A DNA stretch of 59,459 nucleotides. It comes from Eubacteriales bacterium (GTDB lineage: Bacteria; Bacillota; Clostridia; Oscillospirales; CAG-272). Of the stretch, positions 1 to 59,459 are shown piece by piece. The translations under genes and the position numbers were made by a program. Location: assembly GCA_045592305.1 (NCBI GenBank), contig JAZNUO010000108.1, forward strand, positions 1-59,459, read 5' to 3'. The notes beneath the pieces are model-generated. The model worked only from the letters and a program-made list of their open reading frames with translations. It had not been told where the DNA came from and ran no database searches. Position 1 is the stretch's first letter; the number at the start of each line of letters is the position of its first letter.

Positions 1-147
1 CGCCACGGTACGCTGACCAATCGGAGAAAGATCATCGATCAGTACGTAAAAAGGGTGGTGGTGTATCCCGATCGGGTGGAGGTGGTGCTGAATTTCGTGG
101 AGGGGTTTGAGGTAAAGGAGGTACTGGAGAAAAAAAGAGAGAGTTAG
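1..147 (+). CDS. 3' end of a recombinase gene cut by the window edge (C-terminal tail resembling large serine recombinases)
   Basis: Frame 1 is open from base 1 to TAG at 145-147: ...RRKIIDQYVKRVVVYPDRVEVVLNFVEGFEVKEVLEKKRES*. The h-h-V-Y-x-D-x-h-E-h-h-h-x-F tail is what I recall from TnpX/TndX-type large serine recombinase C-termini. Only 48 codons are visible. Confidence 0.45.
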   Translation, partial: RHGTLTNRRKIIDQYVKRVVVYPDRVEVVLNFVEGFEVKEVLEKKRES

Positions 148-227
148 CCTGTTGTTTCATCAAAACCACATTCTCTAACTCTCTTCATCCAAAATCTTTT
201 TTCAAAATTTTATTCAATTGTACGGGA

Positions 228-265
228 AAACCAAGCCGCCGACACACAGATCAGCGGGTTGGTTT
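228..265 (+). terminator. Stem-loop downstream of the recombinase gene (possible terminator)
   Basis: AAACCAAGCCGC (228-239) pairs with GCGGGTTGGTTT (254-265): 12 positions with one mismatch and a 14-nt loop. Only a short T-run follows (TTT within the stem end), so it is weak as an intrinsic terminator. Confidence 0.3.
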
Positions 266-338
266 CATTCTACCATCAATATTTGTTTCTGTCAATACCG
301 TTTTTTCATTTTTGTGCAACCTGTCAAGTAAAATGCCG

Positions 339-396
339 TTATCGGCAAATTATCCTTACATTTATTTTGCTTTTTATATTGATATTTTGCCGATAA
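339..396. promoter_or_regulatory. 11-bp perfect inverted repeat bracketing or invading the fic promoter (candidate operator pair)
   Basis: TTATCGGCAAA at 339-349 and its exact reverse complement TTTGCCGATAA at 386-396. The second copy lies inside the -35/-10 spacer of the promoter at 379-407. Confidence 0.45.
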
Positions 397-407
397 TATG
401 ATATAAT
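379..407 (+). promoter_or_regulatory. Sigma-A/sigma-70 type promoter of the HTH-Fic gene
   Basis: TTGATA (379-384), a 17-nt spacer, then TATAAT (402-407). It sits about 30 nt upstream of the SD GAGGGAGG (423-430) and the ATG at 438. Confidence 0.6.
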
Positions 408-437
408 AATACCATGACGATTGAGGGAGGTATTCCT

Positions 438-1328
438 ATGAACTATATTTCGGTAAGCGCCGCGGCGAAGAAGTGGGGTCTGTCCGAACGCAGTGTCCGC
501 AATTACTGCGCGGAGGGGCGTGTGTCCGGCGCGATCCTGGTGGGCAAGACCTGGATGATCCCCGAGAATACCGAAAAGCCCATCCGCAAGACCCGCAGTG
601 ACGCCGCTCCCAAGACCCTATTGGACATCCTGCGCCGAGAGAAGAACACCGCTCTGTCGGGTGGCATCTACCACAAGGTGCAGATCGAACTGACCTACAA
701 CTCCAACCATATCGAGGGGAGCCGTCTGACCCACGACCAGACGCGGTATATTTTTGAGACCAACACCCTCGGCGTGACCCATGAAAGCATGAACGTGGAC
801 GATATTGTGGAGACCTCCAAACACTTCCGCTGTATCGATCTGGTTATTGAGAACGCCACGGGTATGCTGACCGAGGGCTTCATCAAGGAGCTGCACCGTA
901 TCCTCAAGAACGGCACCTCAGACAGCCGCCAGTCCTGGTTCGCGGTGGGGGATTACAAGAAGCTCCCCAACGAGGTCGGCGGTAGGGATACCACCCTCCC
1001 CGAGGACGTGGCCGCCGAAATGAAGGCCCTGCTGGCGGACTACAACGCCACGAAGAAAAAGACCCTTGAGGAGATCCTGGACTTCCACTACCGCTTTGAG
1101 CGGATCCACCCCTTCCAGGACGGCAACGGCCGTGTAGGGCGACTGATCCTGTTCAAGGAGTGTCTGTGCAACAACATCGTTCCCTTCATCATCGATGAGG
1201 AGCTGAAGATGTTCTACTACCGTGGGCTCGCCGAGTGGCCGCGGGAGCGAGGGTATCTGAGGGATACTTGTCTCGCGGCGCAGGATACGTTCAAGGGGTA
1301 TCTGGATTATTTCAAGATTGATTATTGA
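438..1328 (+). CDS. fic: Fic-family (AMPylase/filamentation induced by cAMP) protein with N-terminal HTH domain
   Basis: Fic core motif HPFQDGNGRVGRL (HxFx[D/E]GNGRxxR). The N-terminus NYISVSAAAKKWGLSERSVRNYCAEGRVSG looks like a MerR/excisionase-type HTH. SNHIEG fits the [S/T]xxxE[G/N] auto-inhibitory helix motif. I prefer the ATG at 438 with SD GAGGGAGG 7 nt upstream over the ORF-track start at 414. Confidence 0.9.
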   Translation: MNYISVSAAAKKWGLSERSVRNYCAEGRVSGAILVGKTWMIPENTEKPIRKTRSDAAPKTLLDILRREKNTALSGGIYHKVQIELTYNSNHIEGSRLTHDQTRYIFETNTLGVTHESMNVDDIVETSKHFRCIDLVIENATGMLTEGFIKELHRILKNGTSDSRQSWFAVGDYKKLPNEVGGRDTTLPEDVAAEMKALLADYNATKKKTLEEILDFHYRFERIHPFQDGNGRVGRLILFKECLCNNIVPFIIDEELKMFYYRGLAEWPRERGYLRDTCLAAQDTFKGYLDYFKIDY

Positions 1329-1628
1329 GCGAGGAAAGCTGTTTTATCGATTCTTTGATTGGGGAAATGTACCGAGGAATGCGATCAGCAGCAAATCATT
1401 TCTCTTATTTCTTTTACAGAACTTGTCTTCGATAATATAGCTTTCTCTATTTATGCTCAATTGCAATTGCTTCTCTCACTATATCGAGAATCTCTTGAAA
1501 AGTTGTCACACGCTATTTGGGCATGCAGCTCTCCACCAAGCTGCGTGCCTCTTTCTTTGTCTGTCCTGCTATGCTATCTGGAGATCAAAATTTTTATATA
1601 GATTCCTAACCTAAATGCAAAACAACCA

Positions 1629-2027
1629 TCATAGCAACGAATAGATTATTGCATACAAGACAACCCATCCGATAAACAAGCCCAGACCGATCTTGCACTT
1701 GTTCTTATGCTCGGGAGATTGATATGTACACAATCCAACAATGGACAACACTAAGCCCAGCCATCCGCCTAACGCTCCAAAAATAATTGCCAGCACGCCC
1801 AGTGTGGCAGACTCCTGCTTTGGAGCCTGATAGGTGTGTTGCTGATAAATATTTGTTTGTTGATAGGTCGGCTGAGGTTGCGCACCGACCGAACTGACGG
1901 GCTTGGTCGGTTGAATCTCAACCTTCTCAATCGGCTTCTTTTCTACGTACCCCTCATTGTTTTGGCCACAATTATTACAGTATCTTTCGTCTTCTCTGAC
2001 TTCGTTTCCACAACAAGAACAACGCAT
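1629..2027 (-). CDS. Zinc-ribbon protein with Q/P/T-rich linker and two C-terminal TM helices
   Basis: N-terminus MRCSCCGNEVREDERYCNNCGQ (CxxC...CxxC). The C-terminus has two hydrophobic helices (GVLAIIFGALGGWLGLVLSIVGL and IGLGLFIGWVVLYAIIYSLL). SD GGGGGTGAG lies 5 nt upstream. The gene starts 15 nt after the vWA gene stop. Confidence 0.75.
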   Translation of the reverse strand: MRCSCCGNEVREDERYCNNCGQNNEGYVEKKPIEKVEIQPTKPVSSVGAQPQPTYQQTNIYQQHTYQAPKQESATLGVLAIIFGALGGWLGLVLSIVGLCTYQSPEHKNKCKIGLGLFIGWVVLYAIIYSLL

Positions 2028-2042
2028 ACTCTCACCCCCTGA

Positions 2043-2726
2043 TCAAACTTCGTCGTTCAACCAATCAAACACGGTGTTGTCGGATTGGCTCATACTGACG
2101 CTCAACATTTCAAACAGTTTCACAAAGACATCCATATTGGTAATGCACTTAGCCTTAACTTTAGGAGAAAACATATCCAGAATGTCCAGCCTTGCGCTTT
2201 CCCCGATACCGATTGGAAGAACCTTCAATCCCTCCGTGTTTACCATATCAGAACACCTCTGAGCCGCATCATAAACAATGTTATCGGCTTCGGTGGGTTG
2301 TCCGTCTGACATGATCATCATAATGGGCTTGTAATGCTCAATACCCGCGTTTCTGTAATACTCTCGCCGCTTTTGCAGAAGGTCAAGCGCCAGTTCGACT
2401 GATGCCCCAAGCGGAGTTCTTCCGTATGCAGTTAAGGGCACAAAGTTGATTTTATCGACACTCGTGTAGCCGTTGATCACTTCCGGCTTTTCACCGCCGC
2501 ATCCAATGAGGCATACATCGCTCATCAATCTTGCATTAGAGTCATTTCGGATGGTTCTGAAAAGTTCCTGAATATTGTTATTGAGTTCATCGATTTTCAC
2601 GACCATGCCTCTGCTGCTCCGGACCTTCTCTGCCATGGAACCGCTCTTGTCCAAAATCAGACACACAGGCAGCTTAATGCCTCCGTTCATGGTAGGCTTG
2701 CTAAAGAAATTAAAACTACTGTCCAT
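2043..2726 (-). CDS. von Willebrand factor A (vWA) domain protein, TerY-like
   Basis: MIDAS motif in LPVCLILDKSGSMAE (DxSxS). The size (227 aa) and alternating hydrophobic-strand/helix pattern are typical of TerY-type vWA proteins. The start overlaps the kinase gene stop by 11 nt. Confidence 0.85.
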   Translation of the reverse strand: MDSSFNFFSKPTMNGGIKLPVCLILDKSGSMAEKVRSSRGMVVKIDELNNNIQELFRTIRNDSNARLMSDVCLIGCGGEKPEVINGYTSVDKINFVPLTAYGRTPLGASVELALDLLQKRREYYRNAGIEHYKPIMMIMSDGQPTEADNIVYDAAQRCSDMVNTEGLKVLPIGIGESARLDILDMFSPKVKAKCITNMDVFVKLFEMLSVSMSQSDNTVFDWLNDEV

Positions 2727-4095
2727 TGTTATTCATCTCCTTTTTGATTTTCTCCAAAAACAGTTGTAATTCCTTAACCCATTCAGACAGGTCTGTGATC
2801 TTTCCCTGCTTGAAATAGTAATAGAAATACTTTCTCATGGATGGCGTCAGAAACATCGCCCACAAAGCCATATCCTCGGACTTGACCTCAATGCCATCAA
2901 CATCAAGGGGATAAAAGAATTGGGATTTGTCCGTGTTTTCGATATCCATATGATCCGGGCTGTATGTATGGTTCTTCATGATCATAATTTCAAACGCCAT
3001 TTTGTTGATGGGATAATACTCGTCTTCCATTGTCCTCAACTGCTTTTTCAGTTCATCCTTTTTGAACACACGCTTAGTATATTCCGGATGGCAAACCGGG
3101 CAGGCATAGTCGTTGATCTGGTAACACCCACAATCAATGAAATAAACCTCACTTGGTGATTTGACCAACACGTTGTCCGGCTTCAAATCGCCGATCAGGA
3201 TTCCCTTGTCATGCAAGTATTTGATGTGCTTCAGAAAATTGTAGCAGATTTCAAATCTTTCAGGGTGCGTATACTCCGAAAAACTTTGTAAGCGGAGGCT
3301 CAGCAGAGTTTCCGCCCCCTTGACTTCGTCCATAACGTAGCCAACAAACACATCATTTACATAGACCAGATCCCGAGGCCAACAAATGAAGGGATTGTAC
3401 AGATTCATCTCTATCATTTCAGATAGCTTTTTGAAATTAACGTAGGTTATGTTTTCCTTTTTGAAAATCTTAACCATCATGTTGTTATATGTTCTGTAAA
3501 CGCTTCCCTCTCCACCGTTTATTTGCGAAGCTATGTTGAGTTTCAGATATCCATACTTGGGAGAATAAACATAGTCAATCCCTGTTGTATCAATTCGGTT
3601 CACATATTCATCTTCTTGCAAATAAAACGCATCTTTTGGAAGTGTAGTCTGTGCCTGATCCTGCCATTCTTCAAGCCCTTGTTCGGTTACAAAATAAAAC
3701 CTCAGTTTTGAGCTGGCGGCTGTTAATTCCTTAAAAACGCCATACACACTCTCACGCTGCACGATGATGCTACATTCCGCATCTTTCTTCTGCTTGGAAA
3801 ACATAGGTTCAAGCAGCGTATAGTCCAAATAACTGTTGGTTTCAATTCTCTGAAGCATTCCCTTCTGCTCGAGAATATCTATCAAACCTTCCAGCAAATA
3901 CGCTTCTTTGAATTTGAGATCCGCTTTATATTTTTCTATTCTTTCCTCAATGCCACTATCCACAAAGACAGTAAGATTCTGCCCATTGGCTTCAATAGAT
4001 TCAACGTAATCTTTCAGGAGCATATAGAAATTAGGGAAAATAAAAACGGTATCTTCAATAAAGACGTAATTGTCTTTCGATTTCTTTATCTCCAT
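2716..4095 (-). CDS. Eukaryote-like Ser/Thr protein kinase with an N-terminal extension of about 200 aa
   Basis: Gly-loop and Lys: INGGEGSVYRTYNNMMVKIF. Catalytic loop: HDKGILIGDLKPDNVLV. A DFG-equivalent FIDCGC follows. The gene overlaps the PP2C gene by 10 nt. Confidence 0.85.
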   Translation of the reverse strand: MEIKKSKDNYVFIEDTVFIFPNFYMLLKDYVESIEANGQNLTVFVDSGIEERIEKYKADLKFKEAYLLEGLIDILEQKGMLQRIETNSYLDYTLLEPMFSKQKKDAECSIIVQRESVYGVFKELTAASSKLRFYFVTEQGLEEWQDQAQTTLPKDAFYLQEDEYVNRIDTTGIDYVYSPKYGYLKLNIASQINGGEGSVYRTYNNMMVKIFKKENITYVNFKKLSEMIEMNLYNPFICWPRDLVYVNDVFVGYVMDEVKGAETLLSLRLQSFSEYTHPERFEICYNFLKHIKYLHDKGILIGDLKPDNVLVKSPSEVYFIDCGCYQINDYACPVCHPEYTKRVFKKDELKKQLRTMEDEYYPINKMAFEIMIMKNHTYSPDHMDIENTDKSQFFYPLDVDGIEVKSEDMALWAMFLTPSMRKYFYYYFKQGKITDLSEWVKELQLFLEKIKKEMNNNGQ

Positions 4096-5045
4096 TTCAT
4101 ATACTCCTTAACTTCGTCCACCCCCGTAAACTCTGCCTTTGCGGATATGGAAGGATCAACAAAATAGCAATACTGCGACTTGCGGATAATTTGTTTTGAG
4201 GATTTAATGCCCGCCAACAAATACTCTGCGTAATCTTCCGTAATCTTTCCTGTATCAGCATCTTCCAACGTCAAAATGTTCAAGCTCAAATCGTCAGTAG
4301 AATAGTTTGAAATGATCTCTCTTAAATATCTGGAAATGATTTTCTCATAGTCGTCCGGCTTATGATTCTGAAAATTTGAAAACAGTTTATAAACATTGTC
4401 GTCAACGGCAGTGCCATTGAACAGAACCGTCCCGGCTCCGTCCGAGGTCAGCAAAACTCCCTTTAAATTGTCAATGCTTCCAGCCTGTAAATGAAGATGT
4501 TCTGCTGCATTCGTATCGGGAATGAAGAATGTGATGTTACTTCTTTCTCCATTTTCGGGTTCCGAAATAACCTTGACCCGATACGCGTTGTTTTCGTTGT
4601 AGACGCCCGCAATGACACCATCTCCAATATGTCCCATAATGTAATGGTTGTCTTTGATGGCGAAAAACAGGAGCGTAGATGACAGCTCTTCCACGGAGAT
4701 ATTCAACTCCAAAGCCTTTGCTTTCAAAGTCGTCATAAGAGCCGTAACGATCACCTTGCTAAGACCGGCCATGTTCTTTTTATGCTTGGCTTGATTTGTC
4801 TTTTCCTCTTCAAAGCACAGAAGGTAATCAATAAACTTCTCTGAAAGCAAGTCACAGATTTTTTTGCATACGATCTCCGCTCCAATCTCCGATTTAGATT
4901 TGGATCCCGCACCGTCAGCAAGGGCAACGGCCTTCACTCCGTTGGCTTCGGCATAAAACGTTCTGTCCTGGCAGACCATACCGCGCGATATGTGCATTTT
5001 CCCGATCTCGTATGTTTGGACATTCTTCCACTTTTCAATGATCAT
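4086..5045 (-). CDS. PP2C-family Ser/Thr phosphatase
   Basis: PP2C-like acidic motifs ALADGAGS, GHIGDGVIAG and LLTSDGAG. The start at 5045 gives an ATGA overlap with the stop of the upstream vWA gene. Alternative in-frame starts are at 5057 and 5138. Confidence 0.8.
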   Translation of the reverse strand: MIIEKWKNVQTYEIGKMHISRGMVCQDRTFYAEANGVKAVALADGAGSKSKSEIGAEIVCKKICDLLSEKFIDYLLCFEEEKTNQAKHKKNMAGLSKVIVTALMTTLKAKALELNISVEELSSTLLFFAIKDNHYIMGHIGDGVIAGVYNENNAYRVKVISEPENGERSNITFFIPDTNAAEHLHLQAGSIDNLKGVLLTSDGAGTVLFNGTAVDDNVYKLFSNFQNHKPDDYEKIISRYLREIISNYSTDDLSLNILTLEDADTGKITEDYAEYLLAGIKSSKQIIRKSQYCYFVDPSISAKAEFTGVDEVKEYMKWR

Positions 5046-6109
5046 TTTACCGTCCATCCATCGTAAGAATTTGTGGGAATTCCAAAGGACTGATCTATAG
5101 GGGTTTCTACTCTTTTTTGCGCTATGATATAGATCCAATTGAATAAATCGTCATACATTGCATCTTTGATCGTTATAAACTTCTTGAGTTTGCGAAGTAG
5201 AACCAAGCTCCCATCGAATTCGCGATCCGACAGAGCAAACGGAAAATATGACAGCTTTCCTTCCCCTGCCATTTTCTTGATGATTTCAACCGAATTGCTC
5301 ATATCCCCAAAGTTTTCACCATTTGACAGCACAATCAGCCATGGCTTATAGTATGGGATCCCTTGCTTTTGAAGCTCACCGATTCTTTCTTCAAGCTTTT
5401 CCAGACTTTTGGAAATGGACAAATCCAGAAACGGAATCCCCCCGGCGAAGAATTTCTCCTTCACGATCGCAGTTTCATCAAACGGCTTTGCGACGGTACA
5501 GTTGAATCCGCTAAACAGCGTTGTCTCAAATTCAATTCGGTCAGTCAGGCCTTCGCTTTGAAGGCGCTCGTTGAAGGCAAACACCGCTTTCTTTAGACGA
5601 TCCATTTTTTCGCCCTTCATAGAAGCGCTATTATCTATGGATATACTGATTAAAAGTTTTGCTTTTTTTCCTTCTTCCGACATTTCTTCTACCTCTATTT
5701 CAACAGGAAAGCCCTTTTCGATTCTCCAAAAATTGACCTTCCCGTTGAATCCATTCTTTTTTATGACTTTTAGTTCCTTTTTGGCGTATTCCTTGTCCTC
5801 GGTAAAGATGCACATATTGCCGGCCGGCAATTCAGTAACAGATGATACTTCAATCACCAGGCCCATTTTCCGGTAATGCTCCAGAACAAACAAGCCGGCA
5901 AACGCGGCGTTTTCGCTCTCCGAAAACGAACAATACCTTTGCAGACACTCTCTCGCGGTCTTTTTTACGTACACCTTTTTGTGGCTCGCAATCAATGCGC
6001 CATACAGATCAAGCAGGAAAAAGTCCTTTTGCCCGGCCATAAGCGATGACACATCAATCAGTAATGAGGAGGCTGTAACAATGCTTTCCAGTGATGTTTT
6101 CATACGCAT
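5042..6109 (-). CDS. Second vWA-domain protein with an N-terminal extension of about 160 aa
   Basis: MIDAS motif in LLISISIDNSASMKGE. The C-terminal half reads vWA-like (YKPWLIVLSNGENFGD). The start is 6109, or 6103, which has better SD spacing from AAGGA. It lies 5 nt after the stop of the 593-aa gene. Confidence 0.8.
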   Translation of the reverse strand: MRMKTSLESIVTASSLLIDVSSLMAGQKDFFLLDLYGALIASHKKVYVKKTARECLQRYCSFSESENAAFAGLFVLEHYRKMGLVIEVSSVTELPAGNMCIFTEDKEYAKKELKVIKKNGFNGKVNFWRIEKGFPVEIEVEEMSEEGKKAKLLISISIDNSASMKGEKMDRLKKAVFAFNERLQSEGLTDRIEFETTLFSGFNCTVAKPFDETAIVKEKFFAGGIPFLDLSISKSLEKLEERIGELQKQGIPYYKPWLIVLSNGENFGDMSNSVEIIKKMAGEGKLSYFPFALSDREFDGSLVLLRKLKKFITIKDAMYDDLFNWIYIIAQKRVETPIDQSFGIPTNSYDGWTVK

Positions 6110-6114
6110 ATTCC

Positions 6115-7896
6115 TTACAAAGTTCTGAAAGCGTCCAGCATCAATCTGCTACTTTCCACATGCATGATCACGTTTCGCAAGACTGGGAGATTGTTGGCAG
6201 CATACAGATTTTCAATAATCTCTTTGCCGTAAAGAACAAGATTGCTTTTACTGCTTACGCTCATGGGATAGTATTCGAAGCTATCACACAACCTACCGCA
6301 TGATATCATGCTTTCACAAACAGTTTTGGCTTTAGCCTTATCCTTGATACTGACCAGCATCAGGCCATCAAGTAAGGCTGCCAAGCAAAGTAACCCTCTC
6401 GCGTTCAGGCACTTTTTGTATTCGACAAACAGCCACTTCACTTTTTCCGCAACCACCTGTGTCACACAGTCCTTCCCGTATACGAAATAGTAAAGCAAGG
6501 ACTTAAAGCATTTATCCAAAACAGGCTGCAGATCTGCCAAAGCCCGATTGTACATGGCATCCAAATGGACTTGATTCTCCAAATAGCTCTCTTGCTCAAT
6601 GATTCGATTCACGCTGTCGAGTGAGGTTTTATCTTTTGCATAGTAATTACGCAACGTAAGAGCGATACTCTCATAACGGGTAGATACATCGTTATATCCG
6701 CTGTCAAGCTGAAGCAAATGGTAGTATCCTTCAAACAACTCAGAGGTTTTATTGGAAACTGCCGCCAGATCAAGGGCTGTCCTGATGCCTTCACAATCCA
6801 CCTTGGTACAGAACACGAGATACTTGTTCGCCAATTTGTAATTGTCCTTCTTGATTATGATCGTAATGAACTCGATCATTTCTTTTTCCGAAACATACCT
6901 GTTTACTGAACGATCAAACAGGAAAATATACCCTTTATCCTCACAACGAAGTAGGACTTGATAGTTGACCAGGTTGTTATGATACAGATAGTTTACAACC
7001 TCATCCCGATTTGCTTCATGGGTGGCGATATACTCCAGAATCACTTGTGTGTACTTGGCGTCCTTGAACAAACCATGATTCCGTAGCATGTCCGCTACTC
7101 GAATGAGTGCTTGATTATCCTTGAACCGTGCTTTTTCAAAGACATGAACGATGTACGCGGAAAGTAGTCTTATCTTCTCCTCATGAATCTCGGTACAGAT
7201 CTTTTCCAATTCAATGCCGGTGATTGGATTGAAAAGATTGTATGTATGCGCACTAATGCTCCCGCTTTTCAAATAATCAATGAGTGACGTGGTAAAAAAG
7301 CTCGTCATTGTATTATCAAAGCTGTTTGCAATGCTTTCTTGCGCCACGATAATGTCCGATAACGGCTTATCAATTTCCTCCAGCCCATCGATTCCCTTGT
7401 AGTTCAAAACCAGCGTATCACAAGTGTCATGGATTTTCGTTACATCGCTCCTGATTTCATCCCGTCTTGCTTTTAAGACACGGATGAAATCAAGGAGCTT
7501 TTGTTTGTTGATGAAGCTGTTACTGATGCTCTCGTGTATGGAATCAAACTCCGATAGGTCTCGGTTATACCCCTTACTAAAGTAGTACAAAATGAGGCTT
7601 GTTCCGACCCATACAGTCATGGCGCCGAAAATAAACAGATAGATCTTCAAAACCTCGTTCCGGAGAATCAGAAACGAAACCACGATGGTCAGGGCCAAAT
7701 ACACGATGCCAAGAATCACAAGTGCTTTATGAGGCTCAAAGGTGAAATAACTGCGATAAACCATGTAATTCTCATAATTTATCGCCTTCCTTTTGTGCAG
7801 GATCACCTCGCGCGAGGAATACAGCACAACCATGACAATACCCGCGACAACAAAAAGTGCTGCCAAGATAATAAAGTATTGTTCTACGATTTCCAT
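6115..7896 (-). CDS. Membrane protein of unknown function (about 4 N-terminal TM helices plus a helical domain of about 470 aa)
   Basis: Hydrophobic segments IILAALFVVAGIVMVVL, ALVILGIVYLALTIVVSFLIL and IYLFIFGAMTVWVGTSLILYYF. I recognise no catalytic motif. The ATG is 1 nt after the TAA of the giant gene, with SD GAAGGAAGG inside that gene's end. Confidence 0.7.
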   Translation of the reverse strand: MEIVEQYFIILAALFVVAGIVMVVLYSSREVILHKRKAINYENYMVYRSYFTFEPHKALVILGIVYLALTIVVSFLILRNEVLKIYLFIFGAMTVWVGTSLILYYFSKGYNRDLSEFDSIHESISNSFINKQKLLDFIRVLKARRDEIRSDVTKIHDTCDTLVLNYKGIDGLEEIDKPLSDIIVAQESIANSFDNTMTSFFTTSLIDYLKSGSISAHTYNLFNPITGIELEKICTEIHEEKIRLLSAYIVHVFEKARFKDNQALIRVADMLRNHGLFKDAKYTQVILEYIATHEANRDEVVNYLYHNNLVNYQVLLRCEDKGYIFLFDRSVNRYVSEKEMIEFITIIIKKDNYKLANKYLVFCTKVDCEGIRTALDLAAVSNKTSELFEGYYHLLQLDSGYNDVSTRYESIALTLRNYYAKDKTSLDSVNRIIEQESYLENQVHLDAMYNRALADLQPVLDKCFKSLLYYFVYGKDCVTQVVAEKVKWLFVEYKKCLNARGLLCLAALLDGLMLVSIKDKAKAKTVCESMISCGRLCDSFEYYPMSVSSKSNLVLYGKEIIENLYAANNLPVLRNVIMHVESSRLMLDAFRTL

Positions 7897-7897
7897 A

Positions 7898-10800
7898 TTA
7901 CAGCACCTTCCTTCGCGAAATCATTATGACGACAAACGCGACAAGCATCAAGCCAACCACGACAGACATCATAATCACATACGAATAGTTGGGATTATTG
8001 TAGGTAAAGGATATCTCCTCAACGTAACCGTTTGCGCCTTCAATTCTCAGCGTGTGAGTTCCGTGCTTGTTTACGACCGTATCCTCACTGATGATCACTC
8101 CGTCAAGGTACATGGTAGCATCCAATTTCTCAATGGAAATTTTCTCATCCCTCTCTTCACCGTTTGCGACAGAAAGTGTGGGCGCAATGAAAATTTCAAT
8201 GGTTCGTTCATATCCGTTGGCGCCCTGTACCGTGATAACATTATTACCAATCGAGGTGATTTCCGTCATATTCTCGATCTTGGTCCCGTTCACAAAGAGC
8301 GTTGCATTCGGTATATCAATCAACGCGCTGTCCTGATACTTGTAATCAGCGTTTCCGCTATAGGTATGCTCAATCGTGAACTCAGCGCGCGAAACGTATC
8401 CGTTTGCTCCTCTGTATTCAACAGTATGATTGCCAACTTGATTGAACAATTCGCCATAGGTATATTTCATACCATCGACATACAGTTCGATTTCCGCATT
8501 GGCAAAATTGAAATTCTTCAGACTCTCGGCATATGCGGTCACGTCCACCGTGATGGTAAAAGAACAAATCTGCTCATAGTTGGGGCCGCTTACCTTAAGC
8601 GTATGGTGTCCGATTTCGGTGATCAAGGTTCCCGACACATACGGTTCGTCATCCAGATACCACTGGCCTATTGATGTGTTCGCCATTACGCTTCCGTTGT
8701 ATTCCTGACCGTCAGCAACGCCGGACAGCACAGCAACGACAGAAAATGAATATTCGTTCGAGTATCCGTTTGTTCCGAATACTGTCAGCGTGTAACTTCC
8801 TGGGGTCGTCAACTCATAGAGACCTGAAATTTCCAAATCATTCAAAACGGCAGAACAATCCGGGATATCGATGGTCATGGCTCTGTCATAAACATTCCCA
8901 TCGGTAATGTTCAGACTTTCCGTAACAGTGAAATCTATGGATGTCTGATATCCGTTCGCCCCCTCAATCACCATAGTATGATGGCCAATTTTTTGTGTGG
9001 ACGAATGGACATTGACCGAAGCTCCATCCAACGTTGCCGTACAATCTGCAGGAATGTCCCATGTTACAGAAGAGCTATACGAGCCACCTTCTTCTATACC
9101 CAAAACTTTTGGGGTCACGGTGAAGGTCATCGAATAGGTGTAATCCCCACTTCCCTTCATAGTCAGCGTGTGATTACCCACGGATTTAATTACATCTCCA
9201 GTCTTGTACGCCACACCATCGATATAGAATGTACCGTTGAGAGTTGTGACGGAAACCTGTTCGCCATAGATTCCATTGTGTTCCACACCATTCAGTTTTG
9301 GAATAACGGTTATCTCATAGGAATTGGTGTATCCATTCGAGCCAATTACTTGCAGCTCATGAATGCCGATTGCGTAGTATGCGGTATTGCTGGAATAGTT
9401 TTTACCGTCTATGAGAATGGAGAAGGTATCGGGATCAAATTCAAGCTTGAACGCTTCAGTGTACTGCACCGCAGAAATGGTCGAGCTGTCTTCCCGCAAG
9501 GTAAACTTAATCAGCTTTTCATACCCGTTTACGCCAATTATTCGCACCGTATGATGGCCAACCTTGGTATACAGAGCACCGTCAGTATACTCTTCGCCAT
9601 CAATAGTCAGCACCGCAGTAGGAGTCGCCTTAATAGAAACACCTCCGAAGACAACGGCATTATCCTCAATACCGTTAATGAGCGGATCAACTGTGATGGT
9701 GAACGCCTTCGTGTATCCACCGTGTCCATTAATAACAAGCTTATTGTTTCCCACGGTTTTGATCTCGGTGCCTTGAACGTACGGGCTACCGTTCAGCGTT
9801 ATAGTCATCTCTGAACCAAGAATTGTTGGTTGGAAGGATTGCGAATAACTATCTCGCAAGTTTTCAATGACCGGCTCAAGTGTAAACGAGATTGCGTGGA
9901 CATATCCGTTGGTTCCGTGAATAGTCAAGGTGTGGTTGCCAACGGCTGTAATAGGCACATTCAAGTCAATCTCCACACCGTTCAGTTTAACTGTTCCACC
10001 GTTGACAATAGGCGAAACACTGCCTTGATAGATCTGATCCTGGCTCAATCCGTTGACAACAGGTTCAACGGTGAATACATATTCCTTCGTGTACCCCCCA
10101 ACACCGATAATTCTCAATCTATGAACACCCACTTGACTCTCCAAAATGGGAGTGCCGGATGTAAATGTTTTTCCATCCAAAGTGGCTGTAGCATGGTTGA
10201 ACACAGGAATCACGTTGGTCACATATTGGCCGCCGTTTTCTACACCTTGAATATTTGCGTCAATTGTGAAAGTTATTTCGTGCGTATAGCCACCAACACC
10301 CTCAATTTTCAAGACATGATGGCCTACATTTGCCACCGAGGTTCCGGACACAAATGCCTCACCATTCAGATAGATGGTTTCCGCATTAATGACAGGAGCA
10401 ATAGACGAGTTGTAAATACCTTCATTGGTAACGTTCTTCAGATCCGGTCCAATGGTAAAGTGGTACTCATTGGTATACCCATTTGTGCCCTTGACTACGA
10501 GGGTATAGTTGCCAACAAGATAAACTCTCGTATGGTCGTCCACTTCCTGTCCGTTCAGAGCTACGGAAACCACATGATTGCAATCCAGTTGAAGGCTCGT
10601 ATACTCTTTTCCGTCCACAAGACCGGGAATTTTTTCGGTCAGGATAAAGGTATACTCCTTCTCGTACCCATTCTCACCCACGATGCGCAGATAATGCAAC
10701 CCGACCGTGTAATAATCGGTCCCACTTTCGTAAGCAATGTCATCAATAAACAAATCCGCATGAGGGATCGAAATATTGATCATATACTCGGTAGTAAATC

Positions 10801-13800
10801 CATCATCGAAGTTCTGATAGCCTGTGGTATCTTTTATGACAGGATCTTCGGCAACGGTAAAGCCAAAGGATTCCTCATAGCCATTCGTTCCCTCAATTTT
10901 GATGGTGTGATGCCCAAGAGAAACAATGCGTTCTCCATTGTACCGTTCACCGTTCAGATAAAGCGTGGCGTTTTCAATCAAACGAACCGCAATTTCTTTG
11001 CTGAACACTTTGTCTCTGTACTCTTCAACACCAGTAGGCGTAACGGTAAAGTCATAGCGCAAAATGTACCCGTTAACACCAACCATTTCGAGGGTGTGAT
11101 ATCCAACTGCACAGATTGGTGTTCCGCTCACATAGACCGCTCCGTCCAAAAGTGCTTCACAACGATCGAACTTCGGAGTCACAACTCCGACGTAGATTCC
11201 ATCATCTACAATGTCTGAAACATCGGGAATCACCGTGAATTTGAAGTCTTTCTCGTAACCGCCAACGCCCATGACCGTTAGTGTATGATAGCCTACCGTG
11301 TCAATGGTGGACTGGAAAACATAGGGCTGACCATCCAGCAGGACATAGGTGTTTTCGTCCTGATACGTGTTGGTATTATCAAGATAGATGTCAGGAACAA
11401 ACTTGGTTCCGCTTCCGTTGGATTTCAAATTCAACTTGAATTTGGCGCAATCGTCACCGCGGGAGGTAGACCCATCTTTTCGGTACGATATCGTCATCAC
11501 CTCGCCGGCGTTCAACGAAATTTCGCGTTCTGCCCACCCGGGGCTTCCCGACACATTAACGATTTCATTTCCGCCTTTCACGACAATGAGTTTATCGTAA
11601 TTTGCCTCAGACGAGACAAAATAATTCAAAGTGAGTTCAATATCAGTTTTTGCTGTTATAGTAAATACTGATGTAGAATTATTCGACTTATTCGTTGAAG
11701 TATAGACATCACCGCTCAAGGTAAATGGATAGGAACTGTCGTTCTTGATCGAAATATTTGAAGCATCAAGGAGCTTCTCAACAACGGGATCAATCACGAA
11801 TTCAATGGTTTCCACATAACCGTTTGCGCCATGAATTTCAAACTTATGATTCCCAACAACATAGCAATACGTATCGTTTGAAAACTCCCGACCGTCAAGG
11901 AAAATGCCTTCGTAATAGTCTTCAGACAAAACGCTGCTGCTGGTGCTGCTACTTCTCAGTCTCAGATAAACCCCATTTTTTGAAGTATAACTTGAACCAT
12001 TAGAAACACCGCTCCAATTTGCCTTGATGGTAAAATTCTTTTCTACCGTGTAGCCGTTCGCTCCTTCAATCGTCAGGGTGTGATAACCAATCGAATAGAC
12101 GGTTTTCGAACCGGTCAGAACCTCACCGTCAAGCTTTACCACGGTGCTGCTGAAATTGGAAAGATAATCCACGCTGACAGACTTCGAGTAGTTTACTTGC
12201 TCGCCATCAGTTATGCTCGTATTTTCCTTTCTCGTAAAAGATACGGTTTTGCTATAACCGTTTACGCCAATGATCTCAATCTCATGATTGCCAATATCAT
12301 AGATATATGATCCGGACGAGTAGGGATTGCCATTCAACTTCAAGGTTGCGTAATCACAGTAAAAACGAATATAGCTCGTGGTTTCCGTACCGTCATCCGC
12401 TCCTGAGAAGGAAGGGTTCACCGTGAATTCATAGGAATAAACATACCCATTTGTTCCGATAATCTCAACCTTATGGTATCCAACGTCATATACCCACGCG
12501 CCGGATGACCAGTTCGCTCCATTCAGCTTGATGGTTGCGTAGCTGCAGGAAATTCGGGTCTGTCCTGGTAAATACTCCTTCCCCGCTTCCGCGCCGGTGA
12601 TAGAAGGCAGAATGGTAAACTGATATTCGGAAACATATCCATTCACGCCCATAACCGTCAGGGTATGATAGCCAACGTCGTATATGGTGCTCCCGCTGGA
12701 GTAATCTTTTCCGTCCAGCATAAGCGAAGCGTTGGAAACAGATGGCTTTATACTTCCTGTGTACTCTTTACCGTTTTCAAGATTGCTGATCCTTTCTGTA
12801 ACGGTGAAGGTCAGTTCGTTTTCATATCCGTTCACACCCACGATTTTCATTGTGTGGTTGCCAACCTGATAAACAGTTGTTCCGCTTGAAAAGGCGTTGC
12901 CGTCGAGATAGAGGGTCCCGTTGCTTGTCTTAGGTACCACCGAATACTCATAGCGTCCGTTTGCCTCGATGTTCTCCCATATCTCTTTGACCGTAAAGGT
13001 GATCTCATAGTTGAACCCATTGAGATTGGCAACCGTAAGCGTGTGGTAGCCAACCTCTGTGATTGGGGATCCACTCACATACGCCTTGCCGTCCAAAAGA
13101 AGATTATTCCATTCAATTACAGGGGTTACAGAGCCTTCATATACCTGCCCGTTTTCAACTCCGCTTATGGAGGGAAAAATGTAGAATGTTACATCTGTTC
13201 TCTCCCCACCGTAAATGAACGAGAGCGTATTCTTTCCTATCGTGGTAATAGGGGCTCCCACCGTATATGCTTCACCATTGATCTCCATGTCGCAAACATT
13301 GTGAGTGATCGACATGGATTGCATATAGACGCCGTTTGCCTTGATTTCAAACTCGTCCGAAAGAACGACGAAATTGAGGGTTTGCTTATATCCCCCAATA
13401 CCGGTAACAACAAGCCTGTACACACCTTCTTCCGTAATTGCCGTTCCGGAAACATACTCTTTACCGTTCAAGGTCAACTCCCCTCCTCTTATGAGAGGCG
13501 TGACAGAACCGTAATAGACGGTCGCGTTGTGGATCCCTTGTATTTCGGGAACAATGTCAAAAGAGATCACTTCCTCATGACCGTTTTCTCCTTTGATCTT
13601 CAGCGTGTAGGTTCCCACATCGGAAAGAATCGTCCCGGAAGTAAATGCTTGACCGTTCAGCTCGATTATCCCACCAATAGCATTTACTGCCGTTCCGGAG
13701 GCGTACTTCCCGCCATTCTCCACATTGACTGTCGCGCAAATTGAGAAGCGGACCGTTTTTGTATAACCATTTTCTCCATCGACAGTCAAAACATAATCCC

Positions 13801-16738
13801 CAACTTTGGAGAGTGTGATTTCACCGGACACGTTCTCCCCATTGAGTGTCAGGGAGCAATTTTGGAAATCAATGACACACTCCGTGAGTCTTCCGTCAAA
13901 AATGGAATAATCGGGTTCAATAACAAAGTTATAGGTAAAGGTACTGTCTCCGTCCGTAAGCACGAGCTGATAATTGCCAACCTTCTCGATTACGGTATCC
14001 GGAAGAACCTCAACTCCGTTCAGGGTCGCGGTGCCCACAAATTTTAGAATTACCAAATCGTTGTAATGCGCTCCGTTCTCGATATTTGCACCTGTAACAA
14101 GCGTAAAAGTAATGGTTTCATAATAACCGTTTTCTCCGATGATCGTCAACGTGTATTCTCCCGACGTATTGATCACCGTGCCACTCGTATAGGGATTATT
14201 ATTCAGAACAAGAGTGCCGTTTGACACAGCGGGAATAATAGATTGATTGTAAGAACCTCCCTGAACAACGTTTACTTCATGAGGTCTGACCACAAAATGA
14301 ATATCCTCTCTGAACCCATCTGCGCCAAGGACCGTGATCGCGTAATAGCCGGGAATATCGATCGTTGTTCCACTAACAAAAGGCTGACCGTTCAGGGTTA
14401 TGATCCCACCAGAAATAACAGGAGTTACCTCACCAATGTAGGTTTTCCCTTGTTCTACATTCTCCACGCTCAGATTAACGGTAAACTGATACGTGACCGA
14501 ATAACCGTTTTCGCCGGTGATGACAAGGGCGTTGCGGCCAGGGGTGGTAATCAAGGTACCGCTCTCGTAGGCTTCGCCGTTTAAGGTTGCCGAACCCTTG
14601 GTGAAGGTAGGGGTCACTTCTTTCTCATAGATCCCGCCGTCGACAAGGTCTGAGACAACCGTTTCCACAACAAAATTCACGGTCTTTTGGTAACCGTTTG
14701 TTCCCGTAATCACAAGTGCATAGTTGCCGCAATTCTCGATTGGCTCGTTATGGTATGCGACGCCATTCAAGGTCATATTTTCGCCGTTTACAGCGGGGTA
14801 GAGGGTTTCATAGTATGTCCGGCCATCCTCAAGACCAACAATCGTAGTTTCAATCGTAAAGTTTATTGTTTCCTTAAAGCCATTTGCGCCTTTGATGATC
14901 AAAATATGATTGCCCTTGGTTGTGATGGGGGTCTCGCTCGTATAAGGATCACCGTCAAGCGTAATCTCCCCTCCGGAAACAGTTGGAACTACGGGCGTAT
15001 AATAAATGGTATCATTATCAACACCGTCAACTGTCAGCTCAATGGTGAAATTGATGGTCTTGGTATATCCGTTTTCTCCCGTGATAACCATTTTGCTGGC
15101 ACCGGGAATATTATACACGTCTCCGTAAGTGTAGTCCACTCCATTGATCTTTACAATTCCGCCTTCCACGTCGACTGCTTTGCTCCCGCTATAGGTTGCG
15201 CCATCTTCAAAAGTAGTGACGGGTTCAACAACTATGTTGCGGCCAATGTAATAAGTTTTGATGCCTTCATCGTCAACGGCAGTAAAGGTATAGTACGCCT
15301 GATAATTACCAGCTTGTGTTTTGTCAACCTGAGAATAATCGCACGTGAATGTTCCCAGAGATTTACCCGATGTATCATAGATTCCGACACCGTTGTAATA
15401 ATCAATCTCTTCATTTAGGTCGCAATGTAAGTCAAATGTATTTGCAAACAGCTTGATGCTGCTGATCTTTACTAATCCGCAGTAATAGTATGACGAATAA
15501 TACTGGCCGCAATAATACACGTTTCCATCATCGTCCAAATACAAATCCCTTGCAGTAAACGTCTCTTGTGTTTTTGTTTCTCCTACATATTCCAAATCAT
15601 CATTTAAGAAAACGATCGCTCGACCGTATTTTGCGACAACGTTTGTGCCGTTAACATAGATCTGCTGAATGGTACTTTCTCTATATGTAAAAGACTTTAC
15701 GATATTAAAATTACCGTCCATTTTATATATGGTTTTGCCATTGCAAAAATAGATGTGTTCGCCTTGACTCTCTTCAATGCAAGTGCTTAAAGTAAGACCG
15801 CTTTCGAAGGAAGATGTTTCCAGCGTTTCCATATCCATTCTATAAAATGTGCCAGTACTCTGTAGGGAAAATATACATCCATCTAAAACAAGCGGATTAT
15901 TGACAGGAAAACTTGTGGTTACTTGATCAGTAGACAGTTGTCTTGTGTCCGGATGATAATCCAAAACGAAAAAATTGCTCTCTCCGGACGCAAATAACGC
16001 ATATTGATTCTCATTTATTTTTTGAGTTTTAGTATATGGAGTAGTCCCCAGTGAACTATATGCAATCTTATCGCCATTGGTCCCGTCAATAATTGTAGCA
16101 TAATAGTAACCATAATAGCTGTCATAAGATAAAACTAAAAAATTACCGTCTGACAATTCCATGGCATCATACAAAGTGCTTGTCCCATAATAATAATAAA
16201 CATATTGAGAGTTTTCCCACTGCACTTCCATGTTAGAAGAATACTTGCAGAAAAACAATCGATAGTAAGACCCATTATACAACTGTCCTGCCAGTAAGAA
16301 TCCTCCATCTCTTGTGGGAACAATTCTCTCGTATCTATTACTTGAAGAACTGTAGCTGGAATACCGTTTTGTATATCTGTTCTCTTCGAGTATGTTCTCA
16401 AAAACAATGACTGTTCTGCTTGCTGTCGCCGTTTGATCCGCTCCGTTGGAAACACGATAAGACACCGTGTACGTACCCACCGCGTCTTTGTTCACCGTAT
16501 TATCAATAACGATTCGATCAGAGAGGTCCCCTTCAACCGAGTCATGTGCTATTGCACCGAATTCCTTGTATTCAGTCCCTTTCTGCAGATATATTGTCGT
16601 GTCGCCAATCAACGACAATGAAAGAGTGGATTCGTCTTCGGCAGCAGCTACCGAAACCCAGCCAATACCAATCACCATCAAGAAAGTGATAAAAAGTATT
16701 GAAGACACCAGAGTTTGTTTTTTGATTTGACGTTTCAT
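7898..16738 (-). CDS. Giant cell-surface repeat protein (about 2,946 aa): signal peptide, DUF5011-type Ig domain, Tyr-rich beta-propeller-like region, about 35 tandem ~70-aa repeats, C-terminal TM anchor
   Basis: Signal peptide MKRQIKKQTLVSSILFITFLMVIGIGWVSVAAAE. Ig domain TEYKEFGAIAHDSVEGDLSDRIVIDNTVNKDAVGTYTVSYRVSNGADQTATASRTVIV. The repeat consensus is roughly G-x-x-Y-x-x-x-V-T-P-x(5)-A-T-L-N-G-x-x-Y-x-S-G-T-x-I-x-x-x-G-x-H-T-L-x-I-x-G-x-N-G-Y-x-x-x-x-x-F-T-V. The C-terminal anchor is YVIMMSVVVGLMLVAFVVIMISRRKVL. I prefer the ATG at 16738 over the TTG at 16762. Confidence 0.85.
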   Translation of the reverse strand: MKRQIKKQTLVSSILFITFLMVIGIGWVSVAAAEDESTLSLSLIGDTTIYLQKGTEYKEFGAIAHDSVEGDLSDRIVIDNTVNKDAVGTYTVSYRVSNGADQTATASRTVIVFENILEENRYTKRYSSYSSSSNRYERIVPTRDGGFLLAGQLYNGSYYRLFFCKYSSNMEVQWENSQYVYYYYGTSTLYDAMELSDGNFLVLSYDSYYGYYYATIIDGTNGDKIAYSSLGTTPYTKTQKINENQYALFASGESNFFVLDYHPDTRQLSTDQVTTSFPVNNPLVLDGCIFSLQSTGTFYRMDMETLETSSFESGLTLSTCIEESQGEHIYFCNGKTIYKMDGNFNIVKSFTYRESTIQQIYVNGTNVVAKYGRAIVFLNDDLEYVGETKTQETFTARDLYLDDDGNVYYCGQYYSSYYYCGLVKISSIKLFANTFDLHCDLNEEIDYYNGVGIYDTSGKSLGTFTCDYSQVDKTQAGNYQAYYTFTAVDDEGIKTYYIGRNIVVEPVTTFEDGATYSGSKAVDVEGGIVKINGVDYTYGDVYNIPGASKMVITGENGYTKTINFTIELTVDGVDNDTIYYTPVVPTVSGGEITLDGDPYTSETPITTKGNHILIIKGANGFKETINFTIETTIVGLEDGRTYYETLYPAVNGENMTLNGVAYHNEPIENCGNYALVITGTNGYQKTVNFVVETVVSDLVDGGIYEKEVTPTFTKGSATLNGEAYESGTLITTPGRNALVITGENGYSVTYQFTVNLSVENVEQGKTYIGEVTPVISGGIITLNGQPFVSGTTIDIPGYYAITVLGADGFREDIHFVVRPHEVNVVQGGSYNQSIIPAVSNGTLVLNNNPYTSGTVINTSGEYTLTIIGENGYYETITFTLVTGANIENGAHYNDLVILKFVGTATLNGVEVLPDTVIEKVGNYQLVLTDGDSTFTYNFVIEPDYSIFDGRLTECVIDFQNCSLTLNGENVSGEITLSKVGDYVLTVDGENGYTKTVRFSICATVNVENGGKYASGTAVNAIGGIIELNGQAFTSGTILSDVGTYTLKIKGENGHEEVISFDIVPEIQGIHNATVYYGSVTPLIRGGELTLNGKEYVSGTAITEEGVYRLVVTGIGGYKQTLNFVVLSDEFEIKANGVYMQSMSITHNVCDMEINGEAYTVGAPITTIGKNTLSFIYGGERTDVTFYIFPSISGVENGQVYEGSVTPVIEWNNLLLDGKAYVSGSPITEVGYHTLTVANLNGFNYEITFTVKEIWENIEANGRYEYSVVPKTSNGTLYLDGNAFSSGTTVYQVGNHTMKIVGVNGYENELTFTVTERISNLENGKEYTGSIKPSVSNASLMLDGKDYSSGSTIYDVGYHTLTVMGVNGYVSEYQFTILPSITGAEAGKEYLPGQTRISCSYATIKLNGANWSSGAWVYDVGYHKVEIIGTNGYVYSYEFTVNPSFSGADDGTETTSYIRFYCDYATLKLNGNPYSSGSYIYDIGNHEIEIIGVNGYSKTVSFTRKENTSITDGEQVNYSKSVSVDYLSNFSSTVVKLDGEVLTGSKTVYSIGYHTLTIEGANGYTVEKNFTIKANWSGVSNGSSYTSKNGVYLRLRSSSTSSSVLSEDYYEGIFLDGREFSNDTYCYVVGNHKFEIHGANGYVETIEFVIDPVVEKLLDASNISIKNDSSYPFTLSGDVYTSTNKSNNSTSVFTITAKTDIELTLNYFVSSEANYDKLIVVKGGNEIVNVSGSPGWAEREISLNAGEVMTISYRKDGSTSRGDDCAKFKLNLKSNGSGTKFVPDIYLDNTNTYQDENTYVLLDGQPYVFQSTIDTVGYHTLTVMGVGGYEKDFKFTVIPDVSDIVDDGIYVGVVTPKFDRCEALLDGAVYVSGTPICAVGYHTLEMVGVNGYILRYDFTVTPTGVEEYRDKVFSKEIAVRLIENATLYLNGERYNGERIVSLGHHTIKIEGTNGYEESFGFTVAEDPVIKDTTGYQNFDDGFTTEYMINISIPHADLFIDDIAYESGTDYYTVGLHYLRIVGENGYEKEYTFILTEKIPGLVDGKEYTSLQLDCNHVVSVALNGQEVDDHTRVYLVGNYTLVVKGTNGYTNEYHFTIGPDLKNVTNEGIYNSSIAPVINAETIYLNGEAFVSGTSVANVGHHVLKIEGVGGYTHEITFTIDANIQGVENGGQYVTNVIPVFNHATATLDGKTFTSGTPILESQVGVHRLRIIGVGGYTKEYVFTVEPVVNGLSQDQIYQGSVSPIVNGGTVKLNGVEIDLNVPITAVGNHTLTIHGTNGYVHAISFTLEPVIENLRDSYSQSFQPTILGSEMTITLNGSPYVQGTEIKTVGNNKLVINGHGGYTKAFTITVDPLINGIEDNAVVFGGVSIKATPTAVLTIDGEEYTDGALYTKVGHHTVRIIGVNGYEKLIKFTLREDSSTISAVQYTEAFKLEFDPDTFSILIDGKNYSSNTAYYAIGIHELQVIGSNGYTNSYEITVIPKLNGVEHNGIYGEQVSVTTLNGTFYIDGVAYKTGDVIKSVGNHTLTMKGSGDYTYSMTFTVTPKVLGIEEGGSYSSSVTWDIPADCTATLDGASVNVHSSTQKIGHHTMVIEGANGYQTSIDFTVTESLNITDGNVYDRAMTIDIPDCSAVLNDLEISGLYELTTPGSYTLTVFGTNGYSNEYSFSVVAVLSGVADGQEYNGSVMANTSIGQWYLDDEPYVSGTLITEIGHHTLKVSGPNYEQICSFTITVDVTAYAESLKNFNFANAEIELYVDGMKYTYGELFNQVGNHTVEYRGANGYVSRAEFTIEHTYSGNADYKYQDSALIDIPNATLFVNGTKIENMTEITSIGNNVITVQGANGYERTIEIFIAPTLSVANGEERDEKISIEKLDATMYLDGVIISEDTVVNKHGTHTLRIEGANGYVEEISFTYNNPNYSYVIMMSVVVGLMLVAFVVIMISRRKVL
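8005..15250 (-). repeat. Coding tandem-repeat array (about 210-nt period, diverged copies) inside the giant surface gene
   Basis: A recurring ...NGY..x..F(T/V)(V/I) block terminus was counted about 36 times in the translation. DNA copies are diverged, with no long identical stretches seen. The array is interrupted at about 11390-11780 by a non-repeat domain. Confidence 0.75.
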
Positions 16739-16758
16739 GTCTGACCCTCGTTTCTTAA

Positions 16759-17481
16759 TCAAAGCTTCTTTCGAATCTGAGAAATGATCTCTTCTACCGA
16801 CAGCCCGCTATTATTCGCCAACAAAATGGAGATTGAGCCGCTGATTTCATCAATGGCTTTTTGCTCCTGATCAGTTGTGTATTTGGTAGGATTGGGTTTT
16901 TTATCAACTGCGGTTTCAAGTTTCAGATAATCCTCTTCTGAGTATGAAAAATCTTTTGCCTGTACCTTTTGATCAAAAATGAAAAGACTGATGGCCATCA
17001 TTTTTTCCGCCTCGTTCAGGTCGGTCAAGTGGACCTTATCTTTCCACAGCAGAAAATACTTGAAGATGCAGTGTAGAAGGCCGCTATCTTTCATCAACAG
17101 CTTCGCCAGTGTGTCATACTCGTCTTTTGTAAAGCGTTCCAAAATCAAATCCTCTCCGAGCACGTCCAATACCGCTTGTGCTCGATTGGCTCCATTCGTT
17201 TCGCCGGAAGACATCTGCGGCGCACTTTGAGAGTAGGATGACATGTCAGTTTTTTTGCCGTAGTTCTCAATCACATAGGCGTATCGTCTTTCGAAGTCCT
17301 CCTTCGTCATCTGCGCATCACCGAATAAGAAATCAAAAATCTTTTGAAACAAATTGTTTGAAAGTCTTACTCCGCTATCATAGTTTCGAATATAGGTATC
17401 AAGAGTAGGACGTGAAATATTCAGGCTGTCCGCAAATTCGGTCAATAAAATATTGTTTCTTTTCAATACCGCTTTGATCAT
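16759..17481 (-). CDS. HTH-domain transcriptional regulator (first gene of the island operon)
   Basis: N-terminus MIKAVLKRNNILLTEFADSLNISRPTLDTYIRNYDSG looks like an HTH. SD GAGGA lies 5 nt upstream of the ATG at 17481. The longer ORF-track start at 17667 would swallow the consensus promoter at 17566-17594. The stop overlaps the start region of the giant gene. Confidence 0.6.
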   Translation of the reverse strand: MIKAVLKRNNILLTEFADSLNISRPTLDTYIRNYDSGVRLSNNLFQKIFDFLFGDAQMTKEDFERRYAYVIENYGKKTDMSSYSQSAPQMSSGETNGANRAQAVLDVLGEDLILERFTKDEYDTLAKLLMKDSGLLHCIFKYFLLWKDKVHLTDLNEAEKMMAISLFIFDQKVQAKDFSYSEEDYLKLETAVDKKPNPTKYTTDQEQKAIDEISGSISILLANNSGLSVEEIISQIRKKL

Positions 17482-17565
17482 GTTTTCCTCGCATTCAAAC
17501 CGTTTTAGATGGTTTTTTGTAATATAATCTAAAATTGTAATATTTTTTACATTTTTTACACCATC

Positions 17566-17594
17566 ATTATATCGCAATATATACGGTTTGTCAA
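17566..17594 (-). promoter_or_regulatory. Perfect-consensus sigma-A promoter driving the island operon
   Basis: The minus strand reads TTGACA (17594-17589), a 17-nt spacer, then TATAAT (17571-17566). Confidence 0.65.
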
Positions 17595-17778
17595 GGGGTT
17601 TTGGAAGGTTCTTTGCTTTTTTTGTGTTATACATTGCCCCTGCTCTATCACATCTCCCCCCGCTCACATTATTTGTCCTGCGTTCTCCTCAATTGTCTTT
17701 TCACAGCATCATTCCGTTATTTCCTTTGCATTCGGCACCTCCCCTCTCCGTTCACAAAACATTTACAATTTTCTCCTC

Positions 17779-17803
17779 AAAAAAAGGACTCTCGTTAGAG
17801 TCC
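17779..17803 (-). terminator. Rho-independent terminator (minus strand)
   Basis: The minus strand reads GGACTCT-aacg-AGAGTCC followed by TTTTTTT (7-bp stem at 17786-17803, T-run at 17779-17785). Confidence 0.6.
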
Positions 17804-17978
17804 AATTATGAGAAAATTTCAGAATTTACAATTTATTCACACGTTTTTCGACCATTTTTGCCCCATTTTCGCTCTTTTTCGTCTCCGAGTCGGTTGGTGT
17901 CCCGTTGCCCGTCAAAACCGAACCTTCCCGTTTTGCCCTCGAAACGAACACCCAGACCCCCAAAAATCCATTGATAGC

Positions 17979-18012
17979 AAAAGAAAAAGTCCACAACATC
18001 GCTGTTGTGGAC
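17979..18012 (-). terminator. Rho-independent terminator immediately downstream of the tRNA 3' fragment
   Basis: Perfect 9-bp stem GTCCACAAC / GTTGTGGAC (17989-17997 and 18004-18012) with a 6-nt loop. On the minus strand it is followed by TTTTTCTTTT. Confidence 0.7.
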
Positions 18013-18017
18013 TTGAA

Positions 18018-18044
18018 TGGCGGAGATGGAGAGATTTGAACTCT
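18018..18044 (-). other. Orphan tRNA 3' fragment (T-loop plus 3' acceptor strand plus CCA): candidate attL core of the prophage
   Basis: The minus strand reads AGAG-TTCAAAT-CTCTC-CATCTCC-G-CCA. That is a T-loop consensus, a 7-nt acceptor 3' strand, discriminator G and an encoded CCA, with a GGAGA.../G73 flavour like Firmicute tRNA-Ser. The sequence 5' of it (AATAAAGGAAATGAAC) is not tRNA-like, so this is a fragment, not a gene. Confidence 0.6.
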
Positions 18045-18083
18045 GTTCATTTCCTTTATTGACAACGGATTTTTTGTGGTTGA

Positions 18084-19115
18084 CTACTTATTGACTCCGT
18101 GATTGTTCAGTATTTGGGCGGCCTCCGCTACGGCTTTCTCGCGGAAGTCGGTATAAATATCCATAGTGGTAGACAACTGCTTGTGTCCAAGTACCTCTTG
18201 GATGGTCTTCGCGGGGACCCCTGCCTCGAAGGCAACGGTGGCGAAACTGTGGCGTAATTGATGGAGGGTGCAGGTGGCTCCCGTGGACTCACGGAATTTT
18301 TTGTACATGGTGTCGTATCGTTTGGCGGTAAAGTACTTTCCCGGCGCGCCGTCTGCAAAAATAATATCTGTGTCCTTGGCGGCTCCGCGTATCTTAACCA
18401 GATGCTCCTTCAGCGGGGCGAGCAAGGGTACAATGCGGACTCCTGCCGCGGTCTTTGTGGTCTTGACAAAGGGCGTGTTTCCGTCATGGGCGAGTGATTT
18501 GGATACGTGTATCAGATTTCGGGCGAGGTCAATGTCCCCCCATGTGAGGGCAAGGATCTCGCCTTTTCGCATGCCGCTCATGAGGGCGAAGAATGGGAAC
18601 AGCCACTCGTCGGCATGATCCTTGACGATCTGCTCGTCGGCCTCGGAAGCTGCGTCCCGCTTGGTCTTGCCGGTTCCCTTGGGCGGTGATACGGAGGAGC
18701 AGGGATTGTAAACGATGTCATTTTGAAGGACGGCATGATCGCAAATCAGATTGATGACCATCCGCTGGTTGGAGAGGGTCTTCTGTGCGTATGCCGCCGC
18801 GAGGCTCTTTAAAAATAGGTTAATGTCTCGGGGTGTAATGTCCTTGATGCTGAACTCTCCGAAATGGACGACTGCACGATCCATTGCAGGCCTGTACGTG
18901 CTCACGGACTGGAGAGCAAGCCGTGGCTCGGTTTCTGACCACCATTCCTCCGCTATTTCGGCAAACGTCCTTCCCTTCTCGGCTTGACCTGTATATGCCA
19001 GAATCTTGCGGTTGATCTCCCGCTCGCTCTTGCCGTAGAAGCTCTTGGTTTTTCCTGTGCGGGGGTCGGTTATCTTCTTAACGTAGCGCCCGTCAGCGCG
19101 TTTTTTTAGAGGCAT
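18084..19115 (-). CDS. int: Tyrosine-type site-specific integrase
   Basis: Catalytic-region motifs ALMSGMRKGEILALTW (Arg), HQLRHSFATV (H-x-x-R), VLGHKQLSTTMDIYTD (His and Tyr nucleophile). The N-terminal SAM-like/core-binding region is typical of phage integrases. Confidence 0.95.
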   Translation of the reverse strand: MPLKKRADGRYVKKITDPRTGKTKSFYGKSEREINRKILAYTGQAEKGRTFAEIAEEWWSETEPRLALQSVSTYRPAMDRAVVHFGEFSIKDITPRDINLFLKSLAAAYAQKTLSNQRMVINLICDHAVLQNDIVYNPCSSVSPPKGTGKTKRDAASEADEQIVKDHADEWLFPFFALMSGMRKGEILALTWGDIDLARNLIHVSKSLAHDGNTPFVKTTKTAAGVRIVPLLAPLKEHLVKIRGAAKDTDIIFADGAPGKYFTAKRYDTMYKKFRESTGATCTLHQLRHSFATVAFEAGVPAKTIQEVLGHKQLSTTMDIYTDFREKAVAEAAQILNNHGVNK

Positions 19116-19130
19116 GTTAGTCCTCCTTCC

Positions 19131-19337
19131 TTAAAATTTGGGCAAATCTATTATTCCAAGCAAAACCATGGAGACGATTCCGAGAGACGTCACTATTATG
19201 TATACATAAACCCACTTGCGCCTCAGTTTCTCCTCCAGTTTCTCAACGGCCATGCAGAACGAAAATATTATATTAAATGAACCACCTACTGCAAATAAAA
19301 CCAGGATAAATTTGAATATTAACTCCACGATTTCCAT
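19131..19337 (-). CDS. Small two-TM membrane protein between int and repressor (moron; possible superinfection-exclusion function)
   Basis: MEIVELIFKFILVLFAVGGSFNIIFSFCMAV...WVYVYIIVTSLGIVSMVLLGII. The ATG at 19337 has GAGGA just upstream and lies 8 nt after the repressor stop. The function is a guess from position. Confidence 0.5.
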   Translation of the reverse strand: MEIVELIFKFILVLFAVGGSFNIIFSFCMAVEKLEEKLRRKWVYVYIIVTSLGIVSMVLLGIIDLPKF

Positions 19338-19344
19338 ATTATCC

Positions 19345-19812
19345 TCAAACATCGAGCAGTTTATCAACCGCCGCTTGCAAGTGCTCTTTTTCTCGATACT
19401 TGACAATCAGGTCAACCTCTTTGCCCGTGAGCTTGCCGATCATGATGCTTCCCTCGGGGGTAAGTTTGAATTCATGGTTGCTGTCCGCCGCCAAAGCGTT
19501 GACCTGCCTAACCACTTTGATTTGTTGGTCAATGTCCAGGGCGGCAAACGCGGTAAGTAGTTCGAGTTCCCAAGGGTTCTCGTTGTCCTCGGTAAGACTG
19601 CTTTCTTCTGACCATCCCATCAAATATGCGGGAGTTGTTCCGAGAGCTTGCGCCAGGGAAGCGATCTTATCGCGCCTCATGTTTTCAATCATGCCAGTTT
19701 CCCACTTGCGGACGGTACTCTTGCCAACACCAACGACATTCGCCACTTGCTCAAGCGTCAATCCCTGTTTCCTTCTCAATTCTCTGATCCTATAAGCCAT
19801 ATCCTTTGCCAT
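19345..19812 (-). CDS. XRE-family HTH repressor (CI-like)
   Basis: MAKDMAYRIRELRRKQGLTLEQVANVVGVGKSTVRKWETGMIENMRRDKIASLAQALGTTPAYLMGW is a classic XRE HTH. The ATG at 19812 has SD GGGAGGG. The gene is divergent from the Cro-like gene. No S24 peptidase motif is seen in the C-terminal half. Confidence 0.85.
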   Translation of the reverse strand: MAKDMAYRIRELRRKQGLTLEQVANVVGVGKSTVRKWETGMIENMRRDKIASLAQALGTTPAYLMGWSEESSLTEDNENPWELELLTAFAALDIDQQIKVVRQVNALAADSNHEFKLTPEGSIMIGKLTGKEVDLIVKYREKEHLQAAVDKLLDV

Positions 19813-19839
19813 TTGATGACCCTCCCTTTCTTCACCATC

Positions 19840-19868
19840 ATTATACCACAAAAGTGTCCGTAATGCAA
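19840..19868 (-). promoter_or_regulatory. Repressor promoter (extended -10)
   Basis: The minus strand reads TTGCAT, a 17-nt spacer, then TATAAT, with TGG immediately 5' of the -10 (TGnTATAAT). The spacer contains GACACTTTTG. Confidence 0.6.
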
Positions 19869-19917
19869 CGCCTTTTTCATAAAAAACAAAAAAGTTTCGT
19901 AAAAGACAAAAAAGGTA

Positions 19918-19946
19918 TTGACAAATACCATGTGATGTGGTATTAT
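19918..19946 (+). promoter_or_regulatory. Early rightward promoter (Cro-side)
   Basis: TTGACA (19918-19923), a 17-nt spacer, then TATTAT (19941-19946). The spacer carries the inverted repeat ATACCA...TGGTAT. The near-palindrome GTGTCTTTTAAGACAC (19951-19966) lies just downstream. Confidence 0.6.
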
Positions 19947-19988
19947 GTTGGTGTCTTTTAAGACACTTTTGAGAAAGGAGGTGCAATT

Positions 19989-20207
19989 ATGAACAAGTCG
20001 TTACTTGAGTACGAGATGTCCAAACGCAACATTAGCAAGGGCTATATGTGTCAGCGTTTGGACATGTCGCGCTCCGCTTTTTACCGCAAGTGTAATGGTT
20101 TGTCTGAGTTCACTCAGAGCGAGATTCAGACCATCATTTCGGTTCTTGACGAAGTGGAGAAGATCGAGAACCCCATGTCCATTTTTTTTGGGCAGGAAGT
20201 GTCCTAA
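19989..20207 (+). CDS. Cro-like small HTH protein
   Basis: 72 aa with an HTH-like segment KGYMCQRLDMSRSAFYRKCNG. Strong SD AAAGGAGG. It is the first gene of the rightward operon and is divergent from the repressor. Confidence 0.75.
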   Translation: MNKSLLEYEMSKRNISKGYMCQRLDMSRSAFYRKCNGLSEFTQSEIQTIISVLDEVEKIENPMSIFFGQEVS

Positions 20208-20241
20208 ACGACACTTTCAAAAAAAGAAAGGAGGTTTCAAA

Positions 20242-20460
20242 TTGGAGAAACCGAACTACCGCACCAACCTCGCTCTGATTCAGAGCCTTTACCCCGACAA
20301 AGCCACTTTGACAATTGACGATGTATGCCGCGTCCTCGGCTGCTCCCGCAACACCGTGTATGCCTACATTAGCCGAGTCAAGGACCCGCTACCCTGTAAG
20401 CATATGTCCAAGCGCAAGATTGTTGTTCCTGTCGCGTCCCTGGCCAATTGGCTGTCGTAG
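20242..20460 (+). CDS. Small HTH (excisionase/HTH_17-like) DNA-binding protein
   Basis: TTG start 7 nt after AAAGGAGG. TIDDVCRVLGCSRNTVYAYISRVKDPLP...IVVPVASLANWL resembles excisionase-type wHTH proteins. Confidence 0.55.
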   Translation: MEKPNYRTNLALIQSLYPDKATLTIDDVCRVLGCSRNTVYAYISRVKDPLPCKHMSKRKIVVPVASLANWLS

Positions 20461-20467
20461 GATCAAA

Positions 20468-21238
20468 ATGGGACAACATATCCTATCACTATCCTACGGC
20501 AAGGATTCCCTCGCCTGTCTCGGAGCCATCGAGGAGCTGGGCTGGCCGCTTGACCGCATCGTACACGCAGAGGTTTGGGCTACCGACACAATCCCCGCAG
20601 ATCTGCCGCCGATGGTAGAGTTCAAGGCCAAGGCGGACAGGATCATCAAGGAGCGGTATGGGATTGATGTGGAGCATGTGAGGAGCAAATGGACTTATGA
20701 GAAACACTTCTATCGTCAGAGAGGGGAAAAGGCGAAGTTTCACGGTGCAATCTACGGATTCCCAATGCAGCAGCGTAACTGGTGTGTCGGGGGGCTTAAG
20801 ACGGATATACTGGACAGCGTAGACAAACAGGGGGTCACGTACATTGGCATCGCCGCCGACGAGCCGAACCGCTTCCACAATCTCACCGAGACCAAACGAT
20901 CCCCGCTGGTCGAGGCAGGCTGGACGGAGGCCATGTGCCGCAAGTGGTGCGAGGAAAACGACCTGCTCTCCCCGATCTACACAACGGCGACTCGTGGCGG
21001 CTGTTGGTTCTGCCATAATCAGGGCGTGTATCAGCTCCGTCTGCTTCGCCGCAACTACCCCGAATACTGGGCGCTGCTCCTCAAATGGGACTTGGACAGT
21101 CCCGTGACCTTTAAGCCCGACGGCCACACCGTCCACGACTTTGACCGCCGATTTGCCCTTGAAGACGAGGGCATCATCAACCCCATACATCCCTTTCGTT
21201 GGGCTATGCTTGACGGGGATGTGCAACTACGATTTTAA
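20468..21238 (+). CDS. PAPS-reductase/PP-loop ATP-pyrophosphatase family protein
   Basis: The PP-loop-like motif LSLSYGKDSLA near the N-terminus (SGGKDS type), and the C-terminal Cys cluster GGCWFCHNQ, are both typical of phage PAPS-reductase-like proteins. The ATG at 20468 is internal to ORF 20315..21238. Confidence 0.8.
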   Translation: MGQHILSLSYGKDSLACLGAIEELGWPLDRIVHAEVWATDTIPADLPPMVEFKAKADRIIKERYGIDVEHVRSKWTYEKHFYRQRGEKAKFHGAIYGFPMQQRNWCVGGLKTDILDSVDKQGVTYIGIAADEPNRFHNLTETKRSPLVEAGWTEAMCRKWCEENDLLSPIYTTATRGGCWFCHNQGVYQLRLLRRNYPEYWALLLKWDLDSPVTFKPDGHTVHDFDRRFALEDEGIINPIHPFRWAMLDGDVQLRF

Positions 21239-21261
21239 TTTTATTATCAAGGAGTTTTCAA

Positions 21262-23199
21262 ATGAAAGAAATCAAAGTCAAGTCTCTCGGCCTTGAGAAC
21301 TTCAAGTGCCACCGTCGCCTGAACATCGACTTCAACGGCGACAACGTCTCGATCTACGGCGATAACGCCAGCGGTAAGACCACCGTATACGATGCCCTGA
21401 TGTGGGTCCTCTTCAGCAAGGACAGCCACGGCAACGGCGAGAAGAACTTCGAGGTCAAGCCCCTCAATGAGTTCGGCGAGGTTGCCGACCATGACGCCCT
21501 CACCTCCGTGACCGCTGTTCTGCTGGTTGACGGCGTGGAGGTCGAGCTGAAGCGCACCCTGCGTGAGATCTGGTCTACCAAGAGGGGTCACACCGAGGCT
21601 TCCTACGATGGCAATACCTCCGAGTATTTCATCAACGGTGTTCCGGTCAAGAAGTTCGCCTTCGCCGATGCGGTTGAGGATATGGTATCCGAGGATACCT
21701 TCAGGATGCTGACAAGCATTTCCCACTTCGCCGACGGCATCTCGTGGCAGGATCGCCGAGCAGTCCTGTTTGACTGTGCGGGCACTCTGGACGATGCCAC
21801 GATCATGGCCACCGACGAGCGGTTTATCCCTCTGGTGACCGCCATGGGTTCCCTCTCCCTCGCCGACTACAAGCGTAAGCTCCAGGCCGATAAGAAGACA
21901 TACGCACAGAATAAGGTCGAGATCCCCGCGAGAATCAGCGAGTGCGAGAAGACCATTGAGGACGTGGAGGCTCTGGACTTCTCCGCCTACCGAGCCGAGA
22001 TGACCGCCCTCACGGGCAAGAAGGACCGCATTGAGGCTGAGATCATCGCCCTCCAGCACAACACCGCCGCGGACGAGAAGCGTTTGCAGATCAAGGAGGC
22101 GCAGTTGGAGCGCAAGCAGATCGAGGAGTCCAACAGACTGTTCCGCAACTCGCAGATCTCCGGCACCACCGACGTCTCCGCTCTTCGTCGTGAGCTTGAC
22201 CGCTATCAGCGCGAGAAGAAGACCAAGGAGGTTTCCCTCTCCACCCGCAAGAAGGCGCTCGCAGACCTTGACAAGCGTATCGCCGAGCACCGTGACCGCT
22301 GGATCGCTGTGAACGCCGAGACCTTTACCGGGGACATCTGCCAGTCCTGCGGTCAGACGCTCCCTACTGAGCGCGTACAGGCCGCCAAAGACATCTTCGC
22401 CGCCAAGAAGCGCGAGAGACTCAATGACATCGAGAATGCCGCTAACGCCCTCAAGAAGACCAAGAAGGACACCGAGGCGTCCATCAGCACCCTGGAGGAC
22501 GAGATCGCTCTCGCGCAGACCTGCATCGAGGCCAAGGAGGCAGAGATCGCCAAGGCCGAGGAGTCCCGCGTTGACCTCGTTGATATGGAGGGCTACGCAG
22601 AGGCGGTCAAGATCGCCGACGATAAGATCGCCGCGCTGAACGTTGAACTCACCGACCTGCTCATGGATACCGCCGACAGCCGCTCCGAGCTTGAGCGACA
22701 GTTAGTCGCCGTCAAGCGTGAAATCAACACCTGCGCCGAGATGATCGGTAAGGAGTCCCTGCTCACCTACTCCCGTGAGCGCGTCGAGAAGTTGAGAGAG
22801 ACCGCTCGCATGTCTGCCGAGGCTTTGGATAGGATCGAGGGAATGCTGATTCTGATCGACGATTTCACCCGCTACAAGACCGGCTTCGTCGAGGACAGCA
22901 TCAACAGTCTGTTCCGCATCGCTCGTTTCCGTCTTTTCCGTGAGCAGGCCAACGGCGGTATTGAGGACCGCTGTGACGTCGTTCTGGACGGCGTGCCTTA
23001 CATCGGTCTGAATAATGGCGCAAAGATTAACGTAGGCATCGACATCATCAACACCCTCTCCCGTGTCTACGGCGTTCGTGTCCCACTGTTCATCGACAAC
23101 GCCGAGAGCGTGACCCATCTGGAGCAGTCCGACAGCCAGATCATCCGTCTGGTTGTATCCGAAAACGATAAGGAGGTTCGTATCGAACATGAAAATTAA
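21262..23199 (+). CDS. SMC/Rad50/SbcC-like ATPase with central coiled coil and CxxC zinc hook
   Basis: Walker A YGDNASGKTT. Long E/K/R/L-rich heptad-like arms. CQSC sits at the midpoint (22339-22350). Walker B/D-loop VPLFIDNAES lies near the C-terminus. Confidence 0.85.
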   Translation: MKEIKVKSLGLENFKCHRRLNIDFNGDNVSIYGDNASGKTTVYDALMWVLFSKDSHGNGEKNFEVKPLNEFGEVADHDALTSVTAVLLVDGVEVELKRTLREIWSTKRGHTEASYDGNTSEYFINGVPVKKFAFADAVEDMVSEDTFRMLTSISHFADGISWQDRRAVLFDCAGTLDDATIMATDERFIPLVTAMGSLSLADYKRKLQADKKTYAQNKVEIPARISECEKTIEDVEALDFSAYRAEMTALTGKKDRIEAEIIALQHNTAADEKRLQIKEAQLERKQIEESNRLFRNSQISGTTDVSALRRELDRYQREKKTKEVSLSTRKKALADLDKRIAEHRDRWIAVNAETFTGDICQSCGQTLPTERVQAAKDIFAAKKRERLNDIENAANALKKTKKDTEASISTLEDEIALAQTCIEAKEAEIAKAEESRVDLVDMEGYAEAVKIADDKIAALNVELTDLLMDTADSRSELERQLVAVKREINTCAEMIGKESLLTYSRERVEKLRETARMSAEALDRIEGMLILIDDFTRYKTGFVEDSINSLFRIARFRLFREQANGGIEDRCDVVLDGVPYIGLNNGAKINVGIDIINTLSRVYGVRVPLFIDNAESVTHLEQSDSQIIRLVVSENDKEVRIEHEN

Positions 23200-23788
23200 G
23201 GACAGAGCAAAGCCCAAGGCTCCTCCCGTAGAGCCTGGCGTATATATGGCCGTTTGTATCGGCTTCATCGACTGCGGCGAGCAGTATTCCGAGAAGTTCA
23301 AGAGCTACTCCTCCAAGGGGATGTACGTGTGGGAGCTCATCGGCGAGACCATTGAGGTTGACGGCGAGCAGAAGCCCCGCCAGCTTTCCAAAGAGTTCAC
23401 TATTTCGGGGTCCAGCAAAAGCAACCTACGGAAGTTTATTGAGTCCTGGAACAGTAAGACCTACTCCGACGATGAATTCATGGAGTTTGACCTGTTCGAC
23501 CAGATCGGCAAGCCATGCCAGATCAATGTAGTGCTCAACGAGTCCAAGGAATATTCCAATGTGGACAACATCATGCCCATCCCCAGAGGCTTCCCCGTTC
23601 CTACCACCGACACCCCGCAGATTCGGTGGGATATGGACAACTGGGTCGACAAAGTGTTCTCCGAGCTTCCGGAGTGGATTCAGGAGAAGATCAAGAAGTC
23701 TACCCAGTACCAGAAAGCCCACGCACCCGACACGGCCATTACGGTCGACACCGCCACGGGCGAGGTTGGAGGGGAGTGTCCGATATGA
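23189..23788 (+). CDS. DUF669-like phage protein (recombination/ssDNA-associated accessory; function uncertain)
   Basis: MKIKDRAKPKAPPVEPGVYMAVCIGFIDCGEQ... resembles my recollection of DUF669-family phage proteins found next to recombination ATPases. The start overlaps the upstream gene end. The call is from memory only. Confidence 0.5.
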   Translation: MKIKDRAKPKAPPVEPGVYMAVCIGFIDCGEQYSEKFKSYSSKGMYVWELIGETIEVDGEQKPRQLSKEFTISGSSKSNLRKFIESWNSKTYSDDEFMEFDLFDQIGKPCQINVVLNESKEYSNVDNIMPIPRGFPVPTTDTPQIRWDMDNWVDKVFSELPEWIQEKIKKSTQYQKAHAPDTAITVDTATGEVGGECPI

Positions 23789-24483
23789 TTTTCCACTCCC
23801 TTGCCTCGTCCTCGGCTGGGAATGCGTATGTGGTCAGCGACGGTGAGACCCGTGTTCTGCTTGAATGCGGTCTCCCGCCCAAGAAACTCATGAAGCTGGT
23901 CGGCGGTCCGCTGACCGACTTCAAGGCCGTCCTTGTGACTCACGAGCACAAGGACCATGCCAAGGCCGCTCTTGACCTGATCGCCAAGGGTATGGAGGTC
24001 TACATGAGCGCGGGTACTGCTGAGGCTCTTGAGACCGACCTGTCCAAGACAGTTGAGCACATGCGGCAGTTCAGCGTTGGCAGTCTTGACATCGTGCCTT
24101 TCACAACTTTCCATGACGCTTCCGAGCCGCTGGGCTTTCTCATTCGCAGTCGCGTGGATGGCGAAGTCCTCGCTTTCGCCACAGACACCGTGAACCTCCG
24201 CTACCGTTTCCCAGGTTTGAACATACTCGCCATTGAGGCCAACTACACCGCCGAAGTGCTTGACCGATGCGAGAAGCTCCCCGAAAAGGTACGACACCGT
24301 ATCACCAACACGCACATGGAGATCGACACCCTGTGCGATTACCTCAAGACTCTCGATCTTTCCCAATGCCGCGAAATCCATCTGCTTCACCTCTCCGATT
24401 CTACAAGCAGGGAGGAGGAGTTCCTGTATAAGGTCAGGATGGTCGTGCCCAGGGGGGTCGTGGTGAAGGCTTGTCCGAAGTGA
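23785..24483 (+). CDS. Metallo-beta-lactamase-fold hydrolase/nuclease
   Basis: HxHxDH motif in VLVTHEHKDHAKA. The N-terminus SLASSSAGNAYVV is typical of the MBL fold. There is an ATGA overlap with the upstream gene. Confidence 0.85.
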   Translation: MIFHSLASSSAGNAYVVSDGETRVLLECGLPPKKLMKLVGGPLTDFKAVLVTHEHKDHAKAALDLIAKGMEVYMSAGTAEALETDLSKTVEHMRQFSVGSLDIVPFTTFHDASEPLGFLIRSRVDGEVLAFATDTVNLRYRFPGLNILAIEANYTAEVLDRCEKLPEKVRHRITNTHMEIDTLCDYLKTLDLSQCREIHLLHLSDSTSREEEFLYKVRMVVPRGVVVKACPK

Positions 24484-24492
24484 GGTGGAGTC

Positions 24493-25308
24493 ATGTCAGA
24501 TCGTCGAATGTTCGCAAAGACAATCACTTCAAGCGACTCCTTTCTGTCCATGCCTTTTTCGGCGCAGGCCCTGTACATCCACATCTGCATGTTCGCGGAC
24601 GATGAGGGCTTCATCAATAATGCCAGAATGGTACAACGGATGGTTGGGGCTGATGACTCCGACCTCGCAGCCCTGGTCCGCAACAACTTTCTCATCTCCT
24701 TTACAAGCGGCGTTATCGTCGTTAAGCACTGGTTCATCCACAATCAGATTCGCAACGACCGTCGCAAGCCTACAGTCTATAAGACCGAGCGATCCATGCT
24801 ATCAATCAAGGACAACAAATCGTACACCCTTACCAATCAACCAACTGACAACCAAGAGGCGACCGTCTGTCAACCAACTGACAACCAAGAGGCGACCCAG
24901 TATAGTATAGGTAAGGATAGTATAGTAGAGGATAGTATAGGTAAGAGTAGATTAGATGAGGTGAGTAAAGAAGAGAGTATAAATAACTCCTTCTACGAGG
25001 TCAGCATTCCGATGCGTGGCGGTGGGGTGTGGGCCCCGAAGGAGGAGGATGTCCAATCATGGCGTTTGGCTTTTCCCCACATCTCGGTTGTGGGTGAACT
25101 GTTTAGGATCAAAGTGTGGTTTGACGCTAATCCTGATCGCCTCAAGCAGCCGAAGGAAATCAAAAGGTTTGTCGTTGGATGGCTCGATAGGACAGAGAGA
25201 GAGACCATCGAGAAGGTGAACGCCAGACAACAAGCACCCCAGGAACAGGAAGAGGAGTGCAGTAACCCGTTCCTTCAAATGCTTCTCGAAGAGAGGGAAA
25301 AGCAATGA
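24493..25308 (+). CDS. Phage replisome organizer (SPP1 G38P-like N-terminal domain)
   Basis: MSDRRMFAKTITSSDSFLSMPFSAQALYIHICMFADDEGFINN... matches my memory of the Phage_rep_org_N family. The gene contains iterons in its middle, as origin-binding organizers do. Confidence 0.75.
   Translation: MSDRRMFAKTITSSDSFLSMPFSAQALYIHICMFADDEGFINNARMVQRMVGADDSDLAALVRNNFLISFTSGVIVVKHWFIHNQIRNDRRKPTVYKTERSMLSIKDNKSYTLTNQPTDNQEATVCQPTDNQEATQYSIGKDSIVEDSIGKSRLDEVSKEESINNSFYEVSIPMRGGGVWAPKEEDVQSWRLAFPHISVVGELFRIKVWFDANPDRLKQPKEIKRFVVGWLDRTERETIEKVNARQQAPQEQEEECSNPFLQMLLEEREKQ
24837..24960 (+). repeat. Iteron cluster: candidate phage replication origin inside the organizer gene
   Basis: The 28-bp unit TCAACCAACTGACAACCAAGAGGCGACC occurs twice (24837-24864 and 24870-24897). 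It is followed by three 15-bp units (T/G)ATAGTATAG(G/T)(T/A)A(A/G)G at 24901-24945 and then an AT-rich stretch. Confidence 0.6.
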
Positions 25309-25907
25309 CAAGAGACGAGACCCTAACAGTACTGGCCGTTATCCGGGCAGCATATCCCGCCTTCTACGGCAAAGCTAACAAACAGGATATTGACATTTCC
25401 GTCAACCTGTGGTCTGAGATGTTTTCGGGCGATTCCTATCAGGTTGTCAATTATGCACTCAAGCAACTGATCGCCGAGAAGACAGGATACCCCCCCTGCA
25501 TCGCCGATCTCAAGCAAAAAATCCGCGAGGTCACAACAGCTGCCACCGGCGCTCCCACCCACGAGGAGCTTTGGCAAATGCTTCGTGCCGCCACCCGCAA
25601 CGGGCTTTACGGTTCCGAAGAGGAGTTTGCCAAGCTCCCCCCCGTGCTCAAGCGGTACCTCGGTGCACCGTCTGCCCTCCGCGCCATGGCAGTCATGGAT
25701 GAGGATGTGCTCAATTCCGTGGTTCATGGTCAATTTCTCAAGCAGATCTCGGCCATTGAGGACCGCGAGAGGTTCGACGAGGAGATGCCCGACGACATCA
25801 GGCAACTCGCCTGCGCCATGGCCCACAGGATCCCCGAAACACACCAGTTGACCGAAGGAGAGGTCAACGACCGCCGCAACCGTATTCTCGACAAGGTCGG
25901 CGGATAA
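25305..25907 (+). CDS. Putative helicase loader (SPP1 G39P-like)
   Basis: It lies immediately after the organizer with an ATGA overlap. The N-terminus TLTVLAVIRAAYPAFYGK...VNLWSEMF resembles G39P-type loaders as I recall them. No helicase gene is seen in the window. Confidence 0.5.
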   Translation: MTRDETLTVLAVIRAAYPAFYGKANKQDIDISVNLWSEMFSGDSYQVVNYALKQLIAEKTGYPPCIADLKQKIREVTTAATGAPTHEELWQMLRAATRNGLYGSEEEFAKLPPVLKRYLGAPSALRAMAVMDEDVLNSVVHGQFLKQISAIEDRERFDEEMPDDIRQLACAMAHRIPETHQLTEGEVNDRRNRILDKVGG

Positions 25908-25934
25908 TATTAAATTAACAAGGAGTAATTAAAA

Positions 25935-26444
25935 ATGGCTAACAACCCTACTTACCAGCTTCACGACAAGGTCCGCGTCAAGGCTCTGAAGGACATCCCT
26001 GTCGAGCTCCGCAACACCAACGAAACCTGCAACCCCGATGCTATCTTCCCCGCCAAGTCCAAGATGTGCGGCAAGGTTGGCGAGATCGTTGACGTTCTCA
26101 CCAGCGCCTACTACGGCAAGGTCATCTACCGTATCCACTTCGACGACCATGACACCGAGTGCCCCTTTGACTTCGGCGAGGCGCTCCTGGTCGGCGTTGG
26201 CGAACACGTCGAGTATTCCATCCGCACCGAGGTCTCTGACGGCAAGGTGACCGTCATCCTCTGCAAGATCTGCGGCGACACTGCGGGCGAGGTAGAGAGA
26301 GCCTTCGGCTTCATCAAGGGCAACGATGATGTTGATGTGGCCAATGCGTTGAGTTACGCTTCCAGACTGCTCTTTACCAAGATGGGGGGGCAGATTCCCG
26401 TCAGAGCGCCTGCCAAAGGCAAGAATGTCAAGACCAACAAGTGA
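25935..26444 (+). CDS. Hypothetical phage protein
   Basis: 169-aa ORF with SD AAGGAG upstream and GC3-rich codon usage like its neighbours. No motif recognised. Confidence 0.65.
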   Translation: MANNPTYQLHDKVRVKALKDIPVELRNTNETCNPDAIFPAKSKMCGKVGEIVDVLTSAYYGKVIYRIHFDDHDTECPFDFGEALLVGVGEHVEYSIRTEVSDGKVTVILCKICGDTAGEVERAFGFIKGNDDVDVANALSYASRLLFTKMGGQIPVRAPAKGKNVKTNK

Positions 26445-26459
26445 AAGGAGATAAAAGAA

Positions 26460-26747
26460 ATGCTTAATCAGAAGGTAATCGTAAGAGGTGACAGATCGGG
26501 TGTATTCTTCGGCACCCTGGAGAAGAAAGAAGGTCATGAGGTCACTCTGACCAACTGCCGCCGCCTGTGGAGCTGGGCTGGAGCTGCATCCATTTCCCAG
26601 CTTGCCGTGGATGGCACTATGAGACCAGATTCCTGCAAGTTCACCGTCACGGTGGCCGAGATCACGATCCTGGACACCATCGAGATCATCCCTTGTACCG
26701 ACAAGGCGATCACGAGCATCGAGGGAGTACGGGAATGGAAAATGTGA
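26460..26747 (+). CDS. Hypothetical phage protein (DUF6948-like by recollection)
   Basis: 95 aa with SD AAAGGAG. The pattern ...SGVFFGTL...L.NCRRLWSWAGAASISQLA..G......CKF...........IEIIPC is a widespread phage family as I remember it. Confidence 0.6.
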   Translation: MLNQKVIVRGDRSGVFFGTLEKKEGHEVTLTNCRRLWSWAGAASISQLAVDGTMRPDSCKFTVTVAEITILDTIEIIPCTDKAITSIEGVREWKM

Positions 26748-27412
26748 GAGAATGGTTGACCGTTCCCGTTAATGCCGGCGACGGCTCCGGCTACGGCTCC
26801 GGCTACGGCTACGGCTACGGCTCCGGCGACGGCTCCGGCTCCGGCTCCGGCTCCGGCTACGGCTCCGGCTACGGCTCCGGCTCCGGCTACGGCGACGGCT
26901 CCGGCTCCGGCTCCGGCTACGGCTCCGGCTCCGGCTACGGCTCCGGCGACGGCCTATCGGCCTTGAATGGACAGGCCGTTTACTTGATTGACAAGGTGCC
27001 CACCATCATCGTGTCTATCCACTTGTCCCTTGCCAAAGGCTATATCCTCAATTCTGACCTGACTCTCAATCCCTGTTACGTGGTCAAGGGCAACGGACTG
27101 TTCGCCCACGGCGAGACCCCGCAGGCGGCACAGGAAGCTTTGCGCCGCAAGATCTTCGAGAACATGGACACCGAGGAGGCGATTGAGAAATTCTGCGAGA
27201 CCTTTAAGCGGGGTGAGATGTATTCCGGCCATGACTTCTTCGAGTGGCATCATTATCTCACGGGCTCCTGCGAGATGGGACGGAAGACATTCGTCAAGAA
27301 TCACAATATAAATCTGGATGCTCTCTATACCGTTGAGGAGTTTATCGAGTTGACAAAGGATGATTACAACGGGGAGGTTATCCAAAGGTTGAAGGAGATT
27401 TGGGAAGAATGA
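26735..27412 (+). CDS. Phage protein with N-terminal (Gly-Ser/Tyr/Asp)n low-complexity array
   Basis: MENVREWLTVPVNA, then about 59 residues of strict G-x dipeptides (GDGSGYGSGYGYGYGSGDGSGSGSGSGYGSGYGSGSGYGDGSGSGSGYGSGSGYGSGDG), then a globular C-terminal part of about 150 aa. The ATG at 26735 overlaps the upstream gene end. Confidence 0.7.
   Translation: MENVREWLTVPVNAGDGSGYGSGYGYGYGSGDGSGSGSGSGYGSGYGSGSGYGDGSGSGSGYGSGSGYGSGDGLSALNGQAVYLIDKVPTIIVSIHLSLAKGYILNSDLTLNPCYVVKGNGLFAHGETPQAAQEALRRKIFENMDTEEAIEKFCETFKRGEMYSGHDFFEWHHYLTGSCEMGRKTFVKNHNINLDALYTVEEFIELTKDDYNGEVIQRLKEIWEE
26777..26953 (+). repeat. Imperfect hexanucleotide tandem array (GGCTCC / GGCTAC / GGCGAC)
   Basis: Read directly from the sequence: about 29 six-nt units, in frame, encoding the G-S/Y/D array. 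Confidence 0.9.
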
Positions 27413-29238
27413 ATCAGTACAGTATCTTTGATGACTGTTTCGTGGACAGCTTCGCCGGTGGCGGCGGGGCTTCCACGGGAATTGAGATGGCTACGGGTCA
27501 TCCTGTAGACATAGCCATTAACCACGACCAGAGTGCGATCATGATGCACCGACGCAATCATCCATTCACCGAGCATTACATCGAAGATATATGGCAGGTA
27601 GACCCCAAGACTGCGGTGCGCGGACGTCACGTGCGTCTTGCCTGGTTCTCTCCTGACTGTAAGCACTTTTCGAGGGCAAAGGGAGCGGCCTTGGTAAACA
27701 AGAAAATACGCGGCCTTGCCTGGGTGGTTCTTCGTTGGGCGGCAGAAGTCAAGCCCGATGTCATCATGCTGGAGAATGTCCCCGAGTTTGTAACTTGGGG
27801 ACCCGTCCGCAAGGGTAAGCCCGTCAAGAGCAAAGCTGGACAAACCTACCGCAAGTGGTTAAAGCAGTTGCATGAGCTGGGCTATGTCATCGAGACCCGC
27901 AAGATCTGTGCCGCCGATTACGGAGCACCAACCATCCGCACACGCTTCCATCTGATCGCCCGCCGAGACGGTAGACCGATCTGGCCAGAAAGAACACACG
28001 CACCGAGAGATTCTTCCGAAGTCTCAAGCGGTAAATATCTCCCTTGGAGATCTGCGGCGGAAATCATAAACTGGGACTTGCCGTGCCCTTCTATTTTTGA
28101 CACCAAGGAGGACATCAAGAAGCAATACGGCATCACGGCTGTTCGCCCTTTGAAGGATAATACCCTTCGCCGTATTGCCAGAGGGCTGGATAAGTTCGTA
28201 ATCCAAAGCCAGGAGCCTTTCATTGTCCCGATCGGTTACGGTGAGAACAAAGGGCAGAAGCCGAGAGTACATGATTCGAAGGATCCATTGTCCACCGTGG
28301 TAAGTAGCGTTAAACAGTATGTATGCAATCCCGTTATGACACCTTATTTAGGGCAACACAAATTCAATAACGCTGCGCAGGATGCTCGGAACCCTTTGAG
28401 CACAGTAACGTCCGTAGGATCACATGAAATCTTTTCACCGAAACTTGCGCCGTATGTCATGTGCAACAACGCCAACAACGCTCCGCATGAGATGTGTGCC
28501 CCTGTGCCGACCATCACGACAGGCAACAGGAACTTCCTCGTATCCCCCACGCTCATCCAGTACCACACCGAACAGAGCGTAAAGGAAGTGAGAGGTCAGA
28601 AGATTAACGAGCCGATCAGAACGGTTGACGCGGCGAATCGGTACGGATTGAGCGCGGCGTATATGACCGAGTATTACGGCAACGCGCACGATGGCATCGA
28701 GGCCAGAGACCCGATGCATACAATAACCGCCAGAGACCGGGAGGGGGTGACACTTGCCCACCTTGCCCATTTCAAGGGGCAGGATAAGGGGCAATCTCCG
28801 CTGGATCCCCTCATGACGGTGACCGCCCGTGACGGTCAGTTCGCTGATGTGCGGTCGATCCTTGTGAAATGGGATGGCTGTACTGATCTGCATCGTTGGG
28901 GAGAGGTGCGCAAGTTGCTCAATACCTACTGTGACCACAACATAGCAGAGGACGAGGTTCTTCTTCTGAACATCTGCGGCTGTTGGTATTTCATTTCCGA
29001 CATCGGACTGCGAATGCTGACCCCTCGCGAGCTGTATGATGCCATGGGTTTCCCACACGACTACATCATAGACCGAGACATTAACGGAAACCCGATCAGC
29101 CGTTCCGACCAGGTAGCAAGGTGTGGGAACGCCGTGTGCCCTGCGGTCGCGGAAGCTCTGGTAAGGGCCAATCTGCCAGAGCTATGCACAATGAAAATCA
29201 ACACTATGGAACAGCTTCACGATGCTATGACATCATGA
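27409..29238 (+). CDS. DNA (cytosine-5)-methyltransferase, orphan (no adjacent restriction gene)
   Basis: Motif I DSFAGGGGAS. Motif IV FSPDCKHFS (PC). Motif VI ENVPEF. Motif VIII-like PTIRTRFHLIA. Motif IX-like MLTPRELYDAMGFPHDY. Motif X CGNAVCP. The ATG at 27409 makes an ATGA overlap with the upstream gene. Confidence 0.9.
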   Translation: MNQYSIFDDCFVDSFAGGGGASTGIEMATGHPVDIAINHDQSAIMMHRRNHPFTEHYIEDIWQVDPKTAVRGRHVRLAWFSPDCKHFSRAKGAALVNKKIRGLAWVVLRWAAEVKPDVIMLENVPEFVTWGPVRKGKPVKSKAGQTYRKWLKQLHELGYVIETRKICAADYGAPTIRTRFHLIARRDGRPIWPERTHAPRDSSEVSSGKYLPWRSAAEIINWDLPCPSIFDTKEDIKKQYGITAVRPLKDNTLRRIARGLDKFVIQSQEPFIVPIGYGENKGQKPRVHDSKDPLSTVVSSVKQYVCNPVMTPYLGQHKFNNAAQDARNPLSTVTSVGSHEIFSPKLAPYVMCNNANNAPHEMCAPVPTITTGNRNFLVSPTLIQYHTEQSVKEVRGQKINEPIRTVDAANRYGLSAAYMTEYYGNAHDGIEARDPMHTITARDREGVTLAHLAHFKGQDKGQSPLDPLMTVTARDGQFADVRSILVKWDGCTDLHRWGEVRKLLNTYCDHNIAEDEVLLLNICGCWYFISDIGLRMLTPRELYDAMGFPHDYIIDRDINGNPISRSDQVARCGNAVCPAVAEALVRANLPELCTMKINTMEQLHDAMTS

Positions 29239-29250
29239 AAGGAGATTAAC

Positions 29251-29589
29251 ATGATCGATATTCAAACCATATTCGACTCGGATGAGGCCGAAAAGAGAGC
29301 CATCGATGAGATGGCGAGACATATCCCAGCAAGAATATTCGCTTATGATGTGAGCGAGAACTCGGCGAATTTGGATGAAAAGCACCGAGAAATTGTAGCA
29401 CTTCATCTTTACAGAGCAGGCTACCGCAAGGAGAAAACCGCCCAGTGGGTAACCACCGCCGAGACCGAGAGCGGCGTGATCGTGAGGTACACTTACCGTT
29501 GCACCGATTGCAACTATTTCTACAAGACCGTCTGCCCCCGTGGGGATGACTATTGCCACAAGTGTGGGGCGAAAATGAAAGGAGTATGA
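29251..29589 (+). CDS. Hypothetical phage protein with C-terminal zinc ribbon
   Basis: YRCTDCNYF...CHKCGAKM (CxxC...CxxC). SD AAAGGAG. Confidence 0.65.
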   Translation: MIDIQTIFDSDEAEKRAIDEMARHIPARIFAYDVSENSANLDEKHREIVALHLYRAGYRKEKTAQWVTTAETESGVIVRYTYRCTDCNYFYKTVCPRGDDYCHKCGAKMKGV

Positions 29590-29590
29590 C

Positions 29591-30013
29591 ATGAAAGGAA
29601 AACTATCCGCAATGTTAATATTTGTATCGATGCTCGCGTTGCTGGCATCATGCTGTCTGCTCGGTTGTACGCGCCAGAACACCGAGACCGATACAGATAC
29701 CGAGACCGAATCGGCCACAGTCGGCACGGCCGAAGCAGTTGTGTGGCTGTATTTCCCGGACTTATCAGAAAAACCGCACGAAAGCATCGTCCTTATGGGC
29801 GACGATTTGGAAAAGGCACTCCGATACCTTAACGGCATAGTAGAGATAGCGGATGCCAACGGCTACCCCGAAGAACCGCTGACAGAGATGTACCTATCGA
29901 TAGATGCAGTCCGAGGATACACAGTGACCTACATTGTGGACAGCGTTGGACAGGTATGGGTATACATCGACGAGGACTGTCTTTGGGTTGGCGTCCACCA
30001 AGGAGGTGAGTGA
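29591..30013 (+). CDS. Prophage-encoded lipoprotein
   Basis: Signal peptide with lipobox: MKGKLSAMLIFVSMLALLASCCLLGC. An acidic T/E/D linker follows, then a small globular domain. Confidence 0.7.
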   Translation: MKGKLSAMLIFVSMLALLASCCLLGCTRQNTETDTDTETESATVGTAEAVVWLYFPDLSEKPHESIVLMGDDLEKALRYLNGIVEIADANGYPEEPLTEMYLSIDAVRGYTVTYIVDSVGQVWVYIDEDCLWVGVHQGGE

Positions 30014-30014
30014 T

Positions 30015-30407
30015 ATGGACGAGTATATCAAGCGTAGAGATGTGATAGGTCTCATCGAGGATAAGCTCAAGCGATGCGAGACCATGCCTGAAGCGATTGT
30101 TTGCGCCAGGTTGCGAACCGCGGTTATGGGCTTGCACTCCGCCGACGTCGCACCGAGGGCGGAGTGGATCAGCGTTGAGGAGAGGTTGCCCAAAAACGAT
30201 TGGGGCAATCACTGGAAAGATCGGAAATACTATCTTGTTTTTACCAAACCGAGCGGTTTAATGAATGTTGCGGTCTATGGATATAAAGAACATGATTGGT
30301 GGATCGACAGGAATTCTTGTGTGCTTGATAAAAAGAATTACAAAGAAGTCACCCATTGGATGCCCCTGCCCGAGCCGCCGAAAGGAGAGAAGCATGACCC
30401 CGCTTGA
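30015..30407 (+). CDS. DUF551-domain phage protein
   Basis: C-terminal WISVEERLP...KEVTHWMPLPEPP is the DUF551 signature as I recall it. SD AGGAGG lies 8 nt upstream of the ATG at 30015. Confidence 0.75.
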   Translation: MDEYIKRRDVIGLIEDKLKRCETMPEAIVCARLRTAVMGLHSADVAPRAEWISVEERLPKNDWGNHWKDRKYYLVFTKPSGLMNVAVYGYKEHDWWIDRNSCVLDKKNYKEVTHWMPLPEPPKGEKHDPA

Positions 30408-30579
30408 GAAAGCCCGTCTCCGAGCCAAAGAACCACCCGCCTGTAAGGACTGCCCAGATTCGGAGCGGGTGGGAAATGTCCTATACTGTAGAATATCTGG
30501 AAAAATGATACTGCCTAGGTTTGAGCATATCAGCCTCTGCCGAGGCGAGAGACTGAAAGAAAGAGAGGGAAGACAATGA
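30394..30579 (+). CDS. Small Cys-containing hypothetical protein
   Basis: 61 aa, MTPLEKARLRAKEPPACKDCPDSE...CR...C. SD AAAGGAGAG. It overlaps both neighbours by a few nt. Confidence 0.45.
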   Translation: MTPLEKARLRAKEPPACKDCPDSERVGNVLYCRISGKMILPRFEHISLCRGERLKEREGRQ

Positions 30580-31205
30580 GTGATAATGCCAACATCGAAA
30601 AAACCAAAGTCATTACTGCATGTTTCAAGGAGACCCAGGGTGCCGAGGATCTGTTTATTATGACTTCGGGCACTCGCAGAAAGGTCTATTGCCGGCAGAG
30701 GTGTGACCAAACGCATATCCGGTGGCTTTCCACGAGCAAGTGGACGGGAGGCTATGAAGCCGATTGCCCGATCCGCGAGGGAATCCAGTTCCTGATCGTT
30801 GGCGCGGAGGGTGAGCCGCTGTACCGTGAGACTGTTGTAAAGGAGATTGGGTACAGCGACACCGTGGCTGTCAAGGAGTTTGACTTCTTCGACGATTGGA
30901 TCAAGAAACTCCAGCAAGAAATAGCCGAAAAAAACTGTCTACTATCCCATGCTAATTGGCGAGCCTACCTCTGTTCATTCCGCGGGACTAACAACCGCGA
31001 GTACCTGGATAACTGGCTGTACTGTAATTCGGTTGAAACCGACGTTGAACTGAAGGATCAATCATCCTACCTCGGCAACAACGTCAGCCTCATTCGCAGG
31101 AGTTATTTACACACGCCAACAGGCAGGCGATACAGCAGATATAATCTGGAGTCCTCCGATCTGGTCTCCTGCTATGCGATCTGCGGGTATCAGTTGGGAG
31201 GATGA
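30576..31205 (+). CDS. Hypothetical phage protein
   Basis: 209-aa ORF with an ATGA overlap with the upstream gene. No motif recognised. Confidence 0.6.
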   Translation: MSDNANIEKTKVITACFKETQGAEDLFIMTSGTRRKVYCRQRCDQTHIRWLSTSKWTGGYEADCPIREGIQFLIVGAEGEPLYRETVVKEIGYSDTVAVKEFDFFDDWIKKLQQEIAEKNCLLSHANWRAYLCSFRGTNNREYLDNWLYCNSVETDVELKDQSSYLGNNVSLIRRSYLHTPTGRRYSRYNLESSDLVSCYAICGYQLGG

Positions 31206-31211
31206 TATGCC

Positions 31212-31445
31212 ATGTCATCAAAAAGTAGTTATGTATCGAAATACGTGGTCTGCCCTTTCTACAAGCGACACAACGGCAACCGCATCTGCTGCGAGGGAGT
31301 GACCGACGCTTGCACCAACAACGCCGTGTTCGAGGATCCCAAGGAGCTTAAGGACTATACCACTATATACTGCGAGGACATCCACAACTATGAGAACTGC
31401 CGTATATGCGCCATGCTTAACGGCAAGTACGAAAAGAAGAAATAA
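31212..31445 (+). CDS. Small Cys-rich hypothetical protein preceding the packaging module
   Basis: 77 aa with 8 Cys (CPFY...ICCEG...C...YCEDIHNYENCRIC). A strong terminator follows. Confidence 0.55.
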   Translation: MSSKSSYVSKYVVCPFYKRHNGNRICCEGVTDACTNNAVFEDPKELKDYTTIYCEDIHNYENCRICAMLNGKYEKKK

Positions 31446-31453
31446 TCCCTACT

Positions 31454-31482
31454 GGAGGGGCGTTTAGGCGCCTCTCCTTTTT
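31454..31482 (+). terminator. Rho-independent terminator separating the early/middle and late (packaging) regions
   Basis: GGAGGGGCG (31454-31462) pairs with CGCCTCTCC (31469-31477): 9 bp including one G-U, with a 6-nt loop, followed by TTTTT. Confidence 0.7.
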
Positions 31483-31560
31483 GTGTAGGGGGGTGTGTTT
31501 AGAAAACAACACCTCATGTTGTATCATAAGCGTATAAGCAGCGCAGGAAGGAGGCCGCGA

Positions 31561-32163
31561 ATGATTGATATTGATTGGGACAAGATCCGCGAAGAGTATA
31601 TCGCGGACGAGTCGACGTCTTACCGCAAGCTCGCGGCTAAATATGGCGTGAAGGATTATGTAATCTATCGTCGAGGTCACGCTGAAGGATGGCCTGCCCT
31701 ACGCAAGCAATGTGTAGACGAGACCATAGCAAAAGCGGTTGAAAAAATCTCCCAAAACAGGGCCAATAAGCTCGATAGCGTCATGGATGCCGCCGATCAA
31801 CTGATTAAAAAGGTAATGGACGCGATTAAAGAGCTTGACAAAAAGACGGTTAAAAAAGTCACAAGGACCAAGAAGGTCGAATACGACAATGCCAACTGTC
31901 CAGACAAGCCCACCGGGGAGACCATCACCGAGACCGAGGAGTACGAGACCATCGACGCGCTGCTTGACAGGCAGGGTATCAAGGCCCTTACCTCCGCGCT
32001 CCGTGACCTCAAGGAGGTCCTCTCCGAGCCTACCGACCTTGATAAGCGCGAGCAGGCCGCTCGGATCGCCAACCTCGAGAAGCAAGTCAACAAGGGCGAC
32101 GATGATAACGTCCGCGAGGTAGTCGTTACCTTCGCCGCGGGAAACGATGAGTGGAATGAGTAA
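31561..32163 (+). CDS. terS: Terminase small subunit
   Basis: N-terminal HTH-like IREEYIADESTSYRKLAAKYGVKDYVIYRRGHAEGW. It lies directly upstream of and overlaps the large terminase gene. SD GGAAGGAGG. Confidence 0.7.
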   Translation: MIDIDWDKIREEYIADESTSYRKLAAKYGVKDYVIYRRGHAEGWPALRKQCVDETIAKAVEKISQNRANKLDSVMDAADQLIKKVMDAIKELDKKTVKKVTRTKKVEYDNANCPDKPTGETITETEEYETIDALLDRQGIKALTSALRDLKEVLSEPTDLDKREQAARIANLEKQVNKGDDDNVREVVVTFAAGNDEWNE

Positions 32164-33577
32164 TCTTATCCTGCAACCGCCGAACGAGCGTCAGAAGCTT
32201 TTCTTGGCGGCTAAATCCAAGCATGTAGCCTACGGCGGTGCCCGAGGCGGCGGAAAATCCTGGGCAGTCAGAAACAAGGCTACGCGGCTCGCATTGCGGT
32301 ACGCTGGCATCAAGATCCTGATCGTCCGCCGCACTTACCCCGAGCTCGTCAACAACCACATCAACTTCCTGCGTGTGGATCTGCTTGGCGTTGCCAGGTA
32401 TAACACTTCCGAGAAGGTCTTCCGCTTCGTCAATGGCTCCACGATCAAGTTCGGCTACTGCAACAACGACCGCGACCTTGACCAGTATCAGGGTGCCGAG
32501 TACGATGTCATCTTCTTGGACGAGGCTACACAGCTTCAGGAGGAGTGGGTTAAGAAAATAGTGGTCTGTGTGCGTGGTGTCAACCGCTTCCCGAAGCGAA
32601 TTTATTACACAATGAACCCAGGCGGCGTATCTCACGGATACTTCAAGCGGCTGTTCATCGACCGTAAGTTTCTCGCCGGCGAGAACCCCGATGACTATGA
32701 GTTCATTCAAGCCCTCGTAACGGACAATACAGCGCTCATGGAGAGCCAACCAGAGTACAAGCAACAACTGGAGGCTCTCCCCCCGAAACTGCGCCAGGCG
32801 TGGCTGTACGGGCGATGGGACGTGTACGAGGGGCAATTCTTCGAGGACTTCCGAGAGACCCCCGATCTCGATCTGTGTGCCGCCGCCGGTATTACCCCCG
32901 AGGAGGCCTTGGAGCAGCGGAGATTCACCCACGTTATCGAGCCTTTTGACCTCAACCGAGGCCCCGCCAGAGGCTGGAACATCATGCGATCCTATGACTT
33001 CGGGTACGGCAAGCCCTTCTCGCTCGGCTATTGGGCGGTGGACTATGATGGTATCCTGTACCGCATCATGGAGATCTACGGATGTACCGAGACCCCTAAC
33101 GAGGGCGTTAAGTGGACTACTGACGAGCAATTCAGGCGTGCGGTACAGCTTGAGCGAGAGCACCCGTGGTTGCGGGGACGCAAGATCGTTGACAGCGTAG
33201 CCGATCCGTCTATCTGGGACACCTCCAGAGGAGAAAGCACGGCGGAGGTGGCGGAAAAATACCATATATACTTCTCTCCTGGCGATAACAAGCGCATTCC
33301 CGGGTGGATGCAGGTGCATTACCGCTTCCAGTTCGACGATAACGGTTACCCCCGCATGTACTTCTTCTCCAACTGCAAGGCGGCCATCCGCACCGTGCCC
33401 TTGATGAGGTACAGCGAGACGATCCCAGAGGATCTGGATACCAAGATGGAGGACCACGTGTGCGACGAGATCCGCTACATGTGCATGTCAAGGCCAGTAG
33501 TCCCCATAGCAAGTAGCACTAAAAAAATCGCTCTATCCGACCCGCTTGACCAGTTCAAAGGGCGGAAGCGAAGATAG
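32147..33577 (+). CDS. terL: Terminase large subunit
   Basis: Walker A YGGARGGGKSWA. Walker B DVIFLDEAT. C-terminal nuclease-like acidic motifs (SYDFGYGKP...DHVCDEIRY). Confidence 0.9.
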   Translation: MSGMSNLILQPPNERQKLFLAAKSKHVAYGGARGGGKSWAVRNKATRLALRYAGIKILIVRRTYPELVNNHINFLRVDLLGVARYNTSEKVFRFVNGSTIKFGYCNNDRDLDQYQGAEYDVIFLDEATQLQEEWVKKIVVCVRGVNRFPKRIYYTMNPGGVSHGYFKRLFIDRKFLAGENPDDYEFIQALVTDNTALMESQPEYKQQLEALPPKLRQAWLYGRWDVYEGQFFEDFRETPDLDLCAAAGITPEEALEQRRFTHVIEPFDLNRGPARGWNIMRSYDFGYGKPFSLGYWAVDYDGILYRIMEIYGCTETPNEGVKWTTDEQFRRAVQLEREHPWLRGRKIVDSVADPSIWDTSRGESTAEVAEKYHIYFSPGDNKRIPGWMQVHYRFQFDDNGYPRMYFFSNCKAAIRTVPLMRYSETIPEDLDTKMEDHVCDEIRYMCMSRPVVPIASSTKKIALSDPLDQFKGRKRR

Positions 33578-33586
33578 GAGTAGAAC

Positions 33587-35452
33587 ATGGACGATATCAC
33601 CAGCGCGGAGTTCTCGCCGCCTCAAGAGCCTCCCGTAGGCGCAACACGGGTCAAGGCCTTTACCCGCGTACTCCAGCAATATAAGTCGGCCAGAAGCAAG
33701 ACCGAGCGCCGCATTATCGAATCCGAGAGTTGGTGGAAGCTCCGCAACAGCGAGTTGGAGGCCGAGGTGCTCGGCAGCGGGAAAGGATTCAAAAGTTCCT
33801 CCGCGTGGATGCACAACGTCATTGCCTCCAAGCATGCCGATGTGATGGATGCTATTCCCGAGGCGACCATGCTCCCCGTAGAGGAGGGCGACAAGGCTGA
33901 GGCCGAACTCCTTACGGACATCATGCCCGTTGTCCTCGAATATAACGACTTCGAGGAGATGTACTCCACCAATGCGTGGCGCAAGCTCAAGACCGGCACC
34001 GCTTGCTATAAGGTGGTGTGGGATCAGAGCAAACTCAACGGCCTTGGTGACATACATATCACCAGCGTCAACCTGCTTGACCTGTACTGGGAGCCGGGCG
34101 TCACCAACATCAACGACTCGCGGTACATCTTCCATTGCGAGTTGATCGATAAGGACATCCTGGAGGAGCGTTACCCCCAACTGGCTGGTAATCTCAAGGT
34201 CAACACGACCACCACGGCCAAGTTCTTGTACGACGATAATGTCATTACCTCCCACAAGTGTACCGTGATAGACGTCTACTACCGCCGCGTGGTCAACGGC
34301 AAGACCGTTCTGCACTACGCCAAGTACGTGGGCGATACTGTGCTGTACGCCACGGAAAACGATCCTGAATACGCCACGAGAGGCCTATACGATCACGGCG
34401 AGTACCCGTATGTGTTCGATGCGCTCTATCCAATCGAGGGATCCCCCTGTGGCTATGGCTTCGTGGACATCTGCCGCAACCCTCAGATTGCTATTGACCT
34501 GATTCAGACCGCCGCCGTCAAGAGCGCCATGGTAGGCGCAATTCCCCGACACATCGTGAGTAATCAGGCCAAGATCAACGAGGAGGAGTTTCTCGATCTG
34601 GACGAGCCTCTTATCCACGTGGAGGGTAGCATCAACGACACGCAGTTCCGCCCGGTAGAGCACAAGTCCTTTGACCCTGTGTACAACAACATCAAGGACG
34701 GCTTAATTGCCGAGATGCGCGAGACAAGCGGCAATACCGAGACGAGTACAGGCACCACCAATTCGGGCGTGACCGCCGCCTCCGCCATCGCGGCCCTTCA
34801 GGAGGCAAGCGGCAAAGGCTCTCGTGATGCTATTGGCACCTCGTACAGAGCGTTCCGCAAGGTCGTGTCGCTGGCTATCGAGATCATTCGTCAGTTCTAC
34901 GACGCCCCCCGCCACTTCAGGATCACGGGTCAGGACGGTGTCCATAAGTTCGTCACGTACACCAATCACATGTTGCAGGAGCGGTCTCTTGGCTCGGGAT
35001 TTGGCGTGGACTTTGGCACTTACAAACCCGTGTTTGATGTCAAGGTCAAGGCCCACAAGAAGACCGCCTACTCCCGCGTTGCCCAGAACGAGCTCGCCAT
35101 CCAACTCTATGACAAGGGCATGCTCAACCCCATGATGGTGGATCAGAGCATCCTGTGCCTCAGCATGATGGACTTTGACGGTCGTGACGAGCTCATCCAG
35201 AAGCTCATGGCCAACGGCACCATGCTTCAGAAGCTGATGACTTACCTTCCCTTCGTGGTCATGTACGCCCAGGCGAACGGCGATCCCATGCTCGCGCAGG
35301 CCGCCATGCAGGACTATGAGATGTATTCGGGCGGACAAGCCCTTGCATTACCTGCTGGCGGCGGTCAGACGAGTGGCGACCCTAACCCCGAAGAGCATGG
35401 TACCGTGACCAAGGCGCGTGAGCAGTCCCGCAACGCCACGCAACCCGCATAG
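33587..35452 (+). CDS. Portal protein
   Basis: 621 aa, immediately after terL and before the protease/scaffold/capsid genes. The call rests on size and synteny. No diagnostic motif was checked. Confidence 0.8.
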   Translation: MDDITSAEFSPPQEPPVGATRVKAFTRVLQQYKSARSKTERRIIESESWWKLRNSELEAEVLGSGKGFKSSSAWMHNVIASKHADVMDAIPEATMLPVEEGDKAEAELLTDIMPVVLEYNDFEEMYSTNAWRKLKTGTACYKVVWDQSKLNGLGDIHITSVNLLDLYWEPGVTNINDSRYIFHCELIDKDILEERYPQLAGNLKVNTTTTAKFLYDDNVITSHKCTVIDVYYRRVVNGKTVLHYAKYVGDTVLYATENDPEYATRGLYDHGEYPYVFDALYPIEGSPCGYGFVDICRNPQIAIDLIQTAAVKSAMVGAIPRHIVSNQAKINEEEFLDLDEPLIHVEGSINDTQFRPVEHKSFDPVYNNIKDGLIAEMRETSGNTETSTGTTNSGVTAASAIAALQEASGKGSRDAIGTSYRAFRKVVSLAIEIIRQFYDAPRHFRITGQDGVHKFVTYTNHMLQERSLGSGFGVDFGTYKPVFDVKVKAHKKTAYSRVAQNELAIQLYDKGMLNPMMVDQSILCLSMMDFDGRDELIQKLMANGTMLQKLMTYLPFVVMYAQANGDPMLAQAAMQDYEMYSGGQALALPAGGGQTSGDPNPEEHGTVTKAREQSRNATQPA

Positions 35453-35460
35453 GAGGATAT

Positions 35461-35775
35461 ATGATCAACGTCAAGTATAACCGCAAAGACCTTCATATCA
35501 CGGTGACGGGACACGCCTACAGTGGCGAGCCTGGGCACGATCTGATCTGCGCCGCCGCCTCTATTCTGGCGCACACAATCGCGGATATTGTGGCATCCGC
35601 GGAGGGCGAGGGACTCTGCAATTCGGCCTCTGTCCGCTTGGATAAGGGTGACGCAGAGATCTCTTGCTCCCCCGATGACACCATCCTTATCGCCATGGAC
35701 AGCGTCATGACCGGCTTCGCAATTCTCGCGAGCAATTACCCCGAGTGCGTGTCGTTCATCTGCGACGATATTTAG
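35461..35775 (+). CDS. prp: Prp-like cysteine protease (ribosomal-processing protease family, DUF464)
   Basis: ...ITVTGHAYSGEPGHDLICAAASILAHT...LASNYPECVSF contains the GHA...G-x-D-h-h-CAA-x-S His/Cys signature of Prp/YsxB. The size (104 aa) fits the family. Confidence 0.8.
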   Translation: MINVKYNRKDLHITVTGHAYSGEPGHDLICAAASILAHTIADIVASAEGEGLCNSASVRLDKGDAEISCSPDDTILIAMDSVMTGFAILASNYPECVSFICDDI

Positions 35776-35844
35776 CCGCAAGGCTTGATATATAAAGGGA
35801 CTCGCCGCCCCTATAGCGGCAGAATACAACGGAGGATATACCTC

Positions 35845-36861
35845 ATGCTTATCAGCAAAGAGCGGCTTGACCTCCAGCTCTTCGGTGCACCGGGTGACGG
35901 TGGCGACGGAGCGGGTGAGGGTGCCGCAACCAACACGGTCGCAACTCCTGCCGACGACGGGCAGCAGAAACTTCGGGACCTGGGTGTGCCCGAGGATGTT
36001 CTGCGGAGACGCAAGGCGCGCAAGGCTACCCCCAAGATCTCTCATGGCGACGAGGACGATGCTACTCCCGCCGACACCAAGCAGAGCAAGGGCAAAGCCA
36101 CCAGTCAGCCTACCGCCGCTGACACCACGACTCCCGCACCCACGGAAGCAACCCCGTCCGCCCCCTCCACAGCCACATGGGATGAATTCATGGCGATCCC
36201 CGAGAACAATCAACGCATGCAGAGCATTGTTCAAAAGCGCCTCGGATCGTCCAAGGCCGCGGAGGAATCGCTCGCTAAACTGGCCCCCGCTCTGGAGGCA
36301 CTTGCCGGGCGATATGGCATGGATCCCGCCAAACTGGACTACGATGCCCTCACGCAGGCGATCACCGATGACGACGGCAACTACGAGGAGCTTGCCCTGA
36401 AAATGGGCACGACTGTAGACCGAGCGCGTGAGATCTCCAAACAGGAGATGCAGAACCGCCGAGAGACCGCCGCCAATCATCTCCGCGAACTGGAGCAGCA
36501 GGGCGAGGCCTTGAAGAAGACCTTCCCGACATTTGATCTTCAGAGCGAGCTCCAGAATCCCATTTTCGCAAGGTTGACCGCACCCGATTCGGGCATCTCT
36601 GTGGAGGACGCCTACTTCGCCGTCCACCGACAGGACATTCTGACCGCCTCCATGGCGGCGGCTGCCAATCAGTCCGCAGAACGATTGTCCGCATCCATCC
36701 AGTCGGGTTCCAGACGCCCCATTGAGAGCGGATCGAAGGGTAGTGCTCCCACCAACACCAATTTCAGCTACCGCAACGCCAGCCGCGAGGAGAGAGCCGC
36801 TCTCAAGGCTCGAATCTTTGACGCGGCGGCAAGAGGAGAAAAGGTGTACCCCGGAGGATAA
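35845..36861 (+). CDS. Scaffolding protein with L27-like N-terminal propeptide
   Basis: MLISKERLDLQLF|GAPGDGG..., followed by a highly charged, Ala/Glu/Lys/Pro-rich helical sequence. It lies between the protease and the major capsid gene. I prefer the ATG at 35845 (SD GGAGGA) over the ORF-track start. Confidence 0.75.
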   Translation: MLISKERLDLQLFGAPGDGGDGAGEGAATNTVATPADDGQQKLRDLGVPEDVLRRRKARKATPKISHGDEDDATPADTKQSKGKATSQPTAADTTTPAPTEATPSAPSTATWDEFMAIPENNQRMQSIVQKRLGSSKAAEESLAKLAPALEALAGRYGMDPAKLDYDALTQAITDDDGNYEELALKMGTTVDRAREISKQEMQNRRETAANHLRELEQQGEALKKTFPTFDLQSELQNPIFARLTAPDSGISVEDAYFAVHRQDILTASMAAAANQSAERLSASIQSGSRRPIESGSKGSAPTNTNFSYRNASREERAALKARIFDAAARGEKVYPGG

Positions 36862-36908
36862 GCCCGTCGTGCATCTCTCCTCTGCACTACACACAAGGAG
36901 GAGAAACC

Positions 36909-38123
36909 ATGAAATCCGTTATTCCCATCATCACCACCATTTCCTTCATCAGCCACCTCGACCTCCAGCTTTTTGCAGAGGCAGGCGATGTCGTCAACAC
37001 CACCGCAGGCTATGTCAATGCCTACAACGGCAACAAGGAGAATTTCACCGCTTCCCAGACCCTCGACCCCACCATCAAGGAGTTCTACGACACCGAGCTT
37101 CTGGAGAACGCCCGCATGGAGATGTTCTTCACGCAGTTCGCGTTCAAGAAGCGTCTTCCCGCCAATTCCGGTCGGAGCATGGAGTTCCGTAAGTGGAATA
37201 CCTTTGCTCGCGCAGGCAAGCTTCAGGAGGGTGTCATTCCCACCGGACAGAAGTTCGGCATGAGCTCCAAGATGTGCTCCATCGATCAGTACGGTACCTA
37301 CGCAACCATCTCCGATGTTCTGGAACTGCACGCCTACGACCCCGTGATTCTCGGCGCCACCGAGGAGATGGGAGCATCCGCCGCCGAAACTCAGGAGGTG
37401 CTGACTCGTGACGCGCTTCTGACCAACCCCTGTGTTCTGTACTGCGACAACATCAATGTGGAGACCAACGCCAAGGTCGGCGATACACCCGTCAACTGCG
37501 CCGAGATGGAGGCCACCTCTTCTGTCAGGTCCATTCTGACCGACCGTATGGTAAACCGTGCCGCCACCTATCTCAAGAAGCATAAGGTGCCCAAGATCAA
37601 CGGTCGCTACTACGCCATTATCCATCCTTCCGTCTCCGAGGATCTTCGCAATTGCCCCGGCTGGCGCGAGGCTCATGTGTATGCCAGTCCCGAGGAGATT
37701 TTCCTGGGTGAGATCGGCGAACTGCACAAGGTTCGTTTCATCGAGGACACTGACGCGCCTGTTCTGGGAGGCACGAGATACCAGAACAAAGCCGGAACCG
37801 TCACCTACGCCACCTACTTCTTCGGTAAGGACGCTTATGGTGTCCCCGACCCCGAGGGTGGCAATCTGGAGATGATCGTCAAGACCAAGGAGCAGGTTGG
37901 CGGTCCTCTGAACCAGTTCAGCACGGTGGGCTATAAGTTCGAGACCGGTTGCATCATTCTGTACTCCGAGAGACTGCTTCGTGTCATGTCCTGCTCCGAG
38001 TACAGCGACATCGACGAGGCCACCTATTCGGCGTCTGCCGCTACCACCGAGACTCCCGATCCCGATCCCGAGACTCCCGATCCCGAGACTCCCGATTCCG
38101 AGACTCCCGATTCCGAGGAATAA
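36909..38123 (+). CDS. Major capsid protein (HK97-fold, N4-gp56-like family by recollection) with L27-like propeptide and repetitive acidic C-terminal tail
   Basis: MKSVIPIITTISFISHLDLQLF|AEAGD.... The core ...FRKWNTFARAGKLQEGVIPTGQ...QYGTYATISDV... resembles that capsid family. Strong SD AAGGAGGAG. The position after the scaffold gene fits. Confidence 0.85.
   Translation: MKSVIPIITTISFISHLDLQLFAEAGDVVNTTAGYVNAYNGNKENFTASQTLDPTIKEFYDTELLENARMEMFFTQFAFKKRLPANSGRSMEFRKWNTFARAGKLQEGVIPTGQKFGMSSKMCSIDQYGTYATISDVLELHAYDPVILGATEEMGASAAETQEVLTRDALLTNPCVLYCDNINVETNAKVGDTPVNCAEMEATSSVRSILTDRMVNRAATYLKKHKVPKINGRYYAIIHPSVSEDLRNCPGWREAHVYASPEEIFLGEIGELHKVRFIEDTDAPVLGGTRYQNKAGTVTYATYFFGKDAYGVPDPEGGNLEMIVKTKEQVGGPLNQFSTVGYKFETGCIILYSERLLRVMSCSEYSDIDEATYSASAATTETPDPDPETPDPETPDSETPDSEE
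38049..38114 (+). repeat. 15-bp tandem repeats at the 3' end of the capsid gene
   Basis: GAGACTCCCGAT(C/T)CC occurs 4 times (the first copy carries an extra CCCGAT). It encodes ETPDPDPETPDPETPDSETPDSEE. Confidence 0.9.
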
Positions 38124-38182
38124 TGTTAACCCCCAAGCGGGGGCATTGAGTCCCCCGCTCCCCACAGAAAGGAGGCCTTAAT

Positions 38183-38455
38183 ATGGCCAAGAAGTCCAAC
38201 AATGTCGCTTCTTCCAACGTAAGAGACAAGAAACGCGAGCTTGTTCCTTACACCCCTCCCCGCGCCAGAGCGGGAGAAGACCCGAACCTGTATGCCTCTG
38301 TCAACGGTAAGTCCTATCTTCTCCCCCGCGGCAAGGTGTCCATGATTCCCCGCTTCGTGTATGACGAAATCAAACGCGCAGAGGAAGCCGAGGAAATCAT
38401 GGCCGTTCACGAGGCGGAGCTTTCCGAGAAGTCCCGACAGACTCGAAACGAGTAA
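38183..38455 (+). CDS. Hypothetical virion-module protein
   Basis: 90 aa, basic N-terminus, SD AAAGGAGG. A strong terminator follows. Confidence 0.55.
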   Translation: MAKKSNNVASSNVRDKKRELVPYTPPRARAGEDPNLYASVNGKSYLLPRGKVSMIPRFVYDEIKRAEEAEEIMAVHEAELSEKSRQTRNE

Positions 38456-38467
38456 CGCACCCAGTCA

Positions 38468-38494
38468 AGAAGGAGCCCCGCGCTCCTTCTTTTT
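38468..38494 (+). terminator. Rho-independent terminator inside the late region
   Basis: AGAAGGAGC (38468-38476) pairs with GCTCCTTCT (38482-38490): a perfect 9-bp stem with a 5-nt loop, then TTTT. Confidence 0.7.
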
Positions 38495-38511
38495 GATAAG
38501 GAGGAACCACC

Positions 38512-38886
38512 ATGACCATCAACGAAGCAATTCAGCGGGTCGATTCTCTCGTCCCGAACACGTTTGCGGAGCTGGATAAGGTCTACTGGCTGTCCACTCT
38601 TGACGCCAGGATCAAGCTCGAAGTCATAGACATACACGAGGGCGGTGACGATGTTCCCTTCTCCGAGTATGACGAGAGCACAGACACCTGCACCTCTTTG
38701 CTGGCACCGTCTGCGTATTCCGAGCTTTATATCCACTTCCTCGAATCCAAGATCCACTACTACAACAAAGAGACCGACTCCTATAACAACGCTATCATCA
38801 TGTTCAACCATGTGTTTGAGGCGTACAAGGAGTGGTATCACCGCACCCATAGGCCCCTTCGGCCCAAGCGCGGATTCCACCACTGA
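38512..38886 (+). CDS. Putative head-tail adaptor/head-completion protein
   Basis: 124 aa, SD AAGGAGG. The call rests on its position after the capsid gene. The N-terminus INEAIQRVDSLVPNTF...KVYWLSTLD is of the kind seen in small connector proteins. Weak call. Confidence 0.45.
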   Translation: MTINEAIQRVDSLVPNTFAELDKVYWLSTLDARIKLEVIDIHEGGDDVPFSEYDESTDTCTSLLAPSAYSELYIHFLESKIHYYNKETDSYNNAIIMFNHVFEAYKEWYHRTHRPLRPKRGFHH

Positions 38887-38898
38887 GGAGGCGAGCCT

Positions 38899-40641
38899 AT
38901 GTCTTATCCGATCATCAACTCGACACTCGATACGGTCGACATGATCGACATCTTCCGTGGCTATAACCATAATCTTCGCATCGGCAGCGGGGAATTCTAC
39001 GACATGAAGAATCTTTCGTCGGACGAGTTCCCTGTCCTGTCCCCGAGAAAAGGGCGTAGCGTCCTGACAGCCGGCATGCTCCGTTGTCAAGGGCTGATTG
39101 CCAAGGAGTCCCTCTGCTACGTGTATGGCGGGGAATTCTACATCGACGGCAATTATATCCCCTTGAATCTTGACACAGTAACGCAGAAAACCATGGTATC
39201 CATGGGAGCCTACGTGCTCATTTTCCCCGACAAGAAGTACGTCAACACCAAAAATCTGGAGGACTACGGCGATATTGAGGCATCGGTCGAGGTCAAAAGT
39301 GTTGTCACTATTACACCGAGTAGCCTTGACGGTACTGCTCTCTACCCAGTCAAACAGTATCTCGCCCCCGAAGACCCCAGCCACGGCACCGTGTGGTACA
39401 ACACGTCCGAAAGAAAACTTTTGCAGTACGACGCAAATGAGGCCGTATGGGTACCGATAGCAACCACATATATACGAATCTCATCCCCGGGCATTGGCTC
39501 ACCCTTCGCCGAGATGGATAGCGTAAAAATCTCTGGAATACCCGGCGGTATATTGACTGACCTCAACGGGCAGTCCATTATTTGGGCGCGCGGTGACGAT
39601 TACATCGTCGTTGAGGGACTTCTCCCCTACTCAGTCAGGAGGGAGATCGCGCTGACGGTGACCAGAGAAATCCCCGACATGGACTTCGTTATCGAGGCGG
39701 GGAACCGCGTTTGGGGTTGCCGATACGGAGAATCCCGCGACGGCAAGTTTGTCAATGAAATTTACGCCTCTAAACTGGGCGATTTCCGCAACTGGCACTT
39801 CTTCGCTGGAGTAAGTACGGATGCATACACGGCTTCTGTTGGCAGTGACGGTGCTTTTACCGGCGCAGTTAACTACATGGGATCTCCCCTGTTTTTTAAG
39901 GAGACCTGTATGCACAAGATCTTCGGTACTTATCCGTCCAACTACCAGATTCAGGACACTCCTTGCAGAGGCGTTCAGAGCGGCTGCTCACGCAGTCTCG
40001 CCGTGGTCGACGAGGTTCTGTACTACAAGTCCAGATCTGGCGTGTGCGCCTACGATGGTTCCATGCCGATTGAAGTGTCCGCGGCTCTTGGAGACATCCC
40101 GTACAGTCAAGCTGTGGCGGGTAGCCTTGGCCACAAATATTACATCTCCATGCTGGACGGCAGCGGTGTACCCTACATGTTCGTGTACGACACCCAGCGC
40201 GGTCTCTGGCACAAGGAGGACAACGCGAGAGCCTATGAGTTCTGCTCCTTCGGGGACTGCCTGTACTATCTGGACGCGGGTCCCGATACCGCCTCCCGCC
40301 GTATCATGACCATCAACAGTCACGGCGGCGGCGACGAGAAGGTATCGTGGATGGCAGAGACTGGAGTCATTGGCACCGACTCTCCCTACCGTAACTACAT
40401 CAAGCGCATTGACGTCCGCATGTCTCTGGAGTTTGACTCGAATGTGTCCTTTTACATTCAATACGACTCCTGCGGTGACTGGGAGCACGTCTACACGGCG
40501 AGCTACCGCCCCCTGTCCAGTTTCTCCGTCCCTATTCGCCCTCACCGTTGCGATCACCTCCGTATTCGCATTATCGGAAGCGGCGAGGCAAAAATCTATT
40601 CTATTGTGAAGCATATCGGAAAGGGGAGCAACCTGTCATGA
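38899..40641 (+). CDS. Virion structural protein (580 aa; possible tail/nozzle component)
   Basis: A large ORF in the tail-gene position with SD GAGGAGG. The sequence is beta-rich with repeated G/Y/W-containing strands. No motif recognised. Confidence 0.55.
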   Translation: MSYPIINSTLDTVDMIDIFRGYNHNLRIGSGEFYDMKNLSSDEFPVLSPRKGRSVLTAGMLRCQGLIAKESLCYVYGGEFYIDGNYIPLNLDTVTQKTMVSMGAYVLIFPDKKYVNTKNLEDYGDIEASVEVKSVVTITPSSLDGTALYPVKQYLAPEDPSHGTVWYNTSERKLLQYDANEAVWVPIATTYIRISSPGIGSPFAEMDSVKISGIPGGILTDLNGQSIIWARGDDYIVVEGLLPYSVRREIALTVTREIPDMDFVIEAGNRVWGCRYGESRDGKFVNEIYASKLGDFRNWHFFAGVSTDAYTASVGSDGAFTGAVNYMGSPLFFKETCMHKIFGTYPSNYQIQDTPCRGVQSGCSRSLAVVDEVLYYKSRSGVCAYDGSMPIEVSAALGDIPYSQAVAGSLGHKYYISMLDGSGVPYMFVYDTQRGLWHKEDNARAYEFCSFGDCLYYLDAGPDTASRRIMTINSHGGGDEKVSWMAETGVIGTDSPYRNYIKRIDVRMSLEFDSNVSFYIQYDSCGDWEHVYTASYRPLSSFSVPIRPHRCDHLRIRIIGSGEAKIYSIVKHIGKGSNLS

Positions 40642-41210
40642 TACAAATTCCAAAGCCCCCGCCCTTATCGGGCAAAAACACCACCGAGCAATTGGAGACG
40701 ATCCGCACCTATCTGACAATAGTTGTGGAGCAGATCAACTGGGCACTCAGTCATATCGAGGCCTCCTTGGAGTCCGTCAAGGGCAACACCGATAAGCCCT
40801 CTGTCGTACAGTCAACGCCCCCGAAGTATATCGCTCAAGTCGCACAGGTTGATGGGTGGGACATTGCATTATACCTTGATAACACGTGTGAAATGGAGAC
40901 CACGGTCAGCGTGACCCCCGAGAGCGGTTCGTCAAACAACATAAATGGCGTTCTCACATACATTTCCGAGCCTTTTGAGGAGGCATTGCCTGTTAAACTG
41001 TCACATGGAGTCGTTACAGGAGAGGATCTCACTGAGAATCGTCCTGTTTTCGGATTCACGAACGATGAAGGAAATAACATAATCTATGTGCTCAAAAGCC
41101 AGAGAATGTATTCGGGAACAAAACTGCACGAGGTGCGCCTGAAAGTGTCCGGCAATATCGCAAGTCTTGCGGAGATACCATCCGCGTTAGGAGGTGAAAC
41201 GAATGAATGA
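40638..41210 (+). CDS. Hypothetical virion-module protein
   Basis: 190 aa, ATGA overlap with the upstream gene, SD GGGGAG. Confidence 0.55.
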   Translation: MIQIPKPPPLSGKNTTEQLETIRTYLTIVVEQINWALSHIEASLESVKGNTDKPSVVQSTPPKYIAQVAQVDGWDIALYLDNTCEMETTVSVTPESGSSNNINGVLTYISEPFEEALPVKLSHGVVTGEDLTENRPVFGFTNDEGNNIIYVLKSQRMYSGTKLHEVRLKVSGNIASLAEIPSALGGETNE

Positions 41211-42081
41211 CAAGAAATATCAGGCTTACTACAGTTACTTTGACGATAAGACCATCACGGGGTCTGTAGGACCCGGTGGAATTCTCAGGCTTACAAATGA
41301 GCATAAACGTCCTGATGGAGTCCCCAGGATTCCAACCAAGCCCAAAGGTACTCCCTCTGTCAATGCCTTTGTCAGCAACGCCAAGCAGAGCCAGAAGACA
41401 ATGGAGCGCCTGCTGGGCGGCCCCGTCCCGAGCTTACCGAGCAAGCCAAGCACCCAGAACAGTCATGTGTTCTCGCATTCGCCCGAGCTTGGCATGAAAA
41501 GGATCAATCAGACGCTCAACCCCATGCTCAATCCTTCCCCGCCTCCCCCATTTCTCCCCGTTATGGGAGAGGATCAGCAGGTCGGCAACCCCTCCATACA
41601 GGTTGACGAGGTAGCGCTGTTCGATCAATACGCTGATTACTACAAGCGTCAAGGCAAGCTCGCCATGGAGGACACTATCGGCAGGGCTGCGGCCTTGACG
41701 GGTGGCTATGGCAATTCCTACGCTGAGGTTGCGGGTAATCAAGTGTATGACTCTCATATCGCCGATTATCTCAAGGTAATCAACGGGACTTCCAAGTCCG
41801 TCGGCAACGGAGCGACCGGCAGTTGGTTGGACGACCTGATTGGAGACCAGACCAGCACAGGGTTCACAGGCACTACCGCACAGGAGGCGCAAGCCTACGT
41901 ACAGTCCCAAGGACTCCCCGCCGATTCCCTCGCAGACCTTATGTCTGATGCCGAGTGGAGACGGCAGAAGGCACTTCATCTCCGCCACGGTGGCGGTGGT
42001 GTTGAAGTGACCGAATACGATACATACGCCGAATATCTCGCCGCTTTCGTGGCCTATGTTACGGAAGTGTACAACGGCTAA
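41203..42081 (+). CDS. Hypothetical virion-module protein (Pro-rich middle)
   Basis: 292 aa. The ATG at 41203 lies 8 nt after GGAGG. It overlaps the upstream gene by 8 nt and ends 13 nt before the giant gene start. Confidence 0.55.
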   Translation: MNDKKYQAYYSYFDDKTITGSVGPGGILRLTNEHKRPDGVPRIPTKPKGTPSVNAFVSNAKQSQKTMERLLGGPVPSLPSKPSTQNSHVFSHSPELGMKRINQTLNPMLNPSPPPPFLPVMGEDQQVGNPSIQVDEVALFDQYADYYKRQGKLAMEDTIGRAAALTGGYGNSYAEVAGNQVYDSHIADYLKVINGTSKSVGNGATGSWLDDLIGDQTSTGFTGTTAQEAQAYVQSQGLPADSLADLMSDAEWRRQKALHLRHGGGGVEVTEYDTYAEYLAAFVAYVTEVYNG

Positions 42082-42094
42082 AGGAGGTAATCTC

Positions 42095-45000
42095 ATGGCA
42101 TTTTCCGAATGGCAAAAGAAAAAGAAACAGCAGGAGCAGGGCGTAGCGCCGTCCTCTCCCACAACCGATCCGCAGGCTAATACCGCTACCCAGCGTCCCT
42201 CGTTTGCAGAATGGCACTCCAAAAAGAAGGAGACCTCGTCTGCACAGGGGTGGCTGGACAGCGTGAACAGTTTCCTCGGCGACGTCAATAATCGTTACAA
42301 GGGCTGGAACAACAGTTCGGACGATTACAACAGCATTTTCAACCGATCCCAAGAACTCCTCCTCGCCGCCGATGGTTGGCGTAAGCAGTACGCTGGGGAT
42401 CCGAATGCGGTCAACGCCATCAATCAGGCTGTGGACTCCCTGGGCAGAGCGCAGGAGTATTCCAAGGCTTACTACGACTTCTATTCCCAGTTTGGGAGCG
42501 CAGACGAGTACGACACATGGACTCGCAAGCAGGACTTTATTCAGCGGTATGTTGAGGATCCTGATATGGCACTCGTTAAGGGTGGGTATGAGCCTGGGTG
42601 GGTCGAAGAAGCGGAATACTCGAAGAAATACAGCAGTCATGCCACTAATCCCGATGGGAAAATGGGTTGGGAAAAGTACCTTTCCGACCAGCAGAAACCC
42701 GAGGAGGAAGAAACTTGGCTTGATGCCATTGGTCGCTACCTTGGCAATGGCGGCATAGTGGATACAACTCTTCCTAATGCAGGAGTAACTCAAACCATAC
42801 ACGACCTTCGCGCCGATGACAGTTGGAAGCATCCGCAAGCCGATTGGAATCAGGAGCAGAAGAACATCTATGGTTCGCTGTATCTGGACTCCCCCTATGA
42901 GGCCGAGCAATTTGCGATCTACACTAACAGAAGGAACAAGGAAATCGCAGAGGCAGATAAAATGCAGAAGATTAGGGAAAGTGCTACCGATAATTTCGGG
43001 ATGGGACTTCTCCACTCTCTCGGGTCTATAGCCACGTCCACCATGGGCATGGCGGATTTTCTTGCCAATCTCGCGGAGGCAAATGCCAGAGGCACCATGA
43101 CTGATGACGGTCAAGTCTCTCCGTTTGAGTATTCACAGGCTGTCCAGGGCGGCATATCCGAGCACTTGAACCAAAAGAGCGGAACCATTGACGAAAAAGT
43201 CCCGATCTTTGGCGGAAAGGGTGCAGGGGACTTGTATAGCCTTGGTATGAGTGTTCTGGAGAGCACCGCTTCCATGGCTTTAGGACCTGGTGGCACCCTC
43301 GTTACATTCTTTGGTTCTGCTGGAGCATCAGCCATGGAGGACGCATTGAACAGAGGTGCAGAGGACTGGCAGGCAGCTCTTTATGGACTTGCCGCAGGTG
43401 TATTTGAAGGTCTCGCTGAGCAGATTGGTATTGACAACCTGTTCAGATTGGGCGGTTCTACTACCGTTAGGGAGACCATCAAGAACATTCTGAAGCAAGC
43501 TGGGGCAGAGGGCGCCGAAGAGGGGCTTACTGCTTTGTTCACTAACATCGCGGATAACGTCATTCTTCAAGAAAAGAGCAACTATTACGAGTTGGTTAGC
43601 CAGTACCAGCTGGAAGGTATGGACTATAACCAGGCCAGAGCAAAAGCGTGGTTGGAGTCTGTTGAGGGTGTTGCATATGACACCATCACCGGCGCCGTAT
43701 CTGGTGCAGTGCATGCGGCTCCTGTTATGACTGGACAGTATGTCAGTAATAGAAACCACACCGCCAACAGAATCTACGGTGATAACGCCGCCGATCTCGT
43801 AGCCGAAGCCCTTGAAATCGACCCGTCCAACACTTATGCCCAGAAATTGAAAAGAAAACTGGACAGCGGCAAGACTCTGTCGGGTGCTGAACTCAACAGA
43901 CTCATCAAGCAGAACGAGAAGCGCATCAAGGACGCCGAAACGGACACCGCTACCGAAGACACCGAAGAAACGCCTCCGTATCCCTCCGAGGCTTCCACGC
44001 CGCAGACGGAGACCGCTTCCCCGACCGAGAGTGCCCCCCCGCACGAAAACGCCTCAGAGAGCGAATACGAGGCTTCTGAGGGCACGACTCCCAAGACCGT
44101 TGCAGACACCACCGCCACCAGGCAGACCGCCCTGAACGAGGCCGCCAAGAAGTATGGTGCGCAGGCGGGTGCCATGGACGCCATCTATAAGGATGGGCAG
44201 GACATGGATTCCTTTGACCGCGGTATCAAGATCGCATTCGACATGGGCCGCGCCGGTGTTTCCCTTTCCTACGCCATGACCAGCGACTCTACTGCCTATC
44301 TTACCGAGAAGCAGAGGGAGTTGGCTCATGGTATTGGCGTTGACTCTTCCAATAGCGAGGCAAGCGAGCGATCCGAAGACAACAAGAAGAAGGCCAATGG
44401 CAAAACGGGGCGCAGGATCGGCACCGTTAAGGGCGAAGGCGTAACCATTAGAGATCTCCGCAAGACCTTCAACGACACACAAGGCGTAGCCTATAAGGTG
44501 CTTACCACTTACGCCGAGGCAACGGGCATTGACATTGTCCTGTTCAAGTCTGAGGCAAACGAGGAGGGCAGATTCGACGGAGCGCAGGGTCGTTTTGTCT
44601 GGAAAGAGGACACGATCTACATTGACATCAACGCAGGTCTTGCCAATGTCAAAAGCGTGGAGGATCTGGCCAAGTACACGATGCTTCGCACGTTTGCCCA
44701 CGAGTTCACTCACTTCATCGAAAAGTGGAACCCCATTCAATACAACGAGTTCCGGCGTGTTGTGTTTGACGCAATGACCGCCCGCGGAGAAAACGTTCAT
44801 GATCTCATCGAGCTTAAACAGGCTCAAACCAGCGGAATGTCCTATGACAAGGCAAGCCGCGAGGTTATGGCCGAGGCTATGGCCGACATTCTCCCTGATT
44901 CGAGTTTTGTGCAGACCCTTGCCGAGAATCACAAGAGCATTTTCAATAAACTCCTTGAGAAACTGAAGGAGTTTGTTGCGGATCTCAAAGCCTATTTCCG

Positions 45001-48000
45001 AACCATCGGCAGCACGTCATCCCGTGAAGCCCGCGCCCTTAAGGAGCAGGTAGGTGAGTCCTTGAAGTATGTGGAGAACATTGTATCCATGTTTGACAGG
45101 ATCGCCGTGGAGGCCGTAGAATCCTACCAGTTGACCGTAGCGACCGACGAGGCTGTTGTAGAGACTCCCATTCCTGTTGAGAAACCCGCACCCGCTAACG
45201 TGCACGATACGCCCAAAAATGCAGATAACCCCGCCGTAAAGCCCAATGTTGCCGCTGATGCAACCACGGATGGTGATAACGGGGACGCATTTTCGATCAC
45301 CGTCAACGCCGAATACGGTACGTTGGAAGTCAAGTTTGACGGGAAGCCCTCCGAGACTGTACGAAACGCACTCAAGGCCCATAAGTTCCGTTGGCATGGC
45401 AAGAAGAGCGTTTGGTACGGAAAGGGCGAGCGGTCTGATATTGTCAGAGTTCTGCGGGATGCGTATAAGGTTGAGGAAGCCACTCCTTCGGTAGCAACAT
45501 CGGATGAGTCCAATAATAAAACCTCCTTGATTGAGAGAGCTTATCAGATAGGCAAAAAGGAAGCCGAGGCACAAAGAACTATTGTTCCCGCAGCCAAGAG
45601 CAAGGACATGAACGATTTGATGAAAGAAGCCGGCAATAATCTTCTCCCTATCATTGAATCGTTTGACAAAGGCGTTGCGGATGAAATCAATCGCCAAACG
45701 GTTTCGGAATTGGATCCTTCTAAAGATTTTGATGCCACTTCCACCTCCCGTAGCCCTTCCAACACGCTTGAATCTATTCGCAACAGGTATCCCGGTAAAT
45801 TCATCATTTACCAAAACGAGGACGGGAGCTACAGCATTCCTGATCTCAATGTTTCCTATCCGTCAAATTGGGATGTATCAAAGGCTATTGATGCTGTAGC
45901 CAAGAGCAGAGACGTTGTGCTTGTACAGGGTGACAAGATTACTGAATATCCCGCCCGTAAGGTTTCCGATTCTGCTGATTCGGACACATCTACGACACAA
46001 AATGGTGCTATAATGGCAGAAGAGGCGGCAGAAGTCGTTGAGACCAGTAATGAGACCGAAGTCGTCAAGGAGGAACGGCCCGTAGCGATTTCCGAGGAAG
46101 ATTTGATCCAGGAGAAAAAGGCGTTCGACAAGAAGTTTGGCGCTATCGACAAGTCCAAATGGATGGTTACGGATTTTGCTCCTCCCAAAAAGGGACAGTT
46201 TATCCTTGATGGATCCCTCGCTATACGAGCTTCCGACCGTGAGCTTGTTGTCGCAAGGGCGGAATATGGAAGAAAACACAATCTTCCCTCTTTCGGCTTT
46301 ATTCCCGAGCATCTGTCCGAGGTTTTGAAAAAGGCAACGACCCTTGTCACCGAGCCGCCTGTTGTTATCGGCGGCCATCCCAAACCCTTGTTCGTTTTTA
46401 CGTTTGACGGAAAATCGCATTTCTGGGACAAAAAGCGTCTTTCGGCTCTGGATGGGAATACTTTCTACGTGGGAGATTTCCAAGGAAAATATAAAATCCT
46501 GAAAGCTGTCGATGAAAACGGAGAGATTGCCGGATTTGTTCTTCCTGTAAATCCGCGTAATCTCACAATCACCGACCCGACGCCTTCTAAACTCAAAACC
46601 TTTTCTAAAAAGAAGCAAGCAACCACAAAAACCACCGAGGAGGTAACCGCAAATGCTGATAACCAAGGATCAGTACTACAGTCTGACAGTGATCGGGAAG
46701 GAGATTCACGACTACTGGATGAAGTCGAAGCCCGAGATGTACATGGAGATGTACGAGCAGGGGACGCTGTGGGAGACCCTGTACAGAGAGGACAAGAGAC
46801 TGGACGATCTGGCCTGCGATCTGATAGCAGTACAGGGGATGTCGGTGGACATGGCGATGGAGGTCGTGAGAGCGCAGATCTACGACGAGATGGCGGATTA
46901 ACCGAAGAATCTTCAGAGCCTGCGACCGACACAAATGTCGGTGACACCGCTGATAGCGCGTCCGCCGAGGTGCTTCATGAGGATGTCGCCGAGGAGATTG
47001 CGCGGAAGTCTACTGAAAAGCCGAAGGGCAGAAACTTCGTGATTGGAGACAGTCTGAATCTTCCCAACGGCGACAAGGCACGATACAAGGCTAATGTAGA
47101 AGCCATTCGACTTGTCAAGCAGTTGGAGTCAGAAGGCCGCTACGCTACGGAAGATGAGCAGGTGATCCTGTCCAAGTATGTAGGCTGGGGTGGTCTTGCG
47201 AACGCCTTTGATTCCCGCAAGGCTGAATGGGCAAGAGAATACGCAGAACTGGCCGAACTCCTGACCAAGGAGGAGTACGAATCTGCCAGAGGATCCACTT
47301 TGAACGCTCACTACACCGATATTTCTGTCATTAAGGCTATGTACGACGGTCTGGCCGGTCTGGGCTTTGACGGCGGTATGATGCTGGAGCCCTCGGCGGG
47401 CGTTGGCAATTTTGTCGGTGCTATGCCCTCTGCCATGAGTGCGAAGGTCAGAGGATGGACAATGGTGGAGCTTGACGGTATCACCGGCTTGATTGCCAAG
47501 TATCTCTATCCCAACGCTAACGTGCAGATCCAAGGATTTGAGAGCACCGTCATTCCTGATAACTTCATGGACGTGGCGATCTCCAATGTTCCTTTTGGAA
47601 ACTACCCCGTAACCGATAAGGCATACCCCAAGAAGATCACAAGTGCGATCCACAACTATTTCTTCGCAAAAGCGTTGGATAAGGTTCGCCCTGGCGGAAT
47701 TGTGATGTTCATCACTTCTGCCTACACCATGAATGCCAGAGAAACCACCGTCCGAAACTACATCATGCAGAAAGCCGACCTTCTCGGTGCCATCCGTCTG
47801 CCTGATTCTGCCTTTAAGAGCAACGCCGGAACCGAAGTTGTCACCGACATTCTGATTCTCAAGAAGCGCCCCCCTCACACTCCCTATGCGGGCGTTGACT
47901 TTCTGGAAGCCCCGTTTACCACTCTTTCCAACGAAAGCTACAACGGTGCTTATATCAACACATACTTTACCGAGCACCCTGAAATGGTGTTGGGTACTCC

Positions 48001-51000
48001 GTCTTTGACGGGAAGCATGTACCGTGGCGATTCTCTTACCTACAAAGCGTTCACCGACCGTGGCAGCCTTGCCGATCAGATCCGCGAGGCGTTTACCCAC
48101 ATCGAGGGCAAGATGGATTACCCGCAGTCCCTTTCCAAGGAGCGGACGAACTTCGCGGTCGAGCGAGCAAGCAAGAAGACCAAGAAGAACGGCTACGAGG
48201 TCAAGGACGGAAAGATTTATCGGAACCAAGACGGTGAACTCGTGGAGCAGCAGATCCCAGAGAAAACCGCCGAACGCATCAAGGGACTGTTGGGTATTCG
48301 TGATGCCCATCGAACTCTTGTGACCTGCCAGCAGCAGGGCGTGAACGATGCCGAGATCAAGAAGGCAAGAGCCGCCCTGAATAAGCTATACGACGATTTC
48401 GTCAAGCGATACGGGTTCATCAATGCCCCCGCCAATCGTAACGCTTTCCGAGATGACCCTGACCGTCACACTCTGATTTCACTTGAGATCTACGATCCTG
48501 ACACTAAAACCGCCAAGAAGTCGGATGTTTTCAGGGTCAATACGATCACACCTAACCGCACGATCACTTCCGCTGCTACCGTATCCGAGGGATTGATTAT
48601 TTCCCGCAACGAGACGGGTTCCGTTGACATCGGTATGATCGCAAAACTCACCGGCAAGAGCGAAGTGGATGTGACACGCGAGCTTTTGGAATCCCGCCTT
48701 GTCTATAAGACCAAGGACGGCAATCTGGAAGCGGCGGAAACCTACCTGTCCGGCAACGTCCGGGCGAAATTGCGCGATGCAGAAGCTATGCTTCCCTTCG
48801 ATGCGGATTATGCCATGAACATCGAGGCCCTGAAAGCCGTTGTTCCCAAGGATGTGGCTTGCGAGGACATTTTTGTAAATCCCGGTACTCCGTGGATCCC
48901 CAACTCTGTGTATTCCGACTTCGCCGCGTATATTCTCGGTGGCAGAAACTATGAGTTTAATCCCGCTGTTATTGTCACCCGCAATCGTGATACCGGCAAC
49001 TTCACGGTCGATGTCAGAGGCAAGTACCTGAAAAACACGGTCGCCAATCTCCAAAAGTGGGGCACTTCGAGACGTACATTCCTGGATATTTTCGATGCTC
49101 TGTTGAACAGTCGCAGCATCGTTGTTAAAAACAAGCTCGATGACGGTTCCTTTGTAGTGGACGCTGATGCTACAGCGGCCGCCAACGAGAAGATGGAGGC
49201 AATTGGGAAGGAGTTCCAGGATTGGCTGTGGCGCGACGAAGCGAGACGCGATGAGTTGACCCGCCTTTATAACGAGACGTTCAACGCCCTTGTTACACCC
49301 AAGTACAACGGCGACAATCTGACCGTGAACGGAGCCAATGCCGCAAAGCCCCTCCGCCCCCATCAGCGCGACGCTGTACAGCGGGTCATTGCTTCCGGCG
49401 GTAATACTTTGCTCGCTCACAAGGTCGGTGCCGGTAAGACTTATGAGATGGCCGCCGCCGCTATGAAACTGAAGCAATTGGGACTTGTCAAAAAGCCCAT
49501 GTTTGCGGTCCCGAAGTCCCTTGTGGCTCAATGGGGCAACGAATTCATGGATTTCTTCCCCACCGCAAAACTCCTGGTTGCTGATGAAAACGATTTCACC
49601 CCCGCTAATCGTAGGGTGTTTATCAACCGAATCGCTAACGGAGACTATGACGCTGTCATTCTCTCCTATGAGCAGTTTGAGAAGATCCCTGTATCTGATG
49701 ACTTCGCAAAAGATCTGTATCAGGAGCAGATCGATAGCGTTATTGCCGCCATCGAGGAGGCAAGAGCCAATCAGGGCGAAAAGGCGTTGTCTATAAAGGA
49801 TCTGGAGAAAAAGCGTAAAACCCTTCAAGCCAAGATCGACAGGCTTACTTCCAAGCCCAAGGACGATGACAACATCCTGTTTGAACAGTTGGGTGTTGAC
49901 AGTCTGTTTGTTGATGAGGCTCATAACTTCAAGAATCTTTTCTACACCACTTCCATGACGAACGTGGCCGGTCTTGGTAATAAGGACGGTGCCGAAAGGG
50001 CATTTGACCTCTATACCAAGGTGCGATACCTGCAACGTCTGAATGGCGGTCGCGGCATTGTGTTCGCCACGGCGACTCCTGTCATGAACAGTATGTCCGA
50101 GATGTACATCATACAGAAGTATCTCCAACCCGACCTGCTGGAGCAGTTGGGCCTTACGTCCTTTGACGCCTGGGCAAAACAGTTTGGCGAGGTAGTCAAC
50201 GGCGTGGAGATCAAGCCCAGCGGCCAGGGATACCGCGTTAAGCAGAGTTTTTCCCGCTTCAAGAATCTGAGTGAGCTTCAACTGCTGTTCCGTAATTTTG
50301 CGGATGTTTTGACCGAAATCCCCGGTTTGAAGATTCCTAAAATGAAGGGCGGCAAGGTAAACGTGGTCGTCTGCGAGCCGAGTGAATTCCAGCAGGACTA
50401 CATGAAACTGTTGGAGGAACGCGCCGAACACATCAAGAATGTGGATCCCAGCGTGGATAACATGCTGAAGATCACGAGCGATGGTCGCAAGATCTCCTAC
50501 ACTCAGCGCATGATCGATCCCTCTCTTCCCTACGAGGAGGGGTGTAAGATTTTCCGCTGTGCGGATAATGTCGTTGCTACCTACAAGGAAAGCGCGAAAA
50601 TCAAGGGGACTCAGCTTATCTTCTGCGACATGGCTACCCCCAAGGGCAAGAGCAAGGCCCAATCCTCTGCTACGGACGAATCCGAAATGGATATGGAGAG
50701 CGCTCACTTGTACGAGGATATCCGAGCCAGACTGATTGAAAAAGGCATTCCCGCAAAGGAAATTGCTTTTATCCATGATGCCGACACGGATTCCAAGAAG
50801 AAAAAACTGTTCGCGGATGTAAACGAAGGGAAAGTCCGTGTTCTGATCGGGTCCACCGCCAAAATGGGCGTAGGCATGAATGCTCAAAAGCGTGTCGTGG
50901 CTATCCACCATCTTGACGCTCCCTGGAGACCCGGAGACGTGGAACAGCGAAACGGTCGCGCCTTCCGCCAAGGTAACATCAACGATGAGGTCGAGTGCTT

Positions 51001-54000
51001 CACTTACGTTACAGAGGGGAGCTTTGATGCCCGTCTTTGGGACATTTTGGAGCGCAAGCAGAATTTCATCGACCAGATCATGAACGGTGAGGATGTAGGC
51101 CGAGAGGCTGAGGACACGGGAGAGGTCACTCTTTCCGCCGCCGAGGTCAAGGCTCTTGCATCCGGCAGTCCATGGATCATGGAGCAGGTGCAGATCGAGA
51201 GCGATATTAAAAAACTGGAAAGCCTGTACCGAGCTCATACGGCATCCATTCGTGAAGCCCGCATCCGACTTTCTCGTAGCATCGGCGATGTCGCCATGTA
51301 TGAAAAATCACTTGCGGCTGTTCGGGAAGATCTGAAAGCACGCAAGGACACCTATTCGGAGGAAAACTTCTCAATCACCATCGGGAACAAGAACTATACG
51401 GTTAAAAAGGATGCTGGCGTTGCCTTTATCAGGGAGGCTGTCGCCAAGGCCAAGGAATCTGATTATGTTACTATTGCGACTTTTGCGGGTTTTGAATTGA
51501 AAGTAATCAAGACTCCCGAGGGCGTGAAGGGCATGATGTTCGGAAAGCAGAGCTATCCTTTCAACGTGTATCCCGGAAACTCCTCCTATCAGATTACAGG
51601 TCTGGTCAATCTTGTATCCGGTCTTGATGCCCGCGTGAATATGTTGGAGAGTGATCTTGCAGCAGCCCGCAACAACATCGCAGAGCAGGAGAAGATCATC
51701 AACACGCCCTTTGCAAAACAAGCAGAGCTTGACAAGAAGAGAGCGCGGTTGAAGGAACTTATGGCTTTGCTGAATCCCAAGGAGGAGCAGCAGATTGCTT
51801 CTATGGATGAGGATACGGTGCAGGAGCAGAGTCGGGCGTATTTGGATGACTTCACTGACAACGTTCCTGTCAAGGTCGACGAGATTGGCGAAAACTATGG
51901 CCTCACCCTCCGAGAGTACTCCTTGCAGGAAATTTCCAACATATTCTACCGTGGCAGAAGCATTGGCGTTGAATACGACATGCTGTTTGACCGTGTATAT
52001 GATTTCTGCAAGAACGCAGGCATTACGTTTGAGGTGCTGCCCACCATCAAGAACGATAAGGGCGAAGTTGTTCCTGGTGTCAGCTCTGGTGATCGCGTTT
52101 CTTTGAATCAGGAATCGTTCAATGAAGAAAATCTTTCAAACGAAAGAAAATCTATGGTAATCCTGCACGAGATGATTCATGCGGCAACAACGTATGCAAT
52201 AAAAGCTTATTTAAGGATAAGGAAGGGGGATGTAACCGTTAAAATGCCGAAAGATATTTATGATAGTTGTGTCCAAATCGTGCGTGTATTCCAATCGATT
52301 AAATCCGACCCCAATTTCGAAAACCAGTATGGAATAGAAAAAATCACGGAAATGATCGCTGAACTGTCAAACCCCGAATTCGTGACTCTGCTGAAGATGT
52401 CTTATCCGAGCATGTGGCATGAATTTTTGGATTTTGTGTGCAGATTGTTCGGCATCAACAAGAGATTTACCAATTACGCCACTTTGAAAAAAGCCGTTGA
52501 CGAAATCCTGTCTCACCCAGATTACGGACTTGCCAGTCGTTATTACGAACAGTTCTGGTTGCATAATCCTCGCTTTTATTTGGATGAGTCGCAGTTCTAC
52601 GATGCCAACGAACAGAATCAGCAGCGTACCAATACCCTTACCGACCGCGAAGTGCTTTCTATGGCGGCAGAACGACTGGAAGGGTATCCCGACCTCACGG
52701 ACGGGGAGCGGGACGCGCTCCGCATCTTCAAGGATCACCTGAACACGCTTCATCTCTTGCAGGAGGAGCGAGCCCAGCAAGGCAGGCTTTACAAGGAGCA
52801 GCAGTTTGGAGCCAAGGTTGACAAGGCCGCCGCCACCGAGACCCTAAACCGTATGCACGTACTGGACGATCGGATCCGAGCGACCAATGATGCGCTTCTC
52901 TCGGTAGAGAATAAAGAAGTTTTGCGTCGGGTGCTGGTCAAGGCGCGCAAGGTCGTTGAGGAGCAGGAGCAACAGCATGGCAAGGAAATCCTTGACCGCT
53001 GGCGTGAACGCACCAAGAACGCCGCCGCTATCAAGAAGTACCGCGAGCGAATCCAGTCGGATGTTAACGATTTGTACAATTGGATCACTAAGCCCGACAA
53101 CAAGGACATCGTAAAGCATGTACCCGATGTACTGAAGAACGCGGTGATCCCCTTCCTAACCTCCATCGACTTTACGAGCAAGCAGCAGTTGAGAGGGGGA
53201 GAGGCTACCAAGGGCGATAAGGAATTTGTCGCAAAATTGGACAGACTCAAGAAGGCCTTGAAAGAGGACATTGATATGGACGGTATGTACTCCGGCTATA
53301 CCGATCTTCCTGTGGACTTCATGGATGAGCTTCAGGAATTCATCGACGCCGTTCAGGAAATTTTGGATGATGGCGCGGATGAGTTCGTCATCAACCGTAT
53401 GACCGGCGACGAACTGAAGGAACTCTCCAAACTTGTGCGGACCCTGAAAAAGTTCATTACTCAGATCAATCGTTTCCACGTCAATGCCATGTTCCAACAC
53501 GTCTATGAAGCTGGAGACAGCACCATCAATGATCTTTCGCACATGGCAAGCGACAACGGTCGGGCTAACGGCGTATCTAACTTTGTTTTCTGGCAACAAC
53601 TGCGGCCCGCATACGCATTCGAGCGATTTGGAAACGGCGGCTTGTCAATTTATGATGGTTTGCGCCGTGGGCAAGCCCAGCTTGCTTTCAACACCCAGAA
53701 GATCGTCAAGTTTTCAAGAGAGGCATATACCGAGAAGGAAGTTAAGGAATGGGAAGATAGTGTCGTGGAAGTCAAACTGGACAGCGGCACCGTTAAAATG
53801 AAGGTGTCTCACATGATGTCCTTCTACGAGCTTTCCAAGCAGCCCGATTCCTTGCGGCATATACTCACGGGCGGTATTCGTGTTGCTACTTTCAAGGACG
53901 GCGAGAAGATAGCCGACCGCGGACATAAGATTTCGGAGGATGATGTCAAAACCATCATTGGGACATTGACTCCCAGGCAGAAGAAGGTTGCGGATGATCT

Positions 54001-56566
54001 CCAATGGTTCATGGCCAAGCAGGGCGGCGCGTGGGGTAACTATGTGTCGGTTGCGCGATTTGGAGAGGAGCAGTTCACGAACGAATTGTATTTCCCCATC
54101 AATTCCGACGGACGTCACCTGAAGTCCATGGCTGACGAGAATCCGAGTGCCGCAAGCCTGTATGCTCTTCTCAATATGAGCTTCACAAAGTCCCGTAACG
54201 AGAAGGCGAACAATCGCATTATCCTCTACAGTATTTTCGATGTATTCTCCAACCATATGGCAAGCATGGCACAGTATAACGCCATGGCTCTTCCTGTGCT
54301 GGATGCTATCAAGTGGTTCAATTACCAGCAAAAAGTAGACGGCGTGAATGGAGAGCGCATCATTAAGGACAGCGTTCGTGAGCAGATGGCGCGTGTGTAT
54401 GGTTCCCCCGAGGAAACGAGACCCGGAAGCGGCCGTCAGGGATATGCAGAGGCATTTATACTGAATATCCTGAAAGCGTTCAACGGGACCGAAGCCCAGG
54501 GCATTCCGTCCGACTCGCTCGGCACGAATACCCTTCGCCGATACAATATGGCACAGATCGCCTATAATACCCGCGTTGTCATCCAACAGCCGTTGGCCAT
54601 TACGAGAGCGGCGCTTTTGATAGACTACAAGTCGATCATTCGAGGTCTCGCCGGTAATACGACTGCACTCAAACAGAATATTGCCGAGATGCAGCAGCAT
54701 AGCGGTATCGCGGCCTGGAAATCCCTCGGCTTCTACGATGTCAACATATCCAGAGGACTGACCGATCTCATTAAGCACAAATCCACCGTTATGGATAAGA
54801 TCGGTGATGTGGGTATGTGGGGGGCTGAAATGGCTGACCTGTTTACTTGGGCTGGCATTTGGAGTGCCTGCAAGTCGGAGGTTATCAAGAAGCAGCGTAT
54901 TACTCCTGACCATGACGGATTCTACGAGGCTGTTACTTCGCTGTTTGAGGAAATCATTTATAAGACGCAGGTAGTCGACAGTATCCTGACTAAAAACGAG
55001 TACATGCGAAGCAAGGGATTCTTTGCAAGAGCAACCAGTTCGTTCATGTCGGAGCCTTGCGCGACCGCAAGTATGGCACTGGATGCCTACTACAAATACG
55101 ACACGGACATTAAAAACGGCATGACTCGCCAGCAGTCGTGGAAGAAGAACGGGAAGCTGATCGGCAGAACCATCTGTGTATATGCCGTGTCCCAAGCCAT
55201 GTTGGCAGCATTCCAGGCTATTTCCGATGCCTTCCGTGACGATGATGAATACGAGAGTTATCTCGAAAAATGGTTGGACGCATTCGGCGGTAACCTTGTG
55301 GATGAGCTTATGCCGCTCAACAAACTTCCGATCCTTTCTGATTTTTACGATCTTGCAAAGGAACTGCTTTCTATCCTCGGCGTGGATACCTACGGAAATC
55401 CTCCGCAATCGGTATTTATGCAATGGTACGACAGTTTAATAAAGGGTGTCAGTATCATCTATGACAAAATCATGGGCGAAGACACAAATTACAAGTGGTA
55501 TGGCGGCATTTACAAACTGCTACAGGCTGTATCTGGCATGACCGGTCTTCCTATGGCGGCGGTTACTCGTGAGATCGCAACCATTTGGAACAATACGGTT
55601 GGCGGTTTCGTACCGAGTCTTAAAATCAAGGATTATGAGCCTTCCGAACTGAACCAAATCAAATTCGCCTATCAGGACGGCTTCCTCACCGCTGAGGAAG
55701 CGCGTGAAGCCCTGCTGGAGAACGGTTTGGCGGACGATGATGATGAGGTTTATTGGATCCTGCAAGGCTGGGATGCGGGGGACAAATATTCCCGCTATGA
55801 CTCTCTTAATCAGGCTATGCTCAACGGTCAGTCTATTGACTCGGCAATGAGCGAGCTTATGGAGCATGGATACACCGAGAAAGAGGTTATTTCTCATGTG
55901 AGGAGTCAGATCGGTACATGGTATAAAGAGGGAGACATAACCAGAGAGCAGGCTGAAAAGTTGCTTTTGAAGTATGGGGAACTCAATACCCAGGAAATCA
56001 AGTCCATGGTCGATAAGTGGAGTTGCAAGATCGTCACCGGCATCAACTACGATGACATCAAGCACGAGTACCTGATCGGCAGTATCACCGAAGCCAGGGC
56101 CATTGAAATGAGACGGCTCTACGGCAATGAGACCCGCGAAAAGGCCGCTGAGACGGTCACCAAGTGGAAGTGCGAGAAGGAGGTCGGCATTGCGTATGAC
56201 GATATTCCCGACCGCATTATCAACGGTACTCTGTCGGCAGATGACGCCAAGGAGCTTTATGTCACATACGGCGGCTATACCAAGCAGGATGCCACCGAAA
56301 AGGTCGTGGCTCTTGACTTCGTCCGCCAGCATCCCGAGTGCAGAGGTATCTCGTATGCCGCTGTTAAGAGCTACAGGCAATACTGCGAAAAGGCAGGAGT
56401 CTCCGCTGAAGTTTTCTACGACGTTTGGAAGAAGCGCACCGAACTCAAGAAGAACGGTACAATGGCATACATCAACCGTCTGAATATTACCAGAATGCAG
56501 AAGGACAGCCTGTATCTGGCTATGGGATGGTCCTATAGCACTATCGCTGAAGCGCCCTGGCGTTAA
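42095..56566 (+). CDS. Giant polyvalent virion protein (4,823 aa): Gly/Ala-rich hydrophobic N-region, zincin module, DarB-like N6-adenine DNA methyltransferase plus SNF2/DEAH helicase, second zincin module, C-terminal region of about 1,100 aa
   Basis: A single stop-free frame. The ATG at 42095 follows AAAGGAGG. Motifs: FAHEFTHF (HExxH, 44699-44713); MTase motif I LEPSAGVGNF (47384-47413) and motif IV DVAISNVPFGNYPV (NVPF at 47585-47596); helicase Walker A GAGKT (49427-49441), DEAH (49913-49924) and motif VI QRNGRAFRQGN; second HExxH VILHEMIHAAT (52166-52180). Confidence 0.85.
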   Translation: MAFSEWQKKKKQQEQGVAPSSPTTDPQANTATQRPSFAEWHSKKKETSSAQGWLDSVNSFLGDVNNRYKGWNNSSDDYNSIFNRSQELLLAADGWRKQYAGDPNAVNAINQAVDSLGRAQEYSKAYYDFYSQFGSADEYDTWTRKQDFIQRYVEDPDMALVKGGYEPGWVEEAEYSKKYSSHATNPDGKMGWEKYLSDQQKPEEEETWLDAIGRYLGNGGIVDTTLPNAGVTQTIHDLRADDSWKHPQADWNQEQKNIYGSLYLDSPYEAEQFAIYTNRRNKEIAEADKMQKIRESATDNFGMGLLHSLGSIATSTMGMADFLANLAEANARGTMTDDGQVSPFEYSQAVQGGISEHLNQKSGTIDEKVPIFGGKGAGDLYSLGMSVLESTASMALGPGGTLVTFFGSAGASAMEDALNRGAEDWQAALYGLAAGVFEGLAEQIGIDNLFRLGGSTTVRETIKNILKQAGAEGAEEGLTALFTNIADNVILQEKSNYYELVSQYQLEGMDYNQARAKAWLESVEGVAYDTITGAVSGAVHAAPVMTGQYVSNRNHTANRIYGDNAADLVAEALEIDPSNTYAQKLKRKLDSGKTLSGAELNRLIKQNEKRIKDAETDTATEDTEETPPYPSEASTPQTETASPTESAPPHENASESEYEASEGTTPKTVADTTATRQTALNEAAKKYGAQAGAMDAIYKDGQDMDSFDRGIKIAFDMGRAGVSLSYAMTSDSTAYLTEKQRELAHGIGVDSSNSEASERSEDNKKKANGKTGRRIGTVKGEGVTIRDLRKTFNDTQGVAYKVLTTYAEATGIDIVLFKSEANEEGRFDGAQGRFVWKEDTIYIDINAGLANVKSVEDLAKYTMLRTFAHEFTHFIEKWNPIQYNEFRRVVFDAMTARGENVHDLIELKQAQTSGMSYDKASREVMAEAMADILPDSSFVQTLAENHKSIFNKLLEKLKEFVADLKAYFRTIGSTSSREARALKEQVGESLKYVENIVSMFDRIAVEAVESYQLTVATDEAVVETPIPVEKPAPANVHDTPKNADNPAVKPNVAADATTDGDNGDAFSITVNAEYGTLEVKFDGKPSETVRNALKAHKFRWHGKKSVWYGKGERSDIVRVLRDAYKVEEATPSVATSDESNNKTSLIERAYQIGKKEAEAQRTIVPAAKSKDMNDLMKEAGNNLLPIIESFDKGVADEINRQTVSELDPSKDFDATSTSRSPSNTLESIRNRYPGKFIIYQNEDGSYSIPDLNVSYPSNWDVSKAIDAVAKSRDVVLVQGDKITEYPARKVSDSADSDTSTTQNGAIMAEEAAEVVETSNETEVVKEERPVAISEEDLIQEKKAFDKKFGAIDKSKWMVTDFAPPKKGQFILDGSLAIRASDRELVVARAEYGRKHNLPSFGFIPEHLSEVLKKATTLVTEPPVVIGGHPKPLFVFTFDGKSHFWDKKRLSALDGNTFYVGDFQGKYKILKAVDENGEIAGFVLPVNPRNLTITDPTPSKLKTFSKKKQATTKTTEEVTANADNQGSVLQSDSDREGDSRLLDEVEARDVHGDVRAGDAVGDPVQRGQETGRSGLRSDSSTGDVGGHGDGGRESADLRRDGGLTEESSEPATDTNVGDTADSASAEVLHEDVAEEIARKSTEKPKGRNFVIGDSLNLPNGDKARYKANVEAIRLVKQLESEGRYATEDEQVILSKYVGWGGLANAFDSRKAEWAREYAELAELLTKEEYESARGSTLNAHYTDISVIKAMYDGLAGLGFDGGMMLEPSAGVGNFVGAMPSAMSAKVRGWTMVELDGITGLIAKYLYPNANVQIQGFESTVIPDNFMDVAISNVPFGNYPVTDKAYPKKITSAIHNYFFAKALDKVRPGGIVMFITSAYTMNARETTVRNYIMQKADLLGAIRLPDSAFKSNAGTEVVTDILILKKRPPHTPYAGVDFLEAPFTTLSNESYNGAYINTYFTEHPEMVLGTPSLTGSMYRGDSLTYKAFTDRGSLADQIREAFTHIEGKMDYPQSLSKERTNFAVERASKKTKKNGYEVKDGKIYRNQDGELVEQQIPEKTAERIKGLLGIRDAHRTLVTCQQQGVNDAEIKKARAALNKLYDDFVKRYGFINAPANRNAFRDDPDRHTLISLEIYDPDTKTAKKSDVFRVNTITPNRTITSAATVSEGLIISRNETGSVDIGMIAKLTGKSEVDVTRELLESRLVYKTKDGNLEAAETYLSGNVRAKLRDAEAMLPFDADYAMNIEALKAVVPKDVACEDIFVNPGTPWIPNSVYSDFAAYILGGRNYEFNPAVIVTRNRDTGNFTVDVRGKYLKNTVANLQKWGTSRRTFLDIFDALLNSRSIVVKNKLDDGSFVVDADATAAANEKMEAIGKEFQDWLWRDEARRDELTRLYNETFNALVTPKYNGDNLTVNGANAAKPLRPHQRDAVQRVIASGGNTLLAHKVGAGKTYEMAAAAMKLKQLGLVKKPMFAVPKSLVAQWGNEFMDFFPTAKLLVADENDFTPANRRVFINRIANGDYDAVILSYEQFEKIPVSDDFAKDLYQEQIDSVIAAIEEARANQGEKALSIKDLEKKRKTLQAKIDRLTSKPKDDDNILFEQLGVDSLFVDEAHNFKNLFYTTSMTNVAGLGNKDGAERAFDLYTKVRYLQRLNGGRGIVFATATPVMNSMSEMYIIQKYLQPDLLEQLGLTSFDAWAKQFGEVVNGVEIKPSGQGYRVKQSFSRFKNLSELQLLFRNFADVLTEIPGLKIPKMKGGKVNVVVCEPSEFQQDYMKLLEERAEHIKNVDPSVDNMLKITSDGRKISYTQRMIDPSLPYEEGCKIFRCADNVVATYKESAKIKGTQLIFCDMATPKGKSKAQSSATDESEMDMESAHLYEDIRARLIEKGIPAKEIAFIHDADTDSKKKKLFADVNEGKVRVLIGSTAKMGVGMNAQKRVVAIHHLDAPWRPGDVEQRNGRAFRQGNINDEVECFTYVTEGSFDARLWDILERKQNFIDQIMNGEDVGREAEDTGEVTLSAAEVKALASGSPWIMEQVQIESDIKKLESLYRAHTASIREARIRLSRSIGDVAMYEKSLAAVREDLKARKDTYSEENFSITIGNKNYTVKKDAGVAFIREAVAKAKESDYVTIATFAGFELKVIKTPEGVKGMMFGKQSYPFNVYPGNSSYQITGLVNLVSGLDARVNMLESDLAAARNNIAEQEKIINTPFAKQAELDKKRARLKELMALLNPKEEQQIASMDEDTVQEQSRAYLDDFTDNVPVKVDEIGENYGLTLREYSLQEISNIFYRGRSIGVEYDMLFDRVYDFCKNAGITFEVLPTIKNDKGEVVPGVSSGDRVSLNQESFNEENLSNERKSMVILHEMIHAATTYAIKAYLRIRKGDVTVKMPKDIYDSCVQIVRVFQSIKSDPNFENQYGIEKITEMIAELSNPEFVTLLKMSYPSMWHEFLDFVCRLFGINKRFTNYATLKKAVDEILSHPDYGLASRYYEQFWLHNPRFYLDESQFYDANEQNQQRTNTLTDREVLSMAAERLEGYPDLTDGERDALRIFKDHLNTLHLLQEERAQQGRLYKEQQFGAKVDKAAATETLNRMHVLDDRIRATNDALLSVENKEVLRRVLVKARKVVEEQEQQHGKEILDRWRERTKNAAAIKKYRERIQSDVNDLYNWITKPDNKDIVKHVPDVLKNAVIPFLTSIDFTSKQQLRGGEATKGDKEFVAKLDRLKKALKEDIDMDGMYSGYTDLPVDFMDELQEFIDAVQEILDDGADEFVINRMTGDELKELSKLVRTLKKFITQINRFHVNAMFQHVYEAGDSTINDLSHMASDNGRANGVSNFVFWQQLRPAYAFERFGNGGLSIYDGLRRGQAQLAFNTQKIVKFSREAYTEKEVKEWEDSVVEVKLDSGTVKMKVSHMMSFYELSKQPDSLRHILTGGIRVATFKDGEKIADRGHKISEDDVKTIIGTLTPRQKKVADDLQWFMAKQGGAWGNYVSVARFGEEQFTNELYFPINSDGRHLKSMADENPSAASLYALLNMSFTKSRNEKANNRIILYSIFDVFSNHMASMAQYNAMALPVLDAIKWFNYQQKVDGVNGERIIKDSVREQMARVYGSPEETRPGSGRQGYAEAFILNILKAFNGTEAQGIPSDSLGTNTLRRYNMAQIAYNTRVVIQQPLAITRAALLIDYKSIIRGLAGNTTALKQNIAEMQQHSGIAAWKSLGFYDVNISRGLTDLIKHKSTVMDKIGDVGMWGAEMADLFTWAGIWSACKSEVIKKQRITPDHDGFYEAVTSLFEEIIYKTQVVDSILTKNEYMRSKGFFARATSSFMSEPCATASMALDAYYKYDTDIKNGMTRQQSWKKNGKLIGRTICVYAVSQAMLAAFQAISDAFRDDDEYESYLEKWLDAFGGNLVDELMPLNKLPILSDFYDLAKELLSILGVDTYGNPPQSVFMQWYDSLIKGVSIIYDKIMGEDTNYKWYGGIYKLLQAVSGMTGLPMAAVTREIATIWNNTVGGFVPSLKIKDYEPSELNQIKFAYQDGFLTAEEAREALLENGLADDDDEVYWILQGWDAGDKYSRYDSLNQAMLNGQSIDSAMSELMEHGYTEKEVISHVRSQIGTWYKEGDITREQAEKLLLKYGELNTQEIKSMVDKWSCKIVTGINYDDIKHEYLIGSITEARAIEMRRLYGNETREKAAETVTKWKCEKEVGIAYDDIPDRIINGTLSADDAKELYVTYGGYTKQDATEKVVALDFVRQHPECRGISYAAVKSYRQYCEKAGVSAEVFYDVWKKRTELKKNGTMAYINRLNITRMQKDSLYLAMGWSYSTIAEAPWR
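44400..44900 (+). other. Domain: zincin-like metallopeptidase module 1 of the polyvalent protein
   Basis: The HExxH motif in TMLRTFAHEFTHFIEKW is preceded by a beta-rich segment (IDIVLFKSE...GRFVWKEDTIYIDINAG). Boundaries are approximate. Confidence 0.55.
46653..46901 (+). CDS. Embedded +1-frame gene inside the giant gene: small helical protein, TnpV-like by pattern
   Basis: Strong SD GAGGAGGT (46637-46644) lies 8 nt before the ATG. An in-frame TAA (46644-46646) precedes it, so the ORF is self-contained. The 82 codons have G/C-ending codon usage like genuine genes of this phage. MLITKDQYYSLTVIGKEIHDYWMKSKPEMYMEMYEQGTLWETL...GMSVDMAMEVVRAQIYDEMAD. Confidence 0.45.
   Translation: MLITKDQYYSLTVIGKEIHDYWMKSKPEMYMEMYEQGTLWETLYREDKRLDDLACDLIAVQGMSVDMAMEVVRAQIYDEMAD
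47030..47900 (+). other. Domain: N6-adenine DNA methyltransferase (gamma-class order, motif I before motif IV)
   Basis: NFVIGDS...KYVGWGGLANAFD lead-in, LEPSAGVGNF, NVPFG. This layout is what I recall for P1 DarB-like and ICE MTase-helicase fusion proteins. Confidence 0.75.
49350..51000 (+). other. Domain: SNF2/DEAH-box helicase (both RecA lobes)
   Basis: RPHQRDAV, LLAHKVGAGKTYEM, FVDEAHNFKN, ATATPVMNS, STAKMGVGMNAQ, HLDAPWRPGDVEQRNGRAFRQGN. Confidence 0.8.
52090..52480 (+). other. Domain: second zincin-like module, in a locally AT-rich patch
   Basis: KSMVILHEMIHAATTYAIKAY. Hand count gives about 33% GC for 52201-52260 and about 42% for 52261-52320, against mid-50s or higher around it. Confidence 0.55.
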
Positions 56567-56578
56567 TCATTTCCCTGT

Positions 56579-56609
56579 GGGGGTAGGTTTAAAACCTGCC
56601 CCCTTTTTT
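56579..56609 (+). terminator. Rho-independent terminator after the giant gene
   Basis: GGGGGTAGGTT (56579-56589) pairs with AACCTGCCCCC (56593-56603): 11 positions with one G-U and a 3-nt loop, followed by TTTTTT. Confidence 0.7.
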
Positions 56610-56617
56610 GCTATAAT
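56609..56617 (+). promoter_or_regulatory. Extended -10 element (TGcTATAAT) upstream of the tail-fibre gene
   Basis: TG at 56609-56610, C, then TATAAT at 56612-56617. I found no convincing -35. It lies 27 nt upstream of the ATG at 56644, which has SD AAAGGAGG. Confidence 0.4.
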
Positions 56618-56643
56618 CATAGCATACAGAAAGGAGGTCGGAC

Positions 56644-59454
56644 ATGACTTCGGTTTTCAGAATTTCACTTGACATCCACCAGACGCAGTCTCAGGTATCG
56701 ATTCCCGCAAGCATGGGAGCCGATAATGTGCGCCTGATTATCCGACTGACTGAGAAAGGAAATCCGTTTGAGATCGACGACGGAAGCTACGCTATTTTCT
56801 CGGCAGTCAAACCCGATGGGAATCCCCTTTACAATGACTGTGCCATCTACCGCAACAGTACTATTGTGTACGACTTTACCAAGCAGACGACCGCAGTGGA
56901 GGGTATCACTAAGTGCCAGATCCACTTGTACGACCCCTATGGTCACAAACTGCACTCGCCTCGTTTCCAGATCGTAGTTCACCCCGAGATTTACGGCAAG
57001 GAGATCGAATCCACCACAGAGTATAGCGCATTGGAAGCGTTTATCCAGGCCAAGGGTGATATGGAACTGGACATTGCCGCCAACGCCTCCGCTATCACCG
57101 CGCTGAAGGAGAAGGTCACGACCGCAGGCTCCGTCACCATCCCCGTAAGCCAGTGGGAGGACGATTCTCCTACAACTGCATCTTTTACGATTGAGGGCTT
57201 AGGAAACGGCATGACAGCCCTGCTCTATCCCATCGACAAAAAATCGAAGGACGAGGCGATCAGAGTTAAAATGTCCGCAAATCCTATGCTTCGGTACGTT
57301 GAGGGAGATACTATTGTGGAGGCAATTATCCCGAGCGCAGATAATGTGCCGACCATCCCGATAGATCTCAACTACATTATCATCAAGTCGGATAACTCTG
57401 ACGAGTGGGCGCGCGCAGTCATTATTGGCGTAGATGCCTACGGAGGCGTGGATGAGGAGGCGGTCAGAAAAATCATCGAGGAAAACGCAGACCCCAAGGG
57501 AACCGCAAAAGATTTGACCGATGCTCTCAAGGCGGAGGTAGATAAAAAAATTGAGAACTTTACCACGGGAACTGAAGTAAACAAAAAAATCGGCGAGCAT
57601 AACGTCTCGACAAATTCGCACGGTGATATTCGGAATGCCATCGCAGAAAACTATAGGTTGATCCAAAATCTGTTAGGAGCAGACGAGGAAACGGTGGCGA
57701 CGTTGCAGGAGCTCCTGAAAAATCTGGAGGAGCACAAGACCGACGCAGTGACCGTCTTAGCCGGCAAGGTAGACAAGTCTAACATCGTAATGTCAAGCGA
57801 GGCCCTCCAGGACGGAGGCACCGATAAGGTAGTGAGCGCGGCTGTAGGCTTGCAGATCTGGAATTTGATCAAGGATCTGGAGGAGGGTAAGGCGACCCCC
57901 GAGCAGGTGTCCGAAGCCATATCCAACGCCCTGAAAGAGTACATCAAGACCGCCGATGCGGATAAAAGGTACGCTGACAAGACATCAACCGAAACCACGC
58001 TGACCGAGCACGGCGGAAAAATCGCCGATCTGGAAAAGGCGTTAGAGGGATCGACGGTAGAGAGTGCTGAGTCTTTAGAATGGCTCGAGCAGTACGGCGA
58101 CAAAAGCAAGACGTACGTCCTACCCGACGGCTATAAATATACTTACAGAGCAGAAACGGTAGAAGTAATTTATAACGCCAACACAGCCGAGGGCGAACAC
58201 CCGAGACTTGTAGACAAGTTTCCCGGAGGTACGTACGGCGACGGCTATCCGGCCTCAGTAAGCGGTGTCCTGACATCTGCTCTTATCCCTATTGACCCGA
58301 CAAAAGTGTCTCCCGATGCAACCAATAGAGACGAGTCTCTGGTTGAGGTCAGATGGACAGAGATTGAGGGCGACGACACTAAGGAGGAAGATATATTTTT
58401 ATATCCTCTGTATAAGGAGCCGTCTAAATCGTCAATCTGGACGGACTATTACAACGCGAGCGGCACCCGAATTATGGCTAACAAAGGGTCGGTTATGACC
58501 GGAATTGGCACGGACGCAGAAATAAACCTGCCGTTGTCATATCAGCTTTGCAACCCCGCACATTTTGCAGCAAGCAACTGGGCCGATGTGGCTGGCGTAA
58601 GAATCTCTATCGGCGTTAATCCTAATGGAGACGTTACTGAGGAGCAGCTTGATCGTATAAAAATTCTGGCAACTTTTTTGAAGGAAACGAAAGAGGTTTA
58701 CGGATGGTATTCAACTGGCGAACTTAACTCCGATGACCCCGCCGTCCAAGAGAACGCCAAGAACATTGCCGATCTGCAAGAGAGAATGGCCGCCGTCGAG
58801 GAGGAGTTGGAGCAGAGCGGAGTGAGCACAGAGCCTCTTTTTGCGAAACTCGGCCTCATCGGCGATAGCCTCACCAACCAGACCACGCAGGGCTGGCAGG
58901 AGCTGGCGGTGTCTATGCTCGGCGGTCCCGAGTGGCATAAAAACGCCGTTACGGGATCGTCCGTCGCTAACTACGGCGACGGGAGAGAGAGCGGCTACAC
59001 GCCCTTCGTGGAGCGCTATCTCAACACCCCCTCCGACTGCGACTGCATCGTAATCATGGGCGGCAGTAATGACGCGACATACCAATACAATTACGAGCTG
59101 GGCACGGTAGGCGTGCTGGCGAACAACACCTATAAAGGCGCGTACTGCACCATCATCGAGGGGCTGCTTGAGCGCAACCCAGCGACCCGCATCATGCTCA
59201 TGACCCCTCCCAGACTGTATACCGCCCAGAAAGTTCTGAGTACCCACATCCAAAAGTATGTAGAAGCCACCAAGGAGATCGCCAAATACTATGGCTTGCC
59301 CTGCCTTGACCTTTATTACACCCTCGGCTGGAACGATAAGACCGCCGCGTGGTGCTCGGCGAATTTTGCCGGAGACGATCCCGTCCACTTTAGCAAGGCA
59401 ATCGGGCCCCGCGTAGGTCGGATGGTAGCCAATTTTATCAGACGATACTATTGA
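56644..59454 (+). CDS. Tail fibre/receptor-binding protein: BppU_N-like N-terminus, coiled-coil shaft, C-terminal SGNH/GDSL esterase domain
   Basis: The N-terminus FRISLDIHQTQSQVSIPASMGADNVRLIIRLTEKGNPFEIDDGSYAIFSAVKPDG is like the baseplate upper protein N-domain. The C-terminus has SGNH blocks: LIGDSLTNQ (GDS), IVIMGGSNDA (GxND), DDPVHF (DxxH). Confidence 0.8.
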   Translation: MTSVFRISLDIHQTQSQVSIPASMGADNVRLIIRLTEKGNPFEIDDGSYAIFSAVKPDGNPLYNDCAIYRNSTIVYDFTKQTTAVEGITKCQIHLYDPYGHKLHSPRFQIVVHPEIYGKEIESTTEYSALEAFIQAKGDMELDIAANASAITALKEKVTTAGSVTIPVSQWEDDSPTTASFTIEGLGNGMTALLYPIDKKSKDEAIRVKMSANPMLRYVEGDTIVEAIIPSADNVPTIPIDLNYIIIKSDNSDEWARAVIIGVDAYGGVDEEAVRKIIEENADPKGTAKDLTDALKAEVDKKIENFTTGTEVNKKIGEHNVSTNSHGDIRNAIAENYRLIQNLLGADEETVATLQELLKNLEEHKTDAVTVLAGKVDKSNIVMSSEALQDGGTDKVVSAAVGLQIWNLIKDLEEGKATPEQVSEAISNALKEYIKTADADKRYADKTSTETTLTEHGGKIADLEKALEGSTVESAESLEWLEQYGDKSKTYVLPDGYKYTYRAETVEVIYNANTAEGEHPRLVDKFPGGTYGDGYPASVSGVLTSALIPIDPTKVSPDATNRDESLVEVRWTEIEGDDTKEEDIFLYPLYKEPSKSSIWTDYYNASGTRIMANKGSVMTGIGTDAEINLPLSYQLCNPAHFAASNWADVAGVRISIGVNPNGDVTEEQLDRIKILATFLKETKEVYGWYSTGELNSDDPAVQENAKNIADLQERMAAVEEELEQSGVSTEPLFAKLGLIGDSLTNQTTQGWQELAVSMLGGPEWHKNAVTGSSVANYGDGRESGYTPFVERYLNTPSDCDCIVIMGGSNDATYQYNYELGTVGVLANNTYKGAYCTIIEGLLERNPATRIMLMTPPRLYTAQKVLSTHIQKYVEATKEIAKYYGLPCLDLYYTLGWNDKTAAWCSANFAGDDPVHFSKAIGPRVGRMVANFIRRYY

Positions 59455-59459
59455 GGAGG

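Follow-up and report, generated by a model that had tools for sequence, protein, structure and literature searches.

What would a temperate phage do with a gene that takes up about one third of a genome of about 43-47 kb? This question is raised by a contig of a Eubacteriales bacterium (JAZNUO010000108.1), in which a stretch of 59,459 nucleotides (hereafter the window) was analyzed and found to carry a prophage with one giant gene. The encoded protein is a giant DarB-like polyvalent protein and thus belongs to a class of phage proteins that is already known and counts thousands of relatives. The strong novelty that an earlier note on this DNA had claimed for the gene is overstated, since giant DarB-like virion proteins of podophages have been published and the exact architecture recurs in metagenomes. 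No new mechanism is revealed, and in reading the protein as anti-restriction we follow what has been published for DarB. The interest of the locus lies in the two ends of the protein, which have neither a solved structure nor a curated family and hold the cargo between them. This makes the family a good system to study how proteins of half a megadalton are packaged and ejected.

Reading frame and genomic context

Positions 42056-56566 of the forward strand form a single stop-free open reading frame, for which the ORF listing and translation give 4,836 aa from the first ATG; all amino acid positions below are counted from this ATG at 42056. Translation more likely starts at the ATG at 42095 and yields a product of 4,823 aa, given that the ribosome-binding site AAAGGAGG is located 7 nt before this ATG and that the preceding ORF extends to 42081. 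The uninterrupted frame at 42095-56566 that had been described before is borne out by the translation, and the probability of 4,823 codons without a stop arising by chance is about 1e-102, as calculated from base composition. The GC content is uniform along the gene (0.49-0.52), and long antisense ORFs within it were examined and dismissed as shadow ORFs. The gene accounts for 24% of the window, in line with the quarter stated earlier, but for about 35% of the visible prophage (from the integrase at 18084 to the window end), to which the same fraction had been applied.

That the frame is an artefact, arising by mis-assembly or by the joining of several ordinary genes, is hardly credible. One relative, L001, is indeed annotated as two genes, but this split (2,991 + 1,581 aa) is solely due to a run of ten N. 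Moreover, at least 11 cluster representatives (4,400-4,860 aa) independently show the identical module order, and neither the uniform base composition nor the minute chance of such a frame agrees with an artefact. Equally far-fetched is a function as tape-measure or other long-tail protein, for which only the size, the place after the head genes and the Gly/Ala-rich helical N-terminal region can be adduced. Searches of Pfam, PHROGs and NCBIfam gave no match to tape-measure, tube, sheath or baseplate-hub families, the portal is P22-like, and the complete contigs of relatives (about 43-47 kb) pass straight from the giant gene to fibre, lysis and integrase genes.

The gene order in the window runs from terminase, P22-like portal, Prp, scaffold and capsid through three to four virion genes to the giant gene and the fibre gene (Table 1). 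The giant gene begins 14 nt past the structural ORF that precedes it on this strand, and is encoded among virion genes, as had been noted before. This order, with fibre or lysis genes and then the integrase, is also found in relatives (L001, L005-L007), down to 23-30% identity, and the BppU_N fibre anchor follows the giant gene at 32 of 79 genome loci. Genes for tube, sheath or tape-measure proteins were found neither in the window nor in the relatives examined. Judged by its gene order, the prophage is a temperate short-tailed phage, and the giant gene occupies the position of an ejection protein in such a phage, instead of the tail or tape-measure position assigned to it earlier. The free C5 methylase that had been pointed out in the same prophage proved to be a real enzyme gene.

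Table 1. Coordinates of the giant gene, its modules and motifs, and the neighboring prophage genes in the window.
Feature	Position (nt)	Strand	Remarks
Prophage integrase	18084-19115	-	left end of prophage
Free C5-cytosine methylase	27400-29238	+	same prophage
Large terminase	32147-33577	+
P22-like portal	33587-35452	+
Prp protease	35461-35775	+
Probable scaffold	35785-36861	+
Major capsid	36909-38123	+
Virion-module ORF	38512-38886	+
"Internal virion protein"	38899-40641	+
Two further ORFs without assigned function	end at 42081	+	close the upstream virion module (32147-42081)
Ribosome-binding site AAAGGAGG	42080-42087	+	7 nt ahead of ATG 42095; read from sequence
Giant gene	42095-56566	+	4,823 aa from likely start; ORF listing and translation
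N1, conserved N-terminal helical Gly/Ala-rich module	42623-43945	+	aa 190-630, core 390-565
Polar linker, few hydrophobic residues	43862-44164	+	aa 603-703
First zincin-like module	44123-45205	+	aa 690-1050; H882-E883-xx-H886 at nt 44699-44713
Seldom-shared middle segment	45206-46603	+	aa 1051-1516
DarB-like module	46604-51847	+	aa 1517-3264
GxGU motif (VGWGGL)	47180-47197	+	inside DarB-like module
N6-adenine methylase (predicted)	47297-47872	+	motif I 47384-47413, NVPFG 47585-47599
SNF2 helicase (predicted)	49349-51094	+	GAGKT 49427, DEAHN 49913, QRNGRAFRQG 50945
Second zincin-like module	51848-52600	+	aa 3265-3515
ILHEMIHAAT, HExxH	52166-52180	+	second zincin-like module; HExxH at aa 3371
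EMIAELSNP	52358-52375	+	second zincin-like module
Conserved C-terminal module (C module)	52601-56563	+	aa 3516-4836, ~1,320 aa, mostly helical
C-module invariant core motif WGNYVSVARFG...YFPINSDG	54032-54112	+	inside C module
Four or five ~40-aa repeats in C module	55673-56365	+
Fibre gene, BppU_N anchor + GDSL esterase	56644-59454	+	downstream of giant gene; runs off window

Architecture of the giant protein

All motifs quoted in the earlier note (FAHEFTHF, LEPSAGVGNF, NVPFG, the SNF2/DEAH motifs and a second HExxH) are found in the translation. The N-terminal region had been described as Gly/Ala-rich and hydrophobic, of which only the former applies: Gly and Ala make up 27.8% of aa 330-480, compared to about 15% elsewhere in the protein, whereas the best 19-residue Kyte-Doolittle mean in this region is 1.12. 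Membrane-like hydrophobicity was thus not seen there, and membrane helices in this region are not supported by hydropathy; the highest mean in the whole protein is 1.48. The N1 module in this part of the protein is present in 84 of the 139 best relatives. Beyond it, the polar linker at aa 603-703 is matched in character by further polar stretches at aa 742-810, 1296-1335 and 1497-1660.

The first zincin-like module is common to 104 of the 139 relatives and carries its HExxH within FAHEFTHF (aa 882), followed by a glutamate, E936, that is nearly invariant among relatives. Its predicted structure consists of a beta-sheet and the subsequent HExxH helix. The structure models of parts of the protein are of moderate confidence (pLDDT 68.7 and 65.3), and the top PDB fold match of the zincin in the N-terminal model is anthrax lethal factor (4dv8; Foldseek, E 0.11, prob 0.87). 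In Iyer et al. (2017; PMC5512222), the same entry served to assign the HExxH domain of the N4 virion RNA polymerase (vRNAP) to the zincins. The second zincin-like module shows HExxH and EMxAELSNP motifs that are conserved in its few homologs, as well as an SprT-like match below the cut-off (E 0.023). The Pfam zincin model for polyvalent proteins, MPTase-PolyVal, matches neither module. Both HExxH modules look like zincins on the basis of these motifs, in agreement with the reading proposed before. In the middle segment, a small domain (aa 1065-1121) is elsewhere found fused to primases. Searches with phmmer and profiles detected no relatives of solved structure for aa 14-1516.

The center of the protein provides the clearest assignment. 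The segment aa 1517-3264 scores 1,611 bits against the PHROG "DarB-like antirestriction" (phrog_10089), and BLASTP aligns it with P1 DarB in three conserved blocks, which comprise the methylase and both helicase lobes (5e-32, 3e-24 and 1e-15). Pfam matches SNF2, ResIII, Helicase_C and N6_Mtase here, while a search of nine overlapping segments at E<=5 gave nothing credible beyond methylase and helicase. The catalytic motifs are intact, i.e., LEPSAGVGNF (motif I, aa 1777), NVPFG (motif IV, aa 1844), GAGKT (Walker A, aa 2458), DEAHN (DExH, aa 2620) and QRNGRAFRQG (motif VI); the upstream "TP" motif of the methylase reads "TD". Among solved structures, the central part matched nothing beyond the generic SNF2 ATPase lobe that chromatin remodelers contain. 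In phages, the module has 151 matches of 36-41% identity, including the giant proteins of LASTA, PEp14, Pavtok and VvAW1. By homology and motif content, aa 1517-3264 form a genuine module of the DarB type, an N6-adenine methylase and SNF2 helicase with predicted activity, and the profile searches thereby uphold both the enzyme assignments and the likeness to DarB that had been proposed.

The C-terminal part had been described as about 1,100 residues without a recognized motif. It is longer (~1,320 aa) and no orphan, as it is the most conserved portion of the family and fixed at the C-terminus. A search of the PDB with its model (Foldseek) gave nothing below E 0.9, and phmmer and profile searches found no solved-structure relatives of aa 3516-4836. 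The fold does recur at the C-terminus of large polyvalent proteins of uncultured phages in BFVD, with 53 matches at E<=1e-3 (best 1e-39; TM 0.4-0.56). Neither N1 nor the C module has a Pfam or NCBIfam match, and PHROGs contribute a single family of unknown function, phrog_22978; no description of either module was found in the available parts of Iyer et al. (2017; PMC5512222).

Conserved ends, variable cargo and the role of the protein

The C module was detected in 3,540 cluster representatives (50% identity), 2,692 of them at E<=1e-30, in proteins of 2,000-4,860 aa. In the best 139 relatives, a median of 15 residues follows the module, which therefore is placed C-terminally. Proteins with the C module usually also have N1 and the first zincin, but differ in their central cargo. 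DarB is present in only 18 of the best 139 relatives (~13%), and other relatives carry ART-PolyVal, MuF_C, PBECR1/3 nucleases and LPD1/3/23, or a Sno-type helicase, a C5 methylase, RadC or MutS_I. The order N1-zincin-DarB-C as such recurs in relatives of 4,400-4,860 aa from metagenomes. An exact-sequence search for the giant protein gave no record, megablast of the giant gene against phage genomes gave no match, and tblastn of its N- and C-terminal thirds against 50,697 phage records gave three fragmentary matches, none of them from a cultured phage with known bacterial host. At the level of tblastn, both the C and the N1 module are absent from the cultured phages in INPHARED. The C module reliably marks this type of phage and tells mis-binned phage contigs from their supposed hosts. 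From the pattern among relatives, the giant protein is a fixed carrier with exchangeable cargo.

The gene likely encodes a phage polyvalent protein in which such a carrier and its cargo are packaged and ejected to protect incoming DNA. The protein is polyvalent and probably virion-packaged and ejected, because it combines the gene order of a short-tailed phage with end modules that are shared while the cargo is swapped. In the proposed sequence of events, the conserved ends (N1 with the first zincin, and the C module) would place the protein in the capsid of the short-tailed phage and, at infection, take it out through portal and tail, as in the case of the N4 virion RNA polymerase. The central cargo, N6-adenine methylase and SNF2 translocase, would be delivered alongside the phage DNA, load onto the incoming genome and shield it in cis, like P1 DarB against type I systems. 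The two zincins and the polar linkers might serve to cut the protein into separate effectors, as published for polyvalent proteins as a proposal; alternatively, a zincin may act on host targets. We infer packaging, ejection and self-cleavage by analogy, with P1, JC1 and Bcep22 as the precedents for packaging into the head and for protection in cis from type I restriction.

Two other roles have to be weighed against this one. The protein might mainly be an essential structural piece, i.e., an internal core or ejection conduit across the Gram-positive wall and membrane, in which the enzymes are secondary. The gene lies at the position of P22-type ejection proteins and is retained in the structural module of every relative examined, its ends are conserved while its center varies, no other large candidate for an ejection protein is evident between capsid and fibre genes, and the authors of the phi24B study made the same proposal for gp47. 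However, even at its maximum, the hydropathy profile falls short of a membrane helix, a peptidoglycan hydrolase domain was not found with Pfam, and the PDB yielded no solved ejection or core protein of similar fold. A mainly structural role appears rather unlikely, and it would be compatible with packaging and ejection of a DNA-protecting cargo. Clearly less probable is that the protein stays unpackaged, either as a late methylase-helicase that acts on progeny DNA in the producing cell or as a defense or exclusion factor of the lysogen. Methylation before packaging would protect DNA, too, and in NCBIfam the helicase C-domain matches DISARM DrmD, and the methylase MADS MAD2, weakly and over part of the model. 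These matches are all below threshold, however, with 27-60 bits compared to cut-offs of 610-1,200, and therefore reflect only generic domains in common. Moreover, the gene lies within the late virion operon, adjoining the fibre gene, P1 DarB and the homologous giant proteins are virion components, and the pre-packaging route is already served by the free C5 methylase. A packaged, ejected carrier with DNA-protecting cargo remains the preferred reading.

Comparison with known giant virion proteins

Polyvalent proteins, as described in the founding study (Iyer, Burroughs, Anand, de Souza, Aravind, 2017; PMC5512222), are likewise very large, contain multiple domains and are encoded among packaging and virion genes. 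Of the two elements that most often serve as their hubs, the triad of LPD36-like domain, adenine methylase and SNF2 is present in the protein analyzed here, and a zincin-like peptidase may be represented by its HExxH modules; by contrast, the protein matches no Pfam LPD or MPTase-PolyVal model. Its class membership, as proposed in the earlier note, is supported by an N6-adenine methylase, an SNF2 helicase and two HExxH modules in one chain of 4,823 aa, by packaging and virion genes that adjoin on the same strand, and by relatives with the same ends that vary in LPD (LPD1/3/23), ART (ART-PolyVal) and PBECR (PBECR1/3) domains and include MuF_C.

P1 DarB (2,255 aa) has homologous methylase and SNF2 blocks, in which LEPSAG.G.F and NVPFG are identical and for which the equivalents of Walker A, DExH and motif VI are present in the giant protein. 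The giant protein, however, is twice as long, and the DarB module makes up only about 36% of it; P1 also is a myovirus, whereas the giant gene belongs to a short-tailed prophage of a Gram-positive-type host. P1 DarB depends on the partners DarA, Hdf, DdrA and Ulx, none of which was among the matches when the neighboring genes were scanned with PHROGs in general. In PMC5512222, P1 DarB is listed as a head component.

The vRNAP of phage N4 (gp50, 3,500 aa) follows the same three-part logic of two ends and a central enzyme, its cargo being an RNA polymerase. In the summary by Iyer et al. (2017; PMC5512222), its N-terminal region is assigned to injection, and its C-terminal zincin together with the downstream domain to encapsidation. 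An hhalign comparison of N1 with seven N4-like N-terminal regions gave a weak, tentative link (E 3e-4, prob 41%, 116 columns), with an HMM score on the N4-like region of 9.5 compared to a shuffle maximum of 9.4. The C module could not be equated with the N4 encapsidation region (hhalign E 0.13 against seven N4-like C-terminal regions, E 0.17 against a single sequence). It could not be equated with the PLxRFG domain either: NF032893 gives 677 bits on LASTA and nothing here even at E<=10, and a profile-profile comparison of 209 C-module with 16 PLxRFG sequences gave E 0.21. Since no relation of the C module to either was detected, its putative role in encapsidation is deduced from its position only. 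The sole likeness of the C module to PLxRFG is the string "VARFG".

A further parallel is gp47 of the Stx phage phi24B (2,811 aa), a polyvalent protein that was found in virions and for which a role in ejection has been proposed (bioRxiv 10.64898/2026.04.10.717836). As here, a polyvalent protein is encoded by a short-tailed temperate phage; unlike here, its domains are LPD5, LPD1, LPD38 and MuF-C, without a DarB module. Its similarity to the N1 region is borderline (BLASTP E 0.002; profile score 10.9, which was reached in 1 of 500 shuffles), and the C module was not detected in it.

Closest in build are the giants of Gram-negative podophages, i.e., Bcep22 gp75, JC1 gp69 (4,515 aa), the 4,433-aa "PLxRFG protein" of LASTA and Pavtok gp27 (5,007 aa). 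They are of the same size class, and their central DarB module (~37% identity) is likewise directly followed by an HExxH module and a long C-terminal module. Their genes also lie late in the virion module of short-tailed temperate phages and occupy between a fifth and a third of the genome. The DarB-like JC1 gp69 was seen in purified virions by mass spectrometry (PMC9144972). The host phylum differs, as does the C-terminal module, which in these proteins is PLxRFG/"tail-700" (NF032893, LPD39; ~680 aa), and BLAST finds no similarity outside the DarB module. The N1 profile, in turn, scores 31 bits on aa 485-676 of the giant protein of Klebsiella phage LASTA, compared to maxima of 5-10 in 500 local shuffles. 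A tentative extension, which we regard as possible yet somewhat doubtful, is that N1 and the ~1,320-aa C module together make up a chassis, so far undescribed, with which short-tailed phages of gut Clostridia deliver proteins. In this scheme, the C module would hold the protein in the capsid and N1 would guide its exit. N1 would then share distant ancestry with the N-terminal regions of the giant DarB proteins from Gram-negative hosts, and perhaps with that of the N4 vRNAP. If true, any cargo between the ends would be injected with the DNA, one ancient injection module would underlie giant ejected proteins across podophages, and the ends would amount to a natural, reprogrammable means of protein delivery into Gram-positive cells. 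The giant DarB-type polyvalent proteins described in a handful of podophages of Gram-negative hosts are matched by a very large group in the prophages of uncultured Clostridia of the gut, with Oscillospiraceae, Faecousia, Acutalibacteraceae and Lachnospiraceae as the host groups.

Gene model and prophage setting

The giant gene is a single stop-free open reading frame of 4,836 codons on the forward strand (42056..56566, from ORF listing and translation of the window). Since AAAGGAGG sits 7 nt before the ATG at 42095 and the preceding ORF stops at 42081, the best gene model starts at 42095 and encodes 4,823 aa, as an earlier note read from the sequence had proposed; the motifs quoted there were all found at their places. 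By base composition, the chance of a stop-free frame this long is ~1e-102, and GC is flat along the gene. The long antisense ORFs within it, the longest of 919 aa, all occupy the codon-aligned antisense frame and are shadow ORFs: just 28 of the 4,823 sense codons are TTA, CTA or TCA. At one relative's locus, L001 (ENA ERZ15610166 NODE_860), the annotation divides the giant gene in two (2,991 and 1,581 aa); the break (L001 9960-9980) consists of ten N, and the split is an assembly artefact from a scaffold gap. An artefactual origin of the giant ORF was rejected, as this split reflects ten N only and the module order recurs in other representatives.

Features of the window and of the giant protein (residue numbers begin at 42056, the first in-frame ATG, and are 13 higher than when counted from the start at 42095)
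Feature	Nucleotides	Strand	Residues	Remark
Fic/DOC protein	414-1328			left flank
VWA protein	2043-2726	-		left flank
Protein kinase	2716-4095	-		left flank
PP2C	4086-5138	-		left flank
Ig-like surface protein	7898-16762	-		left flank; 2,953 aa
Integrase	18084-19115	-		opens prophage
Free C5-cytosine methylase	27400-29238			612 aa
Large terminase	32147-33577			first late gene
P22-like portal	33587-35452			after terminase
Prp cysteine protease	35461-35775			between portal and scaffold
Probable scaffold	35785-36861			after Prp
Major capsid protein	36909-38123			small ORFs follow
'Internal virion protein'	38899-40641			580 aa; two ORFs of unknown function, then giant gene, follow
Giant gene	42095-56566	+		4,823 aa
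Polar leader			14-189
N1			190-630	helical (structure model, composition)
Zincin 1			690-1050	zincin-like; H882-E883-xx-H886, nearly invariant E936
Rarely shared segment			1051-1516	homologue mapping
Small domain	45248-45418		1065-1121	PHROG match
DarB module			1517-3264	PHROG, Pfam, BLASTP, motifs
'TP' motif site	47309-47320		1752-1755	reads HYTD
Zincin 2			3265-3515	zincin-like; HExxH, second conserved motif
C module			3516-4836	homologue searches, model
C-terminal repeats	55673-56365		4540-4770
Antisense ORF	47129-48310	-		393 aa
Antisense ORF	48479-51238	-		919 aa
Antisense ORF	53714-55423	-		569 aa
Fibre gene	56644-59454			BppU_N anchor, C-terminal GDSL/SGNH esterase; runs off window

The left 18 kb of the window (GC 0.40-0.49) looks separate from the prophage (GC 0.49-0.58), like host DNA or another island. 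The prophage has a short-tailed, P22-like layout, with no tube, sheath or tape-measure gene among its late genes in the window, and the giant gene occupies the ejection-protein position of such phages, not the tail or tape-measure position assigned to it earlier. This placement in the virion module is conserved: in relatives on complete-looking 43-47 kb contigs, the giant gene leads directly to fibre, lysis and integrase genes. A tape measure was rejected as its identity on gene order and on family searches without a match; a conjugative-element origin was rejected too.

Three further observations concern neighbouring genes. The Prp gene keeps its place between portal and scaffold in the distant relatives L005-L007, a hint that head proteins of this phage type undergo Prp-dependent processing. 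Of 79 related genome loci, 32 have the anchor part of the fibre downstream of the giant gene; the esterase part is not common to them, which suggests a swapped receptor-binding or receptor-modifying domain. The free C5-cytosine methylase, whose Pfam match falls in two stretches around a long middle region, may be a multispecific phage methylase.

Modules of the giant protein

Mapping of 120 metagenomic homologues, and then of 139 cluster representatives, onto the giant protein gives sharp module borders, and long polar linkers poor in hydrophobic residues stand between the modules. The N1 core, in the N-terminal region that was earlier called hydrophobic, is indeed Gly/Ala-rich (27.8% Gly+Ala), but nowhere does N1 reach the hydrophobicity of a membrane segment (mean Kyte-Doolittle value over 19 residues <=1.12). 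In the model of zincin 1, a beta-sheet leads into the HExxH helix (pLDDT 80-90). Among PDB folds, its highest-ranking match is to 4dv8, anthrax lethal factor (E 0.11, prob 0.87), the structure via which Iyer et al. place the HExxH domain of N4 vRNAP among the zincins (PMC5512222). In zincin 2, ILHEMIHAAT and EMIAELSNP are kept in its few homologues; a SprT-like match falls below threshold. The rarely shared segment includes the small domain FSITVNAEYGTLEVKFDGKPSETVRNALKAHKFRWHGKKSVWYG, which has a hit to a PHROG with a primase annotation (3.7e-5); this is probably a binding domain for DNA or protein that exists in primase fusions too.

The earlier assignment of an adenine methylase fused to an SNF2 helicase is confirmed by phrog_10089 'DarB-like antirestriction' (1,611 bits), by Pfam (SNF2-rel, ResIII, Helicase_C, N6_Mtase) and by BLASTP to P1 DarB (5e-32, 3e-24, 1e-15). 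LEPSAG.G.F and NVPFG are identical in both proteins, and GAGKT, DEAHN and QRNGRxxRxG are intact. In DarB-type enzymes, a 'TP' motif caps the helix ahead of the methylase core; here it reads 'TD' (HYTD; YYTP in P1 DarB). Upstream of the methylase, at the site where Iyer et al. locate LPD36 (PMC5512222), there is a GxGU motif (VGWGGL).

The final part of the protein, taken previously for ~1,100 residues without motifs, is really a module of ~1,320 aa and the best-conserved one of the family. It shares 50-70% identity with 89 word-indexed homologues, and phmmer against 1.84 billion cluster representatives retrieves 3,540 at E<=1e-3 and 2,692 at E<=1e-30. Among the best 139 (median length 3,245 aa, maximum 4,860; >=4,000 aa in 31, >=4,500 aa in 9), the C module always ends the protein, with a median of 15 residues after it; N1 is present in 84, zincin 1 in 104, the DarB module in 18 and the full N1-zincin-DarB-C order in 11. 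The ends are thus fixed and the centre varies: other members carry ART-PolyVal, MuF_C, PBECR1/3, LPD1, LPD3, LPD23, a Strawberry-notch-type helicase, C5 methylase, RadC or MutS_I between the same ends. For aa 3516-4600, AlphaFold2 predicts a largely helical structure (pLDDT 68.7, pTM 0.58) in which a small beta core surrounds the invariant WGNYVSVARFG...YFPINSDG. Fold comparison of this model brings up no match in the PDB; in BFVD it finds the C-terminal parts of many large polyvalent proteins from uncultured phages (53 hits with E<=1e-3, the best at 1e-39, TM 0.4-0.56). At the extreme C-terminus, 4-5 repeats of ~40 aa with a G-x-I-T-x-E-E-A pattern form the least conserved part of the module; Pfam gives them a faint SHOCT-like signal (E 0.21).

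The 137 loci found in species-representative genomes come, in their overwhelming majority, from MAGs of gut Clostridia. Close relatives also occur on ~3-46 kb contigs binned as Bacteroidaceae, Treponema, E. coli and Desulfovibrio (L008, L033, L038, L059); because mis-binning of phage contigs is the most likely explanation, the C module could be used to mark such cases.

Proposed role and standing

The giant protein would be made late and packaged, its conserved ends serving incorporation and exit. The DarB module would then work on the incoming genome and guard it from restriction like P1 DarB, described as a head protein in PMC5512222, while the zincins might cut the giant protein at its linkers or attack host targets, following the proposal of Iyer et al. 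Comparable proteins have been described: JC1 gp69 (4,515 aa) was detected in purified virions (PMC9144972), phi24B gp47, a proposed ejection protein, was detected in virions (bioRxiv 10.64898/2026.04.10.717836), and Pavtok gp27 (5,007 aa), a putative ejection protein, is given as the longest phage protein known (PMC8402733). In N4 vRNAP, according to PMC5512222, injection requires an N-terminal region and encapsidation a C-terminal zincin-plus-domain region. Operon position and these virion precedents speak against a non-packaged late enzyme or a lysogen defence factor, and matches to defence systems fall far under the cut-offs, which makes such a reading unlikely. A purely structural conduit would fit gene position and conservation, but hydropathy, hydrolase domains and fold matches lend it no support, and it is possible as an additional role.

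The earlier note had ranked this protein as the strongest candidate for new biology. However, the class, DarB cargo, zincin hubs, giant size and proposed function are all published already, and the exact N1-zincin-DarB-C architecture is found repeatedly in public data. Of moderate interest is the abundant conserved chassis formed by the end modules, for which there is no structure and no curated family except one PHROG of unknown function, and which was not found in cultured phages by tblastn of the N and C thirds against phage genome records.

Comparison with Gram-negative giants and N4

The N1 profile matches the N-terminal part (aa 485-676) of the 4,433-aa giant protein of Klebsiella phage LASTA (L002) at 31 bits, compared with <=10 bits in 500 composition-preserving shuffles; at the profile level, this is a previously unrecorded link of both groups outside the DarB module. 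A relation of N1 to an alignment of seven N4-like vRNAP N-termini is no more than suggestive (hhalign E 3e-4, prob 41%). By sequence profiles, the C module has no detectable relation to the N4 C-terminal region or to the PLxRFG/'tail-700'/LPD39 module that ends LASTA-type proteins. From the LASTA match and these profile comparisons, the giant protein therefore has its overall design in common with the Gram-negative giants, namely an N1-like region, cargo, HExxH and a long C-terminal module, whereas that last module belongs, so far as sequence profiles tell, to a different family.

Follow-up and report, generated by a model that had tools for sequence, protein, structure and literature searches.

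The window, that is, the whole 59,459-nt stretch of DNA that was analysed, contains a giant gene with a second, small gene nested out of frame within it (Table 1). PHROGs annotation of the surrounding genes (terminase, portal, major head, internal virion protein, and tail fibre) showed that the giant gene has a gene for an internal virion protein on one side and one for a tail fibre on the other. In Pfam searches of the giant protein, SNF2-related, ResIII, and Helicase_C domains scored above threshold, and matches to an Eco57I-like methylase and to SprT were weak. A single giant polypeptide thus joins an N6-adenine methylase, an SNF2-type helicase, and other modules, which qualifies it as polyvalent and DarB-like; by tblastn, its methylase module was 37-46% identical to RefSeq genes annotated as 'DarB-like antirestriction'. 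Like the polyvalent proteins (PMC5512222) and DarB of phage P1, the protein is giant and multi-domain and bears motifs of a methylase, an SNF2 helicase, and a zincin. Its gene sits among those for virion structure, where a protein that is co-delivered with DNA would be expected to be encoded. This position is consistent with packaging of the giant protein into the virion and its delivery together with the DNA, and the polyvalent-protein literature (PMC5512222) suggests that the HEFTH zincin may be an autoprocessing peptidase.

Table 1. Features of the giant gene and of the small gene nested within it.
Feature	Coordinates	Strand	Remarks
Giant host gene, polyvalent and DarB-like (4,836 aa)	42056..56566	+	From the ORF list and its translation
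HExxH zincin motif (HEFTH)	44699..44713	+	Upstream part of the giant protein
Shine-Dalgarno sequence of the nested gene (GAGGAGGT)	46637..46644	+	Host frame reads Glu-Glu-Val
TAA closing the +1 frame upstream of the nested start	46644..46646	+	Last T of the Shine-Dalgarno sequence plus AA
Dual-coding segment	46646..46931	+	Host codons about 1530-1625; codon-usage scan
Nested TnpV-like gene, 82 codons plus stop	46653..46901	+	+1 frame of the host gene; ATG at 46653, 8 nt past the Shine-Dalgarno sequence; stop TAA at 46899-46901
Conserved N-terminus of the methylase module (LHEDVAEEIARKSTEKPKGRNFVIGDSL)	46973..47056	+	Onset 72 nt past the nested stop codon
N6-adenine methylase core	47570..47785	+	Weak Pfam Eco57I-like match, aa 1839-1910
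NVPFG motif of the methylase core	47585-47599	+	
SNF2/ResIII helicase core and Helicase_C domain	49349..50974	+	Pfam matches at aa 2432-2627 and 2900-2973
Second HExxH motif (HEMIH)	52166..52180	+	Inside a weak SprT-like match (13 bits, below threshold)

All positions that the original prediction had assigned to the Shine-Dalgarno (SD) sequence, the upstream TAA, the ATG, the stop codon, and the 82 codons of the +1 frame were exact, as was the host-frame translation that it quoted. Its further claim that the +1 frame carries the codon-position signal of a real gene agreed with two measures. Between positions 46655 and 46894, the G+C fraction was 0.80-0.87 at host-frame position 1 and 0.27-0.30 at position 3, the pattern expected if the coding frame is +1. 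When codon-usage log-likelihoods were compared over all 4,837 host codons, the +1 frame out-scored the host frame in one segment only, codons 1530-1625 (26.0 versus -11.2). Over the dual-coding segment, the host frame encodes a low-complexity linker (16 Gly, 14 Asp, 10 Arg, 9 Ser, and 0 Lys) that sits just upstream of the DarB-like methylase-helicase module and was overlapped by no Pfam family model. Sigma-70-like sites were sought around the nested gene in a crude promoter scan, and none turned up, so there is no support for a transcript of its own.

The arrangement is not peculiar to the window. Counting the window and 33 of its 34 short-family relatives, the small ORF lay in the +1 frame of a larger, open ORF in 34 of 35 loci; this host ORF was about 4,000-5,000 codons long wherever it was complete, and the third frame always had stops. 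Three MAG contigs (L023, L026, and L033) carried host ORFs truncated to 500-900 codons, and in another MAG contig (L032) the small gene lay outside any giant gene. Upstream host-frame stops in L036 were traced to a contig-end chimera, the frame being open in the sister contig L037. An SD sequence of the GGAGG type or AGGAG stood 6-9 nt upstream of the start codon in 32 of 32 related loci, the start codon was ATG in all of them, and the nested stop was conserved too; the GGAGGTAA motif was likewise present in most relatives, and in nearly every locus a stop closed the +1 frame 3-60 nt before the nested ATG. The N-terminal motif of the methylase module followed the nested gene in nearly all relatives. 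The nested gene stayed with the methylase module, while the modules upstream of the nested gene were of at least six unrelated types, and in every complete locus the upstream and downstream parts of the host gene shared one frame.

This recurrence bears directly on whether two compensating indels introduced by sequencing or assembly mask a TnpV domain that is in reality in frame, as the original prediction had allowed. The same relative frame, the flanking stops, and the SD-ATG...stop layout were repeated in more than 30 assemblies made independently of one another (metagenomes, viromes, MAGs, and isolate plasmids), with protein identity falling as low as 41-44%, and canonical TnpV genes (see below) are nested in the same way in finished plasmids of Clostridium botulinum and Cohnella. 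Paired indel errors are refuted by these observations, and we attach practically no probability to an artefact.

The two frames differ markedly in what appears to be conserved. Among relatives, amino-acid identity was 0.57 for the small frame, 0.45 for the host frame, and 0.44 for the third frame, and nucleotide identity at the first, second, and third codon positions of the small frame was 0.69, 0.76, and 0.59, respectively. With the highest identity of the three frames and variability in the order position 3 > 1 > 2, the nested frame is evidently under purifying selection, and the 82-codon ORF is a real protein gene. The main-frame linker was no better conserved than the non-coding third frame, and the host-frame peptide is best described as an unconstrained D/G/R/S-rich linker. 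What is maintained in the host frame is its openness. From an exact calculation based on the sequence of the small protein and the codon usage of the host gene, the probability that the host frame would be open over the small ORF was 0.0005 in the window and did not exceed 0.004 in any of the 16 non-redundant relatives, all of which were open; the summed log10 over the 16 loci was -61.8, a value to which the per-locus probabilities do not contribute fully independently because the loci are phylogenetically related. T-ending codons were found at 0 of 502 stop-creating positions and at 105 of 932 positions elsewhere (Fisher p = 3e-21), and host-gene codon usage predicted 204 of them where none was observed. 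Selection thus keeps the host frame free of stops beyond what chance would give.

These data also weigh on the view that the small ORF is an untranslated relic whose conservation stems from constraint on the host linker or on an RNA structure. Such a view would be in keeping with the fact that ribosomes may start only weakly at a site inside an ORF that is itself being translated. A constraint on the linker, however, is hard to reconcile with a host-frame peptide that is conserved no better than the third frame and less well than the small-frame protein, or with nucleotide identities in the order position 2 > 1 > 3; moreover, the SD sequence, ATG, and stop are conserved, the fold of the product is confidently predicted, and the small gene survives outside the giant gene in L032. 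We regard the relic as very unlikely.

The nested protein had 28 homologues at 52-98% identity, every one of 81-85 aa, and across all searches homologues were retained over 41-98% identity; 127 representative clusters were obtained, almost all of 48-250 aa. By tblastn, the 82-aa protein found nothing in GenBank phages or PLSDB plasmids, and the short family is known solely from metagenomes, viromes, and MAGs. The AlphaFold2 model of the protein is a five-helix bundle (pLDDT 93.3, pTM 0.81). Foldseek returned no significant PDB match to it (best 2apl, E = 2.4), and a search of BFVD returned a single suggestive match, to the long viral protein Q8W6J4_2 (TM 0.70), which presumably belongs to phage PBC5; the fold therefore gives no clue to function.

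The original prediction had likened the product to TnpV, and this resemblance appears to hold at the level of the family, though it is weaker for the window protein taken by itself. Alone, the latter matched positions 17-70 of the 111-position profile of Pfam TnpV (PF14198) with E = 0.012; its 16 bits fall short of the gathering score of 27 bits. The TnpV profile, however, matched 29 of 29 aligned members of the family at E <= 0.1 (best 3.1e-7), and 2 database homologues bear a precomputed PF14198 match. In hhalign comparisons, the alignment of the short family against that of canonical TnpV gave a moderate result (probability 36%, E = 3.7e-4, 60 columns), that against the TnpV-like domain of PBC5 gave a probability of 79% and E = 1.6e-5, and BLASTP and hhalign comparisons with the TnpV of Acaryochloris were negative or weak. 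The window protein shares helical small-protein motifs with TnpV, and it differs in its length (82 versus about 115-123 aa) and in having no N-terminal 'TYxxNGDYLIP' segment.

Canonical full-length TnpV genes (Pfam E values of 1e-32 to 1e-42) provided a natural control. They were nested in 16 of 42 clusters (27 loci) and stood alone in the other 26 (53 loci), with no mixed cluster. Nested copies, among them those on the finished C. botulinum and Cohnella plasmids, lay in the +1 frame of host ORFs with lengths from 473 to more than 2,400 codons and with the same methylase module downstream, so that the short family and canonical TnpV share one genomic habit, namely +1 nesting upstream of the methylase module. 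In stand-alone clusters, the corresponding frame was broken by the expected stops: T occupied none of the 1,025 stop-creating positions in nested canonical genes but 197 of the 1,378 in those that stood alone (p = 4e-51).

Two unfused relatives carry the same blocks, upstream modules plus a TnpV-like unit plus a methylase-helicase, in other arrangements. On the Acaryochloris plasmid pREC3, tnpV is a separate gene that overlaps the start of the SNF2/methylase gene by 8 nt, and in Sinorhizobium phage PBC5 the TnpV-like domain forms the in-frame C-terminus of an upstream giant protein, gp22, with a stop after it (gp22/gp21 of PBC5). Only the Firmicute elements had both flanks joined into a single frame while TnpV stayed in +1. 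The methylase frame is also open across the PBC5 TnpV domain; we did not count this as evidence, since the PBC5 genome is by eye G+C-rich and G+C-rich genomes give long chance ORFs.

Separate genes in Acaryochloris and PBC5 lend some colour to the idea that the Firmicute loci, too, consist of three genes (the upstream gene, tnpV, and the methylase-helicase gene), the open host frame being fortuitous and the downstream gene starting internally, for example at the GTG in ...RNFVIG...; Prodigal-type gene callers indeed cut L002 and L035-L037 in this manner, with a start at that GTG. Ribosomes translating the upstream frame of 1,530 codons would nevertheless have to run through, because there is no stop before 56566. 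The openness of the frame is, furthermore, far above chance and missing in stand-alone TnpV genes, and the flanks share one frame in every complete locus. As the original prediction had remarked for the window, no obvious SD-bearing restart precedes the methylase domain, and inspection of the window and its relatives from the nested stop to the methylase module revealed no conserved start codon with an SD sequence. A split into three genes is accordingly difficult to credit.

The PBC5 protein raises a further possibility, programmed +1 frameshifting, in which slipped ribosomes would make a product of the upstream modules plus a TnpV domain ending at 46901 and unshifted ribosomes the full-length protein. 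Frameshifts can be stimulated by SD-like sequences, as established for prfB and dnaX. The frameshift product would mimic gp22, the best structural match in BFVD was a long viral protein, and many relatives have at the nested start a run of A (GCAAAAATG) on which Lys-tRNA could slip into +1. The window itself lacks this run and has GCAAATG in its place, and the SD-ATG distance of 6-9 nt, with ATG invariant, is the spacing of initiation and not that of +1 stimulation. Since the +1-frame stop lies so close to the ATG, and in the window inside the SD sequence itself, the room for a slip is tiny. Frameshifting has in our judgement only a slim chance of being correct.

We consider it very probable that the window carries a genuine same-strand, nested +1 overlapping gene with dual coding, most likely originating in a fusion by read-through. 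The claim of a complete, SD-bearing small gene within the linker of the giant gene was thus borne out and extended by its relatives, and overprinting and fusion across an intervening small gene, offered initially as separate explanations, are both supported and mutually compatible. Under dual coding, the TnpV-family gene would be translated from its own SD sequence and ATG on the mRNA of the giant gene, and ribosomes of the giant gene would continue in frame 0 over these 250 nt to yield a flexible D/G/R/S-rich linker between modules. Both products are probably made. Selection on the host frame acts mainly against stops, with a bias to codons starting with G, and selection on the small frame acts on protein sequence. 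Most likely, read-through across an intact tnpV joined an upstream module gene to a cassette that consisted of tnpV and the methylase-helicase gene; the TnpV frame would then be the older one, with the linker frame overprinted on it. It counts against dual coding that an SD sequence inside a heavily translated ORF may initiate inefficiently.

TnpV may be a functional partner of the DarB-like module, for example as a chaperone, adaptor, or regulator. On the reason for nesting we can only speculate. It may be a functional device and not a frozen accident, with TnpV serving the DarB-like methylase-helicase as an obligate partner (a chaperone, a packaging or transfer adaptor, or an inhibitor) and with ribosome traffic on the giant ORF tuning TnpV synthesis, which would set in what ratio, or when, the two products are made. 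We hold this to be rather doubtful; were it true, the TnpV family, now labelled 'putative excisionase of transposons', would have to be seen as an accessory factor of anti-restriction polyproteins that are delivered.

To our knowledge, bacteria and their phages offer few examples of long, conserved genes nested on the same strand in which selection can be demonstrated on both frames. A close parallel is comS in srfAB of Bacillus subtilis, likewise a small gene that lies out of frame on the same strand within a giant multi-module gene and has a ribosome-binding site to itself; one mRNA yields both products. comS is a lineage-restricted overprint of 46 codons inside an enzymatic module; here, by contrast, the nested gene comes from the old, widespread TnpV family with stand-alone members, the host frame is a disordered and probably derived linker, and the nesting spans very divergent elements. 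Embedded same-strand, out-of-frame pairs with two functional products are also known in phages lambda (Rz1 in Rz) and phiX174 (B in A, E in D). These serve lysis or replication, and embedded gene and host are of similar size, whereas here a gene of 82-120 codons lies in one of 4,000-5,000 codons and is tied to a DarB-like anti-restriction module. Tn4451-type TnpV, unlike the nested gene of the window, is encoded by a stand-alone gene, and an Xis-like role for it has only been postulated (PMC3158075). Neither TnpV nor overlapping frames nor frameshifts are mentioned by Iyer et al. 2017 (PMC5512222), and, as far as we could find, the nesting has not been described previously; it recurs in many phages, plasmids, and conjugative elements of gut Firmicutes.

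The overlap spans about 250-350 nt and persists where protein identity has dropped to about 40%, with stand-alone TnpV as a built-in control, and it points to a route to dual coding whereby two large genes fuse through an intact small gene that then doubles as a linker. The tie between the TnpV family and DarB-like anti-restriction polyproteins offers a concrete lead to the function of TnpV. Annotation pipelines forbid nested genes by design, and metagenome gene callers shatter the giant gene. Because of the nesting, TnpV and the giant gene are annotated inconsistently in databases: no record in the PLSDB gene tables lists TnpV and the giant gene together, each giving one or the other.

The coordinates of the small TnpV-like ORF nested in the giant DarB-like gene, and the translations of both frames, were all correct in the original prediction when re-read from the sequence, and the +1-frame coding signature claimed for the overlap agreed with two measures. 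Within the overlap, GC content in the host frame (frame 0 of the giant gene) was 0.80-0.87 at first and 0.27-0.30 at third codon positions, as is typical where a gene is read in +1, and a codon-usage likelihood scan flagged codons 1530-1625 alone among the 4,837 host codons (26.0 for the +1 frame versus -11.2 for the host frame). A promoter scan found no promoter-like site near the nested gene, and the second giant ORF of the window, which lies on the opposite strand, contained no embedded segment that scored as coding in another frame.

Features of the window, and replicons with a nested canonical (full-length) TnpV gene
Feature	Location	Strand	Remarks
Giant host ORF	42056-56566	+	4,836 codons
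Nested ORF	46653-46901	+	82 codons, +1 frame of giant ORF
Shine-Dalgarno (SD) motif GAGGAGGT	46637-46644	+	precedes nested ORF
TAA closing +1 frame upstream of nested ORF	46644-46646	+	T common to TAA and GAGGAGGT
Antisense ORF in giant gene	48479-51238	-	919 aa
Antisense ORF in giant gene	53714-55423	-	569 aa
Antisense ORF in giant gene	47129-48310	-	393 aa
Second giant ORF	7898-16762	-	2,954 aa
Separate DNA methyltransferase gene	27400-29238	+
SbcC-like/recombinase-type gene	21262-23199	+
Nested canonical TnpV	MT835923, MT836741, MT836028		human-gut phage contigs
Nested canonical TnpV	L051, NZ_KJ776581		Clostridium botulinum plasmid; gene table gives only 'SNF2-related protein'
Nested canonical TnpV	L052, NZ_CP051681		Cohnella plasmid; gene table gives only 'TnpV protein'
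Nested canonical TnpV	L053, NZ_OY725736		Monoglobus replicon; gene table gives only 'TnpV protein'

Its homologues bore out the initial proposal that the small ORF is a genuine protein-coding gene, complete and with its own SD. Among 5.8 billion proteins searched there were 28 (52-98% identity), every one 81-85 aa long, and a profile search of 1.84 billion representatives returned 127 clusters, nearly all of 48-250 aa. The alignment held 18 invariant columns, and AlphaFold2 predicted a compact five-helix bundle (pLDDT 93.3, pTM 0.81); fold searches gave no significant match. Across 32 loci the small-frame protein was the most conserved product (0.57, versus 0.45 for the host-frame peptide and 0.44 for the non-coding third frame), small-frame nucleotide identity by codon position ran 2 > 1 > 3, and a GGAGG-type SD lay 6-9 nt 5' of the ATG in all 32. 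Two related loci had longer nested ORFs (L018, 9941-10378, 145 aa; L031, 9992-10354, 120 aa) with an acidic, Trp-containing C-terminal extension (…EQDRxNREEWEMF…) that still overlapped the host frame.

The nesting itself was conserved. Metagenomes, IMG/VR viral contigs and MAGs of Eubacteriales and Oscillospiraceae yielded 37 related loci, and frames were analyzed in 34 of them; in the window and 33 of these 34, a larger ORF was open right across the small ORF, which occupied its +1 frame (~4,000-5,000 codons wherever complete), and the third frame always contained stops. Paired indel errors, one of three explanations offered initially, and assembly error in general are excluded as the source of the nesting by its presence in >30 independent assemblies. 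Among the exceptions, L023, L026 and L033 had host ORFs of only 500-900 codons ending soon after the small gene, and L032 carried two tandem small-gene copies outside any giant gene (units of ~480 nt, 9919-10332 and 10401-10868), nearly identical to the nested copy of L018 and each lying wholly within an alternative-frame ORF that is still open (137 and 155 aa) and has its own ATG, probably a recent excision.

Openness of the host frame was not expected by chance. When synonymous codons of the small frame were resampled with the host gene's own usage, the exact probability of an open host frame was 0.0005 for the window and ≤0.004 in each of 16 non-redundant loci (summed log10 = -61.8). A host-frame stop can arise only where a T-ending small-frame codon precedes AA, AG or GA; at such sites T occurred in 0 of 502 cases versus 105 of 932 at other sites (Fisher p = 3e-21), and host-gene usage predicted 204 where 0 were observed. 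G was in excess at small-frame third positions (618 versus 385 expected), which enriches the host-frame peptide, a low-complexity, D/G/R/S-rich string without lysine, in Gly, Asp, Glu, Ala and Val. Since this peptide was no better conserved than the non-coding frame, the host frame, judged from its sequence, is constrained to stay open and roughly linker-like rather than to a specific sequence. The question originally posed of which frame is under purifying selection thus received a double answer, the small frame being the most conserved and the host frame being kept open, and true overprinting, another of the initial explanations, was supported: on comparative evidence the region is a real, conserved and selected case of dual coding.

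The same statistics contradict a reading in which the locus holds three separate genes and the frame across tnpV is open by accident. So does the upstream part of the giant gene: its 1,530 codons run on without a stop to 56566, so that their ribosomes must cross the overlap in frame 0. The small protein would be made independently from the giant-gene mRNA through its SD and an ATG at initiation spacing. Programmed +1 frameshifting into the TnpV frame could be entertained from an A-run in many relatives and from an in-frame TnpV-like fusion in Sinorhizobium phage PBC5, but is unlikely: in nearly all loci a stop shuts the +1 frame shortly 5' of the nested ATG, and the A-run is missing from the window. 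The SD site (window 46637-46646 and its equivalents) recurs in relatives as GGAGGTAA, in which the final T of the SD plus AA forms the upstream stop; read in the host frame it gives (K/E/Q)-E-V, and the SD is therefore the point at which swapped upstream modules are always joined in frame.

The window is a tailed-phage genome, with terminase, portal, major head and internal-virion-protein genes 5' of the giant gene and a tail-fibre gene 3' of it. The giant protein combines two HExxH motifs with an N6-adenine methylase core (NVPFG) and with SNF2/ResIII and Helicase_C domains. It matches the 'polyvalent protein' class described by Iyer et al. 2017, and RefSeq phage relatives of its methylase module carry the name 'DarB-like antirestriction'. 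Among relatives the nested gene was preceded by at least six unrelated module types and always followed by the methylase N-terminus (LHEEV..QIAQQSTE.PKGRNFVIGDSL...GWGGL), in L004 and L022 after an extra host-frame segment of ~85 aa (SYEAAKSYAEEKGYRIEINK…). Nested gene and methylase-helicase thus travel as one cassette onto which upstream modules are swapped in frame. The separate DNA methyltransferase gene gives the phage a second methylase. The long antisense ORFs within the giant gene are presumably shadow ORFs; in the relative L001 a metagenome gene caller chose such ORFs in its place.

The arrangement also occurs in unfused forms. Acaryochloris plasmid pREC3 has a TnpV gene of 121 aa (29.5 bits, above threshold) that is separate from an SNF2/methylase gene, whose start it overlaps by 8 nt, whereas in the window tnpV is nested. 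In PBC5 a TnpV-like domain forms the end of gp22, the upstream giant protein, and is in frame with it, unlike the window's +1 gene; a stop and a separate methylase-helicase gene follow. The simplest history, matching the remaining initial explanation, would be an ancestral operon of tnpV and methylase-helicase to which an upstream module gene later fused by read-through of tnpV in the -1 relative frame, the linker thereby being the overprinted frame. In the RefSeq record of PBC5 (L043, NC_003324) a 1.6-kb gap (5566-7198) separates two 'DarB-like antirestriction' CDS; because the methylase module has its N-terminal part (tblastn match 6001-7482) in this unannotated gap, the gp21 start is probably mis-set.

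The proposed TnpV likeness found support at family level, 29 of 29 aligned members matching Pfam TnpV (best E-value 3e-7), and was weak for the window protein alone (16 bits versus a gathering score of 27); profile-profile comparison of this short family with canonical TnpV gave a moderate match (probability 36%, E = 3.7e-4). Upstream of homologous methylase modules, giant ORFs likewise enclosed canonical TnpV genes (Pfam E = 1e-32 to 1e-42) in their +1 frame, the genes again lying over G/D/E/R/S-rich host peptides. Among 80 IMG/VR loci (42 clusters at ≥85% identity), canonical TnpV was nested in 27 loci (16 clusters; host ORFs from 473 to more than 2,400 codons long), with the methylase module 1-4 kb 3' in most loci extending far enough, and stood alone in 53 (26 clusters), where the corresponding frame was open for only 4-110 codons; no cluster was mixed. 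T occupied 0 of 1,025 stop-creating sites in nested versus 197 of 1,378 in stand-alone genes (p = 4e-51), a natural control showing that the sequence of TnpV does not of itself bring about an open host frame. Nested genes fell mostly in contiguous, deeply branching parts of a crude NJ tree, which suggests few origins and long maintenance.

In the literature searched, whose incomplete coverage makes an earlier description possible, we found no account of TnpV nested in giant genes: the nesting is not in the C. difficile mobile-element paper or a recent Faecalibacterium ICE survey, and the polyvalent-protein paper (Iyer et al. 2017, PMC5512222) mentions neither TnpV nor overlapping frames. The arrangement is of a known kind, and the region adds a new example with unusually good controls. 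The TnpV of Tn4451 has only been postulated to be Xis-like (PMC3158075), and nesting beside a methylase-helicase offers a new functional lead for the family. For L051-L053, each PLSDB gene table listed only one of the pair, the giant SNF2-related gene or the TnpV gene, and the unlisted partner may be absent from the original record or annotated there as a pseudogene.
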